DNA from: Patescibacteria group bacterium
Lineage (GTDB): Bacteria; Patescibacteriota; Minisyncoccia; Phycocordibacterales; UBA9973
Assembly: GCA_043818335.1 (NCBI GenBank)
Contig: JBDRFV010000004.1
Coordinates: 1-36,068 of the forward strand
Length of the DNA stretch: 36,068 bases
Reading direction: 5' to 3'
In this document: one piece after another, positions 1 to 36,068 of the stretch
Position numbering within the stretch: position 1 is the stretch's first letter
How the letters are laid out: each line of letters begins with the position of its first letter
The notes under the pieces: model-generated
Told to the model about the DNA's origin: nothing
Databases searched by the model: none
The model's input: only the letters and a program-made list of their open reading frames with translations
Position numbers and translations under genes: made by a program

Positions 1-124
1 CCTCGGCCGTAGCCTATAGGCGAGGCAGTGGTAAGAATGTATTTTGTTTGAGCGTGTAGTTCCCTCGGCCGTAGCCTATAGGCGAGGCAGTGGTAAGAAT
101 GTATTTTGTTTGAGCGTGTAGTTC
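1..124 (+). repeat. Perfect tandem duplication, 2 x 62 bp (1-62 = 63-124)
   Basis: Read base by base, the two copies are identical. Each unit holds a GC-rich hairpin (cctcggcc..ggcgagg), a TGGTAAGAAT box and the first 13 nt of the tRNA (gagcgtgtagttc). The window edge may hide further copies. Confidence 0.9.
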
Positions 125-186
125 AGTGGTAGAACGCTGTCCTGATAAGACAGAGGCCGATGGTTCGATCCCATCCACGCTCACCA
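112..186 (+). tRNA. tRNA-Ile, anticodon GAU, encoded CCA end
   Basis: Hand-folded 75-nt cloverleaf. Acceptor stem GAGCGTG/CACGCTC, D arm GTTC-AGTGGTA-GAAC, anticodon arm CTGTC-CTGATAA-GACAG, T arm GATGG-TTCGATC-CCATC, then ACCA. Confidence 0.9.
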
Positions 187-329
187 TGAAAAAAAATATT
201 ATAATAATTATTTTTATTTTTGTTTTACTTGTAGTGCAGGTGTATTTTTTCATGACTGATAAAGATAAGGAAATAACAACATTTGAGAGCATAAAAAATA
301 AGTTTTCTGGAACTAATTCTAGTAAATAA
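186..329 (+). CDS. Possible 47-aa single-pass membrane peptide (MKKNIIIIIFIFVLLVVQVYFFMTDKDKE...)
   Basis: Internal ATG of track ORF 126..329; the upstream part of that ORF overlaps the tRNA. It has a hydrophobic N-terminus. It is the same length as the small ORF at 29872..30015 and shares its VYF-M pattern. Confidence 0.3.
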   Translation: MKKNIIIIIFIFVLLVVQVYFFMTDKDKEITTFESIKNKFSGTNSSK

Positions 330-403
330 TTCTAGTTTGCATATAGATTTTTTTTCGTTTATAATAACAGAAAGTCATATTTTATGACTTTTATTTTATT
401 CTA

Positions 404-688
404 ATGGGAAACATAGAAAATACAGAAAATAATGAAAATAAGGTGAATAAAGACAGGTCTCCACGCCAGGGCGGGACAAGTTGGATGAAGCCTTTTTTGA
501 TTTTTTATGCTAAGACTACTTCTTGGATAATATTTCCATTAATTTTAGGACTTTTAGGAGGAAAATATGTAAGTAAGTCATTTGGCAGTCAGGGTTTATT
601 TTTTGTTTTTCTAATGACTGGTTTTTTAATAAGTTGTTATGGAATTTATAGAGAGATAAAAAAATATAAAAAAGATTTAGAAAAATAA
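404..688 (+). CDS. AtpZ/AtpI-like small membrane protein preceding the F-ATPase genes
   Basis: 94 aa with two hydrophobic helices. It lies immediately upstream of atpB (1-nt gap). Its size and position are typical of ATP synthase protein I/AtpZ. Confidence 0.6.
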   Translation: MGNIENTENNENKVNKDRSPRQGGTSWMKPFLIFYAKTTSWIIFPLILGLLGGKYVSKSFGSQGLFFVFLMTGFLISCYGIYREIKKYKKDLEK

Positions 689-689
689 C

Positions 690-1607
690 ATGGAAGAAAG
701 TGAAATACATGAAAATCAAATAGTAACACAAGAAGTTAGTCACGAAGTGACTATTTTTGCAGAACCTATTTTTCATATTGGAAACTTTGCAGTTACGAAT
801 TCACTTTTAACTTCTTGGCTAGCTGTTTTGGTAATATTTTTTCTTGCTTTATTTATAAGATTAAAATTAAAAAAAATACCAGGTAAATTACAAAATATTT
901 TTGAAGTTATTTTAGAAGGCGCTTTAGGTTTGGTTGATCAAGTAACTAACGATAGAAAAACTTCAAAAAAAATCTTTCCTTTGGTTCTTTCTTTGTTTCT
1001 TTTTATTTTAGTAAATAATTGGCTCGGGCTTATTCCAATTCTGGGTTCTATGGGTTTAATAGTTCAAGAAGGTGGACATTCTGCTTTTGTGCCATTTTTG
1101 CGTTCCGGAACAGCTGACATAAACACAACTTTGGCTTTAAGTATAATGATGGTTATTGGGTCAAATATTTTTGGAATTTTAACTATTGGTTTATGGAAAA
1201 CTTTCAATAAATATGTTAATCTAAAAGGACTTAGTGAGATTTTCACGAAAGTAAGAAAAAATCCAACTGTATTGATTGTTGCACCTATTAACTTCTTTGT
1301 TGGGCTCCTAGAACTTCTAGGAGAGTTCGCAAAAATAGCTTCACTTTCTTTTCGATTATTTGGTAACGTATTTGCAGGTGAAGTGCTTTTGGCTTCAATG
1401 GGAGCGATTTTTGCATTTATTATACCGGGACCGTTTTTATTTTTGGAAATTTTTGTTGGTTTAATTCAGGCTTTGATTTTTGCTTTGCTCGGAACGGTTT
1501 ACTTTACGATAGCTTCACAAGATCATTCAGAACATGATGAACATGACGAAAAAGAAATTGAGCAGGATATGGAAGAAGAAGTTAAAGAAATATTAGGTAG
1601 TGTTTAA
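690..1607 (+). CDS. atpB: F0F1 ATP synthase subunit a
   Basis: Has the signature SLSFRLFGNVFAGEVL with the essential Arg, is multi-pass hydrophobic, and sits in operon context. Confidence 0.95.
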   Translation: MEESEIHENQIVTQEVSHEVTIFAEPIFHIGNFAVTNSLLTSWLAVLVIFFLALFIRLKLKKIPGKLQNIFEVILEGALGLVDQVTNDRKTSKKIFPLVLSLFLFILVNNWLGLIPILGSMGLIVQEGGHSAFVPFLRSGTADINTTLALSIMMVIGSNIFGILTIGLWKTFNKYVNLKGLSEIFTKVRKNPTVLIVAPINFFVGLLELLGEFAKIASLSFRLFGNVFAGEVLLASMGAIFAFIIPGPFLFLEIFVGLIQALIFALLGTVYFTIASQDHSEHDEHDEKEIEQDMEEEVKEILGSV

Positions 1608-1611
1608 GATT

Positions 1612-1626
1612 TCCGCCAGAGGCGGA
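1612..1626 (+). promoter_or_regulatory. GC-rich hairpin tccgcc-aga-ggcgga directly after the atpB stop codon
   Basis: Perfect 6-bp GC stem in an AT-rich spacer between atpB and atpE. There is no T-run after it, so it is more likely an mRNA processing or stability element than a full terminator. Confidence 0.4.
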
Positions 1627-1706
1627 TAAAATTATAAGTTAAGTTAGTCGAAAAAATTATTAGTTTAATTATAAATAACATCTTATTTTCAAAAAATAAT
1701 AAATAA

Positions 1707-1967
<261 letters not shown>

Positions 1968-2001
1968 AAAATTAAAAAGAAATTAAATAGAATTTAAAAG
2001 A

Positions 2002-2493
2002 ATGGATGAATTAATTACAACATTTCATATAGATTGGAAATTAATGATTGCGCAAATTGTTAATTTTGGGCTTGTTTTTGCTGCACTTTATTTTATTGCG
2101 GCTAAGCCTTTGAGTAAATTAGTAAAAAACAGAACAGAAGAAATTACTACTGGATTAGATAATGCAAAAAAAGCAGAATCAGAAGTTGCAAACGCAAACA
2201 TTAAAAGAGAAGAAATAATAAAAGGTGCTAAAGACGATGCTAAGAAAGTTTTAGCAAGTTCTCAAGCTGATGGAAAAGAAATAATAAAAGAAGCTAAATC
2301 TAAGGCTGATCTTGAAAAAGAAGAAATAATTAAACAAGCAAAGCTTGATGCTGAAAAAGCAAAAAAAGGTGCTGACGAAGCTGTTCGAGCTGAAGCGGCT
2401 GGACTTGTTTCTGCTGGAATAAAGAAAATTATGGAAAGCCACATAGCTTCTGGAAAGGGTGAAGATATTATTAAAGCAATGCTTCACAAATAA
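2002..2493 (+). CDS. atpF: F0F1 ATP synthase subunit b
   Basis: Single N-terminal TM helix followed by a long charged K/E/A-rich helix. Position between c and delta. Confidence 0.85.
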   Translation: MDELITTFHIDWKLMIAQIVNFGLVFAALYFIAAKPLSKLVKNRTEEITTGLDNAKKAESEVANANIKREEIIKGAKDDAKKVLASSQADGKEIIKEAKSKADLEKEEIIKQAKLDAEKAKKGADEAVRAEAAGLVSAGIKKIMESHIASGKGEDIIKAMLHK

Positions 2494-2503
2494 ATAAAAA
2501 ATT

Positions 2504-2878
2504 ATGATTAAATCAAAACAATTAGCTCAAGCTTTATTTCAACTTTCTGAAGAGAAGGTAGAAAGTCTTGATGCGAAATTTTTTGATTTTATTGAAAAAA
2601 GAAATTTAACAGCGCAACTTCCTTCAGTAATTTATCACTTAGAAAGAATGATCGAATTAGATAAAGAAAAAAAGGGAATTCAGATAGAAATAGCGCATGA
2701 GATTTCTAACGAAACTACTAAGAATATTAAAACTTTTCTGAAAGCTGAAGATTTACCAGAAGTTATAAAAATAAAAAAAGAGTTAATAGCAGGATTTAGA
2801 GCAAAATGGAAAGGAACTATTTATGATGCAAGTATTAAAAATAGTTTGAAAAAATTAGAAGAAGTTATTATTAAATAA
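2504..2878 (+). CDS. atpH: F0F1 ATP synthase subunit delta (OSCP-like), unusually short (124 aa)
   Basis: N-terminus LAQALFQLSEEK and C-terminus ELIAGFRAKWKGTIYDASIKNSLKKL resemble OSCP termini. Sits in the operon position between b and alpha. Confidence 0.7.
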   Translation: MIKSKQLAQALFQLSEEKVESLDAKFFDFIEKRNLTAQLPSVIYHLERMIELDKEKKGIQIEIAHEISNETTKNIKTFLKAEDLPEVIKIKKELIAGFRAKWKGTIYDASIKNSLKKLEEVIIK

Positions 2879-2891
2879 ATTATAAAATTAT

Positions 2892-3782
2892 ATGGAAGAC
2901 TCAATACCTAATTTAAATAAAGAAAATAAAGAAGAAAAACCAGAACTTGAAGCCGTTCCTATTTTTCGCAATAATGACTTATATGCGGAATTATTTCCTG
3001 AGATTAAACCTGCTTTTGAAAAGGGTGAGGAACCTACTGTAAAAAAAATTCTTGATGCAATTATTCAATATAAAGATAAGAAAGTTATTTTAGATTCAAC
3101 GTGTGCTTATAAAATAATGGATATGGATAAAGAGGAAGTAAGTATAAGTGATTTTCCTAAAGAATTTGAACTAAATGAACTTCCAGACCACCCAACAAAT
3201 GAATATATAATTGACACTAAAAAAATATTTCAACTATTGAAAGAAAAATTTAATATAACAATAGTAAGTCAGCCAGTTGAGGATGAAAGATTTGCACCAC
3301 CACTTATTTCTATTGACGAAAAAATTGCAAAAATATTAGCAAGTACTTTTTCTCAAGAATTGATTGGGGAACTTTTTTCAATAGCAAAACAAAAAAATCA
3401 AAATATTAAAAAAGTTTATATTCTTACAGAAAATATAAATGATCATATTCACGGTAAAAATAGAGATGAAGTTATTCCAACAGTTATTTCTGTTTTAACT
3501 GATGAAGTTAAGAAAAATTTTGGGATAGAACCGATTATTCTTCCAACTATGAGTGAATCTGAAATAAAAGATGGGGATCTTATTGTAGTAGATAGGCATA
3601 ATTTATTAGTAAGAGGAAAAATAGTTGAACAAAAACCTACTCAATTTTCGATGTTGCCAATGGAAACAGAATTATCTAACAATGAACGTTATTTAGAAAA
3701 TAAACCAGAAAAAAGTAAATTGATTATTTTATTACATAAAGAGTTTGAGAAAGAGGAAGAGAAAAAAGAATTTAAAAATTAA
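2892..3782 (+). CDS. Hypothetical 296-aa acidic protein inserted between atpH and atpA
   Basis: Long clean ORF on the operon strand. I recognise no motif. Confidence 0.6.
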   Translation: MEDSIPNLNKENKEEKPELEAVPIFRNNDLYAELFPEIKPAFEKGEEPTVKKILDAIIQYKDKKVILDSTCAYKIMDMDKEEVSISDFPKEFELNELPDHPTNEYIIDTKKIFQLLKEKFNITIVSQPVEDERFAPPLISIDEKIAKILASTFSQELIGELFSIAKQKNQNIKKVYILTENINDHIHGKNRDEVIPTVISVLTDEVKKNFGIEPIILPTMSESEIKDGDLIVVDRHNLLVRGKIVEQKPTQFSMLPMETELSNNERYLENKPEKSKLIILLHKEFEKEEEKKEFKN

Positions 3783-3813
3783 AAATTATTAATAACATTA
3801 CAAAAATAAAATT

Positions 3814-5301
3814 ATGAGCGCGAATGCAACAATAGAAAATTTAAAAAAGCGAATAGCAGATTTCAAAGGAGGAGCAGAAAGTTATGAATACGGAACTGTT
3901 CTTTCTATTACTGACGGAATAGCAAAAATTTCTGGTCTGACAAAATGTCAGTCATCGGAAATGGTTTCTTTCGAATCTGGAGCAACCGGACTTGCGTTGA
4001 ATCTTGAAGAAGATTCAGTGGGTGCAATTGTTCTTGGAGATTTCACAAAAATTAAAGAAGGAGAAACAGTAAAAAGAACAAATAAAATTCTTTCAATTCC
4101 AGTCGGTGATAAGTTTATTGGTCGTGTGGTAAATCCACTTGGTATGCCAATTGACGAAGCAGGAGAAATAAAAGCAGATGCTATTTATCCTGTTGAAAAA
4201 ATTGCGCCAGGAGTTATGACTCGTGAACCGGTGAAAACTCCAGTTCAAACTGGTATTAAAGCAATTGATGCCATGATTCCGATTGGCCGTGGTCAGCGTG
4301 AGTTAATAATCGGTGATAGACAAACTGGAAAAACTGCAATTGCAGTTGATACTATTTTAAATCAAAAAGGACAGAATTTAATTTGTATTTATGTTGCTAT
4401 TTCGCAAAAACAATCCAAGATCGCTCGTATGGTTTCTAAATTAAAAGAAGCTGGCGCTATGGATTATACTATTGTTGTTTCTGCTGGATCTTCTGATGGA
4501 CCAGCTTTCTCATATCTTGCACCATATTCTGGCACAGCGCTTGCCGAATATTTTTGTGATAAAGGAAAAGATGTTTTGATGGTTTATGATGATCTTTCAA
4601 AACACGCAGTTGCATATCGTGAAATTTCACTTCTTCTTCGTCGTCCACCAGGTCGTGAAGCTTATCCTGGAGACGTTTTCTATCTTCACTCTCGTTTGTT
4701 AGAACGCGCATGTAGATTAAATAAAAACTACGGTGGCGGTTCTATTACTGCTTTGCCAATTATTGAAACTCAGGCTGGTGACTTGTCTGCTTATATTCCA
4801 ACAAATGTTATTTCTATTACTGACGGACAGATTTTCTTGGAAACTGGATTATTTAACAAAGGTATTCGCCCAGCTATTAATGCAGGACTTTCAGTTTCTC
4901 GTGTGGGTTCAAATGCTCAAATTAAATCAATGAAAAAAGTTGCAGGTAAAATGAAACTTACTATGGCGCAATTTCGTGAATTAGAATCTTTTGCGCAATT
5001 TGGATCAGATCTTGATGTTGAAACTAAAAAAGCAATTAACAGAGGACAAAAAGTTACAGAATTATTAAAACAAAATCAATATTCACCAATAGCTGTTGCA
5101 AAACAAGTTTGTGCTATTTATGCAGTGAACGAAGGATATTTAGATGAATTAGAACTTACAGAAATAAAAGCTTGGGAAGAAAATTTCTACGCGCATTTAG
5201 AAAGAAGTAAAAAAGCTTTACTTACTAATATAGAAAAAGATTGGGATGAAAAAATTGAAGCAGAATTAAAAGATGTAATTAAAGAATTTTTGGGGAATTA
5301 G
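3814..5301 (+). CDS. atpA: F0F1 ATP synthase subunit alpha
   Basis: Walker A GDRQTGKT and the conserved stretches [27 protein letters not shown] and ITDGQIFLE. Confidence 0.97.
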
Positions 5302-5307
5302 TAAACC

Positions 5308-5847
5308 ATGAAAAATACTTTTGAAAAATTGAATAATTGGGAAATACGAAAACTCGAAATTGAAAGGCAGGTAGAGTATTTAAAAAATAATTGTATGGGA
5401 GAAGAAGAAAGAAACAATCTTACAAAAATTTTAGAAGAGTATTCTACAAAAGCTGATAGTTTGAGCGAAAGAAGATTAGATATTGCTTTAACTTGGAAAA
5501 AAAAGATAGAAAAATCTACACTCACAATGCAAACACTCCCAGAATTAAGATATGCATTAGAAGTTATGAAATTATCAAAAGAGGTTATTGAAGATACTCT
5601 TGCACATGAAAATGCTCATGGAAACAAAGCAGATGAACTGGGTGCAAGACATTTAGGATATAAACTTACTTTTGCTAAATCAAAAAATGGAGGAATTTGT
5701 TTTTTCCCAATGGCAGAATTATATATTCCTGAAGAAGATGAAGGGTGGACAAAAGAGAAGCAAAAAAGAGTAGATGAAGAAATTACTCGGGCACCTGAAA
5801 TTTATGGGAATGAATTATCAGATAGTGATAAAGAAAAATTAAAATAA
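5308..5847 (+). CDS. Hypothetical 179-aa protein with an HExxH motif (LAHENAHGN), inserted between atpA and atpG
   Basis: ORF on the operon strand. The only recognisable feature is HENAH at about residue 100. A metallopeptidase role is inference. Confidence 0.55.
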   Translation: MKNTFEKLNNWEIRKLEIERQVEYLKNNCMGEEERNNLTKILEEYSTKADSLSERRLDIALTWKKKIEKSTLTMQTLPELRYALEVMKLSKEVIEDTLAHENAHGNKADELGARHLGYKLTFAKSKNGGICFFPMAELYIPEEDEGWTKEKQKRVDEEITRAPEIYGNELSDSDKEKLK

Positions 5848-5848
5848 T

Positions 5849-6688
5849 ATGGCATTAGCACAAAAAGCGGAAAAGAATATTACATTGTTTGAAGGAAATA
5901 AAGTCCGACGAATTTGGCATGACGGCAGATGGTTTTTTTCTGTGATCGATGTAATTCAAGTTTTAACAGAAAGTACTATACCAAAAAGATACTGGTCTGA
6001 TCTTAAAAATAGGCTTAAATTGGAAGGTAGTGAAGTGTACGAAAAAATCGTACGGTTGAAACTAATTGCGGAAGACGGTAAATATAGAGAAACAGATATA
6101 GCTGATGCACAAATAATGCTTCGTCTTATCCAATCAATTCCATCGCCAAAAGCTGAACCTTTTAAAATATGGTTGGCAAAAGTAGGACAAGAACGGTTAG
6201 AAGAAATAGAAGATCCAGAACGAGCAATGTTACGAGCGCAGAAAATTTACGAAATGAAAGGTTATTCAGAAGAATGGATTGGAAAAAGGATGCGAGGAAT
6301 TGCTGTGCGAAATACTTTGACTGACGAATGGGACAAGCGAGGCATAAAAAATAAAATTGAGTACGCGATTTTGACAAATGAAATAATGCAAGGAACTTTT
6401 GATATGAAAGTGGAAGATTATAAAAAACATAAAAATCTTGCGATGCAACATAATTTAAGAGATCATATGGGAGATATTGAATTGATTTTAACCATGCTTG
6501 CTGAAGCTACAACAACAAAACTTTCCATTGATCGTGATTCAAAAGGTTTCAGAAAATTACATGGCGACGCGAAAGAAGGTGGGGAAATTGTTGGTAAAAC
6601 TCGCAAAGAAATAGAAAACCGTTCTGGTAAAAAAATCGCAACCCAGAAGAATTTTTTGAATATTAAAAAGAAAAAGATGTTAAAATAA
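5849..6688 (+). CDS. DinD-like / Bro-N domain protein (DNA-damage-inducible protein D family)
   Basis: The N-terminus FEGNKVRRIWHDGRWFFSVIDVIQVL is typical of Bro-N. The later segment PFKIWLAKVGQERLEEIEDPERA...KGYSEEWI...IAVRNTLTDEW matches DinD-type proteins as I recall them. Confidence 0.75.
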   Translation: MALAQKAEKNITLFEGNKVRRIWHDGRWFFSVIDVIQVLTESTIPKRYWSDLKNRLKLEGSEVYEKIVRLKLIAEDGKYRETDIADAQIMLRLIQSIPSPKAEPFKIWLAKVGQERLEEIEDPERAMLRAQKIYEMKGYSEEWIGKRMRGIAVRNTLTDEWDKRGIKNKIEYAILTNEIMQGTFDMKVEDYKKHKNLAMQHNLRDHMGDIELILTMLAEATTTKLSIDRDSKGFRKLHGDAKEGGEIVGKTRKEIENRSGKKIATQKNFLNIKKKKMLK

Positions 6689-6700
6689 TTTTATAATTTT

Positions 6701-6775
6701 ATGCTATTAGCACAAAAAGCAACCCCAGAAGCAGAACAAGTTCGCTACGGGGCAGGTAAAACAAAAAATAAATGA
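6701..6775 (+). CDS. Possible 24-aa ORF (MLLAQKATPEAEQVRYGAGKTKNK) overlapping the atpG start by ATGA
   Basis: Its first 20 nt nearly repeat the start of the dinD-like gene (ATGGCATTAGCACAAAAAGC vs ATGCTATTAGCACAAAAAGC). It may be a relic rather than a gene. Confidence 0.2.
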   Translation: MLLAQKATPEAEQVRYGAGKTKNK

Positions 6776-7683
6776 AAACGAAAGAAATAAAACTTAAGAT
6801 TAAATCAGTAAGCAACATCAAGAAAATCACCAAAACAATGGAGATGGTTTCTGTTTCAAAAATGCGTCGCGCAGTTGATAAAGCTTTATCTTCTCGTTCT
6901 TATTCGCATTATGCTTTAGAGCTTTTGGTGAATTTGTCTAGAGATAAAAATACCGAGCATCCTTTGATGATTACTCCAGCAAAAGCAGAAAATAAAGAAC
7001 TTTTAATTATTGTTACAAGTAATAAGGGCTTGTGTGGTGGTTATCATACGAATTTATTTAAAGCGTTAAATTTATATATTAAAAAAGAAGAAAATAAAAA
7101 TAGGGAATTTAAAGCAGTAACTATTGGAAAATACGGCGAAAAAATTTGTAAAAAATTAAATATTCCAATGTTTGCTAGTTTTATAACTTTTTCTGAACAT
7201 TCAGATATTAATCAGACAAAAGAGTTGAGCGATTTAGTTGCAGAAGAATTTAAAAAAGGAGAATATGCAAGTGTAAAAATTTTATATACAGAATTTTTGA
7301 AATCAACTACTTACAAACCAGTTTTGCGAGAATTATTTCCATTAAGTGTAGAAACAGTAAAAAACGTAGTGGAAGATATTTCAGAAAACGAAGGAGTTGT
7401 AATAGACGAAAAAAGTTTAGTTGATTATCAGTTTGAACCAGATTTGAATATTATATTAGAAAGTATCTTGCCTGGTTTAGTAGATATTGTTGTGTATCAG
7501 ACTTTAGCTGAAGCATATGCTTCAGAGCACTCAGCAAGAATGTTTGCTATGAAAAATGCAGGAGACAGCGCAAGTACGATTTTAGATGAACTTACACTTT
7601 CTTATAATCATGCAAGACAAGATGGAATTACAAAAGAGCTTTTCGAAATAGTCGCCGGAGCGGAAGCTTTAAATACGAATTAG
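6772..7683 (+). CDS. atpG: F0F1 ATP synthase subunit gamma
   Basis: N-terminus IKSVSNIKKITKTMEMVSVSKMRRA and C-terminus ARQDGITKELFEIVAGAEAL are classic gamma termini. Confidence 0.93.
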   Translation: MKTKEIKLKIKSVSNIKKITKTMEMVSVSKMRRAVDKALSSRSYSHYALELLVNLSRDKNTEHPLMITPAKAENKELLIIVTSNKGLCGGYHTNLFKALNLYIKKEENKNREFKAVTIGKYGEKICKKLNIPMFASFITFSEHSDINQTKELSDLVAEEFKKGEYASVKILYTEFLKSTTYKPVLRELFPLSVETVKNVVEDISENEGVVIDEKSLVDYQFEPDLNIILESILPGLVDIVVYQTLAEAYASEHSARMFAMKNAGDSASTILDELTLSYNHARQDGITKELFEIVAGAEALNTN

Positions 7684-7688
7684 AAATT

Positions 7689-7961
7689 ATGGAAAATCTT
7701 GAACAACAATCTGAATTAAAAAAGTTAAAATTTTCAAATGAAGGCATTATGTTATATGAAGATAATCAGCTTATTTTAAGTGAAAAATTAAAAAAAGAAG
7801 GATGGATGTTGGGAATGAGTTTTCAAGATAAAAGTAATGAAAAAATTGTTTCTGATGAAATTATAAGATTAAAAAGTTTGAAATATGAAGTAATGGGATT
7901 AATGGTAAGAGGGAAGGAATACATTAAGTGTTTAATATATAGAGATACTTTAAAAAAGTAA
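7689..7961 (+). CDS. Hypothetical 90-aa protein inserted between atpG and atpD
   Basis: ORF on the operon strand, 5 nt after the atpG stop. No motif recognised. Confidence 0.45.
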   Translation: MENLEQQSELKKLKFSNEGIMLYEDNQLILSEKLKKEGWMLGMSFQDKSNEKIVSDEIIRLKSLKYEVMGLMVRGKEYIKCLIYRDTLKK

Positions 7962-7996
7962 AATTATTAAAAAATTATTATTATTAAAATTATTAA

Positions 7997-9400
<1,404 letters not shown>

Positions 9401-9410
9401 ATTAAATTAA

Positions 9411-9668
9411 ATGCATAAGATTAAATTAGCTATAATTGCAAAAGATAAAATAGCATATCAGGATGAAGCTGATGCGGTTTTTGTACCTACGCAAACTGGA
9501 TTGATAGAAGTTTTGCCAGAACATATGCAGTTAGTTTCAGCTTTGCAAAAAGGAGAAATAATAGTTAAAAAAGGAAACGAGTCTAAAAAATTTAAAGTTT
9601 TGTCTGGTGTGCTAGAAGTTAGAAAAAATAGTAACGTAATTATTCTGGCTGATATAGAAAAAGCCTAG
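9411..9668 (+). CDS. atpC: F0F1 ATP synthase subunit epsilon, short form (85 aa, beta-sandwich only)
   Basis: Position after atpD and a pattern like the epsilon N-terminal domain. The protein ends where the C-terminal helical hairpin would normally begin. Confidence 0.75.
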   Translation: MHKIKLAIIAKDKIAYQDEADAVFVPTQTGLIEVLPEHMQLVSALQKGEIIVKKGNESKKFKVLSGVLEVRKNSNVIILADIEKA

Positions 9669-9718
9669 CCCATAGGCCAATGGCCGAGGGAAGAATAATT
9701 TTTTACTAGAATTTAAAT

Positions 9719-10159
9719 ATGATTATAACAAGCTCTCAGTTTAGAAATACAGAAGAAATTCCAAGCAAGTTTACTTGCGACGGTTTAGGAATTAATCCAG
9801 ATTTATTAATTAAAGATGTGCCAGAAAATGCAAAAAGTTTAGCTTTGATTGTTGACGATCCAGACGCGCCAAGTGGCACTTGGGATCATTGGGTTATTTG
9901 GAATATTGATCCAAAAATATCTGGCATTCCAGAAAATAGCACACCTAACGGCGCTGTTGTTGGGAAAAATAGCTGGCCGACAAATAAATTTGGCGCGCCA
10001 TGTCCGCCAAATGGTTCCCATAGATATTTTTTTAAACTTTTTGCTTTAGATATTATTTTAAATATTCCAGAAAGTTCTGGCTCTGCTAAATTAGTAAGTG
10101 CGATGCAAGATCACATTCTCGCACAGACTGAATTAATGGGGAATTATAGTAGGAAATAA
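9719..10159 (+). CDS. YbhB/YbcL family PEBP (Raf kinase inhibitor-like) protein
   Basis: Motifs DDPDAPSGTWDHWVIWNI and GSHRYFFKLFALD. Confidence 0.9.
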   Translation: MIITSSQFRNTEEIPSKFTCDGLGINPDLLIKDVPENAKSLALIVDDPDAPSGTWDHWVIWNIDPKISGIPENSTPNGAVVGKNSWPTNKFGAPCPPNGSHRYFFKLFALDIILNIPESSGSAKLVSAMQDHILAQTELMGNYSRK

Positions 10160-10162
10160 AAA

Positions 10163-10198
10163 AACCTCACCAGACGACCCGCGTCATCGATGAGGTTT
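10163..10198. terminator. GC-rich nested hairpin between convergent genes
   Basis: Outer stem aacctca/tgaggtt encloses inner stem gacg-acccg-cgtc. An A-run lies before it and TTT after it, so it could act in both directions. Confidence 0.6.
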
Positions 10199-10350
10199 GA
10201 AACTTGCAGATAGTTACCTAAGTTTGCCTACCCAAAACTACTTCGGCACTTTTCTACATTTTATGGAGATTCATTTTCTATAATAAATTAAAAGTTTGAA
10301 AAAGTTAAATTTATTATATTAGGCTGATTTAGCATATAAAAAAATAATTT

Positions 10351-10947
10351 TTACATCCAGTCTTTTTCTATACCTAAATAAATAACATAACAAGTGTCAA
10401 AATTTTCTAAATTACCATTGCCGTGTTTATTTAGGGTTTCTTGGAGGATCTCTAGTCTCTTTTGCTCAATTTTTTCATCGTTATTAAATTTAGATAAAGA
10501 ATAAGGATAAAAAGAACTTAATGTTGTACATTCTCGCCACCATTTTTTTGAAAGAATCCAGTAGCGTAAAATATTACTTGAGCTGTCTCTTATTTTATGA
10601 CCAATAACCTGAAGAGATGCTGGATCAACTTCATATTTATGAAGGTCCCAGTAAGTACTTTTTGCTTTCAGCATTTCTTTTAATTCAGGATAGTCATTTT
10701 CCTGAACAGTTCCATTTGTATCATACCAAAAAACATATTCCCAAGGATTATTTGTAGTATATTGAAATGAAAGAGGAATCCAACTTTCTTTTGGGTCATT
10801 AAAGTTAGTGATGAAATCGCTCAAATAAGATTTTTCGCGATAAACTGCTTTGAAGACATGTTTTTCTGAGTTTTTTTCACAACTCACTGCGGTAAATAGT
10901 AATATTATTACTATTATTACCTCAAAAAAAATTACCAACTTTTTCAT
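10351..10947 (-). CDS. Hypothetical lipoprotein (198 aa)
   Basis: Signal peptide ending in the lipobox-like LFTAVSC. The rest is Trp/Tyr-rich with no recognised domain. Confidence 0.6.
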   Translation of the reverse strand: MKKLVIFFEVIIVIILLFTAVSCEKNSEKHVFKAVYREKSYLSDFITNFNDPKESWIPLSFQYTTNNPWEYVFWYDTNGTVQENDYPELKEMLKAKSTYWDLHKYEVDPASLQVIGHKIRDSSSNILRYWILSKKWWRECTTLSSFYPYSLSKFNNDEKIEQKRLEILQETLNKHGNGNLENFDTCYVIYLGIEKDWM

Positions 10948-11041
10948 AATTGTGTTTTTTAATTTATATTTAGTTATTTATTTACTACTCTACACATTAT
11001 GACGTAAATCTTGTCAATATATTACATTTGAATTTATAAAC

Positions 11042-11071
11042 AAAAAAGCCATTCTGGTTGCCCAGAACAGC
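11042..11071 (-). terminator. Rho-independent terminator for the minus-strand receiver operon
   Basis: On the minus strand: gctgttctgg-gcaa-ccagaatggc followed by TTTTTT. Confidence 0.55.
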
Positions 11072-11077
11072 TTTGTC

Positions 11078-11254
11078 TTATCTTAAAAAGAAAATAAAAA
11101 AAGTTTCTTCCTTATACTTCTTTTTATTGAAGCAGAAGAGGAAAAATCTTTTGACTTCCCAAAAAATCAATATTGAGAGACAACTAACTAAAACCCAGAT
11201 GCCTCCTCCTATGGAATAAAACCATTCCAAAATACTTCTTATTTCTTTTGTCAT
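11078..11254 (-). CDS. Possible 58-aa membrane peptide (MTKEIRSILEWFYSIGGGIWVLVSCLSILIFWEVKRFF...)
   Basis: Hand-translated ORF below the track cutoff. It starts 20 nt after the stop of the 11275..11691 gene and ends just before the terminator hairpin. One hydrophobic helix. Confidence 0.35.
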   Translation of the reverse strand: MTKEIRSILEWFYSIGGGIWVLVSCLSILIFWEVKRFFLFCFNKKKYKEETFFIFFLR

Positions 11255-11274
11255 AATAAAGTTGGTTTTTGGTT

Positions 11275-11691
11275 TTAAGAATTATTTTTTAGCAAAAATT
11301 TGCTTTTGATTGTTTCTAAATTAGTTTCAGAAATAATCTGGTCAAGATTTTTGGTGTGTTTTAAAAAACACATTTCCGGATCGTCCATGTTTCTTTTTGC
11401 TTTCATAAGAAAGAAACCATTTGTCGAAAGCAAGAAAACCGTTGCGTCTTGGTTAAATTTCTTGATTTTCCAAATTAACAACATGGCTGTTTTGCCATGT
11501 TCAGAGCATCCATCCAGATAGATAAGATCAAAAGCTTCGTACTCGATCCTTCTTCTTGCGTCTGCAAAAACATAGGCTTGAATGAATTCACACTCAATTT
11601 CTATTTCAAGAAAAATTTTTTCTAATAACATCTTAACTGCAGAAGATATTTTATAATTCTCTTCTACAAGCAATACTTTGATTTTTCTCAT
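11275..11691 (-). CDS. Stand-alone receiver (CheY-like REC) domain protein, paralog 1
   Basis: KIKVLLVEEN, FDLIYLDG (acceptor Asp), VFLLSTN (Ser/Thr) and CFLKH (Lys). No output domain. Confidence 0.7.
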   Translation of the reverse strand: MRKIKVLLVEENYKISSAVKMLLEKIFLEIEIECEFIQAYVFADARRRIEYEAFDLIYLDGCSEHGKTAMLLIWKIKKFNQDATVFLLSTNGFFLMKAKRNMDDPEMCFLKHTKNLDQIISETNLETIKSKFLLKNNS

Positions 11692-11702
11692 GACTGTGTT
11701 TT

Positions 11703-12125
11703 TTAGGAATTCTTTTCTACAATTTTTAATCTGATTGTCTCCAGATCTTTAGCAGAGATAATCTGTTCAAAATTTTCTACATGCTTCATGAAACACATTG
11801 TAGGATCAAAACAGTTCGTTGCTTTTATTAGAAAGTTAGGGTTGGCAGAGAGTATAAATACAGTTGCCCCTAGATTGTTTTTGTATATTTTCGGAATTAG
11901 AGGTAACGTTGACATGTTGTTCTTGAGAGTGCCGTCCAAATAAATCAAATCAAATTCCTCATGCTCGATTCGGATTCGGGTATCTGATACAGACGAAGTT
12001 CTCGTGAACTCACAGACGATTCTCATTTCTTGGTTGGGATTATAGAAAGTTTTTCCCAACAATTTTTCAATTAGATAAGCCATTTTTGGATTATCTTCTG
12101 TAATTAGTACTTTAATTTTTTCCAT
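11703..12125 (-). CDS. Stand-alone receiver (CheY-like REC) domain protein, paralog 2
   Basis: KIKVLITEDN, FDLIYLDG, VFILSAN and CFMKH. Collinear with paralog 1. Confidence 0.7.
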   Translation of the reverse strand: MEKIKVLITEDNPKMAYLIEKLLGKTFYNPNQEMRIVCEFTRTSSVSDTRIRIEHEEFDLIYLDGTLKNNMSTLPLIPKIYKNNLGATVFILSANPNFLIKATNCFDPTMCFMKHVENFEQIISAKDLETIRLKIVEKNS

Positions 12126-12222
12126 ATTAATATATTTTTTATGTGATTTTTAAAAGAATGATTTAAACTTACAATAACATCTTAAAATAAATTAGTCAAT
12201 TTAGTTATTTTAAAAAATTTTA

Positions 12223-12231
12223 TGTTATAAT
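12223..12231 (+). promoter_or_regulatory. Extended -10 box TGTTATAAT
   Basis: Exact TGnTATAAT 43 nt upstream of the ATG at 12275. Confidence 0.45.
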
Positions 12232-12274
12232 AAAAACAAATAGTAAATCAAATATTAATTTAAATATTTCAGCC

Positions 12275-12487
12275 ATGGTCGGAACAGGAGAAATGGAAGA
12301 ATTAAAATACTTGCGTGAAAAACACGCAGATGTTTTGAATGATAAAACTCTAAACGAAGTAGCTTCGCAAAGAGATTTAAATTATTCTGAAGATGAAATT
12401 GACGAAAAGGAGTTCGTTAGGAAATCTGAAGAAAGTCTCCCTGTGTTGCTATCAAAATTAGAAGAAAATAGCGACGATTCGCAATAA
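12275..12487 (+). CDS. Hypothetical small acidic protein (70 aa)
   Basis: ORF with its own promoter-like box and a clean terminator directly after the stop. Confidence 0.5.
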   Translation: MVGTGEMEELKYLREKHADVLNDKTLNEVASQRDLNYSEDEIDEKEFVRKSEESLPVLLSKLEENSDDSQ

Positions 12488-12510
12488 AGCTGTAGCAATA
12501 CAGCTTTTTA
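12488..12510 (+). terminator. Rho-independent terminator
   Basis: agctgta-gcaa-tacagct followed by TTTTT, starting 1 nt after the stop codon. Confidence 0.8.
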
Positions 12511-12525
12511 TTTTTACTTATATTT

Positions 12526-12534
12526 TGTTATACT
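12526..12534 (+). promoter_or_regulatory. Extended -10 box TGTTATACT, 6 nt before the rsmI ATG
   Basis: Hexamer TATACT at 12529-12534, spacer agctga, ATG at 12541. Confidence 0.5.
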
Positions 12535-12540
12535 AGCTGA

Positions 12541-13242
12541 ATGAGTAAGTTTTATATTGTTGCAACACCAATAGGGAATTTAGAAGATATGACTTTTCGC
12601 GCTGTCAGAATTTTGAAAGAAGTTGATTTAATTTTGTGTGAAGATACAAGAACAACGCAAAATCTTTTAAATAAATATGAAATCAAAAAGCCAACCATGA
12701 GCTATCACGCGCAGAGCAAATTAGCAAAGACAGATAAGATTTTTGAATTATTAAAAGAAGGAAAAGATTTAGCTCTTGTTTCTGATGCTGGCACGCCGAC
12801 TATTTCTGATCCGGGTGCAATGCTTATTGCGAAAATAAAAGATAGCCCCTCCCTAAACCCTCCCCAAAAGGAAGGGATTCAAGTTATTCCAATTCCTGGC
12901 GCATCTGCTGTAATTACTGCATTGTCTGGCGCTGGATTTCCGACTCACGAATTTACTTTTCTTGGATTTTTGCCACATAAAAAAGGCAGAGAGACTTTAT
13001 TTAAAGAAATATCTAGCTCAGACAGAACTGTAGTTTTTTATGAGTCACCACATAGAATTTTGAAGACTTTAGAATCTTTGAATAAATTCTGTCCAGAAAA
13101 AAAAGTTTGCATTGCTAGAGAGCTAACAAAAATTTATGAAGAATTCAAAACGGGCTCGGCAGAAGAGCTTTTGGATTATTTAACAAAAAATTCTGAAAAA
13201 GTAAGAGGGGAATTTACTGTTTTAGTTTCAGCAAAAAAATAA
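12541..13242 (+). CDS. rsmI: 16S rRNA (cytidine1402-2'-O)-methyltransferase
   Basis: N-terminus YIVATPIGNLEDMTFRAVRILKEVDLILCEDTR, plus SDAGTPTISDPG and FYESPHR. Confidence 0.92.
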   Translation: MSKFYIVATPIGNLEDMTFRAVRILKEVDLILCEDTRTTQNLLNKYEIKKPTMSYHAQSKLAKTDKIFELLKEGKDLALVSDAGTPTISDPGAMLIAKIKDSPSLNPPQKEGIQVIPIPGASAVITALSGAGFPTHEFTFLGFLPHKKGRETLFKEISSSDRTVVFYESPHRILKTLESLNKFCPEKKVCIARELTKIYEEFKTGSAEELLDYLTKNSEKVRGEFTVLVSAKK

Positions 13243-13267
13243 AAAATTATAAAAATAATAATAAAAA

Positions 13268-13295
13268 AGATCGGTACCTTTCGAGATACCGATCT
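13268..13295. terminator. Bidirectional terminator hairpin between convergent genes
   Basis: 9-bp stem agatcggta/taccgatct, with an A-run upstream and T residues downstream. Confidence 0.7.
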
Positions 13296-13309
13296 TGTGT
13301 AACTTTTTC

Positions 13310-14059
13310 CTATTTCTTTGCTTCTGCCCCCTTTCCGTTGGGGACTTTACGGGCCTTTGCCTTTTCAGCGGCCGGCTTTTTGGCCACTTTTTTCTTGGCG
13401 ACTACTTTCTTAGCAGGTACTTTTTTGGCAGCAGCGGCTTTTTTCTTCCCAGCTGGCAGGACGACCGGCACTTCCGACTTAATTTCCTTTTCGTCAGTAG
13501 CTGGTGTTTTCACCACTTCGGCTTCGGCAACGAGGATCACTTCGGGCTCAACTTTTTCCTTTACAGGCTCTTTGAACCATTTCTTGTCGGCCAGAAAGTT
13601 TTTGAGAGCATTTCTCTCGCTGAGTGTTATTTCGAAATTCTCTTCAGCGAGATCTGCCATTTTGAGGCAGTTTTCTTTGTTGATGATCACAAGTTTCTTT
13701 CCGTTTACCGGAATTGTCTTAAGCTCCATTATTTCTACAGGAGATAATTTCCTGACTATGGGGCGAAGGACATTAACGATCATAATGACGCTGTAGAAAT
13801 TCTGGTGAAAGGTTTTTTCTGCATAGTCTTTTACGACCAGCAGAATATCCATTTCCAGAATATCGTTGATCACGTTGCCCTGAATGCGGTTTAGGACGAC
13901 CATAAACAAGCTCCCCGCATTTTTGATTAAATTCATCATGTTGTTTTTTTCAGCCTGCAAGATTTCCCTGCCTGCTTTTTTCATACGGCTGATACGGTCA
14001 GCTCCGTTCGTGATAACATCGTAATGTTCACGAATTTTCTGATTCTGATTGTTTGCCAT
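13310..14059 (-). CDS. Hypothetical protein with a Lys/Ala-rich histone H1-like C-terminal tail
   Basis: 249 aa. The last ~50 aa read PAGKKKAAAAKKVPAKKVVAKKKVAKKPAAEKAKARK. The N-terminal ~170 aa are not low-complexity. The gene is clearly G+C-richer than its neighbours. Confidence 0.7.
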   Translation of the reverse strand: MANNQNQKIREHYDVITNGADRISRMKKAGREILQAEKNNMMNLIKNAGSLFMVVLNRIQGNVINDILEMDILLVVKDYAEKTFHQNFYSVIMIVNVLRPIVRKLSPVEIMELKTIPVNGKKLVIINKENCLKMADLAEENFEITLSERNALKNFLADKKWFKEPVKEKVEPEVILVAEAEVVKTPATDEKEIKSEVPVVLPAGKKKAAAAKKVPAKKVVAKKKVAKKPAAEKAKARKVPNGKGAEAKK

Positions 14060-14117
14060 GATTTCTGAATTTTAGGTTAGTATTATGAAATTTATTTTAT
14101 TTACAATTATCTACAAT

Positions 14118-14888
14118 TTACTCGAAGCTTATTGTATCATGTAAATACGCTCCTGTCAAGTTTGGGCTTAGAATTATATAAGTCTTTTGATCTAAGGGTT
14201 TTCTATTTCTTTGCGTAAATATAGAACTTATAGCAGATATATCAATATATTGTTCCGTTGCGGGATTTACTTTTGCAAAAACAAAAAGTCCTCGAGTTTT
14301 TTTAGACTCAAATGGCTTGCTGGCTGGTGGAACAATAGAAGTATTTGCAAGAGCAATTGGTTTTCCTTCTTTACTATATAGAACTGCATTGGCGTGAACT
14401 TCAGATATGTCAAAACTATTTGGATTTGATATTTTGAATCTTACTTCGTAAGATTTGTCTTGTTTAGCAACTTCTGTATTTACTATTTTAATATTTGGTT
14501 CTTTAAAATCTTTTGCCAAAATCCAATTAGTATCGCCAATTGCAATTTCTGCTCGGGCGAGCATATTTTGTTTACTATCAATTCTAGTTTTTACGATAGT
14601 TTCTGTTTCATTAGCATAAATAAAGAATGATTCTTGATTTGATATTACTACATTATCTTTATCATCATAAAAATTTATTTTGTAAGTAAAATTATCCGAC
14701 GCCCAGTTTCTGTTGGGATTTTTTATCTCAAAAACTACTGACACATAATGAGTATCTTCCCATAAAATAGTTGGTACAGTTGCTGTAAGTGGTTTTTGTG
14801 TTTTGGAAGCTGAATTAAAAACTAAAAAATAAAGGGCTGTTGCAACTGCAAGTGTTATTAAAATTGAAATTATTATTTTTTTTGACAT
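14118..14888 (-). CDS. Hypothetical membrane-anchored protein with two similar beta-rich repeats
   Basis: N-terminal TM helix, then two related segments (VVFEIKNPNRNWAS... and VRFKISNPNSFDIS...). Confidence 0.6.
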   Translation of the reverse strand: MSKKIIISILITLAVATALYFLVFNSASKTQKPLTATVPTILWEDTHYVSVVFEIKNPNRNWASDNFTYKINFYDDKDNVVISNQESFFIYANETETIVKTRIDSKQNMLARAEIAIGDTNWILAKDFKEPNIKIVNTEVAKQDKSYEVRFKISNPNSFDISEVHANAVLYSKEGKPIALANTSIVPPASKPFESKKTRGLFVFAKVNPATEQYIDISAISSIFTQRNRKPLDQKTYIILSPNLTGAYLHDTISFE

Positions 14889-15001
14889 AAGGATTATAAG
14901 TTGTTTTTATAAGTTTATAATGTTTTAATAATATCATGCATGGGGAAGATAGGAAATGGGGGAATTTATGGTGTTGGTGGGTGGAAAATAAAGGTTAAAA
15001 A

Positions 15002-15010
15002 TGTTATAAT
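15002..15010 (+). promoter_or_regulatory. Extended -10 box TGTTATAAT upstream of hsdM
   Basis: Exact TGnTATAAT 14 nt before the ATG at 15025. TGGAAA lies 17 nt upstream as a weak -35. Confidence 0.5.
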
Positions 15011-15024
15011 CACTGCATTAATTT

Positions 15025-16476
15025 ATGTTTGAACAATCATTTAAAAATATAGATAATATTCTACACACAGATTCTGGTTGTGGCACTGAGCTTGATTATA
15101 TTGAACAGACTTCTTGGATTTTATTTTTAAAATACCTTGATGATTTAGAGGAAACTAAAAAAACAGAATTTGCTCTTGCTGGTAAAAAATATAATTATAT
15201 TCTATCTCCTGAATATCGTTGGGATACTTGGGCTTGTCCAAAAACTAAAGATGATAAATTAGATCATAATAAAATATTAAGTGGTGATGATTTAAATAAT
15301 TTTGTAAATAATAAACTTTTTTCATATCTTAAAAAATTTAGATCCGAAGAACCAAATTCAATTGAATATAAAATTGGTGAAATTTTTCATGAGCTAAAAA
15401 ATAAAATTTCCAGTGGTTATAAATTACGAGAGATTTTAAATATTGTTGATGGTATGCATTTTCGTTTACATGAAGAAAAACATGAACTTTCTCACTTATA
15501 TGAAGCTAAAATAAAAAATATGGGAAACGCTGGTAGAAATGGTGGGGAGTACTATACACCACGACCTCTTATTAAAACTATTGTTAAAGTAGTCGGTCCT
15601 AAAATCGGAGATACTATCTATGACGGAGCTTGTGGTTCTGCTGGGTTTCTAGTTGAAGCTTATAACTATCTTACAGAGAATCAATCTAAGCTTTCGCCAA
15701 GTCAGATGCAGACACTTCAAAATAAAACTTTTTATGGAAAAGAGATAAAATCTCTAGCATATATTATTGGTATTATGAATATGATATTGCATGGTATTGA
15801 AGCACCAAATATAAGACACATGGATACTCTCTCAGAAAATATTAATGATATTCAAGAGAAAGATAGATATAATATAATTTTAGCTAATCCTCCATTTGGA
15901 GCAAAGCTTGGACGCGAAATTCAGCAAAATTTTCCAATCAAATCAACTTCGTCTGATAATCTATTTTTACAACATTTTATTAAAATCCTAAAAGCTGGAG
16001 GTAGAGCAGGAATAATCATTAAAAACACTTTTCTTTCTAACACTGATAATGCGTCTGTTTCTTTAAGGAAGCTTTTATTAGAGAATTGTAATCTTCATAC
16101 AGTATTAGATTTGCCCGGTGGAGCGTTTCAGGGGGCAGGAGTTAAAACTGTAGTTCTATTCTTTGAGAAGGGGGCTCCAACTAAAAAAGTTTGGTTCTAT
16201 CAACTTAATCTTGAGCGTAATCTTGGTAAAGGTAATCCTTTAAATGAAAAAGATTTAGCTGAATTCGTTAAACTTCAAAAGACTAAAGCCGATAGCGATA
16301 ACTCTTGGAGTATAGATATTAAAGACGTAAATAAAGAAACTTTTGATTTGTCTGTTAAGAATCCAAGTAAGGGAGGAGAAGTTGTCCTAAGAGAGCCTAA
16401 GGATATTTTAGAAGAGATGGATAAGTTGGATAAAGAAAGTGAAAAAATATTATTAACAATAAAGTCTAAAATATAA
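15025..16476 (+). CDS. hsdM: Type I restriction-modification system, DNA methyltransferase subunit M
   Basis: GEYYTPRPL, AdoMet motif DGACGSAGFL and catalytic NPPFG. HsdM-type N-terminus (EQTSWILFLKYLDD). Confidence 0.93.
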   Translation: MFEQSFKNIDNILHTDSGCGTELDYIEQTSWILFLKYLDDLEETKKTEFALAGKKYNYILSPEYRWDTWACPKTKDDKLDHNKILSGDDLNNFVNNKLFSYLKKFRSEEPNSIEYKIGEIFHELKNKISSGYKLREILNIVDGMHFRLHEEKHELSHLYEAKIKNMGNAGRNGGEYYTPRPLIKTIVKVVGPKIGDTIYDGACGSAGFLVEAYNYLTENQSKLSPSQMQTLQNKTFYGKEIKSLAYIIGIMNMILHGIEAPNIRHMDTLSENINDIQEKDRYNIILANPPFGAKLGREIQQNFPIKSTSSDNLFLQHFIKILKAGGRAGIIIKNTFLSNTDNASVSLRKLLLENCNLHTVLDLPGGAFQGAGVKTVVLFFEKGAPTKKVWFYQLNLERNLGKGNPLNEKDLAEFVKLQKTKADSDNSWSIDIKDVNKETFDLSVKNPSKGGEVVLREPKDILEEMDKLDKESEKILLTIKSKI

Positions 16477-16481
16477 TTTTT

Positions 16482-16964
16482 ATGGCTGATTTAAATTTAA
16501 TTAAGGTGGAGAATAAGTTTGAAAATGGTTCTCTTGATTTTCTAAATCCAATAAATTGGTTTAGGAAAAAATACACAAAAGATAGTGTAAATATTTTATT
16601 CATTGATGACCTAGATATGCCAGTTGTGGAAAGTTTAAAGAAAGCCCACTTTAAAGTTAAAAAGGTTAGAGATGTTAAAGATGTGGATGATGCGGAAGTT
16701 AAAAATGCTCAGATAATTTTTGTCGATTTTGATGGAGTTGGAAAATTTGTGTCCCCCCAACATCAAGGTGCTGGTTTGGTTAAGGAATTAAAAATAAAAT
16801 ATAAATCTTCTAAATATGTTGTTTTTTATACAGCTCAACCTAATATACCTACAGACACAATAATGAGTTCCATGTTTAATATGGCAGATGCAAGAATGAG
16901 AAAAGATTCAGATGTAACAGATTTTACAGAACAAATACGTGAAGCCCTAAAAAAGTTAAAATGA
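16482..16964 (+). CDS. Receiver (REC)-like domain protein embedded between hsdM and hsdS
   Basis: 160 aa. ILFIDDLD (D42, D43), IIFVDFDG (D82/D84), VVFYTAQ (T117) and RMRKDS (K141) follow the order and spacing of CheY-like key residues. Assignment by eye only. Confidence 0.55.
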   Translation: MADLNLIKVENKFENGSLDFLNPINWFRKKYTKDSVNILFIDDLDMPVVESLKKAHFKVKKVRDVKDVDDAEVKNAQIIFVDFDGVGKFVSPQHQGAGLVKELKIKYKSSKYVVFYTAQPNIPTDTIMSSMFNMADARMRKDSDVTDFTEQIREALKKLK

Positions 16965-17956
16965 TTTTTTTTGAAGTAAAAGATAATAATGGAAAAATTA
17001 TTGCAGGTAATATGCAAGATTTTTCTGGAAGGAATAAGTTTGAAAACAATAAAAATTTTTCTGAAAATAAAAATGGAAAGGGGTTGAAGGGTATTCACGA
17101 AATTATAGAAAATGTTAGTCTGTGGGTAATCATTGAAGATGAGTATGATTTATTAAAAAGCTCAAAACTTCTTAAGAAAACTATTACTCTGTATAGAGTT
17201 ATTGCTCTTGGTGTATATAAACAATACAAAAAAGAGATTAACGCATATGCACATATATTAAACACAATTCAAGCACAAATTAGACAACAGTTAGATAACT
17301 TTGCTGATAATAAAGAGTTTTTCGGGGAAACATATACTGATTCAGTAGAAAAGATATCAAAAATTATAAATGATGATAAAGAATCTGCAGCTGATCTAAT
17401 CTGTTATATACAAAAGAGAATTATAGATATGAGGGCACATCTTCTTGGTGTTGAAATAATTAATTCAGGTGAAGAATATGAAATAAAACCAATGGTAGTT
17501 AGTTTGAAAAGAGCAATTTTAAATCAATGCACTCCATTTTTAGAAGAATTTGAAAAAAACATGATTAACATAAAATTCTTTTTTGGAGATGAATGTGAAA
17601 CTAAGGTTGATAAAAATATGTTTAGTCTCATTATGTATAATTTTTTTTCTAATGCAACAAAATATACTAAACCGAATAGTGAGATAAGGTTTAATTACTC
17701 AAATGATCTAAAAAGCCTTGATATTTCTATGATAAGTTTAAGAATGGAAAGGCACGAGCTTGCAGATTTATCCATGGATGGAGTGCGAGGGCAACATGCA
17801 AAAAATATACCAGGTAAAGGAATTGGTCTATTTGTTATACAAAAAGCTTTAGAATTGATGAAAAAAGACAAAATGTATATATCACCAAATTACGAAAAAG
17901 TTTTTTATGAGGATGATCTTACTTATAATGAGAATCATTTTAAATTTGTATTATGA
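16961..17956 (+). CDS. Cytoplasmic histidine-kinase-like (GHKL) protein embedded between hsdM and hsdS
   Basis: 331 aa with no TM helix. N-box MYNFFSNATKYT (N231), G2-like GKGIGLFVIQ, and a candidate H-box AYAHILNTIQ (H98). No clear DxGxG G1 box. ATGA overlaps at both ends. Confidence 0.6.
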   Translation: MIFFEVKDNNGKIIAGNMQDFSGRNKFENNKNFSENKNGKGLKGIHEIIENVSLWVIIEDEYDLLKSSKLLKKTITLYRVIALGVYKQYKKEINAYAHILNTIQAQIRQQLDNFADNKEFFGETYTDSVEKISKIINDDKESAADLICYIQKRIIDMRAHLLGVEIINSGEEYEIKPMVVSLKRAILNQCTPFLEEFEKNMINIKFFFGDECETKVDKNMFSLIMYNFFSNATKYTKPNSEIRFNYSNDLKSLDISMISLRMERHELADLSMDGVRGQHAKNIPGKGIGLFVIQKALELMKKDKMYISPNYEKVFYEDDLTYNENHFKFVL

Positions 17957-19104
17957 AAACTAAATGGCAGACAAAAAAATTTGGAGAAGTTTGTGATTTT
18001 TATAATGGAAAAGCACATGAGAAAGTTATTGATGCAAACGGCAATTATATCGTAGTAAATTCAAAGTTTATATCTTCTGATGGTGAAAAATATAAAAAAA
18101 CAAAAAAAGCACTTTTCCCGTTAATTAAAGGTGATATTGTAATGGTAATGAGTGATGTTCCAAGTGGAAAAACCTTAGCTAAGTGTTTTATTATAGATAA
18201 AGAGAATACATACACCTTAAATCAGCGAATTTGTGCCATTCGTTCTAAAGTATTTGAGACAAGATTTCTATATCTTCAACTCAACAGACATAAATATTTA
18301 TTGAGTTTTGATAATGGAGAGAATCAAACAAATCTTAGAAAAGATGATATTTTAAATTGTCCATTACTTGTTCCACCTATTTTAGAGCAAAAACATATAA
18401 TAAAAACTCTAGATGAAATGTTTGAAAAAATTAAAAAAGCCAAAGAAAATACTGAAAAGAATCTACAAAATTCTAAGGCACTTTTTGAATCGTATTTACA
18501 GGATATTTTTACGAACCCAGGAAAAGATTTAGAAGAAAAGAAATTAGGAGATGTTTGTGATTTTGTACAGGGTATTCAGGTTGACGCAAAACTTCAAAGT
18601 GAAATAAAAAAAGAAAACCAAATAAGATTTTTAAGAATAATAGATTTTACGCAAGGTGATGAATTACCTCGTTATATAGATAACCCAGGTGAAAAATATA
18701 TAATTAACTCAAATGATATTTCATTAGTTAGATACGGGGCATCAACTGGTTTTGTATGTAAGGGATTGAACGGAGTATTGGCTAATAATCTATTTAGGGT
18801 GATACCAAAAAATAACAAAGAAATATCTAATGAATATTTATATATTTTTTTAATGTCTCCTGTTTTTCAAAATTCAATTAAAGCAAGTATGGGTGGAACA
18901 GCAATGCCAGCGATAAGTTTTGGTTTAATAAAAGATATAATAATTCCATTAATGTCATTTTCTGAACAAAAAGCTATTGTCAAAAAACTTGATGAGCTTT
19001 CAAATCAAACTAAAAAACTAGAAGTTATTTACAAACAAAAGCTAGCAGATTTAGAAGACTTAAAGAAGTCGGTTTTAAAAAAGGCTTTTGTAGGGGAGTT
19101 ATAG
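17953..19104 (+). CDS. hsdS: Type I restriction-modification system, specificity subunit S
   Basis: Two target-recognition halves each open with KKFGEVCDF / KKLGDVCDF. Each is followed by a conserved helical spacer (EQKHIIKTLDE..., EQKAIVKKLDE...). Confidence 0.9.
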   Translation: MKTKWQTKKFGEVCDFYNGKAHEKVIDANGNYIVVNSKFISSDGEKYKKTKKALFPLIKGDIVMVMSDVPSGKTLAKCFIIDKENTYTLNQRICAIRSKVFETRFLYLQLNRHKYLLSFDNGENQTNLRKDDILNCPLLVPPILEQKHIIKTLDEMFEKIKKAKENTEKNLQNSKALFESYLQDIFTNPGKDLEEKKLGDVCDFVQGIQVDAKLQSEIKKENQIRFLRIIDFTQGDELPRYIDNPGEKYIINSNDISLVRYGASTGFVCKGLNGVLANNLFRVIPKNNKEISNEYLYIFLMSPVFQNSIKASMGGTAMPAISFGLIKDIIIPLMSFSEQKAIVKKLDELSNQTKKLEVIYKQKLADLEDLKKSVLKKAFVGEL

Positions 19105-19153
19105 GAATAGAGACTCCACACTAAGGCATATATAGGTAATACAAAAGTAAAAC

Positions 19154-19200
19154 AGTTTGTATACAAGTGTTGACCTAATATATACAAACTAGGGTATTTT
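19154..19200 (+). promoter_or_regulatory. Perfect 10-bp inverted repeat AGTTTGTATA-N17-TATACAAACT enclosing TTGACC
   Basis: Arms at 19154-19163 and 19181-19190. TTGACC at 19170-19175 is followed 19 nt later by TATTTT (19195-19200). Candidate operator/promoter. Confidence 0.4.
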
Positions 19201-19213
19201 GTATCTATGTAGA

Positions 19214-19282
19214 GTAGTTATGAACAGTGAATGAGTAGATTGATGTATTTTTGGGTAGATTTAGTGGCTAGTTGTGTAGATT
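19214..19282 (+). repeat. Four phased direct repeats GTAG(A)TT at 19214, 19235, 19255 and 19276
   Basis: Spacing is 21, 20 and 21 bp, about two helical turns. A tandem GATAGTAT GATAGTAT follows at 19285-19300. Confidence 0.6.
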
Positions 19283-19291
19283 TAGATAGTA

Positions 19292-19300
19292 TGATAGTAT
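19292..19300 (+). promoter_or_regulatory. Extended -10 box TGATAGTAT, 6 nt before the ATG at 19307
   Basis: Hexamer TAGTAT at 19295-19300, spacer taaaat, then ATG. Confidence 0.4.
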
Positions 19301-19306
19301 TAAAAT

Positions 19307-20026
19307 ATGGAAGAAAAATTATTAACAATTGGTCAAGCCGCTGAATATCTTGGGGTTTCTTTGAATACTCTTCGTCGTTGGGACGAAAATGGTAAATTGG
19401 TTGCTATTAAAAAAGATGGTGGAACTCATCGATATTATCGTGAAAAAGATTTAGAAATATTTACCAGTGATTTAATGAGTTTTGCTTCTGAGTGGATTAA
19501 AACAGGAGTCGAATTTCCAGGAACATTTTTTTGTCCTACAAGTTCAATTTTTAATGCTAGACTAACAAAAATGGAATATGCATTAATGCAGAAACCAGGG
19601 TTTGAAAAGTTATATTCTTTGATTGTTCTTCTTGCTGGAGAAATCGGTGATAATTCATTTGCTCATAATATAGGAAAATGGCCAGATACAGTGGGAATTT
19701 TTTTTGGTTATGATTTAGAAAAAAGAATTATCGTACTAGCTGATCGAGGATTAGGTATTTTAGAAACATTACGGAAAGTCAGACCAGGACTTTCTAGTCA
19801 TGTAGAAGCAGTCAGAGTGGCATTTACTGAATTTATTTCTGGCAGGGCTCCAGAGAAACGCGGAAATGGTCTAAAGCTTGTTCGTGAAGTAATTACAGAA
19901 AATCCAATTGATTTATTTTACACAACTGGTGATGCTGAAGTAAGAATGAAAGGTTCGGACAAAGCATTTCATGTTATGCGTGGTCAGCATATAGTGAGAG
20001 GTTGTTTAGCAAAAATAGAATTTTAA
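19307..20026 (+). CDS. MerR/excisionase-type HTH fused to an anti-sigma-kinase-like GHKL ATPase domain
   Basis: N-terminus LTIGQAAEYLGVSLNTLRRWDENGKL. The C-terminal half has GEIGDNSFAHN (N-box-like), ADRGLGI (G1-like) and RGNGLKLV (G2-like). Confidence 0.6.
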   Translation: MEEKLLTIGQAAEYLGVSLNTLRRWDENGKLVAIKKDGGTHRYYREKDLEIFTSDLMSFASEWIKTGVEFPGTFFCPTSSIFNARLTKMEYALMQKPGFEKLYSLIVLLAGEIGDNSFAHNIGKWPDTVGIFFGYDLEKRIIVLADRGLGILETLRKVRPGLSSHVEAVRVAFTEFISGRAPEKRGNGLKLVREVITENPIDLFYTTGDAEVRMKGSDKAFHVMRGQHIVRGCLAKIEF

Positions 20027-20046
20027 AATTTTAATAAATAAAAAAT

Positions 20047-20337
20047 ATGAAATTACAACTAGGAAAATTTGGCAAAACATTAATATCACGGGAATTAGGG
20101 AGTGAGGCTCTTAAGGCATTTCAGTCAACACTGCGTGAGCTTTCTAAAGATGAAGAACTTGAAATAGATTTTTCTGAGGTATTAACGTTGTCACCTTCAT
20201 GGGCTGATGAATTTTTAAGTCCACTGCTTGATATTCTTAATGATCGCTTGATTTTATTATCTAGTGATAATCTTTCAGTACAAGCAACACTTAAAATTCT
20301 TAAAGAGGTTAATAAGCGACCATTTAAAATAAGATAA
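20047..20337 (+). CDS. STAS-like (DUF4325-like) small protein
   Basis: 96 aa. The core EIDFSEVLTLSPSWADEFLSPLL resembles the DF-x-V-x3-S-x-S-F-x-DE pattern of STAS-like/anti-sigma-antagonist folds. Confidence 0.55.
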   Translation: MKLQLGKFGKTLISRELGSEALKAFQSTLRELSKDEELEIDFSEVLTLSPSWADEFLSPLLDILNDRLILLSSDNLSVQATLKILKEVNKRPFKIR

Positions 20338-20342
20338 ACTTT

Positions 20343-22700
20343 ATGAACGAATCAGAAACACGAGCAGAATACATTGACCCAAAACTTAAAGCGAGTGGCT
20401 GGGGTGAAGTGGAAGGCTCAAAAATTCTTCGAGAATTTCGTATTACAGATGGAAAAATTTTAACTGGTGGAACGAGAAGTAAACCTGAAATTGCTGATTA
20501 TGTTTTAATATATAAAAATAGAAAGATTGGAGTTGTAGAAGCTAAAGCAGAAAATTTACCAATGACTGAAGGAGTAGCTCAAGCTAAAACTTATGCAGAA
20601 AAGTTGCATATTGATTACACATATTCAACAAACGGAAAAGGAATTTATGAGATTTCAATGAAAACAGGAGAAGAGAAAGAAATTGAAAAATTTCCAACAC
20701 CTGAAGAACTTTGGAATAAAACTTTTTCTGATCAAAATGAATGGAAAGAAAAATTTGATAATATTGCCAACGAAGGCGAATATGGCAAGCGTTATTATCA
20801 ACAAATAGCTATTAGTAATGTTTTAAATGCTATTGCAGAAGATAAAAAGAAAATACTTTTAACAATGGCTACTGGAACTGGAAAAACCGCTGTCGCTTTT
20901 CAAATTGCTTGGAAACTTTTTCAAACTAGATGGACTTTAAAAGGTGATGGTGAACGACGTCCAAGAATATTATTTTTAGCTGATAGAAATATTTTAGCTG
21001 ATCAAGCATATAATGCTTTTTCTGCTTTTGATAAAGATGCATTAGTTCGTATCAATCCTTTAGATATTCGCAAGAAAGGTGGAGTGCCGATGAGTAATAG
21101 TATTTATTTTACAATTTTTCAAACTTTCATGAGTGGGGCGAATGATACACCATATTTTGGAGATTACCCAAAAGATTTTTTTGATTTTATCATTATTGAT
21201 GAATGTCATCGTGGTGGTGCAAATGATGAAAGTAATTGGCGGGGAATTTTAGAATATTTTTCTCCCGCAGTTCAATTAGGATTAACCGCTACTCCAAAAA
21301 GACAAGACAACACTGATACTTATAAATATTTTGGTGAGCCAGTTTATATTTATTCTCTTAAAGAAGGAGTGAATGATGGATTTTTGACACCATTTAAAGT
21401 TAAGCGAATAAAAACTACTTTAGATGATTATGTTTATACTTCTGATGATCAGATTATTGAAGGAGAAGTAGAAGAAGGAAAAATTTACGAAGAGTCTGAT
21501 TTTAATCGAGTTATAGAAATAAAAGAACGTGAATCTAAAAGAGTTCGTATAGTTTTAAATGAAATTAATCAAAATGAAAAGACAATTATATTTTGCGCTA
21601 CTCAAGATCATGCTTTAGCTGTCCGTGATTTAATAAATCAAATGAAAGACAGTAAGGATCCAAATTATTGTGTTCGTGTAACTGCGAATGATGGATTTCG
21701 TGGTGAACAATATTTGAGAGAGTTTCAAGACAATGAAAAAACAATTCCAACGATTTTAACTACTTCTCAAAAACTTTCTACTGGAGTAGATGCTCGTAAT
21801 ATACGAAATATTGTTTTGATGAGACCTGTAAATTCAATGATTGAATTTAAACAGATTATTGGGAGAGGAACTAGACTTTTTGATGGTAAAGAATATTTTA
21901 CTGTTTATGATTTTGTTGACGCTTATCACCATTTTGCTGATCCAGAATGGGATGGTGATCCAGTAGTAGAGATTTGTTCAAATTGTGGAAAAGATCCCTG
22001 TGAGTGTGAAAAACAGCCTCCAAAAGTATGTTCTGTATGCAATAAAAGACCTTGCGAGTGTGAAAAACCACCTAGAATTTGTCCTGTATGCAAGAAAGAC
22101 CCATGTGAATGTGATGCAAAGAAAAAAATAAAAATAAAATTAAGAGATGGAAAAGAAAGAGAAATTCAACACATGATTTCTACTTCATTTTGGGGAGCAG
22201 ATGGAAAACCTATTTCTTCTGAAGAATTTATTACTAAAATATATGGCGTATTACCAGACTTCTTCAAGAATGAAGATGAATTAAGAATAATTTGGTCTAA
22301 TCCAATAACAAGAAAAGAATTTTTACAAAGACTTTTTGATTTAGGAATTGATTTAGAACAATTAGATAATATTCGAAAAGTAGTTAATGGAGAAGATTGT
22401 GATTTATTTGATGTTCTTTCATATTTGTCATACCACACACCATTAATTACTAGACAGCAAAGAATAAATAATACAAAAGAAAATATTTTTGCTGGAGTTG
22501 ATGAAAAGAATAAAGAATTTTTAGATTTTGTTTTATCTAAGTATGAAGAAAAAGGAGTAGAAGAATTGGATGAAGAAAAATTACCACAATTACTAAATCT
22601 TAAATATCATGCAATTTCTGATGCAATAAATATTCTTGGTGATGTTGATTTAATCCGTTCAACCTTTTTTGATTTTCAAGAACATTTGTATAGTAAATAA
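20343..22700 (+). CDS. hsdR: Type I restriction-modification system, restriction/helicase subunit R
   Basis: N-terminus ESETRAEYIDPKLKASGW with the nuclease core ADYVL...GVVEAKA. Helicase motifs TGTGKT and DECHRG plus later motifs. Cys-rich insert at residues ~545-591. Confidence 0.93.
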   Translation: MNESETRAEYIDPKLKASGWGEVEGSKILREFRITDGKILTGGTRSKPEIADYVLIYKNRKIGVVEAKAENLPMTEGVAQAKTYAEKLHIDYTYSTNGKGIYEISMKTGEEKEIEKFPTPEELWNKTFSDQNEWKEKFDNIANEGEYGKRYYQQIAISNVLNAIAEDKKKILLTMATGTGKTAVAFQIAWKLFQTRWTLKGDGERRPRILFLADRNILADQAYNAFSAFDKDALVRINPLDIRKKGGVPMSNSIYFTIFQTFMSGANDTPYFGDYPKDFFDFIIIDECHRGGANDESNWRGILEYFSPAVQLGLTATPKRQDNTDTYKYFGEPVYIYSLKEGVNDGFLTPFKVKRIKTTLDDYVYTSDDQIIEGEVEEGKIYEESDFNRVIEIKERESKRVRIVLNEINQNEKTIIFCATQDHALAVRDLINQMKDSKDPNYCVRVTANDGFRGEQYLREFQDNEKTIPTILTTSQKLSTGVDARNIRNIVLMRPVNSMIEFKQIIGRGTRLFDGKEYFTVYDFVDAYHHFADPEWDGDPVVEICSNCGKDPCECEKQPPKVCSVCNKRPCECEKPPRICPVCKKDPCECDAKKKIKIKLRDGKEREIQHMISTSFWGADGKPISSEEFITKIYGVLPDFFKNEDELRIIWSNPITRKEFLQRLFDLGIDLEQLDNIRKVVNGEDCDLFDVLSYLSYHTPLITRQQRINNTKENIFAGVDEKNKEFLDFVLSKYEEKGVEELDEEKLPQLLNLKYHAISDAINILGDVDLIRSTFFDFQEHLYSK

Positions 22701-22715
22701 GAAATTAATTTAAAA

Positions 22716-22724
22716 TGCTATAAT
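22716..22724 (+). promoter_or_regulatory. Extended -10 box TGCTATAAT, 6 nt before the ATG at 22731
   Basis: Hexamer at 22719-22724, spacer taaccc, then ATG. Confidence 0.5.
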
Positions 22725-22730
22725 TAACCC

Positions 22731-23144
22731 ATGATCTTAAATTTAATTTGTTTAGCCTTATCAGTAGGTGGGTTATATATCTCATATAGAATCTATAAGG
22801 AAAAGCATTCTGGCAAGCCGATGATTTGTCCCTTGAATGGCAAATGTGAAATTGTTCTAACTAGCAAATATGGAAAAATCGCTGGCATTGGGCTGGAATA
22901 TTTTGGAATGCTTTTCTATGGAATTATTTTAATTGGAAGCAATATATTGTTGGCTGAAGTTTGGTATTCAGGGCAGGTTAGTCTTATTTTATTTATAGTT
23001 GCCTGTGGCGGAATGTTGTTTACTGTTTACTTAACAATTATTCAGAAATTTGTATTGAAAAGCTGGTGCACTTGGTGTCTGTCTTCTGCTTTCACCACTA
23101 GTTCTGTTTTTGTTGTTTTAATAATTAAAATGTTATTAAAATAA
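22731..23144 (+). CDS. Vitamin K epoxide reductase (VKOR) family membrane protein
   Basis: Four hydrophobic helices, loop cysteines CPLNGKC and the active-site-like CTWC in the last helix. Confidence 0.7.
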   Translation: MILNLICLALSVGGLYISYRIYKEKHSGKPMICPLNGKCEIVLTSKYGKIAGIGLEYFGMLFYGIILIGSNILLAEVWYSGQVSLILFIVACGGMLFTVYLTIIQKFVLKSWCTWCLSSAFTTSSVFVVLIIKMLLK

Positions 23145-23153
23145 AATCAAATT

Positions 23154-23181
23154 TTGACATAATGCTTTTTTGTGGTAAGAT
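23154..23181 (+). promoter_or_regulatory. Promoter TTGACA-N16-TGgTAAGAT of small-protein cassette A
   Basis: Exact -35 hexamer and an extended -10-like box. Copy B has a parallel element. Confidence 0.55.
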
Positions 23182-23228
23182 TTAAGTAGAAATTATTTGT
23201 TTTTATTAATTAAAAAATAGGAGGTAAA

Positions 23229-23426
23229 ATGGCAACTCAAAAAGCCAAGAAATCAAAGAAATCTCCCCAGAGATTTTTTCTTTTTTTTAAACCGTTAAAA
23301 AAGCAACTTGGGAAACAGCTCCCAATCTTTGCCGGCACAAAAAATGAAGCCAACGGTTTTGCATTATCTAATTTTACAATAGATGATCTTGCGGAGATTG
23401 AGGAATCACAGCCTCTTCGTCCTTAA
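23229..23426 (+). CDS. Small basic/acidic bipartite protein, copy A (65 aa)
   Basis: Preceded by a perfect AGGAGG, which is rare in this window. Paralog of 26636..26830. Confidence 0.7.
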   Translation: MATQKAKKSKKSPQRFFLFFKPLKKQLGKQLPIFAGTKNEANGFALSNFTIDDLAEIEESQPLRP

Positions 23427-23444
23427 GTATCATAGACAAAATAC

Positions 23445-23478
23445 AGCCGTGTTGTTCATTCAGCATGGCTTTTCTTTT
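23445..23478 (+). terminator. Terminator of cassette A
   Basis: agccgtgttg-ttcatt-cagcatggct (10-bp stem with two G-U pairs) followed by TTTT. Confidence 0.65.
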
Positions 23479-23483
23479 GCCTG

Positions 23484-23492
23484 TGTTATAAT
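23484..23492 (+). promoter_or_regulatory. Extended -10 box TGTTATAAT, 6 nt before the GTG at 23499
   Basis: Hexamer at 23487-23492, spacer taatta, then GTG. Confidence 0.5.
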
Positions 23493-23498
23493 TAATTA

Positions 23499-24467
23499 GT
23501 GAAAAAGAAAAATATTAAAAATAAAAAGTTGATTATTTTTCAAGCAAAATCTGGAGCTATTGAACTTCGAGGTGACTTTAAACGTGAAACCGTATGGGCT
23601 ACACAGGCTCAAATAGTTGAACTTTTTAGGGTTGATCAATCAGTAGTTTCTCGCCATATTAAGAATCTTTTTAAAGATGGAGAAATAAAACAAAAAAGCA
23701 ATATGCAAAAAATGCATATTGCAAATTCAGATAAACCTATAACCCTTTATTCTCTTGATGTTATTTTAGGAGTAGGCTATAGAACAAATTCAAAAATAGC
23801 TATAGAATTTAGAAAATGGGCAACAAAAACTTTAAGTAATTATATAGTAGACGGTTATGCGATAAACAAAAATAGAATTGCAAAAAATTATGATGAATTT
23901 TTGAAAACAGTAGAAAATATTAAAAATATTTTGCCATCTGGAACGGCTATAGATAATAAAGATGTAGTCGATTTAATTTCTCTTTTTGCTGATACTTGGC
24001 TTTCTTTAGATGCTTATGATAAAGAAATTTTTCCTAAAGGAAAATTAACAAGAAAAAAGGTTACTTTTACTGCTCAAACAATTTCAAAAAATCTATCACA
24101 ATTTAAAATAAGTTTATTAGAAAAAGGTGAAGCCAGCGATATTTTTGGAATAGAAAGAGAAAAGGGAAATGTTTCTGGAATTATTGGAAATGTAATGCAA
24201 TCTTTTGGTGGAAAAGAATTATACTCAACTATTGAGGAAAAAGCTGCACACCTGCTTTATTTTATGGTTAAAAATCATCCTTTTATTGATGGCAATAAGC
24301 GTAGTGGCGCATTTGTTTTTGTGTTGTTTTTACAACAAGCAAAAGTTTTAAATATCAGAAAAATTACACCATCCGCTTTAACTGCGCTTACTATTATGGT
24401 TGCAGAGAGCAACCCTAGTCATAAAGAAAAAGTTGTTAAATTAATTTTGGACTTAATTTCTAGATAA
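23499..24467 (+). CDS. RhuM-like N-terminal domain fused to a Fic/DOC domain
   Basis: The N-terminal half has ETVWATQAQIVELFRVDQSVVSRHIKNLF...AIEFRKWATKTL (RhuM-type). The C-terminal half has the Doc-type motif HPFIDGNKRSG. Confidence 0.8.
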   Translation: MKKKNIKNKKLIIFQAKSGAIELRGDFKRETVWATQAQIVELFRVDQSVVSRHIKNLFKDGEIKQKSNMQKMHIANSDKPITLYSLDVILGVGYRTNSKIAIEFRKWATKTLSNYIVDGYAINKNRIAKNYDEFLKTVENIKNILPSGTAIDNKDVVDLISLFADTWLSLDAYDKEIFPKGKLTRKKVTFTAQTISKNLSQFKISLLEKGEASDIFGIEREKGNVSGIIGNVMQSFGGKELYSTIEEKAAHLLYFMVKNHPFIDGNKRSGAFVFVLFLQQAKVLNIRKITPSALTALTIMVAESNPSHKEKVVKLILDLISR

Positions 24468-24479
24468 TTAGTATAAAAA

Positions 24480-24488
24480 TGTTATAAT
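24480..24488 (+). promoter_or_regulatory. Extended -10 box TGTTATAAT
   Basis: 40 nt upstream of the ATG at 24529. The paralogous box lies at 27523-27531. Confidence 0.45.
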
Positions 24489-24528
24489 TAACATATTAGA
24501 AAAGGTGTATTAATTTACAATAATTATT

Positions 24529-24888
24529 ATGAAAACAAAAGTATTTTTTATTGTGGCGAAAGTTAGTGTAATTTTAATAGCGCTTTTTACTACTATTTTT
24601 AGAGTTACAGAAATTGTGCTTTTTAAAGGTACAGAGGGGTATTCATTGGCAACCAATGTTTCTGGAATGTTAGTTTTATTAGCTTTACTTATAGTTTTTT
24701 ATTTTGCTTTACAAATAAGAAGAAAGTGGGGTTTTTGGTATAGTATCTTTATGTCATTTTTCTTGCTTTTCGCTTATTTATTTAAAACTCCTTTTAATTG
24801 GTTCTACGCTGGAGTTGTGGTTCTTTCTGTAGTTTTGATTGTTTCTTTGTTTATTATTAAAAAAGATTTTAAGAAAATAGTAAAATAA
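24529..24888 (+). CDS. Hypothetical multi-pass membrane protein, copy A (119 aa)
   Basis: About 100 of 119 residues are identical by eye to 27574..27933. Confidence 0.7.
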   Translation: MKTKVFFIVAKVSVILIALFTTIFRVTEIVLFKGTEGYSLATNVSGMLVLLALLIVFYFALQIRRKWGFWYSIFMSFFLLFAYLFKTPFNWFYAGVVVLSVVLIVSLFIIKKDFKKIVK

Positions 24889-24890
24889 TT

Positions 24891-25754
24891 ATGGTTAAAA
24901 ATATAAAAAAAATAAGCGTTTTAATTTTATTATTAGCTGTTTTTGTTTTAACACCAAGTTTAGTTTCTGCCCATCAGCCAAGAATTACTGACAGTACTGA
25001 AATTACTGTTGTTGATCCAGAAATATCAAAAGCATATTATGGACAACTTTCTGGAGATTTTGATTTATATACAATAAATTCAGAACAGCCTTTTGATTTT
25101 TATGTAAATATTTTAGTTCCAGATATTATTGATCAAAAAACTGATTTGTTTGCTCTTATTGTAAAAGATAAAAAAGACCAAGAACCGTTTGCTTTTCTGA
25201 ATGGTGTTGATTTTGAATGGCAAAAATTTCATGAACCATTTGGAAATGATGATTATTTAATGGGACCAGAATATAAAGTTCAAGCTGAAGCTGGAGATTA
25301 TGATATTTATGTTTGGAGTAATGATAATACTAATAAATATGCTTTAGCAATTGGTGAAAAAGAAAATTTTGATTTTAAAGAAATAGTAAATGCTATTACT
25401 TTAATTCCTAAAATTAAGAAAAACTTTTTTAATGAGTCACCAGTTAATTTTATTTTCTCACCATTTGGTTGGGGATATATTTTAATAATGTTTGCTTTTG
25501 CTTTTATTGTAGGTTTTATTTATAGATTAATAATTAGAAAATTAGCTAAAAATTCTAACAGACGTGTTGGGAAAAATATAAATAAAAAAGATAGACTAAT
25601 TCGTTTGGCTTTAGCTGTAATTTTATTATTAGTAGCTATTTTGACAAATTGGTGTGCTATTCTGATATTCTTTGCGGGATTTTGTTTATTTGAAGCTATA
25701 TTTAGCTGGTGTGGACTTTATGTTGCACTTGGTAAAAATACTTGTCCTGTTTAA
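24891..25754 (+). CDS. Exported protein with a C-terminal DUF2892-like (YgaP-like) membrane domain
   Basis: Signal peptide ending SLVSA|HQPR. The C-terminus RLIRLALAVILLLVAILTNW...CGLYVALGKNTCP resembles DUF2892. Confidence 0.6.
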   Translation: MVKNIKKISVLILLLAVFVLTPSLVSAHQPRITDSTEITVVDPEISKAYYGQLSGDFDLYTINSEQPFDFYVNILVPDIIDQKTDLFALIVKDKKDQEPFAFLNGVDFEWQKFHEPFGNDDYLMGPEYKVQAEAGDYDIYVWSNDNTNKYALAIGEKENFDFKEIVNAITLIPKIKKNFFNESPVNFIFSPFGWGYILIMFAFAFIVGFIYRLIIRKLAKNSNRRVGKNINKKDRLIRLALAVILLLVAILTNWCAILIFFAGFCLFEAIFSWCGLYVALGKNTCPV

Positions 25755-25757
25755 TTT

Positions 25758-25766
25758 TGTTATAAT
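25758..25766 (+). promoter_or_regulatory. Extended -10 box TGTTATAAT
   Basis: 43 nt upstream of the ATG at 25810. Confidence 0.4.
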
Positions 25767-25809
25767 TAAAGTATTATTAATTTATTTTAAAAATATATGA
25801 ATAAAAAAT

Positions 25810-26544
25810 ATGAATAAAAAAGGAAAACTTTTAGTATTAGCGTTTATTTTGTTAGTTTTATTACTAATATGGGTAATAACTTATTTTAAAAATAATAAAG
25901 AAGAAGTAGAAGAAGTAGAAGAAGTTATTCCAGAACAATCATCAATTGTAGCTCGTTTTGATTGTGCAAATGGAAGTTTTATTGATGCTGAGTTTAATAA
26001 TAATCAAGAACAAAAATCTGTTGATTTAACTTTAAGCGATGCGAGGAAATTTACTCTACCTGAAGTTATTTCTGCTTCGGGGGCAAGATATGCGAATGCA
26101 GATGAAAGTTTTGTTTTTTGGAATAAAGACGATACGGCATTTATAGAAGAAGGTGGCCAAACTACTTATACTGATTGTGTTATGAAAAAAGTAGAAGATA
26201 CTAATTTAATTGGCGGTGATGCAGACGAACATGGTTGTCTTGCAAGCGCAGGATATTCTTGGTGTAAAATAAAAAGTAAATGCTTAAGAGCTTGGGAAGA
26301 AGCTTGTGAAGTTTCTAATCTTGTTTCACCAGTTAAAAAATTAGTTATAAAAAACGAGACTATTTGTAAGGAAAATAATGGTGTTTGGTATTCAGACGAT
26401 AAAATTTGTGAAATAAATTCTTTTTTAAAAACAGAATGTGTAGAAAAAGGTGGAGTTCATAATGATTGTGCTTCAGCCTGTCGTCATGATCCAGATGCAG
26501 AGATTTGTACTTTGCAATGTGTTATAACTTGTAGTTTTAAGTAA
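25810..26544 (+). CDS. Membrane-anchored MliC-like domain protein with a Cys-rich C-terminal half
   Basis: FDCANG...LPEVISASGARYANADESFVFWNKDDTAF...YTDC resembles lysozyme-inhibitor MliC domains. 15 Cys after the anchor. Confidence 0.55.
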   Translation: MNKKGKLLVLAFILLVLLLIWVITYFKNNKEEVEEVEEVIPEQSSIVARFDCANGSFIDAEFNNNQEQKSVDLTLSDARKFTLPEVISASGARYANADESFVFWNKDDTAFIEEGGQTTYTDCVMKKVEDTNLIGGDADEHGCLASAGYSWCKIKSKCLRAWEEACEVSNLVSPVKKLVIKNETICKENNGVWYSDDKICEINSFLKTECVEKGGVHNDCASACRHDPDAEICTLQCVITCSFK

Positions 26545-26557
26545 ATTTGAAAAACTT

Positions 26558-26586
26558 TTGACAGTTTGTTTTTAATATGCTATTAT
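26558..26586 (+). promoter_or_regulatory. Promoter TTGACA-N17-TGcTATTAT of small-protein cassette B
   Basis: Exact -35 hexamer, 17-nt spacer and an extended -10. Confidence 0.6.
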
Positions 26587-26635
26587 TTTAGTAGAAATTA
26601 TTTGTTTTTATTAAATAAAAAATAGGAGGTCTAAA

Positions 26636-26830
26636 ATGGCTAAAGGAAGTAGGAAATCAAAGAAATCTCCCCAGGGATTTTTTCTTTTTTTTAAACCGTT
26701 GAAAAAGCAACTTGGGAAACAAATCCCAATTTTTTCGGGCTCAAAGAAAGAAGCTGACGGCTATGCGCTGTCTAATTTCACAAAAGACGAGCTTGCGGAG
26801 ATTGAGGAATCACAGCCTCTTCGTCCTTAA
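26636..26830 (+). CDS. Small basic/acidic bipartite protein, copy B (64 aa)
   Basis: AGGAGG lies 6 nt upstream. Paralog of 23229..23426. Confidence 0.7.
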   Translation: MAKGSRKSKKSPQGFFLFFKPLKKQLGKQIPIFSGSKKEADGYALSNFTKDELAEIEESQPLRP

Positions 26831-26848
26831 GTATCATAGACAAAATAC

Positions 26849-26882
26849 AGCCGTGTTGTTCATTCAGCATGGCTTTTGTTTT
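26849..26882 (+). terminator. Terminator of cassette B
   Basis: Same hairpin sequence as 23445-23478. Confidence 0.65.
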
Positions 26883-26887
26883 GCTTG

Positions 26888-26896
26888 TGGTATAAT
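26888..26896 (+). promoter_or_regulatory. Extended -10 box TGGTATAAT
   Basis: 40 nt upstream of the ATG at 26937. Confidence 0.45.
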
Positions 26897-26936
26897 TAAA
26901 CTATTAGAAAAGTTATTTAAATTTTTGTTAATTGTT

Positions 26937-27530
26937 ATGAAAAAGAAAAAAATAATTATAATAGTGCTTATTATTATCGCAGTTTTAGTAGTTTTATTTA
27001 CAGTTCGAATTCCTAAACAAAATAAAACATCTGTAGAGCAAACTGGTTTAATTAATGAAGAAGAGAAAAAGATAGTAACTGATGATTTTGAGATTGTTCT
27101 TCCTGCGGGCTGGGAGAAAACTACACCGGCGATGGGAACTTCGGCAATGGCCGTTAAAATTAATGAAGATTTAAACGATCCTACAGCGCAGAAAATTAAT
27201 TTTAGAAGTTATTTTGCTGTAAGTTATGACACACTTCAAGATAAAACTATGCCCGAATATCTAGAAATTCTTAAAAATGGAGTAAAGCAGACTGCTTCAG
27301 GTGTTGTCTTAACTAAAGATGAAGATTTAACAATAAATAACAAACTAGCTCATGTTATAGAAGCAAAAATAGCTCAGCAGGGAGCAGATTTTAAAGTTTT
27401 ACTAATAATAATTACTGGACAAGAAAAAGATGTTTGGGTAATGTCTTTTAACACAACTCAAGGCAAATGGGAAGAATACAAAGATGTTTTTTATGGTATA
27501 GCTAATAGTTTTAAGTTAAAAATGTTATAA
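26937..27530 (+). CDS. Membrane-anchored exported protein (197 aa), PsbP/DcrB-like pattern
   Basis: I chose the internal ATG of track ORF 26712..27530. It follows the terminator and promoter and begins MKKKKIIIIVLIIIAVLVVLF. The longer form would overlap the small gene and its terminator. Confidence 0.65.
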   Translation: MKKKKIIIIVLIIIAVLVVLFTVRIPKQNKTSVEQTGLINEEEKKIVTDDFEIVLPAGWEKTTPAMGTSAMAVKINEDLNDPTAQKINFRSYFAVSYDTLQDKTMPEYLEILKNGVKQTASGVVLTKDEDLTINNKLAHVIEAKIAQQGADFKVLLIIITGQEKDVWVMSFNTTQGKWEEYKDVFYGIANSFKLKML

Positions 27531-27531
27531 T
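27523..27531 (+). promoter_or_regulatory. Extended -10 box TGTTATAAT
   Basis: Overlaps the stop codon of the preceding gene, 42 nt upstream of the ATG at 27574. Confidence 0.45.
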
Positions 27532-27573
27532 TTAGTATATTAGAAAAGTTTTATTAATTAAAATAAATATATT

Positions 27574-27933
27574 ATGAAAACAAAAATATTTTTTATCGTG
27601 GCGAAAGTTAGTGTAATTTTAATAGTATTATTTACAACTGTTTTTAGAGTTACAGAAATAATACTTTTCAAAGGTACAGAAGGTTATTCATTACTTTATA
27701 ACATTTCTGGAATGTTGTTTTTACTTGCTTTGTTAGCAGTTTTTTATTTTGTTTTACAAACAAGAAAGAAATGGGGGTTTTGGTATAGTATTATTATGTC
27801 ATTTTTCTTGCTTTTAGCTTATTTATTTAAAACTCCTTTTAATTGGTTCTATGCTGGAGTTGTGATTCTTTCTGTAATTCTAATTATTTCTTTATTTATT
27901 ATCAGGAAAGATTTTAAGAAGATAATAGTATAA
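27574..27933 (+). CDS. Hypothetical multi-pass membrane protein, copy B (119 aa)
   Basis: Paralog of 24529..24888. Confidence 0.7.
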   Translation: MKTKIFFIVAKVSVILIVLFTTVFRVTEIILFKGTEGYSLLYNISGMLFLLALLAVFYFVLQTRKKWGFWYSIIMSFFLLLAYLFKTPFNWFYAGVVILSVILIISLFIIRKDFKKIIV

Positions 27934-27946
27934 ATATAAAAAAAAT

Positions 27947-29515
27947 ATGAAAAAAAAGAAAGTTTTTTATATTAGTATAGCCATTTTGGTTTTTATACTT
28001 ATCATTTTTGTTTTATATAAAATTGGAGAAAATGAGGAGCAGAAAGCTGTTTTGGAAAGTGAAACAGAAAAGCTTGGAACAAGTGAACAAAACGAAGTAG
28101 AAATAGAAAACATAAAAGAGAAATTAGTAGGAAAAAATACAGTACAAAATACAAGTTGGGTTTTGTATAAAGATCCTCATGGTTTTTCAATAACTAAACC
28201 TACAGATTGGCAAGTCAAAGTTGATAGTTCAGGATTAATTCTTATCGGCGCTGATCCTTCAACAAAAAAAGGCCCTATTGTTTTTATGGAGACGCTAATT
28301 TCTTCAGAACCTCAAACAAATCAGCAGGTTCTTGATAGTGTAAAAAATGATTTAAAAAAAGTATTCCCAAATTTTGAAATAGTTAATACAAGAACAATAG
28401 GCCAGTATAAATCATTGGTCGGTCAGATAAAATATACAGGTAGTGAACATACTGGCGTTATTCTTGTTTCTGTTGATAAAAATAATGCTTTTGTTTCTGG
28501 AATAGCTGATGAAAAAGAAAATTTTGAGTCAGCACGACCTGATTTATTGAAAACTCTTTCTACTTTTCAATATAATAATTCTTTAAAAGATGTGTCAAAA
28601 GTAGCGGGAGTTGTTCGAATGGTGCCATGGAAAGATCCCAAAGAAGGAGCTTTTACTCTTAATGTTCCCAGTGGTTGGAATATTTCCGGTGGAACAGTTA
28701 GACCATATATTGATGCGGCAACAAAAATTATTGCCACATTAGGTAATAAAGGAATTCAAATTGAAAATATATATTCGCCTATTTTTGAAGCACCAAATGC
28801 TGTGACTGAATTTGCTGGATTTCCTGAAGGTTCGCATTATAATCCTTCCGGTGGTATTAGCCAAGATATGATTATTATGTCCGAACGTAATGCTGGAGAA
28901 TATATAAGAACGCTTTTGCCTAATTATTTAAATTTAAATTTTAAAAATATAAAATCAAGGCCAGATATAGCCGAAAAAATAACTAAATTAGTATACAATA
29001 CTGAACCGAGTGTTGCAGAAGCTTCGGCAACTGGAAATGATGGATTAATACATAAAGTGCTTGTGACAAAACAAGGAATGAGTATTAGTGGAATTGTATT
29101 ATGGTATGTTTGTTTGACTCATTATTGGGCGCCAGAAAGCGATATATCGACAGTTGAAAATATTATTGAACAAATGGGTAATTCTTTTAAAATTGATTCT
29201 ACTTGGGCTAATCGTGAAGCGCAGGAGGTGGCAAAAAGAAGTCAGATTATCAGCCAGACTGGCGCGGAAATTTCCGATATAATATCTTCTACTTTTGAAT
29301 ATCAATCGCAAGTGCAGGATAAGATATCAGATAAGTTTTCTAATGCAATGTTAGGCGTGGAAGATGTTTATAATCAAGAAACTGGAGAAAGTTACAGAGT
29401 TCCTAATACTTCTAATTATTATTGGACAGATGGTTATAATTTTATTGTTGGCACAGAAACACATGATGTACCAACTAATTTAGATAATTGGACTGAACTA
29501 ATACCAATAGAATAG
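27947..29515 (+). CDS. Membrane-anchored exported protein (522 aa), unknown function
   Basis: N-terminal TM helix, then a long non-repetitive ectodomain with two P-x-x-W strand motifs (KPTDWQV, VPSGWNI). Confidence 0.65.
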   Translation: MKKKKVFYISIAILVFILIIFVLYKIGENEEQKAVLESETEKLGTSEQNEVEIENIKEKLVGKNTVQNTSWVLYKDPHGFSITKPTDWQVKVDSSGLILIGADPSTKKGPIVFMETLISSEPQTNQQVLDSVKNDLKKVFPNFEIVNTRTIGQYKSLVGQIKYTGSEHTGVILVSVDKNNAFVSGIADEKENFESARPDLLKTLSTFQYNNSLKDVSKVAGVVRMVPWKDPKEGAFTLNVPSGWNISGGTVRPYIDAATKIIATLGNKGIQIENIYSPIFEAPNAVTEFAGFPEGSHYNPSGGISQDMIIMSERNAGEYIRTLLPNYLNLNFKNIKSRPDIAEKITKLVYNTEPSVAEASATGNDGLIHKVLVTKQGMSISGIVLWYVCLTHYWAPESDISTVENIIEQMGNSFKIDSTWANREAQEVAKRSQIISQTGAEISDIISSTFEYQSQVQDKISDKFSNAMLGVEDVYNQETGESYRVPNTSNYYWTDGYNFIVGTETHDVPTNLDNWTELIPIE

Positions 29516-29608
29516 ATCCGATTCCTAATATTGTTATTTTTTTATTTTTTGTTAGAATTTAAGTAAAGGTCTAAATAAGTATATTATAAGATTTAATTTT
29601 AAAATAAT

Positions 29609-29857
29609 ATGGAAAAAGAAATAGGAAAAGTAACACATTATTATGACAAAATAAATGTTGCGGTGATTAAACTTGATGGAAAGCTTAAAAAAGGGGATAA
29701 AATAAAAATAAAAAAAGGGGACGAAGAAATTGAAGAAGTAATAAATTCAATGCAGATAGATCATAAAGATGTGGATTCTGCGAAAAAGAGAGACGATGTT
29801 GCGATTAAATTAATACATAAAACAAAAGAAGGCGCGATTGTTTTTCTTATTGAATAA
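29609..29857 (+). CDS. Small beta-barrel protein resembling EF-Tu domain 2 (translation elongation factor-like protein)
   Basis: 82 aa. The pattern IGKVTHYYDKINVAVIKLDGKLKKGDKIKI...VAIKL is typical of stand-alone translation-factor domain II-like barrels. Confidence 0.5.
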   Translation: MEKEIGKVTHYYDKINVAVIKLDGKLKKGDKIKIKKGDEEIEEVINSMQIDHKDVDSAKKRDDVAIKLIHKTKEGAIVFLIE

Positions 29858-29871
29858 TAATTAAAAAAAAT

Positions 29872-30015
29872 ATGGTTAAAAAAATAATAATTTTTGTTTT
29901 TGCAACAGGTGTAATGATTTTAGGAGTTTACTTTTCTATGGATTATCTAAAAGAAAAGGGTTTAATTAAAAATGATAATACACAAATTGTTGGTGAAGAT
30001 AAGATACAGATGTAA
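29872..30015 (+). CDS. Possible 47-aa single-pass membrane peptide (MVKKIIIFVFATGVMILGVYFSMDYLKEKG...)
   Basis: Hand-translated ORF below the track cutoff, followed by a terminator. Resembles the ORF at 186..329. Confidence 0.35.
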   Translation: MVKKIIIFVFATGVMILGVYFSMDYLKEKGLIKNDNTQIVGEDKIQM

Positions 30016-30027
30016 ATTCAATATAAT

Positions 30028-30050
30028 GCGGACAGAAATGTTCGCTTTTT
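30028..30050 (+). terminator. Rho-independent terminator overlapping the priA stop codon
   Basis: gcggac-agaaat-gttcgc followed by TTTTT. Confidence 0.6.
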
Positions 30051-32046
30051 ATATTATATCTTCAGGATCTATGTTAATTAAAAATTTTGAATTTAGCGAA
30101 AGAAGTTTTTCTGATAAAACTTCATCTATTTGTGAATTATGAGAAAGTTCAGGGATTGACCAGTTAGTCGGCTCTGTTTTTATTAAGCAGTTAGTTATAA
30201 ATTTATCTTTTAATTTTGCTAAAAAACCACTAAAAATTTCTGGATTATATTCTTTAAAATTCTCTGTAAAATACTTTCTAGCATTTTCTGTTTCTAATTT
30301 ATTTCCCATAAAGCTTATTTTAATGAATCTTTTATAGGGCGGATAGCCTAATTTTTTCCTGTCTTCTAGCTCTTCTCGCACAAAAGAGACTAAATTATCT
30401 ATTTTTACAGCATTAATTACGCTATCTTCTTTATTTTTAGTTTCAATAATAAGCTGGTCTTTTGTTTTTGATAAAATAGAAATTAAAATATGAATAATTT
30501 TTTCGCTTATTCTAAAATTTGGAATACTCCAGAGAGAATCAAAAGAAGCAATAACAGTAAGTGGTAATTTTTCTTTTAAATAATGCAAAGCCATTTCAGT
30601 TCCGATTAAAATAGAACTTTTAGATTGTTCAAAATCTTTTATAATTTTTTCAGCTTCTTTTGTTGTTTTTACAGACTCTCTGTCTAATTTAAATATTTTA
30701 GTTTTAGGAAATAATTTTTTAATTTCTTCATACACAGTGTCAGTTCCAATTCCAAGTGGTATCAAATTCCAACTATTACATTTTCTACACGTTATTTCTG
30801 AACTTTTTTCTGTTCCACATTTATTACAAATAAAAATTCTTTTTTTACTATCTTTTGTTTTATAAAGAGTTACAGGTGCTAGGCATTTTTCGCATAATAC
30901 TAATTCAGCACAATCTCTACATATAGTCATTGTGGCCAATCCTTTTCTAAGTGCAAAAATAAAGATATTTTGATTTTGTTCTAATATTTTTTGTATTTCA
31001 AGTTTTGTGTTTTGTGTTAATATTTTAAATTTTTTATTATCTAATTTTACTTCTGTTAGTTTTTCTACTAATTCATTTTTGTCAAAAATTTTAATTTCAC
31101 CATTAAAATTAGTTTTAAACGAAAGGGGAGTTATTTCACCCAGATTATCAATTTCTTTTCTAGCTATTGTTTCTAAGCTTAAAAATGTATCTGCAAGTAT
31201 TAATTTCGCCCTAATATTAAAAGCAAAAACTTCAGCAAAAATTTTTAAATTTAAATTAGGTTTTTTAATTGTTTTATAACTATTAGAACTTTCATGCTCT
31301 AATATTATAGTTTTAAAATCTTTTCTTGGTATAGACAAAAACGGAGCTGTTCCCAATACAATAACAGGATGATCGCAACTTATTATATTCTTAATTATTT
31401 CTATCTGCTTCTTTTTTGTAATATTTCCATGTATTTTAAAAACAAAATCTTCTAAACCCTTAGAAAGTAAATCATAAAAATTTTCTATATCTTTTTCTGT
31501 AGGTAATATCATAAAAATAGATTTTTTTTCTGCAAAAGAACTTCTTATGAGTATTTTATAAGAAGCAATTCTATCTTCTAGAGAAGCTTGAAAAATTTCT
31601 TTTTCTGATTTTATATTTGTATCATCTGCTATGTTGTTTTCTATATTTTTTATTTTATTTTTTTTGTTTTTACTATTTTTTTTATTTTTTATTATTTTTG
31701 ATATTTCATCATATTCGTCTATCATTACAGAAGGAATTAATAAAGATATAATTTGTTGTTTTTTTACAGCAAAATATTTACTAACTGAAATTAAAGATTC
31801 TAAAAACTCAGTTAAAAAAATAGATTTTTCTTTTACTTCGTTTATTTTTTTTAAATTAAAAGGCATATCTTTTATGCTTGATTTTTCTTTTAAAACATCT
31901 TCTGTATAGACCACAAGTCCTAAGTTTTTTTTATTTCTGATAGATATATCAACTATACTGCCGATTTCTATATTTTTAGAGCTGAAATATGTAAATTCCT
32001 CTTTTAGAAGGCCTTTTTTAAATGGCATAACAGTAACTATTTGCAT
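30049..32046 (-). CDS. priA: Primosomal protein N' (PriA)-like protein with degenerate ATPase motifs
   Basis: Cys-rich region CRDC...CEKC...CNKC...CRKC and overall collinearity with PriA (HGNITKKKQ..., LGTAPFLSIP, GYPPY). GxGKT and DEEH are not visible at the expected places. Confidence 0.75.
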   Translation of the reverse strand: MQIVTVMPFKKGLLKEEFTYFSSKNIEIGSIVDISIRNKKNLGLVVYTEDVLKEKSSIKDMPFNLKKINEVKEKSIFLTEFLESLISVSKYFAVKKQQIISLLIPSVMIDEYDEISKIIKNKKNSKNKKNKIKNIENNIADDTNIKSEKEIFQASLEDRIASYKILIRSSFAEKKSIFMILPTEKDIENFYDLLSKGLEDFVFKIHGNITKKKQIEIIKNIISCDHPVIVLGTAPFLSIPRKDFKTIILEHESSNSYKTIKKPNLNLKIFAEVFAFNIRAKLILADTFLSLETIARKEIDNLGEITPLSFKTNFNGEIKIFDKNELVEKLTEVKLDNKKFKILTQNTKLEIQKILEQNQNIFIFALRKGLATMTICRDCAELVLCEKCLAPVTLYKTKDSKKRIFICNKCGTEKSSEITCRKCNSWNLIPLGIGTDTVYEEIKKLFPKTKIFKLDRESVKTTKEAEKIIKDFEQSKSSILIGTEMALHYLKEKLPLTVIASFDSLWSIPNFRISEKIIHILISILSKTKDQLIIETKNKEDSVINAVKIDNLVSFVREELEDRKKLGYPPYKRFIKISFMGNKLETENARKYFTENFKEYNPEIFSGFLAKLKDKFITNCLIKTEPTNWSIPELSHNSQIDEVLSEKLLSLNSKFLINIDPEDII

Positions 32047-32052
32047 GTTTTT

Positions 32053-32061
32053 ATTTTAACA
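32053..32061 (-). promoter_or_regulatory. Extended -10 box TGTTAAAAT (minus strand), 6 nt before the priA ATG
   Basis: The minus strand reads cttgTGtTAAAATaaaaacATG. Confidence 0.5.
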
Positions 32062-32068
32062 CAAGTTG

Positions 32069-32077
32069 TGATATATT
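32069..32077 (+). promoter_or_regulatory. Extended -10 box TGATATATT, 6 nt before the mreB ATG
   Basis: The plus strand reads gtTGaTATATTtatcccATG. Confidence 0.5.
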
Positions 32078-32083
32078 TATCCC

Positions 32084-33097
32084 ATGGGTATTTTTTCAAA
32101 AAAATTAGGAATAGATCTAGGAACTGCTAATACTTTAGTTTATATTCCAGGAAAAGGAGTTATTTTAAACGAGCCTTCTGTTGTTGCTGTTTCTGAGCAA
32201 GATAATAAAATTATAGCAATTGGAGTAGAAGCAAAAAATATGATGGGAAAAACGCCGGATTCTATTATTGCTTACCGTCCGATGAAAGATGGTGTGATAG
32301 CAGATTATAGAATTACAGAAGCAATGCTTAGATATTTTATAAACAAAGCAATGGGAAGATGGAATATTTTTAAACCAGACGTAATGATTTCAGTTCCAGC
32401 TGGTGTTACTTCAACAGAAAGAAGAGCAGTTGTTGAAGTTGCAGTTCGTGCTGGAGCCAGAAATGCTTTCGTTGTTAAAGAACCAATTTTAGCAGCAATT
32501 GGTGCAGGTATCCCGATTCATGAATCAAAAGGCCACATGATTGTAGATATTGGTGGTGGCACGACTGATGTTGCTGTTATTTCTTTGGGTGGAATAGTTG
32601 CTTGTACTTCAGTAAAGTGTGCTGGAAATAAAATTGATCAAGCAATTACTGATTATATAAAAAAAACTTTTAATTTAGCCATAGGTGACAGAACAGCAGA
32701 AGAAGTAAAAATAAAAATTGGTGGAGCGGTTCATTTAGAAGAAGAAATAAGAGTAACAATAAAAGGAAGAGATCATATTCAAGGACTTCCAAGGTCTGTT
32801 CAGGTTTCTACTAATGACATAGTAAAAGCAATAGATAATGAGCTAAAACAAATTATAAAAGCAATAAAAGACGTATTACAAGAAACTCCACCAGAACTTG
32901 CTTCTGATATTATTGATCATGGAATAATTATGACAGGAGGTTCTTCTATGCTTAGAAATCTTCCTGATTTAGTTCATAGAAAAATTGGAGTAAAAGCTTT
33001 TCTTGCTGAAGACTCACTTTATTGTGTTGCAAAAGGAACAGGAATTGCACTTATACATTTAGATGTTTATAAAAAAACTGTTTTAAGTAAAAGATAG
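32084..33097 (+). CDS. mreB: Rod shape-determining protein MreB
   Basis: GIDLGTANTLVY, DGVIADY, DIGGGTTDVAVISLGG and TGGSSMLRNL. Confidence 0.95.
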   Translation: MGIFSKKLGIDLGTANTLVYIPGKGVILNEPSVVAVSEQDNKIIAIGVEAKNMMGKTPDSIIAYRPMKDGVIADYRITEAMLRYFINKAMGRWNIFKPDVMISVPAGVTSTERRAVVEVAVRAGARNAFVVKEPILAAIGAGIPIHESKGHMIVDIGGGTTDVAVISLGGIVACTSVKCAGNKIDQAITDYIKKTFNLAIGDRTAEEVKIKIGGAVHLEEEIRVTIKGRDHIQGLPRSVQVSTNDIVKAIDNELKQIIKAIKDVLQETPPELASDIIDHGIIMTGGSSMLRNLPDLVHRKIGVKAFLAEDSLYCVAKGTGIALIHLDVYKKTVLSKR

Positions 33098-33138
33098 TTT
33101 AAGCTAAATTAGATTAATAAATAAATAAATAAATAAAG

Positions 33139-33900
33139 ATGAGCATTTTAAAACATTTTGATAAAAATAATTTACATCATGCTTATTTAGTTGAAGGTGA
33201 GAAAGAAATAATTCTACCAGATTTGATTACTTATATCGAAGAATTAGGTATTAAAACGACTGCTAATCCAGATTTTTGTCATTTAGATGTTGATCATTTT
33301 AAGAAAAAAGAAGCTCTAGATTTGCGATCTATGGGAAATCAGAAAGCTTTTTCTTTAACTAAAAAAATATTTATACTTTCTGTTAATCGTTTTAATATCG
33401 ACTCACAGGGTATTTTATTAAAAATGTTTGAAGAACCAATAGAAGATACTCATTTTTTTGTTATTACGCCAAATGTAGATAGTCTTTTAAAGACTTTCGT
33501 TTCTAGGTTTTATTTAATTAAAACAAAAAGTAATTCAGAAGAATTATTAAAAAAAGCTGAATTATTTATTTCCATGTCTTTAAAAGATAGATTAGAGTTT
33601 ATAAAAACTAATTTAATTAAATCAGAAAAAAAAGATGAAGAAGTAGAAAATAATAATTATGATGAAGATACTCAAAATCTTTTTTTAGCAAAAGACTCAA
33701 ATCAATCTAGGGCTTTGAAATTTTTGGATACTTTAGAAGAAATTTCTCATCAAAAAATATTTGCAAAATTAAATAAAAAAGATTTAAAGAATATTAATTT
33801 TTTTAATCAAATTTTCCAAGCACGAGAATCCCTGCGTCAGCCTGGATCTTCAGCTAAAACATTATTAGAATCTGTGGCTATCTCTATGCCGAATTATTAA
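33139..33900 (+). CDS. holB: DNA polymerase III delta'-like clamp-loader subunit
   Basis: HHAYLVEG near the N-terminus and KIFILSVNRFNIDSQGILLKMFEEPIEDTHFFVIT (the sensor/LLKTLEEP-like box). Confidence 0.65.
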   Translation: MSILKHFDKNNLHHAYLVEGEKEIILPDLITYIEELGIKTTANPDFCHLDVDHFKKKEALDLRSMGNQKAFSLTKKIFILSVNRFNIDSQGILLKMFEEPIEDTHFFVITPNVDSLLKTFVSRFYLIKTKSNSEELLKKAELFISMSLKDRLEFIKTNLIKSEKKDEEVENNNYDEDTQNLFLAKDSNQSRALKFLDTLEEISHQKIFAKLNKKDLKNINFFNQIFQARESLRQPGSSAKTLLESVAISMPNY

Positions 33901-33927
33901 TTTTTAGTTTTTATTTATAATAATAAA

Positions 33928-33936
33928 TGCTATAAT
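33928..33936 (+). promoter_or_regulatory. Extended -10 box TGCTATAAT upstream of frr
   Basis: 10 nt before the ATG at 33947. Confidence 0.45.
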
Positions 33937-33946
33937 TTAAAACAAT

Positions 33947-34498
33947 ATGCAATACAATTTTTCAAATTTAAAATTAGAATTTAAAAAAGTAGAAGAATTT
34001 TTAAGTAAAGAATACAGTCAACTTAGCACTGGTCGTGCTTCACCAATGGTTTTAGACGGTGTTTCTGTTGAATCATATGGCTCTTTTCAGCCAATAAAAA
34101 ACACAGCTTCTATTTCAATAGAAGATCCTAAGACTTTGCGTATCGCGCCTTGGGATAAAAATCAGATAAAAAGCATCGAAAAAGCCATTTTATTGGCTGA
34201 TTTGGGATTATCTGTAGCAACAGACGAAGCAGGAATTCGAGTTATTTTTCCACAACTTACTACTGAAACAAGGCAAAAATTAGTAAAAGTTCTAAAAGAA
34301 AAACTAGAAGAAGCACGAATTACAGTTAGAAGAGAAAGAGGAAATGTCTGGGAAGAAATTCAGAATTTACAAAAAGAAAGCAAAATGACAGAAGATGAAA
34401 GAGAAAGATCAAAAGAAGAATTGCAAAAAATAGTTGATGAGACAAATAAAAATCTAGAAGTTCATTTTGAAAAGAAAGAAAAAGAAGTATTGGGTTAA
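33947..34498 (+). CDS. frr: Ribosome recycling factor
   Basis: LSTGRASPMVLDGVSVESYG, RIAPWDK and ITVRRERG. Confidence 0.93.
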   Translation: MQYNFSNLKLEFKKVEEFLSKEYSQLSTGRASPMVLDGVSVESYGSFQPIKNTASISIEDPKTLRIAPWDKNQIKSIEKAILLADLGLSVATDEAGIRVIFPQLTTETRQKLVKVLKEKLEEARITVRRERGNVWEEIQNLQKESKMTEDERERSKEELQKIVDETNKNLEVHFEKKEKEVLG

Positions 34499-34504
34499 AT
34501 TTAT

Positions 34505-35644
34505 ATGAGTATAATTATTTTTATTATAATTCTTATGGTTTTGGTTATTGCTCACGAAGCTGGGCATTTTTTTACTGCAAAAGCTTTTAAGATTAAAGTC
34601 GAAGAATTTGGCTTTGGTTTTCCACCAAGATTATTTGGTTGGAAAAAAGGAGAGACGACTTATTCTGTTAACGCTTTGCCGTTTGGTGGTTTTGTTAAAA
34701 TTTTTGGAGAAAGTTTATCTGAAGCTGATTGTTTAGAAATTGGATTTTTAGATAAAGAAGATCAAGAAAAAAAGGAAGCTGAAAGAAAAAGAAATTTTTC
34801 TTTTAAACCAAAATGGCAACAGGCTTTAGTTTTATTTGCCGGGATAACTGCCAATTTTCTTTTGGCATGGATTTTACTTTCTGTTGGTTTTATGTCTGGA
34901 CTCCCAACTTCTACTGGAAGTGAAGTAAAAGGATATGAATTAAAAGACGTAAGATTAGTTATTGTTTCAGTATTAAAAGAATCTCCAGCTGAATTATCTG
35001 GACTAAAATCTGGAGATAAAATTGTTTCTATTAAAACAGAAAAAAAATCTGTAGACGAAATTACACCAGATAATTTAAAAAGCTTTATTCTTTCAAATTC
35101 TGAAGAGGAAATAGAATTTGGTTATATAAGAGGTTCTAATCAAGATATAAACTTTGCAAAAATAATTCCAGAAGCTGGTTTTTCGGATGGTCAACCAGGT
35201 ATTGGTATTGCCATGGATCAAATTGGAACGGCAAAACTGCCTGTTTTTAGAGCTTTTGTTGAAGGTATGAAACTTAACGTATCAGTTACAAAAGACACCA
35301 CTGTTGGGCTTTATAGGCTTATTGTAGACGGAATTCAGGGCAAAGGAAGCTTTGCTTCAGTAACTGGACCAGTTGGAATGGTAGGAATAGTCGGCGATGC
35401 TTCAAAATTTGGTTTTGTATATTTATTATCTTTTGCTGCACTTATTTCTATAAATCTAGCTATAATAAATTTTATTCCATTTCCAGCATTAGATGGTGGA
35501 AGATTACTATTTTTGTTAATAGAAAAAATAAAAGGTTCACGAATAAATCCAAAATTTGCAAATACTGCAAATATGATTGGTTTTGCGATTTTAATTTTAC
35601 TAATGATATTAATTACATATAAAGATGTAGTTAAATTATTTTAA
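34505..35644 (+). CDS. rseP: RIP metalloprotease RseP (site-2 protease, M50 family)
   Basis: HEAGHF in the first TM helix, a PDZ-like segment (ESPAELSGLKSGDKIVSI) and NFIPFPALDGG. Confidence 0.9.
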   Translation: MSIIIFIIILMVLVIAHEAGHFFTAKAFKIKVEEFGFGFPPRLFGWKKGETTYSVNALPFGGFVKIFGESLSEADCLEIGFLDKEDQEKKEAERKRNFSFKPKWQQALVLFAGITANFLLAWILLSVGFMSGLPTSTGSEVKGYELKDVRLVIVSVLKESPAELSGLKSGDKIVSIKTEKKSVDEITPDNLKSFILSNSEEEIEFGYIRGSNQDINFAKIIPEAGFSDGQPGIGIAMDQIGTAKLPVFRAFVEGMKLNVSVTKDTTVGLYRLIVDGIQGKGSFASVTGPVGMVGIVGDASKFGFVYLLSFAALISINLAIINFIPFPALDGGRLLFLLIEKIKGSRINPKFANTANMIGFAILILLMILITYKDVVKLF

Positions 35645-35653
35645 TTATTAAAA

Positions 35654-36068
35654 ATGAAAAATAAGGAAAAAAAATTAAAAGTTGGCATATTATTTGGTGG
35701 AAAAAATACGGAACATGAAGTTTCTATAAATTCTGCAAAGAATATTATTTCTGCTTTAGATAAAAGTAAATATGAGCTTATAAAAATTAAAATAGAAAAA
35801 TCTGGAAAGTTTAATTTGAATTTATTAAAAAAAGCTGATGTAGTTTTTCCGGTTTTACATGGACCATTTGGTGAAGACGGAACTATGCAGGGATTTTTAA
35901 AAATTTTAGAAAAACCATTTGTTGGGCCATCTGTTTTAGGATCTTCTGTTAGTTTTGATAAAGATGTAACTAAAAGATTATTAACTGAAGCTGGAATTCC
36001 AAATACCAAATTTTTAACTTTCAGAAAAAGTGATAAAATAGATTTTCTAAAAACTAAAAAATTTTTAA
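35654..36068 (+). CDS. ddl: D-alanine--D-alanine ligase, 5' fragment running off the window
   Basis: Hand translation gives MKNKEKKLKVGILFGGKNTEHEVSINSAKNI...VFPVLHGPFGEDGTMQGFLKILEKPFVGPSVLGSSVSFDKDVTKRLL. No in-frame stop before the window end. It is absent from the ORF track because it is open-ended. Confidence 0.88.
   Translation, partial: MKNKEKKLKVGILFGGKNTEHEVSINSAKNIISALDKSKYELIKIKIEKSGKFNLNLLKKADVVFPVLHGPFGEDGTMQGFLKILEKPFVGPSVLGSSVSFDKDVTKRLLTEAGIPNTKFLTFRKSDKIDFLKTKKFL

Follow-up and report, generated by a model that had tools for sequence, protein, structure and literature searches.

A type IB restriction-modification operon of a Patescibacteria group bacterium with candidate signaling cassettes at both inter-subunit junctions

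A type I restriction-modification (R-M) operon in a Patescibacteria group bacterium (candidate phyla radiation, CPR; GCA_043818335.1, contig JBDRFV010000004.1) has two pairs of signaling-type genes nested among its hsd genes. On balance, we favor the view that the type IB R-M operon is intact and that each of its two inter-subunit junctions has received a self-contained accessory cassette, the two being unrelated; inferred mechanisms for them are given below. In the window (the entire 36,068-nt stretch of DNA that was analyzed), the order on the forward strand is hsdM, ORF2 (a receiver, REC), ORF3 (a histidine kinase), hsdS, ORF5 (HTH-GHKL-like), ORF6 (STAS-like) and hsdR (Table 1). ORF2 and ORF3 are termed pair 1 here, and ORF5 and ORF6 pair 2. 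Read directly at the junctions, the intergenic distances are, in order, 5 nt, a 4-nt ATGA overlap, another 4-nt ATGA overlap, 202 nt, 20 nt and 5 nt. The ORF coordinates and junction sequences thus confirm the gene order and all six gaps given in an earlier, sequence-only reading of this DNA. None of the four inserted genes (ORF2, ORF3, ORF5 and ORF6) has a predicted membrane segment.

Table 1. Positions of the features discussed in the text, numbered along the window.
Feature	Position	Strand	Evidence
Promoter-like site upstream of hsdM	14982..15010	+	consensus scan
hsdM, type I methyltransferase subunit, 483 aa	15025..16476	+	N6_Mtase, HsdM_N, PADLOC MTase_I
ORF2, single-domain receiver with ~35-aa N-terminal extension	16482..16964	+	PDC-M43A, AlphaFold, Foldseek
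ORF3, soluble histidine kinase-like; start overlaps ORF2 stop (ATGA)	16961..17956	+	PDC-M43B, HATPase_c
hsdS, two target-recognition domains; start overlaps ORF3 stop (ATGA)	17953..19104	+	Methylase_S, Specificity_I
Locus-specific spacer	19105..19212	+	sequence read; unmatched in other loci
Conserved ORF5-ORF6 leader: repeats and promoter-like site	19213..19306	+	leader alignment
ORF5, MerR/excisionase-type HTH and GHKL-like C-terminal domain	19307..20026	+	HTH_17, MerR_1, invariant motifs
ORF6, 96-aa STAS-like (DUF4325) protein	20047..20337	+	DUF4325
hsdR, restriction/translocase subunit, EcoAI (type IB) family	20343..22700	+	NF046051, ResIII, EcoEI_R_C, HSDR_N_2

By its profile matches, the hsd set is an intact type IB (EcoAI-family) R-M operon. 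HsdM matches N6_Mtase (1.9e-64), HsdM_N (1.1e-8) and PADLOC MTase_I (1.3e-155), and it is 83% identical to the HsdM of another locus, L010. Methylase_S matches HsdS in two stretches (1.3e-33), as do the PADLOC Specificity_I models. HsdR matches the NCBIfam model NF046051 (EcoAI/FtnUII family R subunit) over its full length with 831 bits (cut-off 550), and also ResIII, EcoEI_R_C and HSDR_N_2. The site upstream of hsdM comprises TGGAAA, 17 nt and TATAAT with a TG extension (10 of 12 consensus matches); it is a consensus match only, as promoter-like sites in the region showed no excess over chance in the scan.

The receiver-kinase pair between hsdM and hsdS

A Pfam search with ORF2 returned no match. 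Its AlphaFold model (pLDDT 83.7) has a (beta-alpha)5 fold, and when the model was compared with the PDB using Foldseek, the best 50 matches were all response-regulator receiver domains. D42, D43, D82 and K141 are invariant, and T117 is nearly so. Given this confident model and its receiver-only top folds, we regard the predicted REC assignment as firm. ORF3 scores 23.5 bits against HATPase_c, just under the threshold of 26.4, but PF02518 is present in more than half of its homologues among those listed. Many NCBIfam histidine kinases match it partially, and H98, the N box (N227/N231) and the G2 box (G285/G287/G289) are invariant. On these profile and motif grounds, we likewise hold the histidine kinase call to be firm; the REC-like and histidine kinase-like labels of the sequence-only reading are therefore borne out.

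ORF2 matches the PADLOC model PDC-M43A (9e-27), and ORF3 matches PDC-M43B over nearly its full length (5.1e-28). As judged by these models, pair 1 is a member of the candidate system PDC-M43, with which it shares the adjacency of its genes and their nesting within a type I R-M operon. PDC-M43 comes from a “guilt-by-embedding” survey that looked for genes lying within BREX, DISARM and type I R-M systems; it is a bioinformatic candidate that the main text of that study does not describe individually (bioRxiv 10.1101/2024.01.29.577857). The CPR members differ in forming a clade stably sited between hsdM and hsdS.

Homologues of ORF2 and ORF3 lie side by side in every locus examined. The arrangement hsdM, pair 1, hsdS occurs in the window and in L010, and pair 1 is followed by hsdS in L061, L063 and L064; within the close clade, hsdS comes next in all five loci that have downstream DNA. 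More distant relatives occupy terminal positions in other R-M or defense operons. In L065, the pair lies downstream of a Dam methylase and a PD-(D/E)XK nuclease; elsewhere it lies upstream of Vsr and a C5 methylase, and in three lineages it forms the end of an EcoRI-methylase/T5orf172/GmrSD-HNH operon. It follows a HamA and helicase pair in L073 and precedes a NERD nuclease in L069. Some copies reside in mobile islands with serine recombinases or integrases.

Could pair 1 be a self-sufficient abortive-infection or defense system that has only landed in the R-M operon and is expressed from it? The phosphorylated receiver would then itself be the effector and might, for example, sequester an essential protein of the host or phage. 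The varied defense operons that it ends and its presence in mobile islands agree with this idea, as does the listing of PDC-M43 in PADLOC as a stand-alone candidate; furthermore, Detocs provides a bona fide defense system with a two-component architecture (bioRxiv 10.1101/2023.01.24.525353). However, pair 1 has no toxic or enzymatic output domain, the PADLOC Detocs models have no detectable similarity to it, and hsdS follows it in all five close-clade loci with downstream DNA, a pattern that hints at more than chance insertion. We thus consider this explanation somewhat unlikely.

Detocs comprises the kinase DtcA, the stand-alone receiver DtcB and the receiver-effector DtcC (bioRxiv 10.1101/2023.01.24.525353). 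By analogy, pair 1 resembles the DtcA/DtcB part of that system minus the effector: both have a cytoplasmic histidine kinase and a stand-alone receiver without an output domain in a defense context. Unlike Detocs, pair 1 has no DtcC, and its kinase has no TPR sensor; indeed, we recognized no effector domain in the pair.

In the reading that we favor, pair 1 is an accessory cassette in translational coupling between hsdM and hsdS, and its proteins would hence be produced alongside the methylase and specificity subunits. In what we take to be its likeliest mechanism, the N-terminal domain of the ORF3 kinase (~95 residues) would sense an intracellular infection or DNA-damage cue. His98 of ORF3 would autophosphorylate, and the phosphate would move to Asp82 of ORF2. 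The phosphorylated receiver, having no output domain, would work by binding a partner.

The HTH-kinase and STAS-like pair between hsdS and hsdR

The N-terminus of ORF5 (residues 1-55) matches HTH_17 (1.8e-11) and MerR_1 (2.3e-10), which bears out the MerR-type HTH of the earlier reading. A helical linker follows, and then a GHKL-like domain at approximately residues 100-239. E112, N116, H120, D146xG148xG150 and R185-G186-x-G188 are invariant in 67 diverse relatives, eight of which weakly match HATPase_c and eight HATPase_c_2. Aligned to a hand-entered SpoIIAB sequence with hhalign, the N, G1 and G2 boxes are in register at a marginal E-value of 0.06. The proposal that ORF5 is a GHKL ATPase stands in part: the invariant motifs and weak profile matches argue for a GHKL-like domain, but the AlphaFold model is not confident (pLDDT 45), and no PDB sequence match backs the assignment.

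ORF6 itself scores 20.8 bits against DUF4325, below the cut-off of 23. All 17 family members tested match this model (best E 3.7e-6), and an SPSW motif is invariant in the family. Comparison with a hand-entered SpoIIAA sequence gave no significant similarity; the best match of the family profile among PDB sequences was a STAS protein, VapS (9z7o), at a weak E-value of 0.57. The predicted STAS/DUF4325 identity, also put forward earlier, is therefore supported at the family level.

ORF6 adjoins ORF5 in 38 of 40 species loci, and in the other two the DNA runs out. Over these loci, ORF5 proteins are 63-90% identical and ORF6 proteins 54-88%, one outlier of 44% aside. The family is centered on CPR bacteria, and across many of their lineages the module retains a protein identity of about 77-90%.

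Two segments make up the gap between hsdS and ORF5. The first is a spacer that is unmatched in other loci and falls outside the conserved ORF5-ORF6 module; it includes the palindrome TTGTATACAA and an inverted repeat of 9 bp, and neither significant RNA structure (z = -0.30) nor a terminator was detected in it. DNA-level conservation of the module begins at 19211-19252 in most of ~45 other loci; its boundaries are sharp, at about 19213-19236 on the ORF5 side and about 20315-20365 on the ORF6 side. The conserved leader holds three direct repeats, TGnGTAGATT, at 19232, 19252 and 19273, as well as a -35-like TTGTGT (19272-19277), a 17-nt spacer and an extended -10, TGaTAGTAT (19292-19300), that stops ~7 nt short of the ORF5 ATG. 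The repeats and TAnnAT are conserved in 24 aligned leaders. Within the window, exact repeats occur in this leader only, with none upstream of hsdM. We infer that pair 2 has its own conserved promoter and a putative triple-repeat operator; the transcript is probably leaderless and, in our best reading, includes hsdR. As no terminator could be detected in the hsdS-ORF5 gap, hsdR may also be transcribed from the hsdM promoter. The inserts had been thought to share the transcription and translation units of the hsd genes; this holds for the coupling of pair 1 to hsdS and for hsdR, 5 nt after ORF6, but less simply for pair 2, whose putative promoter lies in the 202-nt gap.

In the mechanism proposed for pair 2, the HTH of ORF5 would bind the triple repeats and autoregulate the pair. 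Its kinase domain would bind or phosphorylate one of the conserved ORF6 serines, S49 or S51, as part of a partner switch like that of SpoIIAB/SpoIIAA. The switch would also set the amount of the restriction subunit HsdR, because neither a promoter nor a terminator intervenes between ORF6 and hsdR.

The neighbors of pair 2 vary, with roughly one third being R-M or defense genes and the remainder unrelated. Such genes are directly downstream or within a few genes in five of the six sampled contexts with Pfam annotation. Examples are EcoRI methylase, GmrSD and TIR (L001); type IIG enzymes (L018, L020), in L078 with SNF2 and Mrr; PD-(D/E)XK (L033); a type IC HsdR (L050); an SNF2 helicase (L079); and a second type IB hsd locus, hsdR-hsdM (L085). 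Among 14 close co-directional downstream genes, nine are non-defense (SWIB, MnmA, glyoxalase, rhodanese and others), and several loci have a convergent gene downstream instead, which argues against pair 2 as a controller dedicated to R-M.

A further step would be to regard pair 2 as unrelated to restriction, i.e., as an ancient, constrained CPR regulatory or addiction module that sits between hsdS and hsdR incidentally. Possible roles include that of an anti-sigma-like partner switch with targets in trans and that of a toxin-antitoxin pair made up of a kinase and its antagonist. Its dN/dS of about 0.05, with saturated synonymous sites, is a constraint more typical of core genes, and there are 4297 homologous clusters. 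Its mostly non-defense neighbors, its discrete boundaries and putative promoter, the alignment of its GHKL motifs with the anti-sigma kinase SpoIIAB, and a copy immediately downstream of dnaG-rpoD (L028) point the same way. On the other hand, the proximity of R-M or defense genes in about one third of sampled loci, and in five of those six annotated contexts, looks higher than expected for ~1-Mb CPR genomes, and the closest characterized analogues, CapK/CapS and VapKSC, are defense regulators (PMC13373217). We accordingly judge this view unlikely.

Independence of the cassettes and their closest known relatives

L010 has pair 1, and no pair 2 homologue was detected there; in L085, pair 2 is present, and a reverse transcriptase occupies the hsdM/hsdS slot. 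Between two loci, ORF5 is 86% and ORF6 81% identical, compared to 27-35% for the Hsd subunits, which argues against specific contacts of pair 2 with the Hsd proteins. Each pair is autonomous and found without hsd genes, and the two are thus not parts of one hsd-specific signaling machine.

These observations bear on a model in which the His-Asp relay and the kinase/STAS switch act directly on HsdM, HsdS or HsdR, such that methylation, specificity or restriction is under phospho-control. The ATGA overlaps that couple ORF2, ORF3 and hsdS, the closeness of hsdR to ORF6, the recurrence of pair 1 by hsdS in its close clade (the window, L010, L061, L063 and L064), and the reappearance of pair 2 near the type IB locus of L085 are all in its favor. 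However, both pairs also occur with entirely different partners or none, the disparate identities are hard to square with co-evolving contacts, the operator-like repeats are confined to the pair 2 leader, and the L085 slot carries unrelated cargo. We find this model quite improbable. The earlier interpretation is supported in part: homologues of both pairs appear enriched beside R-M and defense genes, a neighborhood pattern that had been proposed as a check. In the preferred reading of two accessory cassettes, they would have been gained independently, and crosstalk between them would not be needed.

The closest characterized analogue of pair 2 is CapK/CapS, in which a DNA-damage-activated GHKL kinase and a STAS-domain repressor regulate neighboring immune operons (Chambers et al., EMBO J 2026, PMC13373217); by this comparison, pair 2 is a minimal relative in architecture. 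Both consist of adjacent genes for an HTH-containing GHKL-type protein and then a STAS-type protein with a conserved serine, both are often just upstream of defense genes and beside R-M systems (an R-M system is upstream of 88 of 443 capKS pairs, about 20%; PMC13373217), and the downstream gene is read from the pair's own regulated promoter in CapK/CapS, as it would be from the putative promoter of pair 2. In contrast to CapK, whose STAS/GHKL interface is a predicted ssDNA-binding site (PMC13373217), ORF5 has no STAS domain between HTH and GHKL. ORF6 (96 aa vs. 184) has no winged-helix DNA-binding domain, and DNA binding would therefore have to come from the HTH of the kinase. Moreover, many neighbors of pair 2 are non-immune, its family is CPR-centered, and at the sequence level it is not significantly similar to the solved CapS structure. 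Wanting two of the four CapK/CapS domains, pair 2 is a variant rather than a member.

The toxin-antitoxin defense system VapKSC (PMC13373217) is linked to pair 2 by the weak match of the ORF6 profile to VapS, whose phospho-acceptor S48 aligns within one residue of the invariant S49/S51 if an 18-residue tag offset is assumed. It differs in its VapC/PIN toxin gene, which is absent here, in the C-terminal inhibitory region of VapS, which ORF6 lacks, and in VapK, which is STAS plus GHKL without an HTH. With SpoIIAB/SpoIIAA and RsbW/RsbV, pair 2 shares the registered boxes and a small STAS-type partner next door; it differs in its fused HTH, and the module has no sigma factor or PP2C phosphatase gene.

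Cargo known inside type I hsd loci includes PrrC in EcoprrI, the Campylobacter rlo genes, Fic/RhuM genes and reverse transcriptases. Like these, the present pairs are accessory genes nested between hsd subunits, and the L085 reverse transcriptase occupies the same slot as pair 1. Those cargoes are effectors, whereas here there are two signaling-type pairs without a recognizable effector domain. The sequence-only reading knew of no comparable type I system; that claim is out of date, since PDC-M43 embedded in type I R-M has been catalogued and CapK/CapS characterized. We found neither the co-occurrence of the two cassettes in a single hsd operon nor the minimal CPR form of the kinase/STAS pair described in the literature. 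As judged from these comparisons, both pairs belong to recently recognized classes of defense-associated cassettes, and the locus represents a variant, not a novel type of system.

The hsd operon and its surroundings

The seven genes of the locus lie on the forward strand in the order hsdM, ORF2, ORF3, hsdS, ORF5, ORF6 and hsdR; we refer to ORF2–ORF3 as pair 1 and to ORF5–ORF6 as pair 2. The sequence-only reading had proposed this order, strand and spacing, and direct inspection of the junction sequences bore it out: hsdM and ORF2 are separated by 5 nt, ORF2/ORF3 and ORF3/hsdS are joined by 4-nt ATGA overlaps, a 202-nt gap precedes ORF5, and the ORF5–ORF6 and ORF6–hsdR intervals measure 20 nt and 5 nt. 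No Shine-Dalgarno-like sequence was seen before any of the seven genes in the AT-rich junctions. The interval between ORF6 and hsdR has no detectable terminator-like site, and its 5 nt cannot accommodate a promoter. The window as a whole is AT-rich (GC ~30%), and its genes have their relatives in CPR/Patescibacteria assemblies.

Coordinates of features in the window and in related loci (L-numbers denote other loci carrying homologues of pair 1 or pair 2)
Feature	Location	Position	Detail
tRNA-Ile (GAU)	window	112-186	near window start
hsd locus	window	15025-22700	all seven genes on + strand
Gene junctions	window	16460-22740	stretch inspected for Shine-Dalgarno-like sequences
Locus-specific spacer	window	19105-19212	108 nt, within hsdS–ORF5 gap
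Conserved leader	window	19213-19306	5' of ORF5, within hsdS–ORF5 gap
-35-like TTGTGT	window	19272-19277	overlapped by third leader repeat
Extended -10 TGaTAnnAT	window	19292-19300	17 nt beyond -35-like element
Duplicated ~330-nt segment	window	23166-23495; 26571-26899	~87-90% identity, 3.4 kb apart
64-65-aa ORFs in duplicates	window	23229-23426; 26636-26830	one in each copy
RhuM-family + Fic/DOC protein gene	window	23499-24467	just downstream of hsd operon
~72-nt element, three copies	window	24480-24551; 26888-26959; 27523-27594	starts TGTTATAAT (extended -10-like motif)
164-aa gene	L010	9003-9497	between ORF3 homologue and hsdS
Reverse transcriptase + two small genes	L085, contig ERZ27250570 k141_737558	16879-19597	between type IB hsdM and hsdS
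PDDEXK_1 gene	L033	11033-11788	directly downstream of pair 2, ORF6 overlap 1 nt
PDDEXK_1 gene	L050	3895-4644	directly upstream of pair 2, after type IC HsdR
Pair 2 region	L028 (Azambacteria)	5895-10717	downstream of dnaG-rpoD

The hsd genes themselves are full length and typical. HsdM matched N6_Mtase (1.9e-64) and HsdM_N (1.1e-8), and HsdS matched Methylase_S (1.3e-33) in two stretches, that is, two target-recognition domains. HsdR carries ResIII, Helicase_C, EcoEI_R_C and HSDR_N_2 domains; it scored 831 bits over residues 1-784 against NF046051, the EcoAI/type IB R subunit (cut-off 550). With an R subunit and separate M and S subunits encoded in one operon, the system is assigned by these profile matches to the type IB (EcoAI) family of type I R-M. 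Matches to MADS-type PADLOC models were generic, with mad1 matching the HTH and mad2 and mad5 matching HsdM and HsdS. Membership in MADS was ruled out: the corresponding NCBIfam scores fell far under their cut-offs (MADS2, 86 bits vs. 720; MADS5, 51 vs. 400), and homologues of MAD6, MAD7 and MAD8, the mandatory components of that system (bioRxiv 10.1101/2023.03.30.534895), are absent.

Several small features lie downstream of the operon. Each small ORF in the duplicated ~330-nt segments is preceded by a conserved AT-rich leader that ends in AGGAGGT. The ~72-nt element continues into the 5' end of an ORF whose product begins MKTK or MKKK, and from its sequence it looks like a promoter-leader reused before several small genes.

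Pair 1, a catalogued defence candidate

ORF2 (160 aa) matched no Pfam or NCBIfam family. Its AlphaFold model, obtained from a 29-sequence alignment (pLDDT 83.7), comprises a (beta-alpha)5 domain and a disordered N-terminal stretch of ~30 residues. When this model was used in a fold search, the best 50 PDB matches were all response-regulator receiver domains (E ~2e-6; TM 0.7-0.8, target). The acidic pocket shows four invariant residues (D42, D43, D82 and K141) and a T117 with conservation of at least 90%. The modeled CheY-like fold and these canonical residues mark ORF2 as a receiver, one that lacks an output domain. ORF3 (331 aa, soluble) resembles a histidine kinase: H98, located in an H-box-like helix, is invariant in 32 sequences, as are the N box (N227/N231) and the G2 box (G285xG287xG289), while the G1 box is degenerate (xRG vs. 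DxGxG). Its HATPase_c score (23.5 bits) is below the gathering score of 26.4; the domain is annotated in over half of the ORF3 homologues listed, and searches of NCBIfam returned partial matches to many sensor kinases.

Both proteins matched models from PADLOC: ORF2 matched PDC-M43A (PDLC04646, 9e-27) and ORF3 matched PDC-M43B (PDLC04647, 5.1e-28) over residues 3-330 of 331. As adjacent genes matching the two models, they belong to the candidate system PDC-M43. The PDC catalogue grew out of a survey of genes embedded in BREX, DISARM and type I R-M operons (bioRxiv 10.1101/2024.01.29.577857). The closest tested system to pair 1 is Detocs, built of three components: kinase, buffer receiver and receiver-effector (bioRxiv 10.1101/2023.01.24.525353). 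Neither ORF2 nor ORF3 matched a PADLOC Detocs model (E <= 0.01). Further, whereas Detocs is composed of dtcA, dtcB and a dtcC that bears a cell-killing effector, the present operon has no receiver-effector gene, which places pair 1 outside the definition of Detocs.

Both families are of small size, with 51 clusters for ORF2, 59 for ORF3 and contigs common to the two, and the ORF2 homologue was directly upstream of the ORF3 homologue in every locus examined. A dereplicated list of contexts shows that pair 1 is clearly attracted to defence genes, with partners that vary by clade. In its close clade (>=58% identity), hsdS came directly next in all five loci having downstream DNA. Between the window and L010, a Kaiserbacteria locus, identities are 83% for HsdM, 71% for ORF2 and 61% for ORF3; these sequence comparisons point to a long-standing association of pair 1 with that hsdM lineage. 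The L010 operon opens with a 70-aa XRE-type HTH gene (C-protein-like) that the window lacks, and its additional 164-aa gene has no Pfam match.

Gene contexts of the two pairs (pair 1 list dereplicated; for pair 2, the six contexts with ready Pfam annotation, L001, L078, L079, L085, L050 and the Taylorbacteria loci, and L028)
Pair	Locus	Context
1	window	hsdM, pair 1, hsdS
1	L010 (Kaiserbacteria)	XRE-HTH, hsdM, pair 1, 164-aa gene, hsdS
1	L061, L063, L064	pair 1, hsdS (S half-size in L064)
1	L065	Dam-type methylase, PD-(D/E)XK nuclease, pair 1
1	P0143 contig	pair 1, Vsr, C5 methylase, MutH-like
1	L012, L058, L071 (three lineages)	XRE-HTH, EcoRI-type methylase, T5orf172, GmrSD-HNH, pair 1, convergent serine recombinase
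1	L073	HamA, helicase, two small genes, pair 1
1	L069	pair 1, NERD nuclease
1	L055	Shedu-like gene + HsdR, serine recombinase, pair 1, SocA
1	L072, L074	pair 1 without recognisable defence genes nearby
1	L075 (Yersinia)	pair 1 relative (24% identity) in integrase/resolvase island
2	L001	adjoins EcoRI-type methylase, GmrSD-HNH, TIR
2	L078	adjoins type IIG methylase, SNF2, Mrr
2	L079	adjoins 1170-aa SNF2 helicase
2	L050	type IC HsdR two genes upstream
2	L085	RhuM/Fic, ORF5, ORF6, 217-aa gene, RadC, Phd, ParE, type IB hsdR, hsdM, reverse transcriptase, two small genes, hsdS
2	Taylorbacteria loci	no defence neighbour; MacB transporter
2	L028 (Azambacteria)	just downstream of dnaG-rpoD, two small genes past primary sigma factor; no defence neighbour

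Pair 2, its leader and its neighbours

ORF5 (239 aa) begins with a clear MerR/excisionase-type HTH (residues 1-55), which is followed by a C-terminal domain whose family is small, with 289 representatives in a set of 1.84 billion cluster representatives. Across 67 diverse relatives, the invariant residues are E112, N116, H120 and N121; D146xG148xG150; and R185-G186-x-G188. As read from this alignment, they are exactly those of the Bergerat fold. HATPase_c and HATPase_c_2 were each matched weakly by 8 of the 67 relatives (best E 5e-4 and 6e-4, respectively), and a profile comparison with SpoIIAB of B. subtilis put the N, G1 and G2 boxes in register, at an E of only 0.06. The AlphaFold model of ORF5 is of low confidence (pLDDT 45), and the family profile returned HTH matches or nothing from PDB sequences, leaving the C-terminal domain unmatched there. 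We thus consider a GHKL-like identity for ORF5 to be probable, not proven. Relatives of the C-terminal domain (P0231-P0380) fall into two length classes: those of ~240-255 aa have an N-terminal HTH of differing type (MerR/HTH_17, winged-helix or XRE), and in those of ~190-200 aa the HTH is apparently absent altogether.

ORF6 (96 aa; 96-99 aa in its family) scored 20.8 bits against DUF4325 (PF14213, STAS-like), below the gathering cut-off of 23; all 17 family members tested matched this model (best E 3.7e-6). The family shares the conserved motif IDFSGVLTLSPSW, and of the SPSW serines, S51 is invariant and S49 at least 90% conserved. The best PDB sequence match of the family, a weak one (E 0.57), was the STAS protein VapS, whose phospho-acceptor S48 falls within one residue of S49/S51 in this weak alignment, given an inferred 18-residue tag offset. 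An hhalign comparison with SpoIIAA was not significant, and we found nothing useful in the literature on DUF4325 or PDC-M43.

Among characterised systems, CapK/CapS comes closest to pair 2. There, single-stranded DNA activates the HTH-STAS-GHKL kinase CapK, which phosphorylates the STAS-wHTH repressor CapS (184 aa; wHTH at 112-184) on a conserved serine, and the adjacent immune operon is thereby de-repressed (PMC13373217). Of 443 capKS pairs, 348 precede immune operons and 88 follow an R-M system (PMC13373217). In ORF5, however, only ~45-50 residues, predicted to be helical, separate the HTH (1-55) from the N-box helix (~100-122). This is too short for a STAS domain of ~100 residues, which argues, mainly on length and with a low-confidence model, that ORF5 lacks the internal STAS of CapK. 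ORF6, at 96 aa, lacks the wHTH of CapS. Pair 2 therefore falls outside the architectural definition of CapK/CapS; by analogy, it may follow the same logic with DNA binding moved to the HTH of the kinase. The arrangement is real and was well described in the sequence-only reading. The operon does not amount to a new kind of system: it joins a catalogued embedded candidate, PDC-M43, to a minimal kinase/STAS pair that is a new variant among regulators of this recently described type.

ORF5 has 4297 homologous clusters, the best 120 of which are 84-89% identical to it. A scan of GTDB species genomes located it in at least 40 species, a lower bound because the scan relied on exact peptide words; they include Saccharibacteria, Peregrinibacteria, Peribacteria, and Nomura-, Giovannoni-, Taylor-, Staskawicz-, Doudna-, Azam-, Komeili- and Sungbacteria. 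ORF6 adjoins ORF5 in 38 of the 40 species loci, and in the other two the DNA ends too soon. Conservation at the DNA level extends from ~75-95 nt 5' of the ORF5 ATG to the ORF6 stop codon. Could a recent horizontal sweep account for such identity? This was ruled out by the saturation of synonymous sites (dS 1.4 to >2; dN ~0.1; dN/dS ~0.05), and the identity thus reflects long, strong purifying selection. As to mobile origins, no ORF5 relatives were found in IMG/VR viral contigs, and matches in PLSDB plasmids were limited to the ORF5 HTH; a phage or plasmid origin was rejected.

The conserved DNA upstream of ORF5 forms a leader with repeats and promoter-like elements. Three direct copies of TGnGTAGATT are spaced by 20-21 nt; the third overlaps the -35-like element, and the extended -10 element lies beyond. 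No exact copy of the repeat occurs elsewhere in the window, including upstream of hsdM. The -10 element ends ~7 nt before the ORF5 ATG, a spacing that suggests a leaderless transcript. The rest of the hsdS–ORF5 gap is specific to this locus; within the gap, no terminator was detected, and folding was no better than that of shuffled sequence, with no significant structure.

The genes flanking pair 2 differ in nearly all species loci. Counted by Pfam over three genes on each side, R-M and defence genes are a minority of the neighbours, many of which are unrelated genes. The R-M or defence neighbours are an EcoRI-type methylase, type IIG enzymes (2), N6_N4 methylases (2), HSDR_N, AbiEii (3), SWI2/SNF2 (2), SocA (2) and a Schlafen-type helicase. 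A next gene was called in 36 loci; in 14 of them it is co-directional and starts within 120 nt of pair 2. Five of these close followers are R-M or nuclease genes (hsdR in the window, and those in L001, L018, L020 and L033); the other nine are not immune (SWIB, MnmA, cytidylyltransferase, glyoxalase, VanW, C39 peptidase, SAM methyltransferase, rhodanese and a PKD/LamG protein). Pair 2 heads immune genes in these same five loci and in L078, L079 and L085. Its enrichment near defence genes is only semi-quantitative. Genes of a ~250-aa PD-(D/E)XK (PDDEXK_1) family flank the pair in two species (L033 and L050). The placement near rpoD in L028 could be coincidence or a hint of an anti-sigma-like role; a 61-nt DNA match there had suggested a second hsdS/ORF5 junction, which was rejected because the upstream genes are dnaG and rpoD.

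L085 carries pair 2 near another type IB hsd system. Identity to the window is just 27-35% for its Hsd proteins, versus 86% for ORF5 and 81% for ORF6, a disparity that tells against pair 2 making specific contacts with the Hsd subunits. The hsdM/hsdS slot that pair 1 occupies in the window holds other cargo in L085, namely an RVT_1 reverse transcriptase (535 aa) and two small genes; the two cassettes thus assort independently. In L010, pair 1 is present and no pair 2 homologue was detected. Both cassettes recur, and both are autonomous. The RhuM/Fic homologue of L085 (56% identity) lies directly upstream of ORF5–ORF6, so that this gene co-occurs with pair 2 and a type IB hsd in two differently arranged loci.

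Possible control of restriction

Taken as a whole, we favour, as the rather more probable picture, two independent embedded cassettes of which pair 2 is a local controller; the individual mechanistic steps merit much less confidence. In these steps, ORF3 would phosphorylate ORF2, and ORF5 would bind the leader repeats and bind or phosphorylate ORF6. ORF5–ORF6 would gate transcription into hsdR, making signal-gated expression of hsdR a possibility. By analogy to CapK and Detocs, the activating signals might be DNA damage or infection. A fuller joint reading posits an ancient, CPR-wide partner switch in which the kinase is the DNA-binder and releases its own promoter upon DNA damage or infection; HsdR would be inducible, and the methylase and specificity subunits would be constitutive along with the His-Asp pair. 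We regard this joint reading as improbable. If it were true, the killing arm of a type I R-M system would be gated by two signalling layers in minimal-genome organisms, for which, to our knowledge, almost no regulation has been characterised.

Three points are noteworthy: the extraordinary conservation of ORF5–ORF6 with its own predicted promoter across CPR, the stable position of pair 1 at the hsdM/hsdS junction, and the possible signal gating of hsdR. The hsdM/hsdS junction is, in this hsd family, a cargo slot whose inserts differ by genome. Pair 1 is a PADLOC candidate with a clear, mutable putative phospho-relay (H98 and D82), and with pair 2 the CapK/CapS principle reaches a much reduced form, under extreme conservation in CPR. 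We know of almost no regulatory or immune biology that has been tested experimentally in these bacteria, and the locus offers a compact, concrete test case for accessory cassettes nested in R-M operons. If pair 2 gates hsdR, it would be a restriction controller with a role comparable to that of the type II C-proteins, yet responsive to a signal.

Follow-up and report, generated by a model that had tools for sequence, protein, structure and literature searches.

A receiver and histidine-kinase-like gene pair of the PDC-M43 family, a possible minimal defence cassette, within a type I restriction-modification operon of a Patescibacteria group bacterium

We have extended a first-pass annotation of a 36,068-nt stretch of DNA, referred to here as the window, by investigating two small genes, A and B, which lie between hsdM and hsdS of a type I restriction-modification (RM) operon (Table 1). 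Both open reading frames, ORF160 (gene A) and ORF331 (gene B), were confirmed at the positions originally assigned to them, as were the two start/stop overlaps described: ATGA at 16961-16964 combines the A stop and the B start in a 4-nt overlap, and ATGA at 17953-17956 combines the B stop and the hsdS start. No terminator-like site was found between hsdM and hsdR. ORF239, ORF96 and two upstream receiver-like ORFs were considered as further members of the A-B system and dropped because none recurs at any other A-B locus; a by-eye reading of the C-terminal half of ORF239 as GHKL-like was unsupported by Pfam or PDB sequence search.

Table 1. Positions of genes, domains and signature codons at the A-B locus, numbered from the first nucleotide of the window.
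Feature	Position	Strand	Basis or remark
Candidate promoter for hsdM-A-B-hsdS, TGGAAA-17-TATAAT with TG extension	14982..15010	+	Lies 15 nt upstream of hsdM; 10/12 matches, a consensus match only, with such sites no commoner than in shuffled sequence
hsdM, type I methyltransferase, host-operon context outside the cassette	15025..16476	+	N6_Mtase 1.9e-64, HsdM_N 1.1e-8
Gene A (ORF160), stand-alone receiver-domain protein, PDC-M43A	16482..16964	+	PADLOC, AF2, Foldseek, hhalign
A N-terminal tail, residues 1-35, aromatic and basic, consensus FLNPKNWFKK, without TM helix	16482..16586	+	AF2, Kyte-Doolittle
A receiver domain, residues 36-158, (beta-alpha)5 fold	16587..16955	+	AF2, residue conservation, hhalign
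D82 codon of A	16725-16727	+	
Gene B (ORF331), cytoplasmic histidine-kinase-like protein, PDC-M43B	16961..17956	+	PADLOC, AF2, Foldseek, HATPase_c
B N-terminal beta domain, residues 1-60, candidate input or docking domain	16961..17140	+	Five strands in AF2 model
B DHp-like helical hairpin, residues 68-168, inserted helix 125-138	17162..17464	+	AF2, Foldseek
H98 codon of B, invariant His	17252-17254	+	
B CA (GHKL) domain, residues 177-331	17489..17953	+	HATPase_c 8e-5
M257 codon of B, on G1 Asp position	17729-17731	+	
hsdS, specificity subunit, two target-recognition domains, host-operon context	17953..19104	+	Methylase_S 1.3e-33 in two stretches; start overlaps B stop
hsdR, restriction subunit belonging to this type I system, shown for context	20343..22700	+	ResIII 1e-38, EcoEI_R_C 5.6e-24

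The receiver nature of A emerged only from its predicted structure and from profile-profile comparison. No receiver model was matched by A in Pfam or NCBIfam scans, Pfam Response_reg matched none of 31 members of the A family at E<=0.1, and a PDB sequence-profile search (hmmsearch) with the family found no receiver. Structure prediction, the check that the first-pass annotation had proposed for both proteins, returned a receiver fold for A and a histidine-kinase core for B (AF2 and Foldseek). The AF2 model of A (mean pLDDT 82.5, residues 1-15 below 50) has the secondary-structure order b1a1b2a2b3a3b4a4b5a5, and the best 50 Foldseek matches in the PDB are all receiver domains (E 8e-7, target TM-score up to 0.80). 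Comparison of the A family profile with canonical receivers by hhalign gave 89.9% probability (E 1.7e-6) and aligned D42/D43, D82, T117 and K141 of A on CheY D12/D13, D57, T87 and K109, the CheY-like residues initially read by eye. A full receiver residue set is present, comprising an acidic pair after b1, the acceptor Asp after b3, Thr/Ser after b4 and Lys after b5; D42, D43, D82 and K141 are invariant, including in proteobacterial relatives at ~30% identity, position 117 is Thr or Ser among relatives, and a G-V-G following the acceptor Asp is invariant in the family. D84, originally offered as an alternative to D82, occurs here and is not conserved among relatives; D82 is therefore the acceptor candidate.

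Gene A encodes 160 aa, receiver only, with no DNA-binding or enzymatic output domain, in line with the earlier description of a receiver lacking DNA-binding output. The A receiver family comprises 756 clusters at 50% identity. Among full-length representatives an N-terminal TM helix is found in 84 of 137, and among the top 150 representatives relatives carry a single TM helix, with no enzymatic domain detected. The N-terminal tail of A occupies the place of this helix, and A at this locus has no TM helix (maximum Kyte-Doolittle 0.71). A reading of the N-terminus as an amphipathic membrane-binding helix was unsupported, with a maximum helical hydrophobic moment of 0.50 in a segment interrupted by Gly/Pro. 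As neither a TM helix nor a clear amphipathic helix is present, no effector is evident at this locus. The receivers that lack the TM anchor mostly adjoin DNA-targeting systems. No split-off TM anchor protein was found in the window; one is located upstream of A at locus L012.

The AF2 model of B (mean pLDDT 89.4) consists of an N-terminal beta domain, a DHp hairpin with helices at residues 68-114 and 140-168, and a CA domain. Foldseek comparison with kinase cores (E 5e-11) aligned ~250 columns to DHp-CA cores, the best matches being HprS, HK853, CusS, WalK and EnvZ, and a profile search matched B to HprS at 2.3e-9. The candidate phospho-His, H98, stands in an H-x-L-x-T motif and is invariant among relatives, as is Q109. 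The N box (N227-T236, with N231, K234 and Y235) and the G2 box (G285-L290) are both intact, and even relatives at 17% identity keep H98, N231, K234, Y235 and G285/G287/G289 unchanged. In canonical histidine kinases, N-box residues and the G2 glycines hold Mg and phosphates and the G1 Asp contacts adenine. In the G1 box of B, M257, S259 and K261 fall on D, G and G of the PhoR D-K-G-E-G in the alignment, and M257 and S259, which replace the Asp and the first Gly, are invariant across the family. Position 99, immediately following H98, is I, T, M, V or N in the family and never D or E. HATPase_c was matched in 40/40 B-family members at E<=0.1 (best 2.2e-9), the protein at this locus scoring 23.5 bits versus a gathering score of 26.4, and HisKA was matched in 0/40. 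B lacks a TM helix (the highest Kyte-Doolittle mean over 19 residues being 0.79), no TPR or HAMP was found, and tblastn of B against 50,697 phage records gave no match.

These observations uphold the first-pass annotation with respect to H98, the N box, the G2-like motif, the missing DxGxG G1 box and the lack of a TM helix in B. Its description of B as sensor-less was wrong, because B carries a folded N-terminal domain: residues 1-60 form a confidently predicted five-strand beta domain (strands 2-7, 13-16, 33-37, 40-49 and 52-59; pLDDT 85-92), which is poorly conserved, with an indel of ~20 residues between subfamilies. In fold and in most of its signature residues B corresponds to a class I histidine kinase, in atypical form. 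B may, from its sequence, be no kinase at all, because two features for canonical autophosphorylation are missing, the G1 Asp, which is Met instead, and the acidic residue after the His.

Both proteins were assigned to PDC-M43 by PADLOC, A as PDC-M43A (PDLC04646, E 9e-27, residues 28-156, with two further A models matched) and B as PDC-M43B (PDLC04647, E 5e-28, residues 3-330, with three further B models matched), and PADLOC matches of the pair were limited to this family. These matches, like those from Foldseek and hhalign given above, are far stronger than expected by chance. PDC-M43, cassette CAS_00151 (FAM_00604>>FAM_02649), is a "guilt-by-embedding" phage defence candidate, discovered through its embedding in type I RM loci and catalogued as untested (Payne et al. 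2024, bioRxiv 10.1101/2024.01.29.577857). The genes described here fit the PDC-M43 layout, being adjacent on the same strand with A preceding B, and share with the catalogued cassette the type I embedding and near full-length model matches. In contrast, the entry is without a described mechanism, and the pair analysed here comes from a CPR-type lineage, in a subfamily whose receiver has lost its TM anchor. The term 'PDC-M43' was not found in searchable main texts of the literature.

Organization of the cassette is well conserved among relatives. A is directly upstream of B at 18/18 B-holding loci, with one further contig alike, only one receiver gene per cassette is present here and at all related loci, and the two genes overlap by 4-8 nt in most lineages, so the A-B translational coupling noticed initially is a property of most relatives. 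From CPR bacteria to Enterobacteria, at 17-30% identity, the phosphotransfer residues do not vary. A pattern scan of genome contigs detected 7 loci, one of which is a generic kinase, too few for a census. Beyond the catalogue entry, our analysis provides structural assignments for A and B, a family-wide residue signature with H98, D82, M257 and N231 as mutant targets, and the finding that the receiver, membrane-anchored as a rule, has lost its anchor in a CPR clade found mostly beside DNA-targeting systems.

Genomic contexts were counted at 12 independent loci, a small sample. The pair is inside or against type I genes in 4 of the 12, at differing positions, and accompanies Dcm/MutH-like/Vsr in two, EcoRI-like MTase/T5orf172/GmrSD in one and HamA/HamB (Hachiman) in another. 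At one locus it stands by itself, flanked by a resolvase gene and a SocA-Panacea gene, with an hsdR ~5 kb upstream, and in the remaining three contexts it occurs alone, on an integrase island in Yersinia and on conjugative plasmids of E. coli and Shewanella. An E. coli homologue is carried by an IncF plasmid (NZ_CP148569.1, 52495-54157). Type I embedding is thus absent from 8 of the 12 contexts. At locus L019, A-B separates the hsdS and hsdR genes of another type I family, with an EcoR124_C hsdR as opposed to the EcoEI_R_C hsdR here. Mobile neighbours of A-B relatives include IS3, Tn3, HigBA and SocA-Panacea genes and integrase/resolvase islands; in the neighbourhoods examined the adjoining genes are always accessory or defence genes, and the phyletic spread is patchy, from CPR bacteria to plasmids of Enterobacteria. 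Occurrence at such varied sites, between hsdS and hsdR, with type II/IV systems, with Hachiman and alone on islands or plasmids, argues for A-B as an apparently autonomous, horizontally mobile two-gene cassette.

These contexts also bear on the initial proposal that the pair acts on the HsdM2S1 complex at fixed stoichiometry. The B-hsdS overlap is peculiar to this locus, another gene separating B from hsdS in the nearest long-contig relative, and the pair recurs without type I genes. The description of a receiver with a cytoplasmic, histidine-kinase-like partner having a degenerate ATP pocket has stood; specific action on HsdM2S1 at fixed stoichiometry was not supported. As a caution, operon embedding and start/stop overlap are poor proof of physical partnership with the host restriction enzyme.

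The reading we prefer, which we hold with confidence and doubt in about equal measure, is that A-B is a self-contained, mobile PDC-M43 cassette lodged in a type I operon and constitutes a minimal defensive two-component module. Such a module is the likeliest function of the pair, and its mechanism, as we infer it, would be as follows. B, as a cytoplasmic dimer, would detect an infection-related cue via its variable N-terminal domain, phosphate would be passed between H98 of B and D82 of A, and output would be set by the phosphorylation state of A. In most relatives the output would probably occur at the membrane via the receiver-fused TM helix, leading to an abortive-infection-type response. 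The cassette would share a transcript with the restriction genes, as PrrC does, and add an independent second layer of defence, being neither subunit nor regulator of the restriction system. We consider the chemistry itself open to a different account, doubtful yet deserving weight, in which ATP-dependent autophosphorylation of B does not occur, A receives its phosphate from a small molecule (e.g. acetyl phosphate), if it receives any, the B DHp serves as phosphatase, phospho-sink or conformational partner, and the re-tooled pocket binds a different ligand. The invariant Met and Ser in place of the G1 Asp and first Gly, the absence of an acidic residue at H+1, the lack of HisKA matches in the 40 members and the HATPase_c score of B under the gathering score are consistent with this account; conversely, the family shows no variation at N231, K234, Y235, the G2 glycines or H98, nor in the complete receiver acceptor set. 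A pseudokinase or phosphatase pair would moreover be compatible with a defence cassette, as it bears on the chemistry alone. A further, unlikely reading is that of a minimal two-component defence system of new mechanism, in which the Met-pocket B would use or sense a non-ATP nucleotide or phage ligand and control a receiver-effector, membrane-inserted in most lineages and re-targeted to the restriction machinery (e.g. HsdM2S1) in the TM-less clade.

A role of the pair as dedicated modulator of the type I enzyme that hosts it, with A and/or B binding HsdM2S1 or HsdR so that methylation or restriction is switched by an intracellular cue, appears quite unlikely. The pair is embedded in the operon here and overlaps hsdS, the operon is without an internal terminator-like site, the receiver lacks any output domain, DNA-binding or enzymatic, a third of the contexts are within or against type I genes and TM-less receivers are mostly beside DNA-targeting systems. 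However, the pair is also found with no hsd gene nearby, on plasmids and islands and with type II/IV RM or Hachiman, its slot in type I operons varies as do the type I families that hold it, and in the nearest long-contig relative B and hsdS are not coupled. Association with mobile elements, which counts against a defence role to the extent that it fits addiction or stabilization equally, raises a further and very unlikely reading, that of a toxin-antitoxin-like module in which the membrane-anchored receiver is a latent toxin restrained by B and aids retention of the island or plasmid. Occurrence on conjugative plasmids and integrase/resolvase islands, the IS3, Tn3, HigBA and SocA-Panacea neighbours, the two overlapping genes and the TM protein of most relatives correspond with such a module, whereas A at this locus has no TM segment and there is no sign of toxicity; this reading also overlaps with defence, as many toxin-antitoxin modules are also defensive. 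Least probable by any estimate of ours is an ordinary housekeeping two-component system that neighbours restriction genes by chance. Some relatives are annotated 'HAMP domain-containing histidine kinase' or 'response regulator', but no output domain is present, B is without HAMP or a TM sensor, the phyletic distribution from CPR bacteria to Enterobacteria plasmids is patchy and the neighbourhoods are always accessory or defence genes. If PDC-M43 does defend against phage, the preferred defensive module would be the smallest known His-Asp signalling immune module, composed of two small proteins and no enzymatic effector, and the invariant Met-for-Asp kinase pocket would be an unusual variation on a well-studied fold.

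Detocs (DtcA/DtcB/DtcC) is a His-Asp two-component system with anti-phage activity (Rousset et al. 2023, bioRxiv 10.1101/2023.01.24.525353). Some of its effectors are TM proteins, and in 80% of systems the effector carries a purine nucleoside phosphorylase-family (PNP) domain cleaving ATP. A-B resembles Detocs in combining a His-kinase-like protein with a receiver protein that has no DNA-binding output, in its defence contexts and in the TM segments shared by some Detocs effectors and most A relatives. In contrast, Detocs consists of three genes, a kinase with an N-terminal TPR sensor, a separate buffer receiver and a receiver fused to a cell-killing domain (PNP, nuclease or TM hydrolase), whereas A-B consists of two genes in the opposite order, with a 60-residue beta domain in place of the TPR, a single receiver, no effector domain and a non-canonical G1 box. 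A literature search for kinase/receiver/TM defence pairs returned nothing relevant beyond Detocs. The 'HATPase/REC' legend of DefensePredictor was considered as a match to A-B and rejected, as it concerns other predicted systems.

Payne et al. (2024, bioRxiv 10.1101/2024.01.29.577857) name PrrC as the archetype of embedding, and A-B would resemble it as an additional defence function carried within a type I RM operon, as PrrC is in the type Ic prr/EcoprrI locus; the hsdS-hsdR slot of prrC is also that occupied by the A-B relative at L019. PrrC is, however, an ABC-ATPase/nuclease, an anticodon nuclease unrelated to A or B, and occurs almost exclusively in type I RM loci, where it is held latent by the RM enzyme, whereas A-B is not confined to type I. 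With classical pairs of a kinase and a single-domain regulator (HK853-RR468, CheY, Spo0F), B shares the DHp-CA core, H-x-L-x-T and the N and G2 boxes, and A the (beta-alpha)5 receiver with its D-D/D/T/K set. A-B differs from the classical pairs in the Met/Ser of G1, the lack of an H+1 acid and of HisKA/Response_reg matches, an extra DHp-loop helix, the G-V-G after the acceptor Asp and a mobile, defence-island distribution.

A (ORF160, receiver-like, 160 aa) is a receiver domain, as indicated by its predicted fold, Foldseek and profile-profile comparison. None of 31 family members matched Pfam Response_reg, and a sequence-profile search of the PDB with the A family returned no receivers. The predicted model (mean pLDDT 82.5; >90 over most of residues 36–120) has the (βα)5 order β1α1β2α2β3α3β4α4β5α5, and receiver domains, PmrA, PorX, PhoP and CheY among them, make up all of the best 50 Foldseek matches (E from 8e-7; target TM-score up to 0.80). 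Compared with six canonical receivers, the A profile gave 89.9% probability (E 1.7e-6), with D42/D43, D82, T117-A118 and K141 aligned to CheY D12/D13, D57, T87-A88 and K109. These observations confirm the receiver-like character and CheY-like key residues described in the first-pass annotation. No relative departs from D42, D43, D82 or K141, and the T117 position is occupied by Thr or Ser; of the two acceptors previously considered, D82 is the candidate, since D84 is not conserved.

B (ORF331, 331 aa) is a histidine-kinase-like protein, as had been claimed. Its match to Pfam HATPase_c is below threshold (8e-5, 23.5 bits; cut-off 26.4) and its weak NCBIfam matches are to histidine kinases only; HATPase_c is matched by all 40 aligned relatives (best 2.2e-9) and HisKA by none of them. 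In the PDB, the family profile picked up CA domains of kinases (HprS, 2.3e-9). The confident AlphaFold2 model (mean pLDDT 89.4) consists of a five-strand β domain (residues 1–60), a long helical hairpin (68–114 and 140–168) with an extra helix (125–138), and an α/β domain (177–330); Foldseek places the model on the DHp-CA cores of HprS, HK853, CusS, WalK, EnvZ and others (~250 columns, E from 5e-11 upward). H98, Q109, N231, K234, Y235, E266, G274, G277, G285, G287 and G289 are invariant in relatives as distant as 17% identity, among them proteins from Yersinia, E. coli and Shewanella.

B also departs from canonical kinases. The DxGxG motif is indeed absent, as first reported: in the HMMER alignment M257, S259 and K261 occupy the positions of D, G and G of the PhoR G1 box, D-K-G-E-G. 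M257 and S259 are invariant family-wide, and the absence of DxGxG is a selected family hallmark, not decay. The residue following H98 is never acidic in the aligned relatives. B had been described as sensor-less, which is incorrect: in the model, residues 1–60 fold into a domain of their own, one that differs between subfamilies, as input domains do.

In the window, genes from 15025 to 22700 all lie on one strand, with a promoter-like site containing an extended -10 directly 5' of hsdM and no terminator-like sites found within the gene string. The ATGA overlaps between the A stop and B start and between the B stop and hsdS start are both real. G+C is ~30% across the whole window, and no compositional island was found in it.

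Locations of the operon genes and of further features
Feature	Location	Strand
hsdM	15025-16476	+
A (ORF160)	16482-16964	+
B (ORF331)	16961-17956	+
hsdS	17953-19104	+
gap hsdS to ORF239	200 nt	
ORF239-ORF96 module	19307-20337	+
ORF239	19307-20026	+
ORF96	20047-20337	+
hsdR	20343-22700	+
tandem ORF, first	11275-11691	-
tandem ORF, second	11703-12125	-
322-aa ORF	23499-24467	
164-aa ORF, Kaiserbacteria contig L001	9003-9497	
195-aa protein, Hachiman-linked locus L012	8536-9123	

The A-B pair is a mobile cassette, not part of the window's restriction enzyme. A is directly upstream of B in 18 of 18 loci holding B, an arrangement repeated in one further contig, and in most lineages A and B overlap by 4–8 nt. 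Only in the window do B and hsdS overlap. Twelve independent contexts were found. Those in or abutting type I genes are hsdM-A-B-hsdS (window), hsdM-A-B-(164-aa gene)-hsdS (Kaiserbacteria MAG), A-B-half-hsdS (Saccharibacteria MAG) and hsdM-hsdS-A-B-hsdR, the last in a type I family other than the window's. Other restriction contexts are MutH-like/Dcm/Vsr-A-B, A-B-Vsr/Dcm/MutH-like and HTH/EcoRI-like methylase/T5orf172/GmrSD-HNH-A-B; a defence context is HamA/HamB (Hachiman)-TM protein-A-B; and A-B also occurs alone, near a resolvase and a SocA-Panacea gene. Mobile contexts are a Yersinia enterocolitica integrase/resolvase island, an E. coli IncF plasmid (between IS3 and Tn3, near NACHT and DUF3800 genes) and a Shewanella conjugative plasmid, near HigBA.

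The 164-aa ORF between B and hsdS in the Kaiserbacteria relative starts MKTNWQTKRLGEI, nearly identical to the N-terminus of the window HsdS (MKTKWQTKKFGEV), but its remaining sequence differs. Pfam gave no match for this ORF, which looks like an hsdS 5'-end remnant or duplication from insertion or rearrangement at the B-hsdS junction.

Searching with the A profile gave 756 clusters (50% identity), of which 386 reach E≤1e-10. The top 150 representatives include 137 full-length proteins. Of these, 84 clearly possess a TM helix at the N-terminus, frequently accompanied by a W-[IL]-F-S-G-[IV]-G motif, ~15 end in a hydrophobic C-terminal tail, and both features are missing from ~20 short proteins, to which the window's clade belongs. 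Residues 1–35 of the window A are aromatic and basic; neither a TM segment nor a convincing amphipathic helix is present. In many TM-anchored relatives (P0132-P0259), W-[IL]-F-S-G-[IV]-G-[VA] stands at the TM helix start, and a low-complexity linker rich in Asn, Ser and Thr then leads to the receiver. Conservation of the motif suggests a surface for specific membrane interaction or oligomerisation and not a generic anchor. At L012, the Hachiman genes are separated from a TM-less A gene by the gene of a 195-aa protein, which has two hydrophobic segments and may serve TM-less receivers as a split-off membrane partner; the window has no equivalent.

A and B match PADLOC PDC-M43A (9e-27) and PDC-M43B (5e-28), respectively. 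PDC-M43, a candidate phage defence family, was defined as cassette CAS_00151 by Payne et al. (bioRxiv 10.1101/2024.01.29.577857), and no discussion of it was found in searchable papers. The window pair is thus a new TM-less, CPR-lineage member of a candidate family already listed but uncharacterised. From the folds, residue sets, obligate pairing and accessory or defence neighbourhoods we infer that A-B is most likely a two-component-style switch. The N-terminal domain of B would sense a cue, phosphate would pass between H98 of B and D82 of A, and the state of A would determine the output, in most relatives probably an abortive-infection-type response at the membrane. Detocs, the three-gene DtcA/DtcB/DtcC system, provides a precedent, as His-Asp signalling can itself be anti-phage and some Detocs effectors are transmembrane (bioRxiv 10.1101/2023.01.24.525353). 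However, every defining Detocs feature tested fails in A-B, which has no TPR kinase, buffer receiver or effector fusion.

The atypical pocket and atypical H box of B leave room for a less likely rival reading, in which B is a phosphatase or pseudokinase or binds a different ligand. The TM-less clade might act on a neighbouring restriction complex, but the promiscuous contexts of the cassette do not favour this. The first-pass annotation stands in its observations and in part of its interpretation; its Hsd-specific phosphorelay is not borne out, since the cassette occurs in varied contexts, including solo and on plasmids. The unusual kinase pocket and minimal architecture make A-B of moderate interest.

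Two tandem paralogous ORFs of ~138–140 aa, ~5 kb upstream of the operon, carry a receiver-like pattern (VLLVEEN/VLITEDN ... DLIYLDG) without an output domain; Response_reg matched weakly, and only the second (E 0.005). They may be degenerate orphan receivers, and were not found in other A-B loci.

ORF239 and ORF96 form a second embedded two-gene module, between hsdS and hsdR, which no other A-B locus contains. The ORF239 N-terminus is HTH_17/MerR-type (1.8e-11), with PADLOC mad1 also matched, and no fold was assigned to the C-terminal part of ~180 aa; GHKL-like motifs read by eye in the C-terminal half were unsupported by Pfam or PDB sequence search. ORF96 matches DUF4325 (STAS-like) weakly. 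Homologues of ORF239 number 4297, with >100 clusters 85–89% identical, almost all 239 aa and from CPR lineages. The two genes also occur in three other contigs, each time as neighbours and beside RM genes (hsdR-hsdM; Dcm/HATPase_c_3/hsdR; type IIG MTase/SNF2/Mrr), and the module may represent an RM-associated regulator or a further defence candidate. A 322-aa ORF immediately downstream of hsdR presumably resembles RhuM-type virulence proteins in its N-terminal half and Fic/DOC at its C-terminus, judged by eye from family motifs. Because the ORF239 module of another contig, L022, also adjoins a RhuM+Fic gene, a recurrent neighbourhood is suggested.

Follow-up and report, generated by a model that had tools for sequence, protein, structure and literature searches.

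What are two further genes doing between the specificity and restriction genes of a type I restriction-modification (R-M) operon? The question is posed by the window, i.e., the whole 36,068-nt stretch from a Patescibacteria group bacterium analyzed here, for which an earlier note had proposed that a MerR-type helix-turn-helix (HTH) protein fused to a SpoIIAB/RsbW-type kinase, together with a STAS-like partner, forms a switch gating either the transcription of hsdR or the loading of HsdR onto the methylase. The genes concerned are as follows:

15025-16476, + strand: hsdM of the type I R-M operon (context)
16482-16964, + strand: PDC-M43A-like gene of the same operon, 160 aa (context)
16961-17956, + strand: PDC-M43B-like, histidine-kinase-like gene of the same operon, 331 aa (context)
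17953-19104, + strand: hsdS of the same operon (context)
19307..20026, + strand: gene for the 239-aa HTH-GHKL protein (open reading frame, Pfam HTH matches and AF2 model)
20047..20337, + strand: gene for the 96-aa STAS-like DUF4325 protein of VapS/CapS type (DUF4325 relatives and AF2 model)
20343..22700, + strand: hsdR of the EcoAI/type IB family (NF046051 and Pfam)

The 239-aa and 96-aa frames are separated by 20 nt, and a further 5 nt separate the latter from hsdR at 20343; these frames and gaps, as well as the motifs and residue numbers reported earlier, match the sequence exactly. Comparison with 80 related loci delimits the two genes as a cassette of ~1.1 kb (~19210/19235–20337): similarity at the DNA level sets in ~75-95 nt before the ATG and ends with the DUF4325 stop codon, and upstream of ~19210 the window has no DNA similarity to these loci.

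The 239-aa protein consists of the HTH (~residues 1-54), a conserved extension (residues 55-100, with W63 and Y75-C76), and a GHKL domain (~residues 101-239). The HTH was recovered by the Pfam HTH_17 and MerR models (E 1e-10 to 1e-11), and its closest sequence matches in the PDB are the BldC-DNA complexes 6AMK and 6AMA; PDB searches with the 239-aa protein and with the profile of its family (A1) retrieved HTH matches only, and the NCBIfam BldC model scored the HTH at 27 bits, far under its 77-bit cut-off. The match to MerR is confined to the HTH itself (residues 5-52), with the coiled-coil, effector domain, palindromic operator, and long-spacer promoter of the classical MerR layout not found. 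In the C-terminal half, the N, G1, and G2 boxes follow one another in the order of the GHKL superfamily (E112/N116 in GEIGDN; D146-R-G148-L-G150; G186-N-G-L189). Since 54 relatives, reaching down to ~30% identity, all keep E112, N116, H120, N121, G130, D146, G148, G150, R185, G186, G188, and L189 unchanged, these motifs are not there by chance. The AF2 model (pLDDT 92.7) shows a Bergerat fold in this half, and the top 50 Foldseek matches to it are all GHKL domains (Hsp90, TRAP1, GyrB; probability 0.87-1.0). The leading matches have E ~1e-4 and 33 have E<=1e-3, but full-chain TM-scores reach no more than 0.27-0.35, which is low. Thus, both the proposed fusion of a MerR-type HTH to a GHKL module and the Bergerat fold of the latter are borne out by Pfam, the model, Foldseek, and the invariant boxes. 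The best of these structural matches are to the ATPases Hsp90 and GyrB and not to kinases. In the model, the HTH is joined to the GHKL domain by ~45 residues, which form two helices and a short strand, and an internal STAS domain is lacking.

The affinities of this GHKL domain within the superfamily are more specific at the level of sequence profiles. By itself the C-terminal half of the window protein has no Pfam match, PF13581 (HATPase_c_2) included; the matches among its relatives, all weak, are to the kinase-type families HATPase_c_2 (10 of the 54, best E 7e-4) and HATPase_c, and the PADLOC models matched neither the GHKL domain nor DUF4325 even at E<=10. In hhalign comparisons the A1 profile aligned with Escherichia coli VapK (87%, E 4e-6) over 146 columns, which begin at VapK residue 119, cover the whole GHKL domain, and include an NSF[D/E]H motif common to both; the controls, SpoIIAB and a histidine-kinase-like protein, reached probabilities of 0.8% and 0.4%, respectively. 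Hence, the GHKL layout of the proposed SpoIIAB/RsbW-type kinase stands, but by sequence the domain is VapK/CapK-like rather than SpoIIAB-like. We regard it as a VapK homologue of the serine-kinase type, with its kinase function predicted by homology.

The 96-aa protein of the window scores 20.8 bits with DUF4325 (PF14213), just under the 23-bit cut-off; the same HMM matches 29 of 30 of its relatives (best E 1e-9), and some close homologues (~84-91% identical) bear a precomputed PF14213 annotation. Its AF2 model (pLDDT 91.1) resembles STAS proteins, with RsbS, RsbV-like, SpoIIAA, and SLC26 STAS structures prominent among the Foldseek matches (TM 0.5-0.68, but E >= 0.29). The two candidate phospho-acceptors, S49 and S51 in IDFSEVLTLSPSWADEF, lie at the start of helix alpha-2, which runs from residue 50: P50, S51, W52, D54, and E55 are invariant in the 30 DUF4325 relatives, and residue 49 is serine or threonine in 28 and glycine or alanine in the other two. 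The STAS-like partner with a conserved serine that had been read from the sequence is therefore upheld by the model, the DUF4325 matches, and the invariant S51. A PDB sequence search with the 96-aa protein alone gave nothing meaningful; the best match for its family was 9z7o_A, 'Escherichia VapS', at a marginal E of 0.057. VapS itself belongs to DUF4325 (E 9e-18), and hhalign of the 96-aa family against it gave 82%. We regard the 96-aa protein as a VapS homologue and presume it to be the substrate or partner of the kinase. VapS has 116 aa; the 96-aa chain ends with the STAS fold, and a C-terminal output module such as the CapS winged HTH (wHTH) or the VapS helix is absent from it. A Leptotrichia plasmid match to VapS was set aside as a degraded DUF4325 fragment without a kinase.

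Control of immune operons (CapKS) or of toxins (VapKSC) by GHKL-kinase/STAS pairs was shown only in 2026: CapK phosphorylates CapS, whereupon downstream immune operons are de-repressed, VapS is a DUF4325 antitoxin released through phosphorylation by VapK, and in CapK/VapK the STAS-GHKL interface binds ssDNA and serves as the sensor (Chambers et al., EMBO J 2026, PMC13373217). In the same survey, 348 of 443 capKS pairs stand ahead of immune operons and 88 (~20%) directly follow an R-M system (PMC13373217). As in CapK/CapS, the window cassette has the gene for an HTH-bearing GHKL kinase followed by a STAS gene, a conserved serine on helix alpha-2 of the STAS protein, and a position upstream of a defence gene; CapK/CapS autoregulates its own promoter, and autoregulation of the cassette is a predicted further likeness. 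The differences lie in the distribution of the domains. CapK, considered here from its description only, is an HTH-STAS-GHKL protein, whereas the cassette kinase has no internal STAS domain and lacks this sensor interface; CapS is a repressor with a DNA-binding wHTH, whereas in the cassette the 96-aa STAS protein has no added domain and the sole DNA-binding domain is on the kinase. Moreover, CapS sites are palindromes and those of the cassette direct repeats, and capKS pairs mostly precede immune operons, whereas the genes downstream of the cassette are heterogeneous. With VapK/VapS the cassette shares the homologous GHKL domain, the DUF4325 partner, the kinase-then-STAS order, and the tight spacing; however, VapK begins with a STAS domain and lacks an HTH, the converse of the cassette kinase, and VapS uses a C-terminal helix to block the VapC PIN toxin; the cassette is devoid of a toxin gene and has an HTH and an operator array in addition. 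SpoIIAB/SpoIIAA and RsbW/RsbV likewise combine a GHKL serine kinase with a single-domain STAS protein bearing its serine at the helix start, but we found no specific sequence relationship to these modules (hhalign 0.8% with SpoIIAB; no PF13581 match in the window protein), and the cassette has a kinase with its own DNA-binding domain and neither a sigma factor nor a phosphatase partner. Taken together, these comparisons suggest that the cassette represents a third, stripped-down GHKL/STAS architecture, very widespread in Patescibacteria, in which DNA binding has shifted onto the kinase.

Candidate sites for this DNA-binding domain are found immediately upstream of the kinase gene:

19232..19285, + strand: array of three direct repeats TG-NN-TAGATT, putative operator (from sequence and conservation)
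19235-19241, 19255-19261, and 19276-19282, + strand: the GTAGATT cores of the repeats, spaced by 20 and 21 nt
19272-19277, + strand: weak -35-like TTGTGT overlapping repeat 3, read by eye
19292..19300, + strand: extended -10-like TGaTAGTAT, read by eye and absent from the calls of the consensus promoter scan

Of 80 sequences, 77 have a called repeat triplet with the correct spacing ahead of the gene, usually ~31 nt before the ATG; in about a quarter of cases the third called site is a downstream -10-like match. Correctly spaced pairs of repeats occur 155 times in 1.19 Mb against an expectation of 3.2, and all but one are directly upstream of the cassette; no further operator arrays were found outside the cassette promoter in the window and the 80 loci, whose flanks (1.19 Mb) cover little of each genome. 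The repeats also co-vary with residue 20, which lies in the recognition helix of the HTH: N20 goes with xGTAG (37/37), D20 with CATAG (36/41), and M20 with TATAG (2/2), few independent clades being involved in this correspondence. The most likely target predicted for the HTH is thus formed by the repeats of the cassette's own promoter, which travel with the pair, and not, as the earlier note would have it, by an operator specific to hsdR. BldC, to which the closest structural templates of the HTH belong, binds direct repeats head-to-tail as multimers, which fits the direct-repeat array and the lack of a palindrome; however, BldC is a 68-aa stand-alone protein on contiguous 9-bp repeats, whereas the cassette HTH is part of a kinase protein and its repeats lie 20-21 nt apart. 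The pairing of helix residue 20 with the base pair before TAG amounts to an unusually clean, testable putative operator code. A TATG-N-TA-NN-AT block is conserved across the loci, and 6 nt separate the -10-like element from the ATG, so that the cassette transcript may be leaderless or nearly so.

We then examined how far the pair is tied to restriction, using 80 loci from CPR bacteria, which are tiny and uncultured, and 80 more distant ones. The kinase family is present in at least 598 species-level genomes of Patescibacteria, the 80 closest relatives having 63-90% amino-acid identity, and the DUF4325 gene is directly 3′ of the kinase gene in 78 of the 80 CPR loci and in 59 of the 68 more distant loci with room for it. 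The contigs of two distant stand-alone homologues (P0279 and P0328) are too short to be informative. The neighboring genes are highly variable: by Pfam the ±2 neighbors are mostly unrelated and include housekeeping genes, the largest neighbor family occurs at 11 of 80 loci, and no conserved third gene or mobility gene accompanies the cassette. In the surveyed loci we found neither a linked sigma factor gene nor a PIN domain gene, and the genes downstream are heterogeneous, with an immune gene in a minority that includes the window; nevertheless, the pair often adjoins toxin-antitoxin and defence genes (AbiE, Fic, RhuM, and R-M systems). Type I R-M genes occur within 8-10 kb of ~10 of the 80 CPR loci and 3 of the 80 more distant loci (~13 of 160, ~8%), a count that depends on simple longest-ORF gene calls and on phmmer searches with the window's own Hsd proteins, which divergent type I families may escape beyond the Pfam-scanned ±2 neighbors. 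An hsdR gene directly after the pair was seen only in the window and in one close relative. Because the cassette usually sits elsewhere in genomes, its tie to restriction is, on this survey, local and not general. This is largely the outcome that the earlier note had named as counting against its reading (a pair mostly in non-defence contexts with no link to hsdR), and the pair does not qualify as an hsdR accessory.

Selection on the cassette is strongly purifying (dN/dS ~0.065 and 0.10 with saturated dS), and as synonymous sites are saturated, recent horizontal transfer is ruled out as the source of the high identity. The GHKL domain had no tblastn match in plasmid and phage collections, and IMG/VR held one relative in 2.9 million contigs. 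Together, the comparative data indicate that the cassette is an ancient one and occupies a wide variety of genomic sites in CPR bacteria, for which very few regulators are known and in which it would constitute a conserved signalling module.

At the window locus itself, no terminator-like site was found on the + strand in a scan between hsdS, the cassette, and hsdR. Given this and the 5-nt gap, hsdR is probably transcribed from the cassette promoter, with co-transcription of the three genes predicted; read-through from hsdM/hsdS or an undetected promoter of its own could also be the source of hsdR transcripts. In classical type I systems, HsdR is thought to be controlled mainly post-translationally. 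The hsdS-cassette-hsdR order recurs in one related genome with a 13-nt gap and an HsdR that is 82% identical; no record of a sequence identical to the window HsdR was found. We also considered membership in the MADS system and rejected it: the PADLOC mad1 match of the kinase is to its generic HTH only (residues 1-58), HsdM and HsdS match mad2 and mad5 as ordinary type I subunits, and mad3, mad4, and mad6-8 were not found, the published model holding mad6-mad8 mandatory, plus mad2 and mad5 (bioRxiv 2023.03.30.534895).

How, then, should the pair be understood? A dedicated partner-switch accessory of type I R-M, gating hsdR transcription or the loading of HsdR on the M2S core, would account for its tightly spaced placement between hsdS and hsdR, for the same arrangement in a related genome, and for the fact that type I genes, where nearby, are usually directly adjacent (loci L016, L027, L029, L041, and L079; within one gene at L069). 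However, the rarity of such genes near the pair (~10/80 and 3/80 loci), its mostly unrelated and partly housekeeping neighbors, and a conserved DNA unit that stops at the DUF4325 stop codon, with repeats only at the cassette promoter, make this very unlikely, and the context survey largely refutes it; nor is there any feature suggestive of contacts with HsdR or HsdM, and the proposed control of HsdR loading finds no support. For the proposed gating of an adjacent defence gene, CapK/CapS, with its 88 of 443 pairs next to R-M systems, now provides experimental precedent; a general link of the pair to hsdR does not hold. At the other extreme, the pair could be a general stress or DNA-damage regulator of CPR bacteria for which the hsd position is of no consequence, hsdR being expressed by read-through or from its own promoter. 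The very strong purifying selection and ancient divergence, both unusual for defence genes, the presence in at least 598 species genomes with many housekeeping neighbors, and the near-complete absence from viral, plasmid, and phage collections speak for this. Nonetheless, it appears unlikely: the flanks hold no extra operator arrays that could be targets in trans (within that small part of the genomes), coupling to hsdR is hard to avoid across a 5-nt junction with no terminator, and the arrangement has been kept across 18% HsdR divergence.

Two further readings concern the biochemistry of the pair. The precedent of VapS, a DUF4325 antitoxin freed by VapK phosphorylation, and the frequent proximity of AbiE, Fic, RhuM, and R-M genes might suggest a VapKSC-like toxin-antitoxin or abortive-infection module, with the STAS protein neutralizing a toxin until phosphorylated; but neither a PIN domain nor any other conserved third gene goes with the pair, the C-terminal helix by which VapS inhibits is missing from the 96-aa protein, PADLOC gave no match, and strong purifying selection coupled with absence from mobile elements is atypical of such modules, leaving it a very slender chance. 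We see equally little prospect for the GHKL domain being a MORC/Hsp90/GyrB-type ATPase that acts on DNA via the HTH, with the STAS protein as a ligand-binding or regulatory subunit. The ATPase domains of Hsp90, TRAP1, and GyrB that fill the top 50 Foldseek matches, a long ATP-lid region between G1 and G2 (residues 151-185), and the glycine or alanine at residue 49 in two of the 30 relatives are in its favor, but against these stand the specific profile similarity to the kinase VapK, the weak matches of relatives to the kinase-type HATPase_c_2 and HATPase_c, the lack of a transducer or second domain of the kind found in GHL ATPases, and the obligate STAS partner with an invariant serine at the canonical position.

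We favor, with somewhat better than even confidence, the reading of the cassette as an autonomous, self-regulated pair of the CapK/CapS–VapK/VapS kind that has been locally co-opted to drive hsdR. In this mechanism, the HTH of the kinase would bind the three direct repeats overlapping its own promoter, as we infer from their conservation, exclusive location, and protein-DNA co-variation. The GHKL domain would bind the STAS partner and, by homology to the characterized kinases, phosphorylate S49 or S51 at the start of helix alpha-2. More speculatively, the occupancy of the promoter by the HTH-kinase might be toggled by the partner, according to whether the latter is bound or phosphorylated, such that the DNA-binding output would reside on the kinase rather than on its substrate. 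Local co-option would make the expression of the restriction subunit dependent on this switch in the window and one related lineage. A more particular version, tentative and on the doubtful side, is an 'inverted' CapK/CapS switch, in which the kinase would be the DNA-bound repressor and the bare STAS protein its phosphorylatable co-factor, wired up as the hsdR promoter. If so, HsdR would be made only when the switch fires, for example, upon DNA damage or in response to ssDNA, and transcription of a type I restriction subunit in CPR bacteria would be gated by a signal, through an ancient module under housekeeping-like constraint. For R-M biology, the window provides a concrete locus at which a possible conditional transcription of hsdR can be put to the test. 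The gene product concerned is an EcoAI/type IB-family HsdR in which ResIII, helicase, and EcoEI_R_C domains are present and which NCBIfam NF046051 scores at 830.9 bits, its cut-off being 550.

The + strand of the window carries a type I R-M operon with additional genes:

15025-16476, + strand: hsdM
16482-16964, + strand: 160-aa gene, PADLOC candidate PDC-M43A (E 9e-27)
16961-17956, + strand: 331-aa histidine-kinase-like gene, PDC-M43B (E 5e-28), with a weak HATPase_c match
17953-19104, + strand: hsdS, followed by a 202-nt gap
19307-20026, + strand: 239-aa ORF (HTH-GHKL protein, hereinafter the kinase), followed by a 20-nt gap
20047-20337, + strand: 96-aa ORF (STAS-like partner), followed by a 5-nt gap
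20343-22700, + strand: hsdR, EcoAI family (NF046051, 831 bits)

For the kinase/STAS pair, the coordinates, spacings and residue numbers of the earlier note were all correct on recheck. The PDC-M43A/B-like genes at 16482-17956 (+), which overlap or abut their neighbors, form a second signaling-like pair inside the operon, between hsdM and hsdS; in three other hsd loci (L016, L047, L155) of the CPR (tiny uncultured bacteria, here Patescibacteria), ~2-3 kb of genes without assignment likewise lie between hsdM and hsdS.

Residues 5-52 of the kinase matched HTH_17, MerR and excisionase-type HTH models (E 1e-10 to 1e-11), and its nearest solved relatives are the BldC-DNA complexes 6AMK and 6AMA; BldC is a MerR-like wHTH protein that binds direct repeats head-to-tail (PMC5859096). 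The C-terminal 185 residues recovered nothing in Pfam, NCBIfam or PADLOC. When 1.84 billion cluster representatives were searched exhaustively, a compact family of 292 clusters emerged, with two main architectures, HTH-fused (~240 aa) and stand-alone (~190 aa). Invariant across 54 members, with identity down to ~30%, are E112, N116, H120, N121, G130, D146, G148, G150, R185, G186, G188 and L189, which make up the GHKL-fold N, G1 and G2 boxes; weak Pfam matches to HATPase_c_2 (10/54) and HATPase_c (9/54) were seen among these relatives. Because the top Foldseek matches in the PDB to the confident AlphaFold2 model (pLDDT 92.7, pTM 0.81) are all GHKL domains (Hsp90, TRAP1, GyrB; E ~1e-4, probability 0.9-1.0, TM-scores modest), the C-terminal half models as a Bergerat fold, as the earlier note had expected. 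A speculative candidate for a sensor is the extension with W63 and Y75-C76, which are nearly invariant. About one-third of the family is without any N-terminal domain, and a few members of our alignment A1 carry, in place of the MerR/BldC-like HTH, a different winged-helix or ArsR-like domain (P0271, P0275, P0277, P0286) or a cytidylyltransferase-like domain (P0273).

The 96-aa protein itself scored slightly below the threshold for DUF4325 ('STAS-like'), a model matched by 29 of its 30 diverse relatives, and some close homologues (~84-91% identical) carry the annotation PF14213. STAS proteins are prominent among the structural matches to its confident model (pLDDT 91.1), namely RsbS, TM1442 (RsbV-like), mycobacterial anti-sigma antagonists, SLC26 STAS and SpoIIAA, at TM 0.5-0.68 with non-significant E-values and in the company of unrelated folds such as ATP-citrate lyase. 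In the 30 relatives P50, S51, W52, D54 and E55 are invariant, and 28 of them have S or T at position 49; helix alpha-2 of the model starts at residue 50. We consider the domain identities of both proteins established.

A module of this kind was described in 2026 (Chambers et al., EMBO J 2026, PMC13373217): ssDNA-activated CapK (HTH-STAS-GHKL) phosphorylates a conserved Ser in helix alpha-2 of the repressor CapS (STAS-wHTH), whereupon the adjacent immune operon is de-repressed, and in the related VapKSC system VapK (STAS-GHKL) phosphorylates VapS (STAS with a C-terminal helix), releasing the VapC toxin (PMC13373217). The best PDB sequence match of the DUF4325 profile was 9z7o_A, 'Escherichia VapS' (E 0.057), and the VapS fragment is in turn a strong DUF4325 member (E 9e-18). 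Using sequences from a retrieved E. coli vapKSC locus, hhalign aligned the kinase family to VapK (87% probability, E 4e-6, 146 columns) over the whole GHKL domain, with a common NSF[D/E]H motif, and the STAS family to VapS (82%, E 1e-5). The similarity to VapK is specific, since the controls, a sequence-validated SpoIIAB and the window's own histidine-kinase-like protein, scored 0.8% and 0.4%. These matches, set against the low controls, establish homology to VapK/VapS and place the pair, as judged from sequence, in the CapK/VapK + DUF4325 superfamily; the earlier note had picked out the right features and named the kind of module, a kinase with a STAS-like partner, rightly. The architecture is nevertheless different: unlike CapK and VapK, the kinase, as modeled, has no internal STAS domain, and with it is missing their ssDNA-sensing STAS-GHKL interface, and the 96-aa protein has no output module comparable to the wHTH of CapS or the C-terminal helix of VapS.

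The pair travels as a cassette with its own leader. DNA similarity to 80 related loci (blastn) starts ~75-95 nt 5' of the ATG (~19210-19235) and stops at the DUF4325 stop codon (~20330-20337), which fixes the cassette boundaries. The conserved leader contains:

cores at 19235, 19255 and 19276: three direct repeats TG-NN-TAGATT, spaced 20 and 21 nt
overlapped by repeat 3: weak -35-like hexamer, by eye, absent from the promoter scan calls
ending 6 nt 5' of the ATG: conserved extended -10-like TGaTAGTAT, by eye, absent from the promoter scan calls

A correctly spaced triplet was called in 77/80 upstream sequences, and over 1.19 Mb (window plus loci) correctly spaced repeat pairs numbered 155, where 3.2 would be expected; only one of them lies anywhere other than immediately upstream of the cassette. 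From clade to clade the dinucleotide 5' of TAG shifts together in all repeat copies and co-varies with recognition-helix residue 20 of the HTH (N20 with xGTAG, 37/37; D20 with CATAG, 36/41; M20 with TATAG, 2/2). Both the array and the way it co-varies with the HTH are direct observations; that they reflect recognition is suggestive, the clades being non-independent.

Compared with the window copy, kinases have a median amino-acid identity of 83% and STAS proteins one of 79%. Because median dS is high (~1.7 and ~1.3, respectively, often saturated) and dN/dS low (~0.065 and 0.10), this high identity reflects ancient divergence under strong purifying selection, and recent transfer was rejected as its source.

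Kinase relatives occur in at least 598 genomes (one genome scanned per GTDB species), of which the best 80 are mostly labeled Patescibacteria/CPR MAGs of many lineages, a few carrying other labels (63-90% identity). As an architectural variant, the module spans the CPR, is under strong constraint and comes with a neat predicted operator code. The gene pairing is obligate: DUF4325 lies directly 3' of the kinase gene in 78/80 loci, and the remaining two are cut by contig ends. The earlier note had proposed a switch dedicated to hsdR, which the family's distribution does not support, as hsdM, hsdS or hsdR lies within 10 kb in only ~10/80 loci. A further 80 metagenomic loci, collected with stand-alone kinases as seeds, repeat this pattern: of the 68 that have room for it, 59 have DUF4325 next, and type I R-M genes are nearby in 3/80. 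Clustering all neighboring ORFs of the 80 loci yielded no recurrent partner, the commonest family reaching 11/80. A Pfam scan of two genes on each side found defense/TA neighbors (Fic, AbiEii, GIY-YIG, type I and type II R-M genes, DpnI, NYN, IS200) and housekeeping ones (aminoacyl-tRNA synthetases, EF-G, S7, SmpB, RuvC, rpoBC), and tightly coupled downstream genes (≤45 nt) are likewise varied (RadC three times, HsdM, an alkylation-repair enzyme, SWIB, a Mur ligase and others). The association with type I R-M is real but minority, because such genes, where near, are mostly directly adjacent yet few; capKS is comparable, with 88/443 pairs immediately downstream of an R-M system (PMC13373217). 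The order hsdS-cassette-hsdR recurs in one related genome (HsdR 82% identical, gap 13 nt). On another CPR contig (L069), two almost identical whole cassettes with repeats, kinase and STAS gene (5952-7091 and 10949-12088, ~5 kb apart) adjoin hsdM and hsdS. Plasmid, phage and viral-contig collections contain essentially no members of the family; the sole viral-collection contig with a kinase relative (L168, IMGVR_UViG_3300022555_001665, 7388-8098; 51% identity) has it at the contig end.

By homology, the kinase would phosphorylate S49 or S51 of its partner. Given the residue 20 co-variation and the BldC direct-repeat precedent, the most economical reading of the anatomy is that the HTH binds the repeats of its own promoter, so that the cassette would be autoregulated. 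No terminator-like site was found on the + strand from hsdS through the cassette to hsdR; across this tight, terminator-free junction, hsdR in the window locus would be transcribed from the cassette promoter. More speculatively, STAS binding or phosphorylation may modulate DNA binding by the kinase, and any input signal is speculative because the ssDNA-sensing interface of CapK/VapK is missing here.

Other features of the window deserve mention. In HsdR, residues ~540-600 (window ~21960-22140), which lie after the helicase core and before the EcoEI_R_C domain, comprise three tandem Cys-rich units (CSNCGKDPCEC, CSVCNKRPCEC, CPVCKKDPCEC) that look like an inserted zinc-ribbon-like repeat. A RhuM + Fic/Doc fusion protein (23499-24467, +; PADLOC PDC-S23, E 1e-102) lies ~0.8 kb 3' of hsdR, and in several other loci its relatives lie no more than a few kb from the cassette, directly adjoining it in L041, L058 and L133 and near it in L011, L014, L033, L072 and L113. 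A 249-aa protein (13310-14059, -) has a long Lys/Ala-rich C-terminal tail like that of histone H1/HC2-type nucleoid proteins (Pfam HC2 weak, E 0.06), and tRNA-Ile(GAT) at 112-186 (+) is the sole Rfam or ARAGORN match in the 36-kb window.

Follow-up and report, generated by a model that had tools for sequence, protein, structure and literature searches.

Patchwork identity between two copies of a Shine-Dalgarno-led small-protein cassette in a Patescibacteria group bacterium points to probable gene conversion

Our analysis of a 36,068-nucleotide stretch of DNA from a Patescibacteria group bacterium (contig JBDRFV010000004.1; "the window" throughout) centers on two cassettes that each encode a protein of 64 or 65 amino acids. 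The account that we consider probable, with some reserve, is that the cassettes are paralogous units for a fast-evolving, lineage-restricted and probably nucleic-acid-binding protein, that gene conversion has homogenized blocks of them, and that the transcript has no separate RNA function. The original prediction from the sequence had noted that the ends of the two transcripts are more alike than their coding regions, had taken this as a sign of function at the RNA level, and had named gene conversion as an alternative. It is this alternative that fits best, as the clustered identity spans both silent sites and sites that are labile between species.

Results

Organization of the two cassettes

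Copies A (23154-23492) and B (26558-26896) lie in direct orientation, 3.4 kb apart, and both have the layout first described for them: TTGACA with an extended -10, a leader, AGGAGG, an ORF, an intrinsic terminator and then TGnTATAAT. All features are on the forward strand. In copy A, promoter P1 (23154-23181; a 10/12 match, with TG) is made up of TTGACA at 23154-23159, a 16-nt spacer and TGg-TAAGAT. It is followed by a U/A-rich leader (23185-23228) with AGGAGG at 23219-23224, by a 65-aa ORF (23229-23426) with a basic N-terminal half, a core and an acidic tail, and by an intrinsic terminator located by a terminator scan (23445-23480), in which a 10-bp stem (23445-23470) with a 6-nt loop precedes a U-tract. 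The extended -10 of promoter P2, TGtTATAAT (23484-23492), sits 6 nt 5' of the GTG start of a RhuM-Fic/Doc gene. In copy B, P1 (26558-26586; an 11/12 match, with TG) has TTGACA at 26558-26563, a 17-nt spacer and TGc-TATTAT, and leads into a leader (26590-26635) with AGGAGG at 26624-26629, a 64-aa ORF (26636-26830) whose product is 78% identical to that of A, a terminator from the same scan (26849-26884; stem 26849-26874), and the extended -10 of the P2 of this block, TGgTATAAT (26888-26896). A public gene caller cuts ORF B to 43 aa, starting it at an internal TTG.

The two P1 promoters are the top two sigma-70-like matches in 22500-28200, and in the A/B alignment their hexamers are retained and their spacer sequences have diverged. 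If transcription starts 7 nt past the -10 (near 23188 in copy A), the leader comes to about 41-43 nt; the leader itself thus stands as predicted, with its length of about 45 nt corrected. Its 5' end in copy A could form a weak A-U hairpin (-4.1 kcal/mol, z -1.1). At the other end of the cassette, the P2 regions of A and B are identical at 19 of 22 positions over the U-tract and -10. Each cassette has the make-up of a self-contained expression unit, with a strong predicted promoter, a U/A-rich leader, a perfect Shine-Dalgarno (SD) sequence and an intrinsic terminator. A second duplicated segment, the gene for a 119-aa membrane protein (24529-24888 in block A and 27574-27933 in block B, both forward strand), provides a yardstick for the age of the duplication.

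A small protein under purifying selection

In the diverged middle of the ORF, codons 31-53, 10 of the 18 changes between A and B are synonymous, against 22% expected (binomial P = 0.002; pN 0.15, pS 0.65). This pattern indicates that the ORF codes for a protein under purifying selection at the protein level. With such coding constraint, the predicted small-protein gene appears real, and its expression is predicted to be autonomous. The GC content of the ORF is 0.37-0.41, compared with 0.31 on average for genes. The T8 run of copies A and B was considered as a site of productive frameshifting, and this was rejected, since a stop codon follows within 0-3 codons in either shifted frame.

The N-terminal half of the protein is rich in lysine and is followed by the conserved core PIF.G..E..G[FY]ALSNFT.D[DE]LAEI and a predicted acidic C-terminal helix. 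AF2 models have pLDDT values of 67 and 62 and are mainly coil, with helices at about residues 37-44 and 50-59. Judged by composition alone, the protein would most likely be abundant, largely disordered and nucleic-acid-binding, and it may be associated with the ribosome or the nucleoid.

A search of 1.84 billion representative proteins with phmmer returned copy B and, beyond that, nothing but a spurious match to a tandem-repeat protein of eukaryote-like character (P0003), and a word-indexed search of 5.8 billion proteins gave nothing beyond the window's own two products. Pattern scans of genome, metagenome and viral contigs found no relative, a degenerate DNA pattern for EIEESQPLRP followed by a stop matched nothing in both large sequence collections, and tblastn against phages and plasmids produced no match. 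Pfam, NCBIfam, PHROGs, PADLOC and PDB likewise held no match to the small protein. The homology search that had been proposed for the peptide thus came up empty in the databases, and relatives emerged through synteny at priA.

Relatives at the rsmI-priA island

PriA homologs with 66-70% identity led us to related Paceibacteria (Parcubacteria, CPR), and in four of their loci (L012, L014, L017 and L018) an SD-led, monocistronic, small lysine-rich gene adjoins the 3' end of priA. Two of these genes, those of L014 (z 6.5-9.1) and L017 (z 5.4-6.1), show significant homology to A and B, and both are interrupted, the former by a stop codon (TAA) and the latter by a -1 frameshift (A_AAA_AAG). Sequence homology of the L018 and L012 genes to A and B is not significant, so we treat these two as positional analogues; for L018, the analogy is backed by VKOR synteny, a similar promoter and similar terminator arms. 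The small gene is absent from L015, L016 and L023. Where present, the family encodes products of 52-65 aa and, by gene order, occupies a variable island between rsmI and priA in one Paceibacteria clade. In these genomes, the gap between the two genes acts as a hot spot for defence and envelope cargo.

Conservation across the family lies in the core of the protein (codons 31-57), the very region in which A and B are least alike, and the columns conserved between species (P32, G36, G43, F49 and E56) all fall within it. Most of the leader, the basic N-terminus, the C-terminal tail (EESQPLRP) and the 3' UTR are labile between species. Orthologous cassettes share only the promoter hexamers, a U/A-rich tract with GGAGG, and the presence of a terminator; correspondingly, the cross-species alignment of leaders retains only the hexamers and AAAAAT.GGAGG. 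Of the 25-nt leader block that is identical between A and B, the 3' half alone recurs, and it does so solely in the closest relative, L017 (33/40 nt including the SD). The 3' ends of the four loci have only the presence of a terminator in common, that of L018 having similar stem arms with compensatory changes.

Blastn and nhmmer searches with the 3' block gave no match, and the neighborhoods of homologs of the 119-aa membrane protein (L001-L011) contained no relative of the small gene. In the SRA, the sequence occurs in two DNA metagenomes only, at a depth of about 2-4, and in no RNA run; the fragments from these are identical to the window, with no variant strain among them.

An exception to SD-less translation

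The rarity of AGGAGG reported for the window holds. GGAGG lies 4-10 nt upstream of 2 of about 43 gene starts in the window, both of them starts of the small gene. In the relatives, an SD-like motif of at least 5 nt precedes 8 of 112 starts, and five of these eight belong to the gene at the priA site, namely the small gene in four cases and a 110-aa gene in L021. This 110-aa gene, unrelated to the small gene, occupies the same site in L021 and L022 and also has a strong SD. The small gene itself is SD-led in all five loci that bear it. Across the 155 gene starts of this census, window and relatives together, it is nearly the only gene with a classical predicted ribosome-binding site. A recent foreign origin as the cause of the SD was rejected, as the gene is syntenic across relatives.

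Identity between copies A and B is confined to blocks

The two copies differ at 51 of 343 alignment columns. The longest identical run, 86 nt (23388-23473 = 26792-26877, forward strand), comprises the last 12 codons and stop, an 18-nt spacer and the terminator hairpin. By permutation of the differing columns, a run of at least 86 nt has P = 1.5e-5, and the top three identical runs summed have P < 5e-6. The run, the 25-nt leader block and the protein identity (50 of 65 columns) all agree with the values first read from the sequence by eye, and the non-uniform conservation is statistically real.

By segment, A and B differ at 3/69 positions in codons 8-30, 18/69 in codons 31-53, 0/39 from codon 54 to the stop, and 0/44 in the 3' UTR through the end of the stem. 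No synonymous change occurs in codons 54-65. Codons 2-7 form a hypervariable island, with a pN of 0.59 and an indel of 3 nt. The UTRs are far closer between the copies than silent sites elsewhere in this segmental duplication, for which the duplicated 119-aa gene pair gives a background pS of 0.36 (binomial P = 2e-13). Synonymous divergence is heterogeneous within the ORF as well (pS 0.65 in the middle versus 0.09 in the flanking codons; Fisher P = 7e-4). Over the whole small ORF, dS is 0.42, compared with 0.49 for the neighboring 119-aa pair. The identical tract also takes in the synonymous sites of 12 codons, the 6-nt terminator loop and the 18-nt spacer, which would normally be free to vary.

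Discussion

Gene conversion as the favored explanation

We propose that the block-wise near-identity would have arisen by concerted evolution, either intragenomic gene conversion or mosaic recombination between A and B. The homogenized blocks would comprise the leader together with codons 8-30, and the stretch from codon 54 through the terminator, and their homogenization would overlie an older duplication (dS about 0.4-0.5). Identity is clustered along the paralog alignment, and the tracts include unconstrained sites as well as segments that are labile between species. Perfect identity across loop, spacer and synonymous sites argues for homogenization rather than selection. We favor conversion because the parts that are identical between A and B vary across species and because the mRNA, once the terminator is left out, does not fold in a consistently unusual way. 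Selection would act only on the U/A-rich tract and SD, as an ordinary cis-acting translation signal, and in the terminator it would probably concern no more than the presence of a hairpin. The idea of a copy of the genome's GC-rich hairpin repeat was rejected, there being no other copy within the window.

Several observations stand against conversion. The three near-identical blocks are split by hypervariable codons 2-7 and by the middle of the ORF; a single conversion tract cannot give this pattern, so that it would take more than one event, repair that was patchy, or sequence imported into the middle at a later time. The outer limits of identity lie about 3 nt from the putative transcript start and in the U-tract of the terminator, and limits at the transcript ends are an exact prediction of selection on RNA. 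In addition, the relatives are distant (PriA 66-70%), and a young, lineage-specific RNA element is not expected to be conserved there.

Alternative explanations

Selection at the RNA level would keep the mRNA ends for a regulatory or stabilizing leader, structured coding segments, and a 3' stability element or sRNA, the transcript then being dual-function. We regard this as unlikely, although several features are of the kind that it predicts. The full-length mRNA folds with z-scores of -4.4 (A) and -3.2 (B), and the predicted hairpins coincide with the conserved blocks: H1 in codons 9-20 (z -3.4 in A), H2 in codons 27-32, and H3 from codon 54 to the stop (z -2.1). Without the terminator, however, the values drop to -3.2 (A) and -1.8 (B), those of the relatives range from -0.6 to -2.8, and background coding windows have a mean of -0.6 (sd 1.0) and reach -3.6; H1 in copy B has a z of only -0.7. 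RNAalifold on A and B gives 79 pairs with none broken and one compensatory, but with two sequences only it is biased to compatible pairs. In codons 8-32, all four A/B differences spare the hairpins (one turns U-A into U.G, two are in a loop, one is outside). Identity also begins just before the putative transcript start and stops in the terminator U-tract, the ORF is richer in GC than the gene mean, and the leader resembles that of L017 at 33 of 40 positions. Against this, orthologous cassettes keep neither the 3' block nor the greater part of the leader, and perfectly identical loops and spacers are not a product of selection for structure. No Rfam family reaches its gathering threshold in the cassettes, where the best match is rnk_leader (23.7 bits against a threshold of 50, E 0.09); over the whole window, only a tRNA at 112-183 passes. 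Conservation of an RNA segment beyond the coding body was not found across L012, L014, L017 and L018. The step from conserved ends to RNA-level function is therefore not supported: the 86-nt block is not conserved across species, and folding without the terminator is not consistently unusual.

The remaining alternatives concern the protein or its neighbors. That the SD-keeping family, in a clade whose ribosomes would largely lack or disregard SD pairing, is a ribosome-associated factor, whose synthesis depends on available 16S anti-SD tails in the manner of rpsU/bS21 in Flavobacteriia, seems improbable to us. The presence of an SD in all five loci against its rarity elsewhere speaks for this idea, as do the bS21-like size (52-65 aa) and basic character of the product. 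In Parcubacteria, bS21 is often missing and about half lack the CCUCCU motif (PMC9297842), and rpsU is the one gene of F. johnsoniae with a strong SD and is autoregulated via SD-ASD pairing (PMC13000453, PMC9976891). However, neither Ribosomal_S21 nor any other ribosomal protein in Pfam, NCBIfam or PDB resembles the small protein: A, B and the relatives have no match to bS21 (PF01165 and NCBIfam rpsU) with the cutoff relaxed to E <= 10, and profiles A2 and A5 match no ribosomal chain in PDB. The gene is also dispensable (absent from L015, L016 and L023, truncated or frameshifted in L014 and L017), its acidic tail is unlike bS21, and the strong SD may simply serve high expression. A bolder form, to which we give slightly less credence still, is, in a clade whose genes mostly go without an SD or are leaderless, a new ribosome-associated factor whose synthesis would report, or be gated by, free 16S 3' tails, with the L014 and L017 homologs recoded rather than dead. 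The autoregulatory rpsU/bS21 loop would then have a counterpart in CPR bacteria, one based on a fast-evolving protein unrelated to bS21. The Fic/Doc gene begins 72 nt after the end of copy A, and with its disordered N-terminus and C-terminal helix (both predicted) the small protein could be a partner or antitoxin of the adjoining RhuM-Fic/Doc, its acidic C-terminal helix neutralizing the toxin (cf. Phd-Doc, VbhA-VbhT). We think this very unlikely, since the two genes are separated by a terminator and a distinct promoter, the gene that follows copy B encodes a PsbP-like exported protein and no toxin, relatives bear the small gene without a Fic/Doc neighbor, and inspection of the sequence finds no inhibitory (S/T)xxxE(G/N) motif. 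The slightest chance goes to a type I toxin-antitoxin-like, antisense-controlled ORF, or to an attenuator-like leader peptide in which an FFLFF run would control downstream read-through. Promoter-like sites occur on the minus strand (23458 to 23429 and 26862 to 26833), as do hairpins with a T-run (23325 to 23308 and 26729 to 26712), but the former match at only 9/12 and are no more frequent than by chance (31 found, 32.5 in shuffled sequence), and no transmembrane segment can be read from the protein sequence. For an attenuator, copy B has an intragenic hairpin with U6, and there are weak, sub-threshold Rfam matches to leader families; yet these have E values of 0.09-9, far under gathering scores, the 65-aa ORF runs 33 codons beyond the hairpin, FFLFF lies at codons 16-20, 45 codons before the stop, and the downstream genes differ between A and B, each with its own promoter.

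Taken together, the conservation of the UTRs most likely reflects ordinary concerted evolution and is no ground for claiming a new regulatory RNA. The family is invisible to profile searches among 1.84 billion representative proteins and traceable only via synteny, which shows the rapid turnover of such genes in CPR bacteria. It is also a consistent exception to SD-less translation in its clade, and this exception offers a concrete handle on the remaining use of the anti-SD in organisms that barely use SD sequences.

Comparison with known systems

Concerted evolution by gene conversion is known from tufA/tufB in Salmonella and E. coli and from rRNA operons. The A/B pair likewise has clustered identity, with near-identical tracts that extend over silent sites whatever the functional constraint. 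In contrast, its tracts form a patchwork of short stretches (about 45-110 nt) that leaves the best-conserved region of the protein unconverted.

Other known transcripts resemble the cassettes in part. Dual-function RNAs (SR1/SR1P, RNAIII/hld, SgrS/SgrT) and sRNAs derived from 3' UTRs (CpxQ, DapZ, SroC) share with them a short, structured, monocistronic small-protein transcript whose 3' end is more conserved than its body, but conservation of the small gene's 3' end is between paralogs only and not across species, and Rfam has no match. A strong promoter, 5' hairpin, U/A tract, perfect SD and tight terminator are marks of abundant, stable mRNAs, and 5'-terminal hairpins with strong-SD stabilizers form mRNA stability modules such as cryIIIA STAB-SD and the ompA and aprE leaders. 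The cassettes appear from sequence to combine the same elements, with the hairpin at the extreme 5' end; unlike in those modules, this hairpin is weak (-4 kcal/mol, z about -1) and not kept in relatives. On the protein side, lysine-rich, histone-H1-like bacterial proteins include Chlamydia Hc1, the C-terminal tail of HupB, and AlgP. The small protein has similar K/A/P-rich, low-complexity basic stretches (KKSKKSPQ, KALKRKKALKKPKQK, KAKRKAKE) and is also small and predicted to be disordered. It differs in having no detectable homology to them, and its core, SNFTKDELAEI, and acidic tail are without counterpart there.

The closest parallel in behavior is rpsU of Flavobacteriales, which encodes bS21, a small basic protein, and is nearly the sole strong-SD gene in an SD-poor lineage (PMC13000453, PMC9976891, PMC7797042). 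The small gene differs from it in lacking sequence similarity and in being acidic-tailed, dispensable, duplicated, often interrupted and located in a variable island. It nevertheless shows the same contrast in the window and the relatives, that of nearly the only strong-SD gene among starts that otherwise do without one, a resemblance in behavior rather than in membership.

The cassette encodes a small protein

Our reading of the sequence and an alignment of the two cassettes bear out the original prediction's description of their parts almost point by point. In copy A (plus strand), the -35 element TTGACA (23154-23159) is followed, after a 16-nt spacer, by an extended -10 element, TGg-TAAGAT, that ends at 23181. 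A U/A-rich leader carries the Shine-Dalgarno (SD) sequence AGGAGG (23219-23224), and the 65-aa ORF (23229-23426) is closed by a terminator with a 10-bp stem (23445-23470) and a U-tract. Beyond it lies TGt-TATAAT (23484-23492), the -10 element of the next promoter, P2, with the GTG of the next gene 6 nt further on. Copy B (26558-26896, plus strand) has an equal set of elements around a 64-aa ORF (26636-26830). The best sigma-70-like matches within 22500-28200 are the cassette promoters (P1) of the two copies, and both terminators were recovered by a terminator scan. In a public protein collection, copy B is called from an internal TTG and reduced to 43 aa (26699-26830), which misses the SD-led ATG at 26636 and exemplifies how such genes are mis-annotated.

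The cassette ORF is a protein gene. The two proteins are identical at 50 of 65 aligned columns. In codons 31-53, 18 of 69 nucleotides differ between the copies, and 10 of these 18 changes are synonymous, compared to about 22% expected of an unconstrained sequence (P = 0.002). This excess, the conservative nature of seven of the eight replacements in the same codons, and the length of the only indel in the ORF (3 nt) mark it as protein-coding. A predicted 10-bp hairpin (23250-23290 and 26654-26694) pairs the lysine codons of KSKKS with the Phe/Leu codons of FFLFF; a single imperfect palindrome underlies both the hairpin and the peculiar peptide sequence. The sole replacement in it, R15G, changes a U-A pair to U.G.

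Lysine-rich stretches in the protein (KKSKKSPQ, KALKRKKALKKPKQK and KAKRKAKE among them) precede an acidic helix. AF2 models from two- and four-sequence alignments (pLDDT 67 and 62) consist largely of coil and place helices around residues 37-44 and 50-59. Judged by composition only, the likeliest role would be that of an abundant nucleic-acid binder in the ribosome or nucleoid. Readings as an antitoxin, a type I TA system or an attenuator were rejected, as each lacks support from defining features of its class.

Relatives of the small gene lie beside priA

Direct homology searches with the peptide found no relatives, whereas synteny did. A word-indexed protein search gave none, and phmmer against 1.84 billion representatives added a single match, P0003, which was rejected as a repeat-inflated artefact. 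Relatives were likewise not found by pattern scans of genomes, metagenomes and viral contigs, in phage and plasmid searches, in Pfam, NCBIfam, PHROGs, PADLOC and PDB, or in the neighbourhoods of homologs of the 119-aa membrane proteins encoded at 24529..24888 and 27574..27933 (both plus strand).

Homologs of PriA (30049-32046, minus strand) were identified at 66-70% identity; their sources name them as Paceibacterota, Minisyncoccia or Nomurabacteria. On their contigs, rsmI and priA are adjacent or parted by differing cargo; in the window, the gap of about 17 kb holds a type I R-M operon, VKOR and both cassettes. In several relatives a monocistronic small gene adjoins the 3' end of priA. It has a promoter and a terminator to itself, its A-rich leader contains GGAGG, and the encoded protein is lysine-rich at the N-terminus. 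Its product is 52 aa long in L012/L013, 55 aa in L014 and, in the start frame, 36 aa in L017; in L018-L020 a 57-aa gene lies downstream of VKOR and a PF20603 hydrolase, and no gene occupies the site beside priA in L015, L016 and L023. Scored with 3000 shuffles, homology to the window proteins is significant for L014 (z 6.5-9.1) and L017 (z 5.4-6.1). The similarity of L018 and L012 is not, and we treat their small genes as positional analogues.

The rsmI-priA gap (13243-30048 in the window; also L012, L014, L015, L018, L021 and L023) is a hypervariable island of related Paceibacteria. L015/L016 have the two genes side by side, and cargo elsewhere includes RelB/ParE, type ISP or Eco57I-like R-M, NYN, LexA-like, VKOR and MliC-like genes. 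The L021 gap holds a single SD-led gene for a 110-aa membrane protein. At L021 4783 and in L022 (minus strand), the leader and SD of this gene, AAAAATTGGAGGTCTTT-ATG, are much like those of the small genes and closely resemble copy B's; the coding sequence may have been exchanged while the expression module persisted. The window ORF at 13310-14059 (minus strand; GC 0.44 and GC3 0.51, compared to gene means of 0.31 and 0.20) has its GC-rich part at 13316-13537, overlaps plus-strand ORFs and may not be an ordinary native gene.

In both significant relatives, homology to the window proteins crosses an interruption. L014 (12228-12010, minus strand) has an in-frame TAA in place of the Leu46 codon, and homology persists for 17 codons past it, with third-position differences (GYA*NTFTKDEMLEL versus GYALSNFTKDELAEI). 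Assembly error was rejected as the source of this stop because the exact truncated 55-aa product occurs on 7 contigs. In L017 (4311-4043, minus strand), the start frame ends after 36 aa and the conserved core lies in the -1 frame, which the homolog would need a -1 shift to reach; the overlap contains a 0-frame A_AAA_AAG heptamer with a hairpin 12 nt downstream. From these sequence features, the L017 homolog could be a pseudogene or a case of programmed frameshifting.

Gene conversion probably explains the uneven conservation

The two copies have diverged unevenly. Their 86-nt identical block (23388-23473 and 26792-26877) is not a chance run, given that 51 of 343 columns differ (P = 1.5e-5). 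Divergence is high in codons 2-7 (pN 0.59 plus the 3-nt indel), low in codons 8-30 (pS 0.15), high again in codons 31-53 (pS 0.65) and absent in codons 54-65 (pS 0; Fisher P = 7e-4 for middle versus flanking codons). The leader and 3' UTR differ at about 3 of 88 nt, where the silent background is 0.36 (P = 2e-13). On these contrasts, the coding sequence is indeed less conserved than the UTRs. With a dS of 0.42 over the whole ORF and 0.49 for the 119-aa pair, the other duplicated segment in the region, the duplication is therefore not recent.

The original prediction had selection or gene conversion acting on the RNA ends and took this to point to an RNA-level function. Its alternative of gene conversion is the better fit, and the proposed RNA function is not supported. 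Selection on the mRNA ends is a live rival, although we consider it unlikely. Three points favour it: identity sets in about 3 nt upstream of the presumed transcription start and stops in the terminator U-tract; three separate identity blocks are harder to produce by conversion than one; and the relatives are distant, so that a young RNA element would not appear in them. Local hairpins fall on the conserved blocks, and the few differences between the copies spare them, but this coincidence is weak evidence because it comes from two sequences and a method that favours compatible pairs. The full transcripts have fold z-scores of -4.4 (A) and -3.2 (B), much of which is contributed by the terminator; without it the values are -3.2 and -1.8, compared to -0.6 to -2.8 in relatives and a mean of -0.6 (sd 1.0, minimum -3.6) for 30 ordinary coding windows of the genome. 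No Rfam family matched, and the matching sequence runs were two DNA metagenomes, with identical low-depth fragments, and no RNA run.

The cross-species pattern favours gene conversion. Where A and B are nearly identical, the sequence evolves freely from species to species, and the segment that species do conserve is the one where A and B diverge, chiefly through silent or conservative changes. Across seven upstream regions, conservation is confined to the promoter hexamers and AAAAAT.GGAGG. The closest relative, L017, has the U/A-rich tract of the leader in common with the window (33 of 40 nt identical, including the SD), and beyond this tract the 25-nt leader block of A and B is not conserved among the relatives aligned. 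The leader tract and SD seem to be under selection as a translation signal. At the 3' ends, the only common feature is the presence of a terminator; the stem in L018 is similar to that of the window and carries U-A to C-G and G.U to G-C changes, as a terminator would be expected to do. In the protein, every conserved column (P32, G36, G43, F49, E56 and the motif SNF[TS].[DN]E) falls within codons 31-57; conservation among relatives extends neither to the basic N-terminal sequence nor to the tail EESQPLRP.

Purifying selection acting on the ends would be expected to give the reverse of this pattern. The terminator loop, an 18-nt spacer and the synonymous sites of 12 codons are perfectly identical, which also points to homogenisation. 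Gene conversion thus fits best: an old duplication would have been followed by homogenisation of the copies. A 37-nt A/T-rich repeat (TATTAGAAAAG..) occurs at 24488-24524, 26896-26932 and 27532-27568; each of the two 119-aa genes has one copy ahead of it, and the third copy comes immediately after P2 in block B, the duplicated region holding copy B. From this placement, the ancestral unit may have consisted of the small gene, its terminator, P2 and the 119-aa gene, with Fic/Doc and PsbP-like genes inserted later.

The small gene is a Shine-Dalgarno exception

Taken together, the cassette carries a small-protein gene that is duplicated, evolves fast, is SD-led and belongs to a Paceibacteria clade, and its main points of interest are the recoding-like interruptions in relatives and the SD exception. 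The predicted near-absence of AGGAGG at other genes holds: GGAGG lies 4-10 nt upstream of 2 of about 43 gene starts in the window, both of them the small gene. The remaining starts are A/T-rich upstream, and in many cases a -10 box sits just a few bases ahead of the start codon. In relatives, SD-like motifs of at least 5 nt occur at 8 of 112 gene starts, five of which belong to this locus (the small gene at four loci and the 110-aa gene of L021).

Parcubacteria are reported often to be without bS21, and the CCUCCU motif to be missing from about half of them (PMC9297842). The one strong-SD gene of Flavobacterium johnsoniae, rpsU, is autoregulated via pairing of the SD with the anti-SD (PMC13000453, PMC9976891). 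The small gene would likewise be the strong-SD exception of its genome segment, but its product has no similarity to bS21 and, unlike rpsU, the gene is dispensable and often interrupted. The resemblance is striking, and we regard it as a parallel only.
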